This document shows positions 1 to 32,000 of a stretch of 32,000 bases of DNA, piece after piece. The notes beneath the pieces are model-generated. The model was not told the origin of the DNA. It did not search any database and was given only the letters and a program-made list of their open reading frames with translations. The translations under genes were made by a program, and so were the position numbers. The DNA is taken from assembly GCF_002945325.1 (NCBI RefSeq), contig NZ_CP026606.1, positions 540,001-572,000 of the forward strand, written 5' to 3'. Every line of letters begins with the position of its first letter. Position 1 is the first letter of the stretch. Source of the DNA: Methanococcus maripaludis. Its GTDB lineage: Archaea > AGJL01 > Methanococci > Methanococcales > Methanococcaceae.

Positions 1-2
1 GC

Positions 3-380
3 GTTTGTAAATTACTGGACACTAAAACTGAAAACTTCCAAATCTGCGTTATTCCAGAGTGGTTAAATGAAGATATTTTCGGACATATCGTCGATAACAA
101 TTTAAAAGATGATGACAGACTTTTTAAGTTTAAAAACCGGACATACGCGTGGGAACTCGTTAAAAAGTATACTAAAGATGCTAAAATCCATAAAGAATTT
201 TCAACACACACATTTAGAAGAAGTAGGGCCCTACACCTGTTAAATGACGGAGTTCCGCTTGAAAAAGTGAGTAAATATTTACGACACAAGTCAATAAACA
301 CCACTATGCACTATCTGAAAATTACCGTTGACGACATTAAAAAGGAACTTGTAAAAATTGGAGACTGGTACGACCTTTAA
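3..380 (+). CDS. Tyrosine recombinase / phage-type integrase, C-terminal fragment (5' end lies outside the window)
   Basis: My own translation of frame 3 is open from the window edge to the TAA at 378-380. It reads ...STHTFRRSRALHLLNDGVPLEKVSKYLRHKSINTTMHYLKITVDD..., which has the H-x-x-R box and the catalytic Tyr region of tyrosine recombinases. It has no start codon in the window, so it is absent from the ORF track. Confidence 0.75.
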   Translation, partial: VCKLLDTKTENFQICVIPEWLNEDIFGHIVDNNLKDDDRLFKFKNRTYAWELVKKYTKDAKIHKEFSTHTFRRSRALHLLNDGVPLEKVSKYLRHKSINTTMHYLKITVDDIKKELVKIGDWYDL

Positions 381-471
381 CCAGATTTTAAATGTTTTTC
401 GGACAAGTTTATAAATTAAATAAGTATTTTTACCATAAAGTTTAAACTTAGTATAATTTCAAATAGATGTT

Positions 472-1230
472 GTGAGTAAAACTATGAAAAAGATATGTTT
501 TGTAATGACAATCGTACTGATTTTAGCAATTTCGGCATGTATTTCACTCCCGTCTGAAAAAATGACTATTGAAAATGGAACATTAACTGTAGGAGTATTC
601 AAACATGCTCCCCCTGCCGTTTATGAGCAGAATGGAGAACTGATAGGATTTGAAGTTGATTTAATTTCAGAAATTGCAAAAAGAATGAATTTAAATGTTA
701 AATTTAAAGAATACATGTTTTCTAACCTTTTAAATGCTGTAGCAAATAATGAAATCGATTGTGCAATATCGGACATTTCAATATCTCCTGAAAGGGAAAA
801 AATAGTGAGTTTTACAAGGGCCTATTCGCATACCGAACTGGTAGTACTGGTTAGAAAAGAAAGTGGCATCCAAACAATCACTGATTTAAATGGTAAAAAA
901 ATTGGTGTTGTTGATTAGACAATACACGAAACTAAGGCAAAAAGTCTTCAAAAAAGTATGGATTTTGAAATAGTTGAATATGATACCCCGATAGAACTGT
1001 ATAACGATTTAAATAACGGAAAAATTGATGCAACCATATCTGAAATGGATAATTTTAAAGTTTCAAGTTATATGAATCAGTTAGACCTAATTGATACTTT
1101 AGAAATTCTTTATTCAGGAATTGCAGTAAATAAAGACAATAAAGAATTATTGCATGAAATGGACAGAATATTACTCGAACTGGAAACAGAAGGATACATT
1201 GAAGAATTAAAACAGGAATGGTCAAATTAA
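472..1230 (+). pseudogene. Family-3 (amino-acid type) ABC substrate-binding protein, interrupted by one in-frame TAG at 916-918
   Basis: ORFs 472-918 and 958-1230 are in the same frame (958-472=486). Only one stop separates them (GVVD*TIHETKAKSL). The N-terminus has a signal peptide and lipobox-like motif (LAISAC). The two halves together look like one bilobed SBP, with motifs such as GFEVDL and a C-terminal EWSN-type ending. Confidence 0.7.
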
Positions 1231-1345
1231 TAATGTATTTTAAATACTTTTTTAAATAATACTAGTTACTGGTTAATAAGAATAAAACTCTACTTTTTTA
1301 CCGATAAAACAAAATTTAAACGGATAAATTTAAAGATGATAACAA

Positions 1346-1867
1346 ATGTCTGAAAAATACAAAACATACCATACTTCAAAATATTTATCAAAGGAAGACG
1401 TGGAAAAGTTAATAAAAGACGGTGTTGACGAAGTTACAATGCCAAAATCAATATATGAATACATGGAAAAGAAAAACAAAGGCGCATTAAATCGTCTTTT
1501 GATTTTTGGGGTCGATGTATCAATTACAGATCAGGTTGGACGGCCGAAAAAAGTTGAAGGAGATATAAAGAAAAAAATCATTGAAGAAATTATCAATGGA
1601 AAAAGCATTCGAAAAGTTGCTGAAGAATACGACCTGAAGAAATCAACCATCTGGGACAATATCAAAGACGATATGGCAAAAATCAAACAGGAAAAATTTA
1701 GAAAAATGATTTACGATTATAAAGAGCTTTTAATCGAAAAAGAAAGATATACTGAGTATATAGAAACACTTTTCTGTGAACTTGACATGAATATTTCAAA
1801 CGACAATTTAAAAGAAGCCGAAAAAATACTCCTAAAAATTATAGAATATTCTAAAAGAAAAGATTAA
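1346..1867 (+). CDS. Hypothetical protein with a resolvase/Hin-type helix-turn-helix segment
   Basis: 173-aa ORF. The central segment GRPKK...IINGKSIRKVAEEYDLKKSTIWDNIK resembles a small HTH DNA-binding motif. The C-terminal half is Lys/Glu-rich and looks helical. Confidence 0.45.
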   Translation: MSEKYKTYHTSKYLSKEDVEKLIKDGVDEVTMPKSIYEYMEKKNKGALNRLLIFGVDVSITDQVGRPKKVEGDIKKKIIEEIINGKSIRKVAEEYDLKKSTIWDNIKDDMAKIKQEKFRKMIYDYKELLIEKERYTEYIETLFCELDMNISNDNLKEAEKILLKIIEYSKRKD

Positions 1868-1994
1868 TTTTTTTAATAAACTACATCGGCTATTTTTTTA
1901 AATATTTTAAATTATCCTATATAATTAACTCATCAAAACAGTATTAATAAGTAAATATCCATAATATAATACATCAGATGCGGAGGGGAAATTT

Positions 1995-3008
1995 TTGCAA
2001 TCTTTTAAAATAGCGCGTGTAATGGGAATCCCCATTGAACTCCATATTACGTTTATATTACTGTTAATCGTTGTTTTTTACTTTTGGGGCATTGAAGGGC
2101 TAATTTTATACATGTTCTTATTTACATCCGTAGTTTTGCACGAACTGGGGCACTCATATGTTGCAAAAAAATACGGGGTAAAAATAGAAAAAATACTGCT
2201 TTTGCCAATTGGCGGAATGGCCATGATGAGCGAAATCTCAAAAGAAGGGGAGTTTAAAATCGCAATTGCAGGCCCACTGGTAAGTTTAGCACTTGGAACA
2301 GTACTGCTTGGAATTTCAACAGTAACCGATTATACCTTGGCAGAATATCCACTTTTTCAAACAGTTGGTGGATTGAATATACTTCTTGGGATTTTTAATC
2401 TGCTTCCAGCATTTCCAATGGATGGAGGACGAGTATTTAGAGCACTGCTTTCAAAATTAACCAGCATGAGTTATATAAAAGCAACAAAACTTGCATCAAC
2501 CGTTGGACAGTATTTTGCACTAGCTTTGTTAATTTTTGGATTAATAAACTTCAATGTAATTTTGGTTTTAATTGCAATATTTATCTACTTTGGAGCATCT
2601 CAAGAATACAGGGCACTTGTTGCAGATACACTATTTCAAGATGTGCCCGCAAAAGATATTATGTCTAAAAATATAGTTTACGTAAATTCAGAAGATACTG
2701 TCGATGATGTACTAAATTTAATGCTTGAAAACAGGTTTTTAGGCTATCCTGTGCTTGAAAATGGAAATATCATTGGAACCATTACTATGAATGAAATATC
2801 ATCTACAACTGCAAAAACAGCTAAAGTAAAAGAGATAATGTCGCCACCTGTGATGGTATCACCAGAGGCTGCATTAAATGAATTAATTAAAGGTATGGCA
2901 AATACTGACAGGGTTTACGTAGTTGATAATGGAAATATCCTTGGAATAATTTCTAAAACAGATATTGTAAGAACTTTAAGTATTTTAGGACTAAAAAATA
3001 ACCGATAA
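1995..3008 (+). CDS. Site-2 protease family (M50) zinc metalloprotease with a C-terminal CBS-domain pair
   Basis: Contains the HELGH zinc motif and NLLPAFPMDGGR, several transmembrane segments, and two CBS-like repeats at the C-terminus. TTG start is preceded by GGAGGGG. Confidence 0.88.
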   Translation: MQSFKIARVMGIPIELHITFILLLIVVFYFWGIEGLILYMFLFTSVVLHELGHSYVAKKYGVKIEKILLLPIGGMAMMSEISKEGEFKIAIAGPLVSLALGTVLLGISTVTDYTLAEYPLFQTVGGLNILLGIFNLLPAFPMDGGRVFRALLSKLTSMSYIKATKLASTVGQYFALALLIFGLINFNVILVLIAIFIYFGASQEYRALVADTLFQDVPAKDIMSKNIVYVNSEDTVDDVLNLMLENRFLGYPVLENGNIIGTITMNEISSTTAKTAKVKEIMSPPVMVSPEAALNELIKGMANTDRVYVVDNGNILGIISKTDIVRTLSILGLKNNR

Positions 3009-3050
3009 CAGATTTAAAAATATTACCTTAGAGGGGGAAGGTGATTTTTT

Positions 3051-3323
3051 ATGAAATCTGACGAACAGATGTTAAGAGATCTACAAAAAATAACTATTTC
3101 GTTTGGAGTAATGTTTATAGTAATAACAGCATATCTTGAATTAACAAAAAATTGGGATTCTATGCTATTAATACTCCCAACGTCTGGATTTTTATTAATA
3201 ATTGCAGGATTACATAAACAAATCCATGAAAACGATGACTTTAGATCATACTTCTTATTAGGAATAACTCTATTGATAATCGCAGTTGCAGTTTTATTTA
3301 TTTTACTTTTATATTTTGCCTAA
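3051..3323 (+). CDS. Small integral membrane protein, function unknown
   Basis: 90-aa ORF with three hydrophobic stretches. A strong SD-like GAGGGGGAAGGTGA lies upstream of the ATG. Confidence 0.5.
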   Translation: MKSDEQMLRDLQKITISFGVMFIVITAYLELTKNWDSMLLILPTSGFLLIIAGLHKQIHENDDFRSYFLLGITLLIIAVAVLFILLLYFA

Positions 3324-3501
3324 ATATCGCTAATTCCTTTTTTAAAATTTTTAAAACACAAATATATTTTATTACTGTATTTTAGACAGCATTTTTGAGA
3401 ATACTTGTAAAAATAGAATTTCTTAATATCGCACATATGGGGATAAGTATTTATAGAATTCTACCACACATTCTTACAGAAATAAAAAGAGGTAGATTTT
3501 A

Positions 3502-3861
3502 ATGAAACTCTGCATTACAAGTACCGGAAATACGTTAGAAAGCACTTTCGAACAAAGATTTGGTAGATGCCCTTATTTTATAATTTATGATACAGATTCA
3601 AAAGAATTCGACGCGATTGAAAATACAAATGGCGATTCGGCACATGGTGCAGGTATTGGCTCTGCACAAGAAGTAGTTTCAAAAAATATTAATGTATTAA
3701 TCAGCGGAAGTATTGGACCAAACGCAAAACAGGTGTTGGATGGCGAAAATATTAAAGTTTACAAAGGAACTGGATCAACGGTTCTTGAAAACATTGAATT
3801 ATTCGAAAAAAATGAATTAAGTGAAATAACACAAGCTGGAAAGCCACATCAAGGTATGTAA
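3502..3861 (+). CDS. NifB/NifX-type (dinitrogenase FeMo-cofactor-binding fold) domain protein
   Basis: The N-terminus MKLCITS...FGRCPYFIIYD and the later ...HGAG... motif are typical of the small NifX/NifB-C-terminal family (COG1433-type). Confidence 0.75.
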   Translation: MKLCITSTGNTLESTFEQRFGRCPYFIIYDTDSKEFDAIENTNGDSAHGAGIGSAQEVVSKNINVLISGSIGPNAKQVLDGENIKVYKGTGSTVLENIELFEKNELSEITQAGKPHQGM

Positions 3862-3870
3862 GGAAAAATT

Positions 3871-4728
3871 ATGAATATTTCAATATTGAGTGGAAAAGGC
3901 GGAACTGGAAAGACCACAATATCTACAAATTTAAGCATTTTTCTCTCAGAAAATCATAAAAATGTTAGTTATTTTGATTTTGACGTGGAAGAGCCAAACG
4001 GGTTTATTTTTTTAAAACCGGGCATTGAAACTGAAAAGAAAGTCTTTAAAAAAGTTCCAAAAATCGATAAAGAATTATGTACAAACTGTGGAGAATGCAG
4101 TAAATTATGTAAATTTAACGCTATTTCAATAACTCCAAACAATTCAACAGTTTTTGAAAAATTATGCCACGACTGCGGGCTCTGCTACATTGCATGCCCT
4201 GTTCAAGCCATTTCAGAAATTTTACGGGAAATTGGAAAAATAGAATCCGGAAAATCTAAAGATATTCCGAATTTAAACGCGTTTCGGGGAGTTTTAAATA
4301 TTGGTGAACCCTCAGGAGTTCCAGTCATATCTGCCTTGAAAAAATTTTTGGATGTTAATTCAATAAATATACTCGATGCGCCTCCTGGAAGTTCATGTAG
4401 TGTAATAAACACTGTTGAAGATAGCGACTATTCAATTCTTGTCACAGAACCAACCAAATTTGGGCTTCACGACTTAAAAATTGCAGTTGAAGTTTTGAGA
4501 TACCTAAATATTCCATTTGGTGTTTTGATCAATAAATCAGATGAGTTTGACTTTATCATTGAAAATTACTGTGAAAATGAGAAAATCGATATTTTGGGAA
4601 AAATTCCATTTTCAAGAAATATTGCAAATAAATATTCAAAAGGGGACATCTTGATCAACTCGGATGTCGAATTTACAAAACATTTGCGAGATATTGCCTC
4701 TGAACTTGAAAAGAGGTTGATATTATGA
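3871..4728 (+). CDS. MinD/ParA-superfamily P-loop ATPase with inserted 2x[4Fe-4S] ferredoxin domain
   Basis: Deviant Walker A SGKGGTGKTT. Two CxxCxxCxxxC(P) motifs (CTNCGECSKLC and CHDCGLCYIACP) are inserted after the P-loop. Confidence 0.8.
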   Translation: MNISILSGKGGTGKTTISTNLSIFLSENHKNVSYFDFDVEEPNGFIFLKPGIETEKKVFKKVPKIDKELCTNCGECSKLCKFNAISITPNNSTVFEKLCHDCGLCYIACPVQAISEILREIGKIESGKSKDIPNLNAFRGVLNIGEPSGVPVISALKKFLDVNSINILDAPPGSSCSVINTVEDSDYSILVTEPTKFGLHDLKIAVEVLRYLNIPFGVLINKSDEFDFIIENYCENEKIDILGKIPFSRNIANKYSKGDILINSDVEFTKHLRDIASELEKRLIL

Positions 4729-5570
4729 AACAGATCGTCATAATAAGCGGAAAAGGCGGAACTGGAAAAACTACCATTTCATCTTCATTTTCAGAATTGA
4801 TGAATAAAAGAAATATCGCAGACTGCGACGTTGAAGCTCCAAATTTACATTTAATGTTTGAAAATGAAATAATCAATACTAAAGAGTATATTGGATCCCA
4901 GACTGCAATCATTGATACTGAAAAATGTATTAAGTGTGAAAAATGCTTAGAATGTAGATTTGATGCAATAACACCTGAAATAAAAGTAAATCCGTTAAAA
5001 TGCGAAGGATGTGGGTTATGTGAGTACGTTTGTCCTGCTGATGCTGTAAAAATGGTTGATAATATTACAGGGCATGTTTATTCTTGCAAAATCAAAGATG
5101 GGTATTTATCTTACGCAAAGCTAAATATTGGGGCAGAAGGTGCAGGAAAAGTTGTAACAGAAGTTAGGAAAAATTCCCTTGAAAATCAGGGTTTTGAAAA
5201 TTTATTAATTGATGGATCTCCAGGAATAGGATGCGTTGTAATTGCATCGCTTACAGGTTGTGATTACGCAGTAGTTGTAACTGAACCAACTACATCAGGT
5301 CTTGATGATTTGAGCCGTGTTTTAGAACTTACCCAATTTTTTGATATTCAAAGCTATATAATAATCAATAAATACGACATTAACGAAGAAAAAACTTCCG
5401 AAATAATCGATTACTGTAAAAAATCAGGCTTTGAAATATTGGGAAAAGTTCCATTTGATAATACAGTAAATAAAGCAATTCAAAACGAATGTCCCATTGT
5501 AAATTACGACTGCCCTGCAGGTAATGAAATTAAAAGAATTTGGGATGATTTTTACGACAAACTCAAATAA
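4725..5570 (+). CDS. MinD/ParA-superfamily P-loop ATPase with inserted 2x[4Fe-4S] ferredoxin domain (paralog)
   Basis: SGKGGTGKTT plus CIKCEKCLEC and CEGCGLCEYVCP. A 4-bp ATGA overlap with the preceding gene implies translational coupling. Confidence 0.8.
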   Translation: MKQIVIISGKGGTGKTTISSSFSELMNKRNIADCDVEAPNLHLMFENEIINTKEYIGSQTAIIDTEKCIKCEKCLECRFDAITPEIKVNPLKCEGCGLCEYVCPADAVKMVDNITGHVYSCKIKDGYLSYAKLNIGAEGAGKVVTEVRKNSLENQGFENLLIDGSPGIGCVVIASLTGCDYAVVVTEPTTSGLDDLSRVLELTQFFDIQSYIIINKYDINEEKTSEIIDYCKKSGFEILGKVPFDNTVNKAIQNECPIVNYDCPAGNEIKRIWDDFYDKLK

Positions 5571-5669
5571 TTACTTTTTTTAACTTTTATCTAACCGATA
5601 TTAATCTAAAAAACCTGTAATTTTAAAAAAGGTAGTATTATATAGTTGTTTTTCAATATAATGAAATAT

Positions 5670-5681
5670 GCACATATGTGC
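5670..5681. promoter_or_regulatory. Perfect 12-bp palindrome GCACATATGTGC, candidate operator downstream of a TATA-like box
   Basis: ATTATATA at 5636-5643 is followed about 27 bp later by the palindrome, roughly 46 bp upstream of ATG 5727. The half-site GCACATATG recurs at 3431-3439, upstream of the first gene of the cluster. Confidence 0.3.
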
Positions 5682-5726
5682 GAAAATAATTATTATAAAC
5701 ATATGTTATGAAATGGGGTGAACCAC

Positions 5727-6011
5727 ATGGATTATAGACTACACAGAAACTGCATCTGCAGAAAATTATTAGGTACAACTGAATACGTAGGACTTGGAAT
5801 TAGAAGGTTCTTTAGAATAGGATTAACTAACGAAGAAATCAAAAATATCATTAAAAGAGAAACAGGTAATGATATATCTGATGAAGAAGTAACTAATTTA
5901 TCAAAAGGAATCTCTGAAGAAGATGTTATCGATGCTCGCGGAAGAAGAAACTTTTATGGTGCGGGCCGAGGTGGCAGAATGGGAAGGGGAATGGGAAGAG
6001 GGAGATTTTAA
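5727..6011 (+). CDS. Small hypothetical protein with an Arg/Gly-rich (RGG-like) C-terminal tail
   Basis: The ORF track starts at GTG 5718. ATG 5727 is better placed behind GGGGTGAACCAC. The C-terminus reads RGRRNFYGAGRGGRMGRGMGRGRF. Confidence 0.5.
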   Translation: MDYRLHRNCICRKLLGTTEYVGLGIRRFFRIGLTNEEIKNIIKRETGNDISDEEVTNLSKGISEEDVIDARGRRNFYGAGRGGRMGRGMGRGRF

Positions 6012-6044
6012 TTATTTAACTTAATAAAAAAATAAGGCGATAAT

Positions 6045-6404
6045 TTGAAAATAGCAATCCCAATACTTGATGAAAAAACAGTTTGTTCACACTTTGGAAA
6101 AACTCCATTTTTTATGATTTTTGAAGTAAACGAAAATAATGAAATAATTGGCTCAAAAAAAGTTGGAAACTCCCCATGCCACGGGGCTGCTCACGAAACT
6201 GAACAAGGTCACGGAGGACAGGGTCCTGGAAGTACAGTTCAAACACTTCTTTCCGAAGGCGTAAATGCAGTAGTTTTCGTAAACATGGGTCAAAGAAGCG
6301 TAAATGCACTTGGAAGCGTTGTTGAACTATATCAAACGTCTTTAGAAGATGTAGATGCAGTATTAAAAGAAGTTTTAAGCGGAAATTTAACAAAATTAAA
6401 CTAA
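6045..6404 (+). CDS. NifB/NifX-type domain protein (paralog 2)
   Basis: MKIAIPILDEKTVCSHFGKTPFFMIFEV... has the same family signature as 3502-3861. It uses a TTG start. Confidence 0.7.
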   Translation: MKIAIPILDEKTVCSHFGKTPFFMIFEVNENNEIIGSKKVGNSPCHGAAHETEQGHGGQGPGSTVQTLLSEGVNAVVFVNMGQRSVNALGSVVELYQTSLEDVDAVLKEVLSGNLTKLN

Positions 6405-6614
6405 TTTTAAAGTATTCTTTTTTTTAAATTTTTTAAATAAATACGATATATAAATTAAATTTTAAAAGATGATGATTTATCCAATTTTACACAATCAACA
6501 ATCCTGCCCGCATAGTTGTAAAATATATTTAAATATATGAATAATGAGAGATATGCACTACAGAAATTTAAAAGAAAAAAGATTTTTTTAGATAATAAAA
6601 ATCCGAGTGATAAC

Positions 6615-6938
6615 TTGAAAATAGCGGTACCCGTATTTGAAAACAAAATCTGTGAACATTTTGGAAAAACTGCACTATTCTTAATTTTTGAACTTGACGA
6701 AAATTATGAAGTAATAAACATTTCAAGGGTTCAAAACACCCCTTGTGACGGCAACGGTGGAGGATCACCTATTGAAAATTTACTTCTTGAAAACCCTGAT
6801 ATAATAATATACAACACGATGGGTGAAAAAAGAATTGAAACCTTAAAAGACAGAGTAAAACTATACCAAACTAAAACTCAGGATATTAAATCAGCATTGA
6901 AAGAATTCCTAGATGAAATTTTAATCATAAATAAATAA
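6615..6938 (+). CDS. NifB/NifX-type domain protein (paralog 3)
   Basis: The ORF track begins at ATG 6537. The homologous region begins at in-frame TTG 6615 (LKIAVPVFENKICEHFGKTALFLIFEL). Its first 11 nt, TTGAAAATAGC, match the start of paralog 2 at 6045. The 26-aa extension has no counterpart in the paralogs. Confidence 0.6.
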   Translation: MKIAVPVFENKICEHFGKTALFLIFELDENYEVINISRVQNTPCDGNGGGSPIENLLLENPDIIIYNTMGEKRIETLKDRVKLYQTKTQDIKSALKEFLDEILIINK

Positions 6939-7132
6939 AATTTTATTTTTAAAAGTCGTCATATTGACGATTAATTTAAGTTTAATCCGAATTATGCTTT
7001 TTTGACGAATAGTAAACTATAATTATAGCTTTTTAAAAATTATATCATACGGGTTAAATTACAATCTAAATGGTGAAATAATATCTATTTTATCGAGACT
7101 AATAAATAATAATTAGTGCCGTTAATGTAGAA

Positions 7133-7381
7133 ATGGGGGGGACAATGGAACTAATTAACGTAATATGCCATTGGGCAATGTATGAAGACACGATAGACCT
7201 TAAAAAACCACCAAACTGGATTTTGGAGTATTTCAACCACAAATATCCTGAAGAAAGTTTGGAATTTTCAATGGATTTTCTTTGTATTCTTGGAAAATTT
7301 CAAAAATATCCTGAAACAAAAGTATATGTTCCAATAAAAAATGTCGGTAAAATCGCAGATGTTTTCGGGCTTTTAGATTAA
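7133..7381 (+). CDS. Hypothetical small protein
   Basis: 82-aa ORF. A G-rich SD-like run overlaps the first ATG, so ATG 7145 is an alternative start. I recognise no family. Confidence 0.35.
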   Translation: MGGTMELINVICHWAMYEDTIDLKKPPNWILEYFNHKYPEESLEFSMDFLCILGKFQKYPETKVYVPIKNVGKIADVFGLLD

Positions 7382-7475
7382 TTAAAAGTATAATTTCACT
7401 AAAATGATTTAAATTAAAAGTAATATTAAAAAAGAATTAAATAACGTTAGAAGAGTTTTAAGTTAGTAAAAGAAA

Positions 7476-7679
7476 TTATTCTTCGCTTTCTGTTTTTTCA
7501 TTCTTTTTGTATTCCATGTATCCACATTTTCCACATGAGAATCTGTTTAAGTGTTCAGCCATGAATACGCCTGCACCACATTTTGGGCATGCTTTTTTCA
7601 ATCTTTCTACAGCGTTTCCTTCAACTTTGTAGTAATCTGATTTTTTTGTTGATGTTTTTGCACCTTTTTTAGCTGCCAT
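7476..7679 (-). CDS. rps27ae: 30S ribosomal protein S27ae
   Basis: The zinc ribbon CPKCG...CGKCG and basic N-terminus match archaeal S27ae. It lies directly downstream of S24e, as in many archaea. Confidence 0.9.
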
Positions 7680-7680
7680 A

Positions 7681-7995
7681 TTATTCCTCCGCTACTTCAG
7701 CTTCTGCTTCTTCTTCAATTTTGTTTTTTTCTAAAACGGATTTTGTTTCGATTGTTGCCATTGCTTTTTCATCGTTGTAGATTTTTGCGTAACCTTCTGC
7801 TTCCAATTTACCAAAAATCTGATCTAATGTGTCAACTACGAGAACTTGTTTGTTTGCGTTTAAAACTGCAACAAGTTTCATTTTTACATCTTTGATTGAA
7901 GGGGTAGCTGCATCAAATGATACTGTGAATTTTATTTCCCTTCTGTGTAATAATGGGTTATTTCTGTCTGAGATAATGCTTATATCCATATCCAT
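7681..7995 (-). CDS. rps24e: 30S ribosomal protein S24e
   Basis: [22 protein letters not shown]... is the canonical S24e N-terminus. The start abuts the stop of the upstream gene. Confidence 0.9.
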
Positions 7996-8472
7996 TCACC
8001 TTTCTTCCATTTCTTTTAGAAGTTTTTCAATTTTCTGTTTCAGTTCGTCTGTGATTTTTAACAGTACCATGCCTTCATCAGGCTGTCCGTAAATGACTGA
8101 GGTATCCTCGGGGAAGTACTTGATTACAGGTATTGTAAGTAAGTCTTCTTCACCCTTAATGATTAAAGCCATATCTCTATCATGTATGGTGGAAAGGTAT
8201 TTAATCCTTTCTATGGCTTCATCAGAAATGCACCCTTGAGGATTTTCAACCTCAAAAATTGTTTTAAATTTGTGAGGGATGTCAACAGGAATATTTCTTT
8301 TAGTTTTAAAGTCCAAAATTGATAAGTCTGGTATTATACCATTCGATAAAAGGTGTTTTGTGGTAACATCACCTATAGAAACGACCTTTCCTTCTATACT
8401 GGGAAGTTCCTTATATACTTTTCCGAAAGGTTTTTTCAATTCGTGAGCTACTTTGTCGGTTAATAAATACAT
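7996..8472 (-). CDS. DUF359 family protein (archaeal GTP-dependent dephospho-CoA kinase family)
   Basis: Motifs GDVTT...[10 protein letters not shown] and [11 protein letters not shown], plus the conserved position between spt4 and rps24e. Confidence 0.7.
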
Positions 8473-8503
8473 AAAAGGTCACTATAACAAAAATAAAATT
8501 AAG

Positions 8504-8680
8504 TTATTTAACGCTCAGCGCATATTTTCCTTTTATATCAATTCCTGCTTTTTTTGCTACTTCGGAGTTGTGAGGATCGAGTACGATTAATAAACCTCTA
8601 ACGTTATCTGAAGTATCAAATCCACAAATCGGGCAGGTATCTTCTTTTGTGATGTATTTGCATCTTAAACATGCATTCAT
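8504..8680 (-). CDS. spt4: Transcription elongation factor Spt4 (RpoE'')
   Basis: My own translation gives MNACLRCKYITKEDTCPICGFDTSDNVRGLLIVLDPHNSEVAKKAGIDIKGKYALSVK (58 aa). It has a CxxC...CxxC zinc ribbon and lies just downstream of rpoE'. It does not appear in the ORF track, probably because it is so short. Confidence 0.8.
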   Translation of the reverse strand: MNACLRCKYITKEDTCPICGFDTSDNVRGLLIVLDPHNSEVAKKAGIDIKGKYALSVK

Positions 8681-8727
8681 TTAAATTCACCTCAAATTAA
8701 AATTAAATAGAAATAATGGTGAAAAAA

Positions 8728-9291
8728 TTAATTTTCTTCACTTAGTGTTTCGTTTTCATCTTCGAGCCATTCAAGTCTTCCAAGACCGTTCTGTCTCATT
8801 GTTAAAGCAATTTTACTGCCTCTTTTCTTCTCTTCTCTTAAACTTACTGCAACAATTCTAGCTCTTACTTTGTCGCCTTTTTCTAAAACTTTGCCTGTTT
8901 CTTTTCCAACGATTGCTTCTCTTTTTGGGTCAAAGCTTACGAAGTCATCCATAATTTGTGAAATGTGGATTAAACCGTCAAGAGGGCCAAGTCTTACAAA
9001 AGCACCGAACTCAACAACATCAACGATTTCTCCGTCAACTACTTCCTGGAGTTCTGGAACGTAAGTAAGCACATTAAATTCTGTTTCGTGGTATGCTGCA
9101 CCGTCTCCGTAAATTATGCTTCCGTCACTTACGTTATCCACATCAACGATTGAAAGGATAAATCCGATGTCCTTATCAAGAATTCCTTCGTATTTTTCCA
9201 TTAAAACCCTTTTTACGTTTTCGCTTAACGGGTTCCCAAACATTTTAGGAGGAATTCTCACGGTATCAGAAATTTTTAAAATTTTGTACAA
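8728..9291 (-). CDS. rpoE: DNA-directed RNA polymerase subunit E' (Rpo7)
   Basis: Rpb7-like N-terminal domain followed by an S1 domain (GEIVDVVEFGAFVRLGP.DGLIHISQ). TTG start is preceded by GAGGTGGT. Confidence 0.9.
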   Translation of the reverse strand: MYKILKISDTVRIPPKMFGNPLSENVKRVLMEKYEGILDKDIGFILSIVDVDNVSDGSIIYGDGAAYHETEFNVLTYVPELQEVVDGEIVDVVEFGAFVRLGPLDGLIHISQIMDDFVSFDPKREAIVGKETGKVLEKGDKVRARIVAVSLREEKKRGSKIALTMRQNGLGRLEWLEDENETLSEEN

Positions 9292-9446
9292 ATAACCACC
9301 TCAGTAGCAGATTAAACTTTTAAAACAGTTGAGATAACGAAATATTTTAAAATAATAAAACAGTTTCACTATATATATTCTCGTTTTTGGTATATAAATT
9401 CTACGCACGAGTTTTATAATTCTTAAAATCGGATAAAAATTAAAAA

Positions 9447-10361
9447 TTATTTCTGAGCAATTCCGATGATATCTGACATTTTTAAATCTTTTTTCAGGAG
9501 GTATTCTTCAATTTCGTTATTTATCTTTTGGAATATATCGTATCCTCGGTAATAAACTCCAGTTCCAACCTGAACTGCTGATGCTCCTGCCATCATAAAT
9601 TCTATTGCGTCAGCACCTGTAGTAATTCCACCAACACCAATTACTGGCACATCCACTGCTGAACATATATCATAAACGTTTTTTACTGCAATTGGTTTTA
9701 TTGCTTTTCCACTCATTCCGCCAACTTTATTCCCCAGAATTGGAACACCTGACTCGATATCAATTACCATTCCAGGACCAAGCGTGTTTATTGCAACAAT
9801 TCCATCAGCTCCAGCATTTACAACTGCGCTTGCAATTTCTTTTATATCAGTTACATTTGGAGTTAATTTTGCAATAACTGGGATATCTGAAACGTCTTTT
9901 ACTGCCGATACCACATTTTTACAAAGGCAGGGATCCTGACCGATTGATGAACCATATCCTCCACCTGCATGAGGGCATGAAATGTTTAATTCCAAAACAT
10001 CCACATGTGTTGCAATTACTTCAGCAGCTTTTTGAAATTCAGAATCGTTTTTACCGTAAATTGAACCGATAATTTTAACATTCATTCTTTTCATTTCATC
10101 TTTTATTCGTTCAATTTCTCCAGCATATTCATCTGCACCAGGATTTGGAAGTCCCATCGCATTTAAAAAGCCACCTTCAACTTCAACCATTGTTGGATTG
10201 TTGTGACCGGGCTTTTTTTCAATTCCAACAGATTTGGTACATACTGCGCCTGCACCGTTTTTTGCCATCCTTTTTAGGGCACTTCCAGTTTCCCCCATGA
10301 CGCCTGCTGCAAGAAATACTGGATTTTTAAATTCAATATCCCAAAGTTTAGTTTTTAGCAT
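9447..10361 (-). CDS. pyrD: Dihydroorotate dehydrogenase, class 1B catalytic subunit
   Basis: Full-length match to the PyrD pattern (NPV.LAAG, GA..TKS, LNISCPH, GG.SG.AIKP, GVGGI). Confidence 0.9.
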   Translation of the reverse strand: MLKTKLWDIEFKNPVFLAAGVMGETGSALKRMAKNGAGAVCTKSVGIEKKPGHNNPTMVEVEGGFLNAMGLPNPGADEYAGEIERIKDEMKRMNVKIIGSIYGKNDSEFQKAAEVIATHVDVLELNISCPHAGGGYGSSIGQDPCLCKNVVSAVKDVSDIPVIAKLTPNVTDIKEIASAVVNAGADGIVAINTLGPGMVIDIESGVPILGNKVGGMSGKAIKPIAVKNVYDICSAVDVPVIGVGGITTGADAIEFMMAGASAVQVGTGVYYRGYDIFQKINNEIEEYLLKKDLKMSDIIGIAQK

Positions 10362-10445
10362 CTGAAATCTCCCGATATTTTTGAATATATTTTATAATAA
10401 GACATATAAAAAACTAAAGAATCAGATAATTATGTTTATAAATCG

Positions 10446-11246
10446 GTGGAAATTATGGAAAATTTAATTGAAAATCTTATTATTGAATTTGTAAAAAATT
10501 ACTCAAAAGAACACGACACGAAAACTAAGTGGCTGACCCCAATTGTAGGATTTGCGGATTCCAATGATCCTGAATTTTTAGAATTAAAGCAAGTCATTTC
10601 AGAAAAACATTTAACTCCAAAAGAAGTTTTAAGCAACTCAAAAAGTGTAATATGCTACTTTTTGCCTTTCGAAAAAGAAATTAATCTTGGAAATGTACAC
10701 CCGGGACTTGCGTCTGAAGATTGGGCCATTTCTTACGTTGAAACGAACAATATGATAGAAAAATTAAACGATTATCTCTCTGAAAAATTAGGTGAGATGA
10801 ACCATACTTGCTCAAAAATTCCACCAACACACAATTTTGACAAAGAAAAACTGATAAGCTACTGGTCACACAGGCACGTTGCAAAAATTGCAGGGTTAGG
10901 TACCTTTGGAATAAACAATATGTTAATTACTGAAAAGGGATGTAACGGCAGATTTGGAAGTTTAATTACATCTGCAAAATTAAAACCTAGTGAAAAACCA
11001 GATTATGAATACTGTTTGTATAAGTATAATGGTTCTTGCAAACTTTGCATTGAAAAATGTGAAAAAGAAGCGTTAAAAATAAACGAATTTAATCGAAAGG
11101 AATGTTATAACGTATGTTTAGCAAATCAAAAAGTTTATGAAAAATATGGAGTTGCAGACGTTTGTGCAAAATGTTTGTGCAATGTTCCATGTTCGTTTAT
11201 AAATCCTGCAAAAAAATTAAATGATAAATTAAAAAATAGAAAATAA
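10446..11246 (+). CDS. Fe-S protein of the epoxyqueuosine-reductase / reductive-dehalogenase-like family
   Basis: WSHRHVAKIAGLGTFGINNMLITEKGCNGRFGSLIT resembles the QueG-like core. A C-terminal Cys cluster (CKLCIEKC...) is present. The real start may be ATG 10455. Confidence 0.5.
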   Translation: MEIMENLIENLIIEFVKNYSKEHDTKTKWLTPIVGFADSNDPEFLELKQVISEKHLTPKEVLSNSKSVICYFLPFEKEINLGNVHPGLASEDWAISYVETNNMIEKLNDYLSEKLGEMNHTCSKIPPTHNFDKEKLISYWSHRHVAKIAGLGTFGINNMLITEKGCNGRFGSLITSAKLKPSEKPDYEYCLYKYNGSCKLCIEKCEKEALKINEFNRKECYNVCLANQKVYEKYGVADVCAKCLCNVPCSFINPAKKLNDKLKNRK

Positions 11247-11249
11247 AAG

Positions 11250-12353
11250 TTAAAACATTGTTTTATTTTCCCTTAAACAGATTTCTGCTTCATTTAATAT
11301 TTTTGAAATATCTTTTTCGGAATTATATTTTTTAAGAATAACTTCTGAAAGATTCCCGTTTTGAATCCTGTTTTGAATATGGATTAAATAAGCTTTTTCT
11401 TCATTAGTTGCAACGGAAAATGCTTTTTTATAGAGGGATTCTAATTCTGCTTTTAATTTCTTTGTTCCTGATTTTATTGCAATATTTGTTAATTCAATTA
11501 TTGTTTCATCGTCTTCTGCTACTTTTAAATCATTAATTCTTAAAAGACAGTTTATAAATGCTGAAAAAGCCATATCTGCATAAATGGATTCCTGTTCATC
11601 CATTATTTTTATTTCAACACATTTTCTTTCACGCCTTATAATTAAAGCCCTTGAATTTACCCATTCTTCACATAAAACTTCTGCATCTTTTTTTCTAAGT
11701 TCTACGTACATTTTTTCAAGGAGTTTTTCATAATCAGAAGATTTTTCAAGTTTTTCAGGTATTAAATTTCCGCAGATTTCGGGAATTTCTTTCTGGTTTT
11801 GTTTGTAATACAAAAGCCGGTTGTCCATATATCCTGTAACTTTTCCTTCGACTATCGGGGAGGATGCAGTTACTGCTACAAGGTAGGGTAAAATCGTTCG
11901 AAGCTTGTTGTGCTTTCTAACGAGGTCATCTTCGGTTGAATATTCTATATTTACCTGTAAGGCCTGAATATTCATCCAACCGTGCTGTCTTAAGTTAAAT
12001 ACTCTATCGTATGTATCGAAAACTTCCCTTTCATCGTGGTTCCAAAATGAAGTTTCTGATAAATTTAAAATAGGGTTCATTCCAAGCCCTATCAATTTGT
12101 ATTTATTATTGGTCTTTTCGTAAAAACTTTTTAAACCCTTAAAAATCTGATTTTCAAGATTTGAAATACTTTCTGAAGGACTAATTGGTTTAAATTCTAT
12201 TACGTGTTTTTGTAATTCCTTTGAAATGCCGACAGTTCCAAAAGAAAATTCATTCTGTATTTTTCCAGAAATTTCTTCAATTATTAAATCGGAAACTGGC
12301 ATTGCTTTTAAATCGGGATTGTTGATGGAATATTCGTGTTCAGTTCCTATCAT
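11250..12353 (-). CDS. GCS2-family carboxylate-amine ligase (glutamate-cysteine-ligase-like)
   Basis: The N-terminal GTEHEY motif and overall length match the GCS2/YbdK-type fold. A 14-bp overlap with the upstream ATP-grasp gene is present. Confidence 0.65.
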   Translation of the reverse strand: MIGTEHEYSINNPDLKAMPVSDLIIEEISGKIQNEFSFGTVGISKELQKHVIEFKPISPSESISNLENQIFKGLKSFYEKTNNKYKLIGLGMNPILNLSETSFWNHDEREVFDTYDRVFNLRQHGWMNIQALQVNIEYSTEDDLVRKHNKLRTILPYLVAVTASSPIVEGKVTGYMDNRLLYYKQNQKEIPEICGNLIPEKLEKSSDYEKLLEKMYVELRKKDAEVLCEEWVNSRALIIRRERKCVEIKIMDEQESIYADMAFSAFINCLLRINDLKVAEDDETIIELTNIAIKSGTKKLKAELESLYKKAFSVATNEEKAYLIHIQNRIQNGNLSEVILKKYNSEKDISKILNEAEICLRENKTMF

Positions 12354-13290
12354 TTGCTACACCATCTGGATCGATTACTTCTGAAAACTTCATTTTTCCG
12401 TCTGAAAATTTCTGCCTCGAATCATTCATAATATACGATACAATTTTAGAATACGCTTCAGGGTAAAATTCATCTTCTGTTGTTTCAAGAGATGGGTTAT
12501 CATTTACCTCAATTACATAAACGTTTCCAGCATTTTCTTTTAAATCAACACCGTAAAGACCAGTTCCAACTGCATTTGCAGCTTTTAAAGCTGTTGTTAT
12601 AACCTCGTTTGGAACTTCATCGAACATTACACTTTCAACGGTACAGTATACCCTGTGCCCGTCTACGCAGTCATGTATTTTGAAGGTCTCTTTTGGAATC
12701 AAGTATTTGCAGGCATAAATTACTTCGCCATTTAAAATTCCAACTCTCCAGTCAAATCGGGTTTCTACAAATTCTTGTGCAACCAATACATCTGAAAGCC
12801 TCAAAAATCTAGAAGCTACTTTTGAAAATTCTTCTAAAGTGTTTACTTTTTCAACCCGCATTGAAAAGGAAGTCGATGGCTCTTTTAAAATTAAAGGCAG
12901 TCCAATTTCTTCAACAATTCCTTTTAAATTTTCAGGTTTATTCTCAGATTTTCTTAAAAATTTAGTTTTTGGAAGAGTTACGTTATTTTTTATCATGTGC
13001 AGATACATGTTTATCTTGTCGGCACATATTTGAATGGATTTTGAATCATCTATCACTTTTACGCCGTTTAATTCTGCGATTCTGGATGCCACGTAGCTTA
13101 TATTCATTGGGTCAGTTTTGGATCGTATAAAAAGGCCGTCCAGTGTTTTTATTTTGTGTATTTCGTTTGGGAATAAAAAATAAAATTCATGGCCCATTGA
13201 TTCTGCAATATCTCGGAATCTGATTAAAGATTGGAGTTGATTTGAACTACTAAGGGTTTGTCTATCAACAAACACTCCAAATTTTCCCAT
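12340..13290 (-). CDS. RimK / glutathione-synthetase-like ATP-grasp ligase
   Basis: Shows ATP-grasp hallmarks (ADK....L, LILKEP..S.S..V.KV, VAQEF, GVDL......YVIEVNDNP). Confidence 0.75.
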   Translation of the reverse strand: MGKFGVFVDRQTLSSSNQLQSLIRFRDIAESMGHEFYFLFPNEIHKIKTLDGLFIRSKTDPMNISYVASRIAELNGVKVIDDSKSIQICADKINMYLHMIKNNVTLPKTKFLRKSENKPENLKGIVEEIGLPLILKEPSTSFSMRVEKVNTLEEFSKVASRFLRLSDVLVAQEFVETRFDWRVGILNGEVIYACKYLIPKETFKIHDCVDGHRVYCTVESVMFDEVPNEVITTALKAANAVGTGLYGVDLKENAGNVYVIEVNDNPSLETTEDEFYPEAYSKIVSYIMNDSRQKFSDGKMKFSEVIDPDGVANDRN

Positions 13291-13905
13291 TTAATCCACC
13301 AACAAGGTCTTTTCGATCATTGATTTTTCTTCTTTTGAAAGTTTTGATACATTTACCGGGGATATCGACGAAAGGAATATTTTATCGTCAATAATTACAA
13401 ATAACGCATTAATTAGCGGTATTTTAAAAGTTTGATAGATTTTATTTGCTATTTGTTTTATATTTTCATTTTCCGTGCATACCTCCCCAAAAAATATTGA
13501 AAAATTAGCTATTTCAAAATTTTCGGGAACTTTTTGGTAGCATAACGGATATTTTCCACAATTTGTTACGTGTTTTGATATCTTTCTTGATTCTTCTCGA
13601 TTTTTAACGATATAATATGTTGAAGGATCTGAAAAATAATTTACTGAATAAACGATTGAAGGATTTGGAACGTCGCCTGAAGATATTTCCCATTGTAAAA
13701 TAGGAATTCCTGCAAGTTCTGCCCGTGTAAGTGCTACTGGAACAATATATGCATCCAGTACATCGTTACTACTTGGAAAAACCTTATTTTTTCCAGATAT
13801 CTCTTTTGATATCAGTTTGTAATAACTTTCAGTTTTGTAAAAATAATCTTTGCTTATAACACAGTCTATTCCGTCTTTTATTGTTGTATGAGACATTTTA
13901 TTCAA
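13291..13905 (-). CDS. Hypothetical protein, first gene of the ligase operon
   Basis: 204-aa ORF. Its stop directly abuts the ATG of the ATP-grasp gene (TAA 13291-13293, ATG 13288-13290). I recognise no family. The start may be ATG 13896 rather than TTG 13905. Confidence 0.45.
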   Translation of the reverse strand: MNKMSHTTIKDGIDCVISKDYFYKTESYYKLISKEISGKNKVFPSSNDVLDAYIVPVALTRAELAGIPILQWEISSGDVPNPSIVYSVNYFSDPSTYYIVKNREESRKISKHVTNCGKYPLCYQKVPENFEIANFSIFFGEVCTENENIKQIANKIYQTFKIPLINALFVIIDDKIFLSSISPVNVSKLSKEEKSMIEKTLLVD

Positions 13906-14162
13906 AAAAAACCCTTTTTTTGGAATAAACTCACCTTCATTGCTGTTTTAAAGGCCCGACACTCCCCCACAATATAATCGAAGTATCATGATTCCTACAA
14001 CATTAGAATATATAAATTTATGTAATTTGAAAAATCGATTTAAAACAGTTTTTTTGTAAATTAACGGCCTAAAAACGTTAAAATCATGTGAATGTATATT
14101 AACCCTTTTGAAAATAGAATATATTGAGGCCGAAAAAGCCATGCATAAATCGAGGGGGTATT

Positions 14163-14411
14163 ATGGAAGGTGAACATCATATTGAAAAAAGACCCAGTAT
14201 TGTCTCACGAACCCACTCAAGAAAAGATGCGTTAGATTGGGTATCTATTGTTTTGGTAATAATTGGGGGACTTAACTGGGGGCTTGTCGGAGCTTTTAAT
14301 ATAGACCTTATTCAGGTAGTATTTGGAAGTTTTCCGTCAGTTGCAAGAATTCTATATATTCTTGTTGGACTATCTGCAATATACATGATTTACTATGCTT
14401 CAAAAACCTAA
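14163..14411 (+). CDS. DUF378 family small membrane protein
   Basis: IIGGLNWGLVGAFNIDLI...ILYILVGLSAIY is the DUF378 signature. ATG 14163 sits behind GAGGGGG, so the upstream extension from 14124 is unlikely. Confidence 0.75.
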   Translation: MEGEHHIEKRPSIVSRTHSRKDALDWVSIVLVIIGGLNWGLVGAFNIDLIQVVFGSFPSVARILYILVGLSAIYMIYYASKT

Positions 14412-14449
14412 AAAAAATATTAAAATAATTTATTTTTAATTTTTAAGAG

Positions 14450-14944
14450 TTAATCTTCTTTTGAACGGTACATTGTAGTTAACCATTCTTTTACATAATT
14501 TTCAGTTTCTGCCTTGTGGTTTAAAACATCTAAAAATACGGTTCCACCAATAAGTTCATTATCAACAAGCTCTTTTTTCATGTTTTCAAGCGTACTTCCA
14601 ATGGTCTTTCCCGCAGTACAGAATACCGCAACTTTTTTTCCAGCGAATTTGTATTTTGAAAAAAAGGTCTTTAAAGGAGCGGCCATATTTCCAGCCCATA
14701 CGGGAGTTCCAATAAATATTGTGTCGTATTCGTCCAGATTTAAGGATATTTCTTTTATTTCAGGCATTTTTTTAAACATTAAAAATCTGCCAAGTTCTAA
14801 AAACATTGATAATCCTTTTTTTGGAATTTCTGTTACAGTTTCAATTTTTAACAAATCTGCCCCGGTGTTTTCTGAAATAAGATTTGCTACATACTCAGTA
14901 TTTTCAAAAAGTGAGTAGTATATCACAAGTTTTTTTTCATCCAT
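14450..14944 (-). CDS. Flavodoxin-like protein
   Basis: 164 aa. LVIYYS...T and IFIGTPVWAGNMAAP match flavodoxin-fold FMN-binding motifs. Confidence 0.75.
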   Translation of the reverse strand: MDEKKLVIYYSLFENTEYVANLISENTGADLLKIETVTEIPKKGLSMFLELGRFLMFKKMPEIKEISLNLDEYDTIFIGTPVWAGNMAAPLKTFFSKYKFAGKKVAVFCTAGKTIGSTLENMKKELVDNELIGGTVFLDVLNHKAETENYVKEWLTTMYRSKED

Positions 14945-14962
14945 ATATTTCCCCTCGTTTAA

Positions 14963-15736
14963 TTAGTTAATTTTAAATAAATCTGCTGCATTATTATGTG
15001 AAACTGCAGTTATTACCTTTTCATCAAATCCTGCCATTTTTAATTTTAAAACAGTTTTTGGAACTCCAAGTATATCTGATGGTGCCGAAGAACTATCACT
15101 ATTTAATAAAAATCTCTTTTCACAGTACTCCCCAAGTATTTCAACTGCATCATTTGGAGTTAATTTTTGAGGCTGAACAGTAATTCCAAGTTTATAATCA
15201 TTTTCCCAGATTATTGGCACAGTTTCTTTTGTAACGTGTTCTATTATTATTTTTTTCTTAAAATCGATTGGTAAATCCATAGTATCGAGAACTTCAATAA
15301 TATTTTTTGTTACAGCTTCTTTGTTAGTTCTTGGAGTGTGAACTACTGCTGGAAGGTTCATTTCTCTTGCAATGGTTATTTGGTTTTCAAAAACTTCAAT
15401 TTCTTCTTTACTGCATTTTTCAAGCCCGATTTCCCCAACACCAACGACATTTTCTTTTTTCAAATATTCTTTCAAAACATCGTAATCGATTTTTGGAGGA
15501 ATTGCTCTTGGGTGAATTCCAATACATGCTTTCATTTTTAAACCGTTTTTTCGCGCTTTTGCTATTTCATTGCCCAATATTTTGTCGAAATAGTCAAGCG
15601 CAACATCAAACGATCTCATTTTTAAAGGATCGTGTGCATGCGTTATAACGCAGTCAAAAACAGTTGCCATCAATTCAAAATCTTCGTAAGGTCTTGTATC
15701 GGCGTGTACGTGGGAATCAATCATTAAATCACCCAT
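14963..15736 (-). CDS. TatD-related metal-dependent hydrolase (amidohydrolase superfamily)
   Basis: The N-terminal IDSHVH metal-binding motif, the later HP and EIGL motifs, and a VHTP-type motif are present. The start is probably ATG 15724. Confidence 0.7.
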   Translation of the reverse strand: MGDLMIDSHVHADTRPYEDFELMATVFDCVITHAHDPLKMRSFDVALDYFDKILGNEIAKARKNGLKMKACIGIHPRAIPPKIDYDVLKEYLKKENVVGVGEIGLEKCSKEEIEVFENQITIAREMNLPAVVHTPRTNKEAVTKNIIEVLDTMDLPIDFKKKIIIEHVTKETVPIIWENDYKLGITVQPQKLTPNDAVEILGEYCEKRFLLNSDSSSAPSDILGVPKTVLKLKMAGFDEKVITAVSHNNAADLFKIN

Positions 15737-15841
15737 TTGATAGTTATTAATTTTAAATTTAAAACAAAGTATAATTTTTAAGCCTGAATTATCTACAACA
15801 ATAATTTTAATACATTTCTATTCTAATTTTGTTTTTACCCC

Positions 15842-15849
15842 TTTATATA
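15842..15849 (+). promoter_or_regulatory. Candidate archaeal TATA box (TTTATATA) for the beta-CASP nuclease gene
   Basis: A consensus-like TTTATATA lies about 46 bp upstream of ATG 15895. GAGAGGCGG lies between them as an SD. Confidence 0.4.
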
Positions 15850-15894
15850 CCTTATAAAACATAATTGACAGTATTCATTTTGAGAGGCGGTAGA

Positions 15895-17196
15895 ATGGAA
15901 CTTTGTTTTAGAGGCGGTGCTTGTGAAGTTGGAAGAAGTTGCGTAGAACTCAAAACCGAAAAAAGTACAGTTTTATTTGACTGCGGGGTAAAATTATCCC
16001 CTGAAGAATCAGAATACCCGATTTTAGATAATTTAAATGCAGACTGTGTCTTTGCGTCACACGCTCACCTCGACCACACTGGCGGAATCCCCTTACTTAT
16101 CCGAAAAGGTATGGTTCCTGCAATTTATGCTACAGAAGTTACAAAAGCAATATCTAAGGAATTATTAAGAGATTCCATTAAAATTGCAGGTGCAGAAGGG
16201 CAGGATATCCCCTATGATAAAGCAGATGTTAATAAATCATTAAATCTGTTTAGAAAAGCTAGATACAATCATCCAAAAGATTTCAAAGATTTTGAATTTG
16301 AATTTTTTAATGCAGGGCACATTCCTGGAAGTTCAACAATATCCTTAAATTACGGCGGAAAACGAGTAGTTTATACAGGAGACACCAAAGTAAGCGATAC
16401 AGACCTTGTAAAAGGAGCGGACCTGTCATACACAAAAGAAGATATCGCTTGTTTGATTGTTGAATCAACATATGGTGATAAAAATCAGGAAAATAGGGCG
16501 GATGCAGAAAAAAATTTTATAAACAAAATAAAAGAAACTCTTGAAAGAGGTGGAATTCCACTAGTTCCTGTATTTGCGGTCGATAGAAGTCAAGAAATAT
16601 TAATGATATTAAATAAACATGATTTTGGAGTTCCAGTATACTTTGACGGCCTTGGAAGGAAAATTACAAGAATAATGCTGCAGTACCCTAAATTTTTGAA
16701 TCACCCCGACGATTTGAAAGCTGCCTTTTTAAATGTAATAGAAGTTGAATCAAAAGACAGGCCAAAAATAATAAAAGAAATTAAACAAAACGGTGGAATA
16801 ATTGTAAGTACGGCAGGAATGCTTGAAGGAGGGCCGATAATTCCATACATACACGAATTTATGGAAGATCCAAAAAATTCATTAATATTCACAGGATATC
16901 AGGTTGAAGAAACTGCTGGAAGAAAGTTGCTTGAAACCGGAAAAATTGAAATTGGCGAATTTGATATTGAGCCAAAATTAGAAATTGCTTCATACCAATT
17001 TTCTGCACATGGTGAAATGGACGAATTAAGGGAAATTGTAAAAAAAGCAAACCCTGAAGTACTCGTAATCCAACACGGTGAAGAAGAAGTTGTAAATGTA
17101 TTTAAAGATTGGGCCGTTTTAGAAGGGTTCAATGAAAATAGAGTATTTACTCCAAAAATAGGAGATAAAATAAATTTAACTGAATTTTTAAAATAA
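15895..17196 (+). CDS. Metallo-beta-lactamase / beta-CASP family ribonuclease (archaeal RNase J / aCPSF-like)
   Basis: HAHLDHTGG motif, later MBL motifs (GH.PGS, TGD) and a beta-CASP-type C-terminus (SAHG...H.HGE). The TTG 15865 extension lies upstream of the SD and is unlikely. Confidence 0.8.
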   Translation: MELCFRGGACEVGRSCVELKTEKSTVLFDCGVKLSPEESEYPILDNLNADCVFASHAHLDHTGGIPLLIRKGMVPAIYATEVTKAISKELLRDSIKIAGAEGQDIPYDKADVNKSLNLFRKARYNHPKDFKDFEFEFFNAGHIPGSSTISLNYGGKRVVYTGDTKVSDTDLVKGADLSYTKEDIACLIVESTYGDKNQENRADAEKNFINKIKETLERGGIPLVPVFAVDRSQEILMILNKHDFGVPVYFDGLGRKITRIMLQYPKFLNHPDDLKAAFLNVIEVESKDRPKIIKEIKQNGGIIVSTAGMLEGGPIIPYIHEFMEDPKNSLIFTGYQVEETAGRKLLETGKIEIGEFDIEPKLEIASYQFSAHGEMDELREIVKKANPEVLVIQHGEEEVVNVFKDWAVLEGFNENRVFTPKIGDKINLTEFLK

Positions 17197-17251
17197 TCAT
17201 ACTATTTTTTAAATTTTTAAAAAGAAAAAAGAAAATATTTTTTTAATTAAG

Positions 17252-20200
17252 TTATTCAACAACTACTGGCCCATTTGCGGTCCATTCGACCATGATTGGT
17301 CCGTCTGGAAGTTCATCCAAAGTTTTAAAGTATTCTAAAGCAGCTTGTGTTCCTAATCTATCTGAACCTGCAATATATACAATAGTGTAGCTTTTAACGA
17401 TTTTTCCAGAATTGTCCTGAATAGTCATAACTTGAATAACCCCTTTGTTTTCTCCAGGGTAGTCGTTTGAAATTGGCATTTCAAACTGATCGTTGTATTC
17501 TCTCGCAAATGGATTTGCTTTTGGTCCGCCAACAATTACTGCATTTCCAGAAATTTTGAATCCTTCTGCATTTTGTATTCTTTCTCTTAATTCTTCAGCA
17601 AATTGCTGATCGATTTCGTTTCCAAAGAGCACTGTTGCACTTGAAACGAAGTTTTTAATAACTTTTGAGTCTATTTCATCTGAAATATCTGAATCGTAAC
17701 TTCTTCCACCGCCACCGGAAGATCTTGTTGTATGGGTTGTTACTGGCGTGTAAGGAATAAGATCAATTCCCCACATTCCAATTAATGGTGCTGTATCGTT
17801 TTCTAAATAGTCGCTCTCATCGTCACATCCATATAGATAATAAGTATCCCCGATTCCATTTGCATCTGCGTCTGTTCCACTGTAATCAGACCAGTAGTTT
17901 CCAAGGAAATTACTGTAACTATTTCCGTTGTATTTATATTCAATTTTAAAAGGACTTAAGAAACTGTTTTTTCCAGTTTCTCCAGGAGTTATGCCCGAAA
18001 TATTTACTGTATCTGTGTAGATAAAGTTGTTTAAGTAAATATTACATCCTGTGACTTCATCGCCAATTATTAGAGGATATTCTGATGAATAGACCGTATT
18101 GTAAGAGATATTTGAATAGTCTTCATCACAATCATCTAAACGAATACCATATTCACTTGCAAGAACAGTGTTGTTGAAGACTGTTGCGTAAGCTCCTTCA
18201 CCCTCCCCATCAAAATCGATTGCATAATCGCTTGAGTTTGTTACAGTGTTGGATGAAATTATGGTATACAATCCGCAGGTGTATATCTCGTCTTCCACGG
18301 TGTTATTGGCGAGTGTGTTGTAATCTCCGTAAACGTAAATATAATCAGTTATTATGTTTGATGAGATTGTGTTATTATTCGAAAGATACTCCCAATCGCC
18401 CTCCATATCAATATAATCTACAGTGTTTGATGAGATTTTATTATTGTCTCCGATTAGTTCAATAGAGTTTACCGTGTTATTGAATATTATTGAATTATTT
18501 AATCCATCGTCATATGCTAAATAAAATCTATTTTCCACAGTATTGGTGGAAATCGTATTATATTCTCCGCTAACTTCAACATCATACGCAGTGTTTGAAG
18601 AAATCGTGTTATACTCCCCGTAAACTCCAACATACTGTGCAGTGTTTGAAGATACATTTGAATTTGAAGCTGTTATGTAAATACTGCTTGAAGTCATTAA
18701 ATTTTTAACAGTTACATTTTCAAGCATGTTTTCAGTATTTGAATAGACTACGTAGTCTCCAGTCTTATTTAACCAGTGATTGTTTCCATCAAAAGTTACA
18801 TTATCAGATTCAATCACTATAAACTTATAAATTGATGAATCGTTTACATAATCGCAGTCCAGTATGTAGTAACCCGGGGTAGTAATTACGACGTATGCAC
18901 TACCGCCTCCAGTATAAGGACTTACGCTTGTAAAGTTTTCTTCAGTAATATGGATCATTCCATCATTGTAATCCACTTTTGGAGCATTTGATGTAAGATC
19001 TACACCCCAAATTCCAGCAAGTGGTTTTGTATCGTTTGTATAGTTTTCTGTGTATGGCGTATCGATTATACCGTCACCATTCGTATCAGCTTCTAAATAT
19101 CCAGCCCAGTAGTTTCCAAGAACGCCCGAGTATGGATTTCCATTGTAATAATAAGTTATATTTTCACTTGAAACAAAATAGTTGTTTGTTCCGTTGTTTA
19201 TTAATCCATCAATGTTGTTTTGGTAGAATCTAACGCCTTGACAGTGTATAATATCTATTGCGTAAGATTGCTCTGATGTGATGTTATTTCTATAAATATT
19301 TGAGTTAGGTCCAGATAACCAGTAAGAAAGTTTAATTGCTTCAGAACCTTCACCAGCTACAGTAATATTGTTATCGTAGAATTCATAATTTCCAGAATCG
19401 CCAGAAAGATAAATACCAAATGCTTGGCTACCTGAGATTGTGAAATTATTACCATATAATTCATTATTGTTAAAGTCTGAATTGGGGTATAACCCGCACG
19501 GCTTATTTCCGGTTAAGGTTATTGTATTGTTAGCCATTATTGTGTTGGTAAAATCGTCGTTACAGAATATACCGTAAGATTCAGTAACACCTTCACCTTT
19601 GAGTGTATTTCCTGAAATCGTGTTTGTTGCAATATTTTCATAAGCATAAATACCGTAAGCATTCTTATTAGAAGAGTTAACTGTAATGTTATTTCCAGTA
19701 ATTGTGCTAGTTAATATGCTGCCATAATCATAAATCCCATAAGTATCTACTGCTTCAGAAATCGCAGATATTACATTTTTTGAGATATTTGTATTTACTA
19801 TGTCATCGTATACGCAAATGCCCATAGAATTAGATGGAGCATCCGTATTAATTATATTTCCAGTAATTGTGCTATCTTGAATATACCCTTTCGCCCAAAG
19901 ACCTACTGAATACTCTCCATTGGTATTGGCAGTAATATTATTTCCAGTAATTGTGCTATCTTGAATATACCCATCTACGTAAAAACTAATAGAATGATAA
20001 GCAGAATTAGCTGTAATGTTATTTTCTGAAATTGTACTATTTATCATATGAATATAAGAATAAATACCATAAGCTTCCGTCAAAGCGTCTGTAGTGCCTG
20101 TAATTGTATTTTCCATAATGGTTGTGTTAATCATACTGTCTAAACTGTAAATACAGTAAACAGTGCCTACAGAAGAGTTAGCTGTAAGCGTATTTCTCAA

Positions 20201-20617
20201 AATCGTGAGTTCATACGAATTTGCAATATCTACTGCAATACTCGTAGAATTTATAACTGAATTTTCCACTTTTGATGAATCTGTGTCGTGGAAATAAACA
20301 CCGTAAGAAAATCCATTCGAAGCTATGTTTTGAATAGTAATGTTTTTGGAATTTTCAACATTTATAAAATAGGTTCCACTTCCAGAACCGTTAATTGAAA
20401 ATCCATTACCCTCTATTGTAATATTTTCTCCGGTGATATTTATCCCGTTTAATCCAGTAATATTTACATTTTCAGTTAAATAATAAGTTCCAGGATAAGA
20501 AATACTCACAGTTCCTGAATCAAAATCGCTTTGCTCTAAATCATAATTAATATCCACTGCATTAACGCCCCCTAGCGCGAAAAGCAGTAGTAAAAATAAT
20601 AAACATTTTTTTATCAA
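17252..20617 (-). CDS. Secreted surface protein: two right-handed beta-helix (PbH1/NosD-like) modules plus a Gly/Ser linker and a conserved C-terminal module
   Basis: Signal peptide MIKKCLLFLLLLFALGGVNA. There are dozens of ~22-aa I.GN.I/ISSNT-type beta-helix coils. Two copies of the NosD-type motif GNYW...D.NGDGI.DT.Y...D..PL are present. The C-terminal 156 aa are homologous to the end of the 24292 gene. Confidence 0.85.
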   Translation of the reverse strand: MIKKCLLFLLLLFALGGVNAVDINYDLEQSDFDSGTVSISYPGTYYLTENVNITGLNGINITGENITIEGNGFSINGSGSGTYFINVENSKNITIQNIASNGFSYGVYFHDTDSSKVENSVINSTSIAVDIANSYELTILRNTLTANSSVGTVYCIYSLDSMINTTIMENTITGTTDALTEAYGIYSYIHMINSTISENNITANSAYHSISFYVDGYIQDSTITGNNITANTNGEYSVGLWAKGYIQDSTITGNIINTDAPSNSMGICVYDDIVNTNISKNVISAISEAVDTYGIYDYGSILTSTITGNNITVNSSNKNAYGIYAYENIATNTISGNTLKGEGVTESYGIFCNDDFTNTIMANNTITLTGNKPCGLYPNSDFNNNELYGNNFTISGSQAFGIYLSGDSGNYEFYDNNITVAGEGSEAIKLSYWLSGPNSNIYRNNITSEQSYAIDIIHCQGVRFYQNNIDGLINNGTNNYFVSSENITYYYNGNPYSGVLGNYWAGYLEADTNGDGIIDTPYTENYTNDTKPLAGIWGVDLTSNAPKVDYNDGMIHITEENFTSVSPYTGGGSAYVVITTPGYYILDCDYVNDSSIYKFIVIESDNVTFDGNNHWLNKTGDYVVYSNTENMLENVTVKNLMTSSSIYITASNSNVSSNTAQYVGVYGEYNTISSNTAYDVEVSGEYNTISTNTVENRFYLAYDDGLNNSIIFNNTVNSIELIGDNNKISSNTVDYIDMEGDWEYLSNNNTISSNIITDYIYVYGDYNTLANNTVEDEIYTCGLYTIISSNTVTNSSDYAIDFDGEGEGAYATVFNNTVLASEYGIRLDDCDEDYSNISYNTVYSSEYPLIIGDEVTGCNIYLNNFIYTDTVNISGITPGETGKNSFLSPFKIEYKYNGNSYSNFLGNYWSDYSGTDADANGIGDTYYLYGCDDESDYLENDTAPLIGMWGIDLIPYTPVTTHTTRSSGGGGRSYDSDISDEIDSKVIKNFVSSATVLFGNEIDQQFAEELRERIQNAEGFKISGNAVIVGGPKANPFAREYNDQFEMPISNDYPGENKGVIQVMTIQDNSGKIVKSYTIVYIAGSDRLGTQAALEYFKTLDELPDGPIMVEWTANGPVVVE

Positions 20618-20762
20618 GTGTTCACCCCGAACATTTTAATACATGCCTAAAAATATGTTAAATATTTGAGAGTTATGATTTTTCTAATTTATATTTTTAA
20701 CGTCAATATTAAGAAAAATTGGTTAATGAAGGATATTTTAAAAAATTTAAAAAAAGAAAGGA

Positions 20763-21461
20763 TTATTCTTCGACAATTTCAAGTCCAGGCATTAAAACAT
20801 TTTTATTTTTCAAATAAAGCCTGTAATCAATGATTTTTGACGTTGTCTCAATTATTTTTTTAGAATATAATGGATCAGCGATTGTATTTAAAAATCCCCT
20901 CAAATCCCCTAGAGCCTTTATTCCATAAATATCGTTTGCACCGCTCGAAATTACAACCGGAGTGTCGTATTTTTTAGCAAGCTTTAGGTTCCTTTGAAAT
21001 GCCCAAAGAATTTTTGATCTATCATAATTTTTGCTTTTTAAAAGATTTCCAAAATTTAATTCAACCGCAACTCGGTTTGTACTGCCGAGTCTTGCAAGGA
21101 TGTGGTCAAGCCCATTATCCATTCTATTTAATTCGGGGGTCGATAAAATATCAACATCGTTCATTTCAAGAACTCTCCTGTTTATTTTAACATCCCCGCC
21201 TTCAACAAGTAAAATATCAACTTTGTTTCTATATTTTTTAACCGCTTTTTCCATTTCATTTTGATTTTTTGTTGAAATTTTTACTCCAGAATACACTTTA
21301 AATTCGCAATTTTCCCCGTATTCAACTGCAGTATTGATTTTTTCTTCAGAATATTCATTATGATTTTGAACTGCAACGCTACCGTCCCATCCAAATCGTT
21401 TTAACGTTTTTATTCCTTCTTCGTCAAAAATATGATTTATATCAAAAATTCCTTCAAGCAT
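20763..21461 (-). CDS. rnp3: Ribonuclease P protein component 3 (Rpp30/p30)
   Basis: 232 aa, consistent with a PHP/TIM-barrel-like p30. The central block GLDHILARL....NRVAVELNF is typical of archaeal Rpp30. Confidence 0.65.
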   Translation of the reverse strand: MLEGIFDINHIFDEEGIKTLKRFGWDGSVAVQNHNEYSEEKINTAVEYGENCEFKVYSGVKISTKNQNEMEKAVKKYRNKVDILLVEGGDVKINRRVLEMNDVDILSTPELNRMDNGLDHILARLGSTNRVAVELNFGNLLKSKNYDRSKILWAFQRNLKLAKKYDTPVVISSGANDIYGIKALGDLRGFLNTIADPLYSKKIIETTSKIIDYRLYLKNKNVLMPGLEIVEE

Positions 21462-21516
21462 TAAATCCCCTGAAATTAAATTAACTGGTAATAAAATAAA
21501 AAAATTAAAAAAGAAC

Positions 21517-21810
21517 TTAGTATCTATCTTGTGGAGTTTTTACTTCGTCGATGATCTTTTTACCTGCTGCAACCTCATCGATACTGTGGATTACTCCGTT
21601 CATGGATTCAATAATTGCTTTTATTGCATCGTAGTCAAGATTGAATCCTTCAATTGTGATTTTAATATTTTCGGTAGATTTGTCTATTTCGTAAACTGTT
21701 ACGTTTACACCATCAATACCATCTACAGAACATAATTTAACTGCTAAATCGGTTAATTTCGGCTCGTGTGTTTTTAAAACATCCAGAACCATTCTCCTTA
21801 ACTTGGTCAA
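21517..21810 (-). CDS. DUF211 family protein
   Basis: 97 aa. LRRMVLDVLKTHEP...L...DGVNVTV.EID..TE..KITIEG matches the archaeal DUF211 pattern. TTG start is behind GAGGAGGA. Confidence 0.6.
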   Translation of the reverse strand: MTKLRRMVLDVLKTHEPKLTDLAVKLCSVDGIDGVNVTVYEIDKSTENIKITIEGFNLDYDAIKAIIESMNGVIHSIDEVAAGKKIIDEVKTPQDRY

Positions 21811-22070
21811 AAATATCCTCCTCTAAATACAACCTGCTATTTTTGAGATATTTTGGGTTTTCATTTCTCTCTAATTTAAAAGAGCTATTATTTATATTTA
21901 TAGTTGTATCCTCATATTCTATATATTATTTGTAGTGCAAATTTATATTACGAATTAATATCTTTTTATTTATAACTCATCAAATATTTTAACCTCGAAA
22001 TTTTTTAAAATTTGAGAATAAATCTTAGAATATCAAATTAGTAATAAAAACCACACTTTAAAGTGATATC

Positions 22071-23171
22071 ATGATTTTACATCCAAGACCTTCCCCGATT
22101 GCGGCCGCAATGTACCAATTAAGGGATATCGGCGTTGATGCGATTATTCTCCACGGGCCAAGTGGATGCTGTTTTAGAACTGCGAGACTTCTTGAAATTG
22201 ATGGAATACGAGTTTTTACCAGTGCAATGGGTGAAAATGATTTTATTTTTGGTGCAATGGATAAATTAAGAGATGTAATAGCGGAAGTTTTGGAATATTT
22301 AAAAAAAGAAACTCCAAAAAGCGAAAAATACAAAATTGGAATCGTTGGAACCTGCGCAAGCATGATCATTGGAGAAGACCTTGAAAGCCTCGTCGATGAC
22401 TTCGAGGATATAATAATTCCCGTAGACATTCACAGCGGACTTGTTGATAACACGGTTGGTGCAATAAGGGCAATGGATGGCGCGCTAAATGCAGGGTTAA
22501 TTGACTATTCCGAATACGAAAGGCAGAAAAAAATGCTTGTTTGTGCAACTGACGTTGAAAAAAAGCGAGGAATGGCAAAAAATAGGTATTTAAAACCAAC
22601 ATATGAAGACGACCTTGAAAAAATTATGAATATTTTAAAAGAAACAGATTCAAAAATAAAAAAGGGCAAAGATGTAAAAATTGCCTGTGTTTTGAATGCG
22701 AAAAAAGAAACTGCGTATTTATTTTCAGACCCACTTTTAGAAATGAATAGACATTTCAAATGCATCAATATTGCAAATCTCGATGAAAATATCGGTTTTG
22801 ATAAAGTAAGGGCTGACGCTAAAAATATTTTAGAAGAATTTAGTAAATGCGGATTTAAAATAGACTACATCACGGGCGGACTTGACGAATACCCGATAAC
22901 TGGTGAAAAAGCATTGGATTACCTAAAAGAAATTAATCCAGATATTGTTGTTGTGTCAGGAGTTCCTCATGCATTATTAATTGAAAATCTAAAAGAAATT
23001 AATCCCGATGTAATAACAGTTGGTATAAGTGATGGCCCAAGGCTTTATCATCCAATAAAAGAAGTTTATAGTTATGGAATAATCGAACTCGATGCCCATG
23101 CAAAGGTTTTGGGTAAGAAAAATATTGTAAAATCAAGATTTGGAGAAATTTTGAGTTTTATGAAATTCTAA
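22071..23171 (+). CDS. cfbD: Nitrogenase-component-1-like protein (NflD / CfbD, methanogenesis marker 13 type; coenzyme F430 biosynthesis)
   Basis: The N-terminus HPRPSPIAAAMY..RD.GVD.IILHGP.GCCFR and the ~366-aa length fit the methanogen-specific NifD/BchN-like family. The call rests on recollection of the family signature, not on a search. Confidence 0.6.
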   Translation: MILHPRPSPIAAAMYQLRDIGVDAIILHGPSGCCFRTARLLEIDGIRVFTSAMGENDFIFGAMDKLRDVIAEVLEYLKKETPKSEKYKIGIVGTCASMIIGEDLESLVDDFEDIIIPVDIHSGLVDNTVGAIRAMDGALNAGLIDYSEYERQKKMLVCATDVEKKRGMAKNRYLKPTYEDDLEKIMNILKETDSKIKKGKDVKIACVLNAKKETAYLFSDPLLEMNRHFKCINIANLDENIGFDKVRADAKNILEEFSKCGFKIDYITGGLDEYPITGEKALDYLKEINPDIVVVSGVPHALLIENLKEINPDVITVGISDGPRLYHPIKEVYSYGIIELDAHAKVLGKKNIVKSRFGEILSFMKF

Positions 23172-23260
23172 AAATTTTCTTTTTTAAATAGTCAAATATT
23201 AATAAAATCATGGAAATATTTTAATTGAATTTAATATTATCATTTTTACGAGGGAAAATA

Positions 23261-24208
23261 ATGCAAAAACCATGGGTTGAAAAATACAGGCCAGAAACAC
23301 TTTCCGAAGTTGTTGGGCACCATGAAATTATCAAAAGACTTACAAATTACGTTGAAAAAAAGTCAATGCCCCACTTGCTCTTTAGTGGATCCCCAGGAGT
23401 TGGAAAAACAACGGCAGCACTCGCTCTTGCAAAAGATTTATATGGCGACACTTGGAGAGAAAATTTTCTCGAATTAAACAGTTCCGATGAAAGAGGAATT
23501 GATGTAATCAGAACCAAAGTAAAAGACTTTGCAAGAACAAAACCTATCGGGGATGCACCGTTTAAAGTCATATTTTTAGATGAAAGTGATGCTTTAACTT
23601 CAGATGCTCAAAACGCGCTTAGAAGAACCATGGAAAAATATTCCGATATCTGCAGGTTTATTTTAAGCTGTAACTACCCAAGTAAAATTATTCCTCCAAT
23701 TCAGTCAAGATGTGCAATCTTTAGATTTTCACCGTTAAAAACTGAAGATTTAGTTGAAAATTTAAAAGATATTTCTGAAAAAGAAAATTTAAACCTTGAA
23801 AAAGGAGGGATCGATGCAATAATCTATGTTTCAGAAGGAGACATGAGAAAAGCAATTAACGTTTTACAAACCGCAGCTGCAGTTTCTGATGAAATAACCG
23901 AAGAAATAGTTTATAAAGTTGCTTCAAAAGCAAGACCTGATGAAATTAAAAAAATGACGCAACTTGCATTAAATGGAAAATTCGTTGAAGCAAGAGAACA
24001 GCTCTACAACTTAATGATCGACTGGGGAATGAGTGGTGAAGACATATTAATTCAGGTATTTAGGGAAGTTCCAAATTTAGATATTTCTGAAAAAGAAAAA
24101 GTACATTTAGTCGAAACAATTGGAGAATGCGATTTTAGAATCGTTGAAGGCTCAAACGAAAGAATACAGTTAAGTGCACTCCTTGCAAAAATGGGAATTT
24201 TAGAATAA
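23261..24208 (+). CDS. rfcS: Replication factor C small subunit
   Basis: PWVEKYRP, Walker A GSPGVGKTT, the DESD(A)LT box, SRC motif and full-length clamp-loader architecture are present. ATG 23261 sits behind GAGGGA, so the 12-aa extension in the ORF track is unlikely. Confidence 0.92.
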   Translation: MQKPWVEKYRPETLSEVVGHHEIIKRLTNYVEKKSMPHLLFSGSPGVGKTTAALALAKDLYGDTWRENFLELNSSDERGIDVIRTKVKDFARTKPIGDAPFKVIFLDESDALTSDAQNALRRTMEKYSDICRFILSCNYPSKIIPPIQSRCAIFRFSPLKTEDLVENLKDISEKENLNLEKGGIDAIIYVSEGDMRKAINVLQTAAAVSDEITEEIVYKVASKARPDEIKKMTQLALNGKFVEAREQLYNLMIDWGMSGEDILIQVFREVPNLDISEKEKVHLVETIGECDFRIVEGSNERIQLSALLAKMGILE

Positions 24209-24291
24209 ACTTTTTTTAAATTTTTTAAAATATTTTTCTAAATTAAATTTTCAAAAAATCAAAAGAAAAAAGAAATGTTATTTTTAAGTAG

Positions 24292-26088
24292 TTATTCAAC
24301 TAAAACTGGCCCATTTGCGGTCCATTTTACAGTTATTGGTTCACTTGGAAGTTCATCTAATGTTTTAAAGTATTCTAATGCAGCTTGTGTTCCGTATCTG
24401 TCACTTCCTGCAATATAGATTACCTGATAAGTTTTGATAAAGTTTCCAACGTGAACTTGTATATTTTGAATTTGGATAACTCCCCTGTTTTCTCCAGGAT
24501 TGTCGTTTGTAATTGCCACTCCAAATTCGGAATCGTATCTGTTAGCAAACCCGTTTGATTCTGGTCCACCAACAATTATCGTATCCCTTGAAAGTTCGTA
24601 ATTTTCTGAATTGTATAGGTTTTCCCTTAATTCTCCTGCGTATTCTCCGTCAATTTCGCTTCCGTATACAATATTGGAATTTGAAACTGCGTTTTTAATT
24701 ACAAATGAAGTAAATCCATCTGAAAGATCTGATGAATACGAACTTCCTCCACCGCCACCTGATGACGACCTAGGAACTGCAATGCTTATGCTTACATTTT
24801 CACTTGAATTTACGTTTCCTGCTAAATCTGTTGCAATGATTGTTATTTCGTAGTTTCCATTTGAAAGAGTTCCTGTATTTCCAGTGTAGTATTCTCCATC
24901 AAATGAAAGTGTTACGTTTCTAACGCTTCCAATTTTAGCAATAACTGATGAAACGTTTGATAATGAATCATTTGCTGTAACGTTTATCGCTGCAGAGCTT
25001 GAAGTATACGTTGTTCCATTTACTGGTTTGTTAACCGTAACTTCTGGATTTACTGTGTCAACAGTAAAGCTTACAGTTTTGTTTACTTTATTTGAAGCAG
25101 TGTCGTTTGAGTACATTGTTACGTTGTAAACACCGTCAGCAAGTTCTGCTGAATTCAGGTAGTTTCCTGTACTGTTATCTAATGATATTTCAGTTGATCC
25201 GTTGAATGCAGTTACTGAATCGATGTAGTCTTCATCTACTGTGAAGTTAAGCACGTCTGATCCATTGTTGAAGTATTCTCCTTCAACTGTGTTAACTGTG
25301 ATTACTGGATCTGTTAAATCTACTCTAAAGGTTACGTTTTCACTTGAATTTACGTTTCCTGCTAAGTCAGTCGCGTATATTTTAACTGTGTTAAGTCCTT
25401 CGTTGAATATTTCACTAGTTAGGAAGTATCCAGTTGATCCATTTAAGGTAATGTTTTCTAAACCGTTTATTTCAGCTACAACTGATTGTAAGTTGATATC
25501 CGTTGCTGTAACGTTTAATATGCTTGAATTGTAGTTGTATGATTTTTCTACGGTGTTAACCGTAACTTCTGGATTTACTGTGTCAACAGTAAAGCTTACA
25601 GTTTTGTTTACTTTATTTGAAGCAGTGTCGTTTGAGTACATTGTTACGTTGTAAACACCGTCAGCAAGTTCTGCTGAATTCAGGTAGTTTCCTGTACTGT
25701 TATCTAATGATATTTCAGTTGATCCGTTGAATGCAGTTACTGAATCGATGTAGTCTTCATCTACTGTGAAGTTAAGCACGTCTGATCCATTGTTGAAGTA
25801 TTCTCCTTCAACTGTGTTAACTGTGATTACTGGATCTGTTAAATCTACTCTAAAGGTTACGTTTTCACTTGAATTTACGTTTCCTGCTAAGTCAGTCGCG
25901 TATATTTTAACTGTGTTAAGTCCTTCGTTGAATATTTCACTAGTTAGGAAGTATCCAGTTGATCCATTTAAGGTAATGTTTTCTAAACCGTTTATTTCAG
26001 CTACAACTGATTGTAAGTTGATATCCGTTGCTGTAACGTTTAATATGCTTGAATTGTAGTTGTATGATTTTTCTACGGTGTTAACCGT
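24292..26088 (-). CDS. Adhesin fragment 3: about five Ig-like domains, Gly/Ser linker and C-terminal module
   Basis: The ORF track calls 24292-25779 from an internal GTG. The same frame stays open upstream through repeat copy B to the tract boundary, with no in-frame ATG, GTG or TTG. The C-terminus matches that of the 17252 gene. Confidence 0.7.
   Translation of the reverse strand, partial: TVNTVEKSYNYNSSILNVTATDINLQSVVAEINGLENITLNGSTGYFLTSEIFNEGLNTVKIYATDLAGNVNSSENVTFRVDLTDPVITVNTVEGEYFNNGSDVLNFTVDEDYIDSVTAFNGSTEISLDNSTGNYLNSAELADGVYNVTMYSNDTASNKVNKTVSFTVDTVNPEVTVNTVEKSYNYNSSILNVTATDINLQSVVAEINGLENITLNGSTGYFLTSEIFNEGLNTVKIYATDLAGNVNSSENVTFRVDLTDPVITVNTVEGEYFNNGSDVLNFTVDEDYIDSVTAFNGSTEISLDNSTGNYLNSAELADGVYNVTMYSNDTASNKVNKTVSFTVDTVNPEVTVNKPVNGTTYTSSSAAINVTANDSLSNVSSVIAKIGSVRNVTLSFDGEYYTGNTGTLSNGNYEITIIATDLAGNVNSSENVSISIAVPRSSSGGGGGSSYSSDLSDGFTSFVIKNAVSNSNIVYGSEIDGEYAGELRENLYNSENYELSRDTIIVGGPESNGFANRYDSEFGVAITNDNPGENRGVIQIQNIQVHVGNFIKTYQVIYIAGSDRYGTQAALEYFKTLDELPSEPITVKWTANGPVLVE
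25030..26088. repeat. Two apparently identical tandem copies of a 525-bp unit (175 codons, two Ig-like domains)
   Basis: Period 525: the landmark TTAACCGT occurs at 25031, 25556 and 26081. The antisense ORFs 25241-25534 and 25766-26059 translate identically. A further 186-bp identical partial copy lies at 28194-28379. Confidence 0.9.
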
Positions 26089-28193
26089 TATTGTTACTGT
26101 TGTTGTTAAAAGTTACAGTTTTTGTTACTTTATTTGTTGTTGTTGTTTGCGTTGTTGTTTTGTTGTTGTTTTGTTGTTTTTGTTGTTGTTTTTGTTTGTT
26201 GTTTGTTGTTTTGTTGTTGTTACTTGTTGTTGTTGTTTATCTACTTGTTCCATTGTTTTATTTGTTGTTACTTTTGTTGTGTGTTGTTATTCTTGTTGTT
26301 TTGTTGTTGTTGTTATTGTTGTTGTTATTTTTGTTTTCTACGATTATTGTTGATGTTATTGTTTGTTTCTATTTCATTATTGTTGTTTATTGTTGTTGTT
26401 GTTGTTATTCCATTGTTGTTGTTGTTATTGTTGTTGTTGTTGTTCCATTATTTGTGTTTATTGTTGTTTTGTTATTGTGTGTTGTTTGTTGTTATTGTTG
26501 TTTTTATTTGTTATTGTTGTTTTTATTGTTACGTTGTTTGTTGTTGTTGTTGTTGTTGTTGTTTTATTATTGTTTGTTGTTGTTTTTTGTTGTTGTTGTT
26601 GTTATTCTTCATTTATTGTTGTTGTTTTATTGTTGATATTGTTTTTTTTTTGTTTTATTTTTGTTGTTATTGTTGTTGTTATTGTTATTGTTGTTGTTTC
26701 ATTTGTTGTTGTTTTGTTCCATTTGTTATGTTGTTTTATTGTTGTTGTTGTTAAACCGTTTTCATTTGTTGTTATTATTTGTTATTGTTATTGTTTTAAC
26801 CGTTTGTTTTGTGTTGTTGATTTTATTGTTTGTTGTTTGTTGTTGTTATTTGTTGTTGTTGTTTTGTTTCTTGTTGTTGTTATTGTTTGTTATTTTTATT
26901 GTTGTTGTTGTTAAAAGCTTTTTTTGTTTACTTTATTTTATTATTATTATTGTTGTTGTTTGAGTTATTATTGTTATTGTTGTTTTTTGTTGTTTGTTTC
27001 TGCTGAATTCATTAGTTTCCTGTTGTTGTTGTTCTTGTTGATATTTCATTGATCCGTTGAATGCAGTTACTGAATCGATGTATTTTGTTACTGTTGATTG
27101 TTATTTGTTGTTGTTGTTATTGTTGTTATTCTCCTTCAACTTGTTATTGTGATTATTGGATTTTTTATTAAAGGTTGTTTTTCACTTGAATTTACGTTTC
27201 CTTGTTGTCATTCGCGTATATTTTAACTTTTAAGTCCTTCGTTGAATATTTTATTATTATTGTTATTATCCAGTTGATCCATTTATTGTTGTTTTTAAAC
27301 CGTTTTTGTTCATTTTTATTGTTGTTGATATCCGTTGTTGTTAACGTTTTATTATTGTTTGTTGTTATTGTTTTTGTTTTTTTGTTGTTAACCGTTATTG
27401 TTGTTGTTGTTTGTTGTTATTTTATTGTTGTTATTTACTTTGTTGTGTTTGTTGTTGTTGTTGTTTGTTATTGTTGTTGTTGTTTTTGTTTTGTTGTTAT
27501 TGTTGTTATTGTTTTGTTATTTGTTGTTTATTTTATTGTTATTGTTGTTGTTGTTGTTTTGTTATTGTTGTTGTTGTTTTTTGTTGTTTGTTGTTGTTGT
27601 TGTTTTTTGTTGTTGTTGTTGTTTTTTTTATTGTTGTTATTATTGTTATTGTTGTTGTTTGTTATTGTTGTTTTGTTGTTATTGAATTGTTTTGTTAATT
27701 GTGTTAATTTATTTGTTGTTGTTATTTTGTTGGATTTATTGTTTTTATTGTTAAAGTTGTGTGTTTTCACTGTTGTTGTTATTGTTTTTTGTTGTTGTTT
27801 GTGTGTTGATTGTTATTTTTAATGTGTTAAGTCCTTTTAATGTTATTATTGTTGTTATTACGTTATTGTTGTTGTTGTTGTTTGATCCATTTTGTTGTTT
27901 TTTTTGTTTTATTTTTGTTTGTGTGTTGTTGAACTGATTGTTATTTGATATCCGTTGTTTTGTTGTTATTATTGTTGTGTTATTGAATTTGTTGTTGTTG
28001 TGATTTTTTTTGTTGAATGTTGTTGTTGTTGTTTACTGTTGTTGTTTTACTGTTGTTGTTTATTATTGTTGTTGTTGTTTTTGTTTTGTTTTATTTGTTG
28101 TTGTTGTTGTTGTTTTGTTGTTTGTTGTTTTTGTTATTGTTGTTTTGATGTTGTTGTTTCTGTTCTTCAGGTAGTTTTGTTGTGTAACTGTGT
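26089..28193. repeat. T/G-dominated low-complexity tract ((TTG)n-like filler) with colinear relic islands of the 525-bp repeat
   Basis: By eye, C is nearly absent and A is sparse outside the islands. GG dinucleotides occur essentially only in the islands. Islands include 27050-27083, which is a 34-bp exact match to 25719-25752, as well as 27181-27202, 27212-27227, 27231-27251, 27267-27285, 27325-27337 and 27387-27395. Confidence 0.9.
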
Positions 28194-29621
28194 TATTTCA
28201 GTTGATCCGTTGAATGCAGTTACTGAATCGATGTAGTCTTCATCTACTGTGAAGTTAAGCACGTCTGATCCATTGTTGAAGTATTCTCCTTCAACTGTGT
28301 TAACTGTGATTACTGGATCTGTTAAATCTACTCTAAAGGTTACGTTTTCACTTGAATTTACGTTTCCTGCTAAGTCAGTTGTAACGATTGTTACGTTGTG
28401 GAATCCTTCAACAAACTCAAAACTTGAATTTCCAAAGAATCCTGAAACGTTTTCTAAAGTAACGTTTATTTCATCATCAATGTTTGCAATAACGGTTACA
28501 GGTGTAAAGTCACTTACTGTAACGTTTAATATGCTTGAATTGTAGTTGTATGGTCCAAATCCGTTGTTAATTACAACGGTAGGGTTTGTTGTGTCAACTG
28601 TTACCGTGATTGGTTCAGTTACGTTTTCGTTTCCTGCCATATCTGTTGCATTTGCTGTTACATTGTAGATTCCATCATTAAGAACCGTTAATGTAACATT
28701 GTAGCTTCCAAATGAACTGTTGATTTTTGAATCAATTAATTCGCCAGTTACTGCATCGATCACTGAAATGTTTGCAATAACTCCAGTCCAAGTGTCGTTT
28801 GCATAAACTGATATTGTTAGATCTTTTGAAGCTGATACATTTGCAGTTCCTATCTCAAATTCGGGGTTTGTAATGTCAACAAATATCATTGTGTTGTTTG
28901 TATTTACGTTTCCTGCTGCATCTGTTGCAGTTATTGTTACCATATTCGGCCCTTCTGAAAACTCGTAAGTGTTGTTTTCGAAGTATCCTGAATCGTTTGT
29001 TAAATTAATTGTATCAATAGGGGGCATAATAGGCAATATAACCGCAGTAACGATTACACTTGTATTATCTATTACTGTAACGTTTAATATGCTTGAATTA
29101 TAGCCATATACTGGTAAAACGTTGTTAAATACAATTTGTGGAGCAGTTGTATCAACTATTACTGTGGTAGTACTTTCTCCAATATTTTCTACATCATCAA
29201 TTGCAGTAACTGTGATGTTGTTTTCCCCCTCTGCAAGTGTTAACCCAAAGAGTAACGTTTCAGAAGTGTTTACTTCACTTGAATTTACAGTAATTCCATT
29301 TACAGTAATGTTACATATTACTGATTCACAGACATTATCGATTATTGTGAAGTTTAACTGAGGATTTGCAATATTAATAATTGAATCATTTACAGGGGTT
29401 TCGATTGAAACTTCTGGAGCAGTCCAATCAACCATGAAATATACTGTTTCAGATGAATTTACATGTCCAAACGAGTCGTTTGCATAAATTTTAACCTCGT
29501 ATTCGCCTTGTGCAAATACATAAGTTGAATTTCCAAAGTATCCATCTGTTTCTGTTAAGGTAATATTTTCTAAAACGCTTCCATTGTCGATTTCAGCAAG
29601 TTGAATTTCCAAAGTATCCAT
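28167..29621 (-). CDS. Adhesin fragment 2: about five to six Ig-like domains
   Basis: After its first 8 residues it repeats the peptide AEIDNGSVLENITLTETDGYFGNST that ends fragment 1. It stops at a TGA 25-27 nt inside the degenerate tract. Confidence 0.7.
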   Translation of the reverse strand: MDTLEIQLAEIDNGSVLENITLTETDGYFGNSTYVFAQGEYEVKIYANDSFGHVNSSETVYFMVDWTAPEVSIETPVNDSIINIANPQLNFTIIDNVCESVICNITVNGITVNSSEVNTSETLLFGLTLAEGENNITVTAIDDVENIGESTTTVIVDTTAPQIVFNNVLPVYGYNSSILNVTVIDNTSVIVTAVILPIMPPIDTINLTNDSGYFENNTYEFSEGPNMVTITATDAAGNVNTNNTMIFVDITNPEFEIGTANVSASKDLTISVYANDTWTGVIANISVIDAVTGELIDSKINSSFGSYNVTLTVLNDGIYNVTANATDMAGNENVTEPITVTVDTTNPTVVINNGFGPYNYNSSILNVTVSDFTPVTVIANIDDEINVTLENVSGFFGNSSFEFVEGFHNVTIVTTDLAGNVNSSENVTFRVDLTDPVITVNTVEGEYFNNGSDVLNFTVDEDYIDSVTAFNGSTEITQLHNKTT

Positions 29622-29675
29622 CTGTTTCTGTTAAGGTAATATTTTCTAAAACGCTTCCATTGTCGATTTCAGCAA
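29522..29675. repeat. Perfect tandem duplication, period 76 bp
   Basis: 29522-29599 is identical to 29598-29675. 76 is not divisible by 3, and the duplication lies exactly at the junction of ORFs 29593-30672 and 28167-29621. Confidence 0.9.
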
Positions 29676-30672
29676 TAACTGTATCTAAGTTATCATCGGT
29701 TACTGTAACGTTTAATATGTTTGTACTGTAGTTATAATCCAATTCGGGATTATTAATTGTAACTGTTGGTGCAATTGTGTCAACTACAACAGTAATTGAA
29801 TCATTTGCATTGTTAAATGCATCATCGATTGCAACTACAGTAATTGTGTGTGTGCCGTCCGTAAGATTTAACGTGTAAAGTATCGCGGTTGCATTGTCTG
29901 CAGTGCTGTCGTTTACCGGCGTTCCATCTACATCTATAAAGTAGTTAATTGTGTCACAGAGATTGTCTGCAATTGTGAAGTTTAACTGAGGATTTGAAGC
30001 AGTTATGTTTGCACCATCAATTGGTGTTGAAATTGTAACTGCCGGTGCTGTTGTATCAACAGTCATCATAAATCCGGATAAATTTGTAGCCCATCCGTGA
30101 GCGTCTGTTGCTTCAATAGTTACTGAATGATCTCCTTCAACCAATTCATTCAATGTTACATTAGTTGGAGTGTTATTAATTACAGAACCATTGACATCTG
30201 CAGATCCGTCAACGTAAATGGTGTAGTTTATATTTGAGGATACGTTGTCAATTAAATTAAGTTCAATTGTTGGAGTGGTATCATTTGTAAAATCTGGAAC
30301 AAATGCATCCACAAATGGTGCAATTGTGTCAACTGTAAAAGTTACAGTTTGATTAGTTAACCCCTCTGAGTCATTTACAAATAAAGTAATGTTGTGAACT
30401 CCATCACCAAGACCCACAGACACGGTTTGTGGCTCAGTTGAAGATTCTGTATCGCAAGTAAGCCCGGGTATTTCACCGGTTACATCTACAAAAAATGTAT
30501 AATTCCACGATCCTGCTACATCAATTGTTGAATTGAATGTAAACGTAATAGGATCCGTAGTAACTAGTTCTCCTTCGCCTGGCGAAATAATATTTGCTGC
30601 CGCATAACTTGTCGAAAGAGAACAGCAAAGTATCGCCAGAACTAGAACCATGAAAACCTTGTTCATTTTCAT
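29593..30672 (-). CDS. Adhesin fragment 1: signal peptide plus about four Ig-like domains
   Basis: MKMNKVFMVLVLAILCCSLSTSYAAA, then repeated VDT.AP-delimited domains. It ends at a stop created by the frameshift inside the 76-bp duplication. Confidence 0.75.
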   Translation of the reverse strand: MKMNKVFMVLVLAILCCSLSTSYAAANIISPGEGELVTTDPITFTFNSTIDVAGSWNYTFFVDVTGEIPGLTCDTESSTEPQTVSVGLGDGVHNITLFVNDSEGLTNQTVTFTVDTIAPFVDAFVPDFTNDTTPTIELNLIDNVSSNINYTIYVDGSADVNGSVINNTPTNVTLNELVEGDHSVTIEATDAHGWATNLSGFMMTVDTTAPAVTISTPIDGANITASNPQLNFTIADNLCDTINYFIDVDGTPVNDSTADNATAILYTLNLTDGTHTITVVAIDDAFNNANDSITVVVDTIAPTVTINNPELDYNYSTNILNVTVTDDNLDTVIAEIDNGSVLENITLTETDGYFGNSTC

Positions 30673-30923
30673 AATTTTTCCCCGATTTTTTTAGTTAATA
30701 ACTTTGTTAGAAATAAAAATACTACTAAGAATATTAGATTTAGTAATATCACCTGAAGGGTTTACTGTTATGTATGTACATTTAAAATATAGGATAATTT
30801 ATTTTTATAAATTACGATTATGATGCATCATAATATTATAATGGGCCATGGAAAATTAATTTAAAAAAAGAAAATTTTTAAAAAAGTTTTATTTTGATAA
30901 AATCAGCATTAAAAAAGAAAATA

Positions 30924-31517
30924 TTATTTTATGTAGTTTACAACGTCTTTTTTTCGTTCAGGCGCCGGTTTTGCTTTTTCTATCAATTTGTAACCGAATG
31001 CAACCCCGTAGAATGGTTCAAAGTTTTCTGGAATATTTAATTTCTTAACATTTTCAGTTGTAAAATAAGGCCTTACAAGTCCAAGCCAGACTGAACCGAT
31101 ATTCATGCTTTCTGCTGCCAAGAGCATGTTCTGAATTGCCGCAGAACAGTCAACAATCGCTGCATGTGCGTTTTTATTTCCAGAAACTACAATTAAAGTT
31201 GGAGCTTCGTAAAGTATATTATATTTCGGATTACTCATTGCATTTATCAGACTTTCAGGCAGATTTTTCATTGAATCCGGATTTTCTGCAAGCGTTTTTT
31301 TAGATACGATATTTATTTCGTCGAGCAATTCCTTGTTCTGAATTACTGTAAAGTGCCAGGGCTGTTCATTTAGTGCAGTTGGCGCATAAATTGCAGCTTC
31401 GAGTATTGCTTCAATTTCACTGTCCTTTAGTTGCTCTTTTTTGAACTTTCTGACACTTCTCCTGTTTTTTATTGTTTCCATAACTTGATTCATGCTTTCA
31501 CCAAATTTAAAATCCAA
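30924..31517 (-). CDS. Nitroreductase-family FMN oxidoreductase
   Basis: RRSVRKF near the N-terminus, P.A.N.QPWHF, and 197-aa length. The start may be ATG 31493 (MNQVMETIK...). Confidence 0.8.
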   Translation of the reverse strand: MDFKFGESMNQVMETIKNRRSVRKFKKEQLKDSEIEAILEAAIYAPTALNEQPWHFTVIQNKELLDEINIVSKKTLAENPDSMKNLPESLINAMSNPKYNILYEAPTLIVVSGNKNAHAAIVDCSAAIQNMLLAAESMNIGSVWLGLVRPYFTTENVKKLNIPENFEPFYGVAFGYKLIEKAKPAPERKKDVVNYIK

Positions 31518-32000
31518 GACTCTTTCCTACAACAAGCACAGTCATATCTGTAAGCATTGGTCTTCTTTTAATTACTGAATAAATCCTGCAAGCTCTTGTT
31601 TCTGCATCGCAGTTTACACAATAGCCTGTTTTTATGCACGGGTTTAAAAATCCCAATCTTTTCATGTTTTTTGGAGCTGCTTCCATTCTGATTCTTTCAA
31701 ATGCAGTTTCAACATCTTTACATAATTTATTTAATCCAACAACAATTATTACTTTTTTCGGACCAAACACAATCGCAGAAACCCGATTTCCAACCCCATC
31801 GATATTTACAAGTTCCCCTGAAGCAGTAATTGCATTTGTACTTGAAATAAATATATCAGACGTTAATTGCTGTCTCATGATATCCATTTTTTCTTCCTGC
31901 GTAAGGCTCGCATCATTGTGGTCCAAAATTACCGCACCTTTTTCCCTTGCTTGCTCTGCAATATTTAATGATTGTACTGTAACTGAACCTCCAAAACCAA
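31507..32000 (-). CDS. LUD-domain (DUF162, LutB/LutC-like) protein, N-terminus outside the window
   Basis: I checked that the frame is open to the window edge (GFGGSVTVQSLNIAEQAREKGAVILDHND...). The motifs TNAIT..GELVNIDG.GNRV and VVGLNK fit the LUD domain. Confidence 0.7.
   Translation of the reverse strand, partial: GFGGSVTVQSLNIAEQAREKGAVILDHNDASLTQEEKMDIMRQQLTSDIFISSTNAITASGELVNIDGVGNRVSAIVFGPKKVIIVVGLNKLCKDVETAFERIRMEAAPKNMKRLGFLNPCIKTGYCVNCDAETRACRIYSVIKRRPMLTDMTVLVVGKSLGF

Follow-up and report, generated by a model that had tools for sequence, protein, structure and literature searches.

Fungal RIP and APOBEC enzymes cause C to T changes only, and no indels. In diversity-generating retroelements (DGRs), only template adenines change, again in the absence of indels, and the process depends on a template repeat and on a reverse transcriptase. 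Sequence may also be altered when it is read: nanopore basecallers reportedly swap telomeric sequence for a different short-period repeat, in a strand-specific manner. Two other types of reading error are recognised, namely low-complexity junk reads, in long-read data (PMC6966772), and read glitches, in nanopore data (PMC5872496). At the assembly stage, when the program Unicycler lacks a graph path between two anchors, the long-read consensus itself becomes the bridge, and such a bridge is more error-prone (Wick et al. 2017, PMC5481147). Bridging is then followed by polishing with Bowtie2/Pilon (PMC5481147).

The locus described here belongs to the genome of Methanococcus maripaludis JJ (CP026606), a single replicon of 1,714,918 bp that was sequenced with MinION R9.5 1D² (Albacore 2.0.1) and MiSeq, assembled with Unicycler and annotated with Prokka (PMC5887029). 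We analysed a window of 32,000 nt of this genome (positions 540,001 to 572,000 of NZ_CP026606.1); all coordinates below are counted from the first base of the window. Inside a large surface-protein gene, a tract of 2.1 kb made mostly of T and G is embedded in perfect 525-bp repeats. A preliminary description of this DNA had offered two readings of the tract, a real strand-asymmetric degeneration of repeat copies or an assembly artefact, and had not chosen between them. Our results favour the artefact and speak against real degeneration, given the Unicycler source, a near-identical clean draft, intact orthologues, and a TTG pattern that overlies the repeat. We estimate at about 0.88 the probability that long-read sequence, badly basecalled and never corrected, makes up the tract and bridges identical 525-bp repeats in CP026606.

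A TTG pattern laid over 525-bp repeats

The tract (26089–28193, no strand assigned) was characterised by its composition, its TTG periodicity, and its colinear alignment with the repeat as compared with shuffled sequences. Its 2105 bp comprise 1357 T, 426 G, 230 A and 92 C (64%, 20%, 11% and 4%, respectively), and GG dinucleotides occur four times, in agreement with the first impression of a sequence dominated by T and G, with sparse A and with C and GG nearly missing. GC skew within the tract ranges from 0.36 to 0.83 and AT skew from −0.59 to −0.74, versus roughly +/−0.3 for the rest of the 32-kb window. Tandem Repeats Finder reported one highly impure period-3 TTG array, at 26134–28158, with 64% matches and 12% indels. 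N, Q, T and K abound in the minus-strand translation of the tract, and 44–52 stops are present in each minus-strand frame, so that the earlier remark on stops throughout all three coding-strand frames was correct.

To the left of the tract, the 525-bp repeat, which encodes 175 aa, is present in 2.02 perfect copies (25029–26088, minus strand); translation showed that they share the reading frame of the gene's C-terminal portion. Identity at lag 525 is unbroken across this interval and is lost after 26088. On the right, an exact 186-bp partial copy of the repeat (28194–28379, minus strand, unit offsets 147–332) meets unique sequence at 28380; it is identical to 25711–25896, the bases adjoining the two segments differ, and the same partial copy is found in the draft assembly GCA_014207315.1. 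Both sharp borders were thus located where the preliminary description had put them. One correction applies at the right border: position 28194 corresponds to unit offset 147 (25711), and not to the start of a 'tcagttg' motif.

When the tract was compared with the 525-bp unit, 24 maximal exact matches reached 10 bp or more. Of these, 22 followed the order of the unit, wrapping around through five consecutive units. The two non-colinear matches were both 10 bp long; the one at 26409 is ambiguous in register, and the one at 27271 is nested within a longer island. The longest exact island measured 34 bp (27049–27082). This block had been noticed before, with coordinates one base off (27050–27083). 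A global alignment was then constrained to start at unit offset 0 and to end at offset 147, which is the offset of position 28194. The optimum was obtained with four units plus 147 bp (scores of 1103, 1310 and 1241 for three, four and five units, respectively). Dinucleotide shuffles scored 939 +/− 16 against the observed 1310 (z = 23), and shuffles of 50-bp blocks scored 1038 +/− 35 (z = 7.8). Therefore, both the similarity to the repeat and its order are far above chance. Shuffled controls had been named in the preliminary description as a test of its relic reading, and the islands are colinear and more repeat-like than the shuffles. Its statements that repeat islands survive in order and that the tract stands in for about four repeat units were correct.

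From the alignment, unit boundaries were placed near 26089, 26465, 26881, 27396 and 28034. The corresponding units are 376, 416, 515 and 638 bp long, followed by 160 bp for the last 147 bp, that is, 72–122% of the 525-bp unit length. An earlier placement by eye had likewise counted about four units; its second and third boundaries lie 15–80 bp away from ours, a difference no larger than the filler's own ambiguity. The best-preserved degenerate unit (26998–27395, no strand assigned), defined by exact matches and alignment, contains 12 exact islands of 10–34 bp in unit order. Local identity was 0.70–0.85 between 27005 and 27380, versus 0.47–0.64 in the remaining tract.

The substitutions were tabulated against the 525-bp unit, as the preliminary description had proposed, and showed that A and C were mostly lost to T or to deletion, with frequent indels. 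In the optimal alignment, T was kept in 94% of columns, G in 76%, A in 39% and C in 23%. Inserted bases were T (78%) or G (18%). Whereas about 380 substitutions and 256 deletions removed an A or a C, only 12 substitutions and 8 insertions created one. A to T changes were about as frequent as C to T changes (154 versus 152), the alignment contained 345 deleted and 203 inserted columns, and the changes relative to the repeat totalled about 850 in 2.1 kb.

A simple model in which A and C are converted to T was considered and rejected. In the tract, G residues are re-phased to a period of three: 48% of G-to-G spacings were exactly 3, versus 23% in the intact unit, and the lag-3 autocorrelation of G was 0.34, versus 0.07 in the intact unit. 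Moreover, the segments between exact islands alter G and T too (G to T, T to G, GG to T and GTG to T), and carry net length changes. Because replacement of A and C by T cannot shift G residues, the filler is best described as a TTG-periodic pattern laid over the repeat. The better-preserved true sequence shows through this overlay, and the filler is not a base-by-base conversion. Positions of retained A and C were weakly correlated between copies.

This spectrum differs from that of a DGR target, which is characterised by adenine-only changes, no indels and a nearby reverse transcriptase: C was lost as often as A, indels were abundant and G positions had moved. Neither does it match a cytosine deamination of the RIP or APOBEC type, since A to T changes about equalled C to T changes and length changes were many. 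No reverse transcriptase or deaminase gene was found among the genes of the 32-kb window. The impurity of the TTG array and the number of stops on the minus strand do not fit a coding microsatellite or low-complexity linker either.

An interrupted gene and its intact relatives

Translation and domain search showed that the whole surface-protein gene covers 24292–30672 on the minus strand. The ORF opens with an ATG at 30672, encodes a signal peptide, many Big_13/Ig-like domains and the 175-aa tandem units, and ends at 24292; its C-terminal region has a faint S_layer_C similarity. In this genome it is annotated as three fragments, AVB76022.1 (495 aa), AVB76025.1 (484 aa) and AVB76026.1 (359 aa), which were recovered as exact matches, each on one contig only. 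The accession gap AVB76023–AVB76024 suggests that two further spurious CDS were called inside the tract. An exact look-up of 13 ORF variants from the tract in a collection of 15 billion proteins found none of them, it being understood that gene callers may pick other start codons, and a profile search with a 206-aa ORF of the tract returned no match; both negative results weigh little as evidence. The neighbouring genes are AVB76018.1, AVB76020.1, AVB76021.1 and AVB76027.1. An RFC protein is also encoded in the neighbourhood.

The gene is interrupted twice. A tandem repeat search and cross-assembly comparison identified an exact 76-bp tandem duplication (29522–29673, minus strand, with copies at 29522–29597 and 29598–29673), which causes a frameshift. 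The second interruption is the entry into the tract at 28193, where a stop is met after 25–27 nt; this TGA (28167–28169) had already been pointed out. Left unrepaired, the gene contains 92 stops in its initial frame. The tract was replaced in silico by 147 bp plus n complete units, and one 76-bp copy was removed; whatever the value of n, a single ORF without internal stop was obtained, 2148 aa long in the case of four units. Fixing one lesion alone left the frame broken. The 'giant adhesin' of the preliminary description is an approximate label for this product: a secreted protein of about 2150 aa with many Ig-like (Big_13) domains is supported, and any adhesin function is putative. If the unit count of the tract is right, these data suggest a true array of about 6.7 identical 525-bp units, a figure that is only as reliable as the underlying noisy read.

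Comparison of the orthologous locus in related genomes, a check that had also been proposed, yielded clean repeat in one assembly and an intact gene in another. The first, GCA_014207315.1, is an Illumina draft (locus tags HNP96_) that may not be strain JJ. It matches the window over 8250–15353, 19338–25124 and 28194–32000, and along these approximately 16.7 kb it departs from the window in just two respects, a synonymous SNP at 30969 and the lack of the 76-bp duplication. At the repeat itself it has a 98-N scaffold gap, which leaves the array unspanned. To the left of the 28380 junction it contains 621 bp of clean repeat, versus 186 bp in the window, with the caveat that short-read assembly might extend into clean repeat also in a genome that has a divergent tract. 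The contrast between about 850 changes in 2.1 kb and one SNP in 16.7 kb excludes ordinary divergence. In a nitroreductase look-up for contigs reaching the N-terminus of the gene, this Illumina draft was the only one returned.

In GCA_013761225.1 (93–98% identical), a second Illumina draft, the repeat contains an N gap and the 76-bp segment is present in one copy. The related strain GCA_017875815.1 has an uninterrupted syntenic gene, a single ORF of 1812 aa whose composition is normal; it includes about 2.7 clean units of 525 bp, and N gaps are absent. Two partial orthologues, P0141 and P0148, both stop inside the repeat, which indicates that short-read assemblies break there.

The 76-bp duplication was missing from three other assemblies, and it is flanked by 2 bp of microhomology. 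This may be another mistake of the assembly, or else a lesion truly present in one laboratory lineage or in the sequenced culture. An un-trimmed de Bruijn graph overlap was envisaged as its source; a period of 76 is even, whereas assemblers work with odd k, and this argues against such an overlap.

Origin of the tract

The tract is very probably not a real biological feature, and there is no new biological mechanism in it. The anomalous stretch sits within a repeat that short reads cannot resolve, between flanks of short-read accuracy. CP026606 was assembled from noisy long reads and short reads by a program, Unicycler, that can insert read consensus. Finally, the expected sequence restores an orthologue-like gene, as seen from the repaired single ORF and from the intact orthologue of 1812 aa.

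Consider a gene whose tandem array of identical 525-bp units lies beyond short-read resolution. Unicycler would have joined its two unique flanks by long-read sequence, and not by a path of the short-read graph; a tandem array of this kind, in a nanopore/Illumina Unicycler assembly of 2018, is just the place where unpolished long-read sequence would be expected to persist. The consensus would stem from few or poor one-strand MinION 1D² / Albacore 2.0.1 reads. Much of their signal may have been decoded as T/G-rich, TTG-periodic low complexity, and the better stretches alone would have been called correctly. During polishing, Bowtie2/Pilon would have found too little similarity in this stretch to align repeat reads to it, and the ends alone would have been corrected or left correct. 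We propose that the boundaries of the tract are abrupt because polishing reached only these ends. The distorted unit lengths are as expected for indel-prone single-molecule reads.

Ordinary nanopore errors are less biased than the tract, and a many-read consensus should not have such an appearance. The explanation by a poorly basecalled bridge therefore needs very low or poor spanning coverage. In the literature search, no paper was found on TTG-type junk specific to Albacore or 1D² reads, nor were published reports of errors in CP026606 or mentions of accession or run numbers. Where GTTGTTGTTGTTG turned up in the literature, it was mostly as an adapter or a primer in long-read papers (including PacBio ones), which has no bearing on a tract of 2.1 kb in an ONT/Illumina assembly. 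The supplements of the JJ proteome/transcriptome paper and of the Tn-seq paper held no per-gene table covering the locus.

The artefact might have arisen at another step, by Pilon local reassembly, by a faulty SeqAn consensus of out-of-register repeat reads, or by a manual finishing edit, which we consider unlikely. Such an origin shares all the evidence against a biological one (the clean draft, the source of the JJ assembly, the intact orthologue and the repair test). The sharp boundaries and the exact 76-bp duplication, another irregularity of this gene, would suggest post-assembly processing, and a TTG bias is no documented nanopore error mode. However, the intact unit consists of 39% T, 25% A, 18% G and 18% C, so that a majority consensus of misregistered copies should be T/A-rich, and not T/G-rich with a period of 3. 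Pilon reassembly, being built from Illumina k-mers, should yield real repeat sequence. Lastly, the length distortion and the islands resemble one noisy molecule.

It is very improbable that the tract is real DNA of the sequenced JJ culture, in which a targeted, strand-asymmetric hypermutation or erasure turned about four internal units T/G-rich and inactivated the gene. The changes are indeed strongly directional on one strand (A and C lost, T and G largely kept), the islands are colinear, retained positions are weakly correlated between copies, and a second inactivating lesion, the 76-bp duplication, is what a decaying gene might display. Yet the 850 or so changes stand beside flanks that differ by 1 SNP in 16.7 kb from an independent assembly, and the borders are abrupt against 100%-identical copies. 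The period-3 re-phasing of G and the frequent indels of 1–10 bp match no known deaminase, DGR or RIP spectrum, the window is devoid of reverse transcriptase and deaminase genes, and the source assembly step is of a kind known to insert raw long-read sequence. An undescribed archaeal strand-specific process that would overwrite internal tandem copies with T/G-rich sequence, spare short islands and silence a surface-protein gene is just as hard to credit.

Least probable of all is a real (TTG)n/(CAA)n microsatellite expansion in a pseudogenised array, or a natural Asn/Gln/Thr-rich low-complexity linker, as the period-3 TTG array at 26134–28158 and the N-, Q-, T- and K-rich translation might suggest, but the array is very impure, every minus-strand frame is riddled with stops, the orthologues have no such linker, and independent microsatellite expansions would not keep the order and approximate spacing of 22 islands over four units.

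The M. maripaludis type strain is a widely used genetic model. If the tract is an uncorrected bridge, the reference genome of this type strain carries a corrupted stretch of 2.1 kb, plus a probable false duplication of 76 bp, in a large surface-protein gene, and this calls for curation. Because of the tract and the duplication, what GenBank, RefSeq and UniProt list for this gene is a set of three truncated proteins (AVB76022.1, AVB76025.1 and AVB76026.1). Read mapping, Tn-seq, transcriptomics and proteomics will go wrong at this locus wherever CP026606 serves as the reference. An extreme T/G composition on one strand, together with exact islands in colinear order and perfect flanking repeats on either side, might serve as an automatic error flag for other hybrid assemblies.

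Comparison with described systems

With RIP, APOBEC/AID clusters and DGRs, the tract shares directional, strand-biased and clustered changes that are limited to a repeat or target region. In contrast to these systems, it loses both A and C, has its G residues re-phased, contains frequent indels, and has no genes of this kind nearby.

The errors made in calling telomeric repeats are alike in that true sequence is replaced by a short-period repeat in a strand-specific way. There, the template is a short tandem repeat, whereas the template of the tract is complex coding sequence. Nanopore junk or noise reads and glitches (PMC6966772; PMC5872496) also resemble the tract, by a short-motif low complexity unrelated to the template, by local loss of continuity, and by strand specificity. 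The TTG motif is not described in either of these papers, and, unlike such reads, the junk of the tract is interleaved with correct stretches of the locus and persisted into a finished consensus.

Compared with the ordinary nanopore-read consensus of a Unicycler bridge, the tract has an error of about 40%, indels included, and a T/G-only bias, both far beyond the normal range. In its setting, it is like the consensus bridge of this program (PMC5481147): identical tandem repeats that exceed the short-read insert in length, an ONT and Illumina hybrid assembly, and a stretch of low accuracy between flanks of Illumina accuracy.

Frameshift and annotation of the surface-protein gene

The surface-protein gene (24292-30672, minus strand) is frameshifted by an exact 76-bp tandem duplication at 29522-29673, which is directly followed by a matching 2 bp (AA). 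The duplicated segment is present as a single copy in three other M. maripaludis assemblies, and orthologous proteins run continuously across the site, without interruption. The duplication is either a second assembly error, besides the T/G-rich tract (26089-28193), or a lesion confined to one laboratory lineage. Over the approximately 16.7 kb compared with the independent Illumina draft GCA_014207315.1, a sole base difference was found, at position 30969 (T in the window versus C in the draft); it is synonymous and lies within the nitroreductase gene.

Among the protein numbers of the annotated neighbours, AVB76023-AVB76024 are missing between the C-terminal and the middle fragments of the surface-protein gene. 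This skip of two accession values points to a pair of spurious CDS in the annotation of the tract; their sequences were not recovered with 13 guessed sequences.

Shared contig ends in the C-terminal domain

Five sequencing runs yielded Logan short-read contigs (L002-L005, L025-L027) that all end at 24388-24393, a few bases apart, in the C-terminal domain of the surface-protein gene. None of the 31-mers around these positions is repeated elsewhere in the window, and therefore a paralogue located elsewhere in the genome, outside the window, probably has sequence in common with this region.

Possible variation between strains at the two surface-protein loci

A scan of genome contigs gave no Methanococcus genome among its matches, and the window's own and near-identical proteins were likewise absent from the matches of the homologue searches, so that a lack of matches in these searches says little for this locus. 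In the related strain GCA_017875815.1, whose contig has no gaps, approximately 2.7 copies of the 525-bp unit are present (L032, the contig with the orthologue, 3737-5160 in reverse-complement coordinates), which reflects either strain-to-strain variation in copy number or collapse of the array in that short-read assembly.

A second large surface-protein gene (17252-20617, 1121 aa) encodes a beta-helix/NosD protein with an S_layer_C-like C-terminus. In the Illumina draft this gene is interrupted by a contig break at 19338. At this locus a related strain carries two genes (947 and 419 aa), with about 2 kb versus 1.25 kb in the window (17723-18972). This gene may be another repeat-related weak spot of assembly, or it may display real variation.
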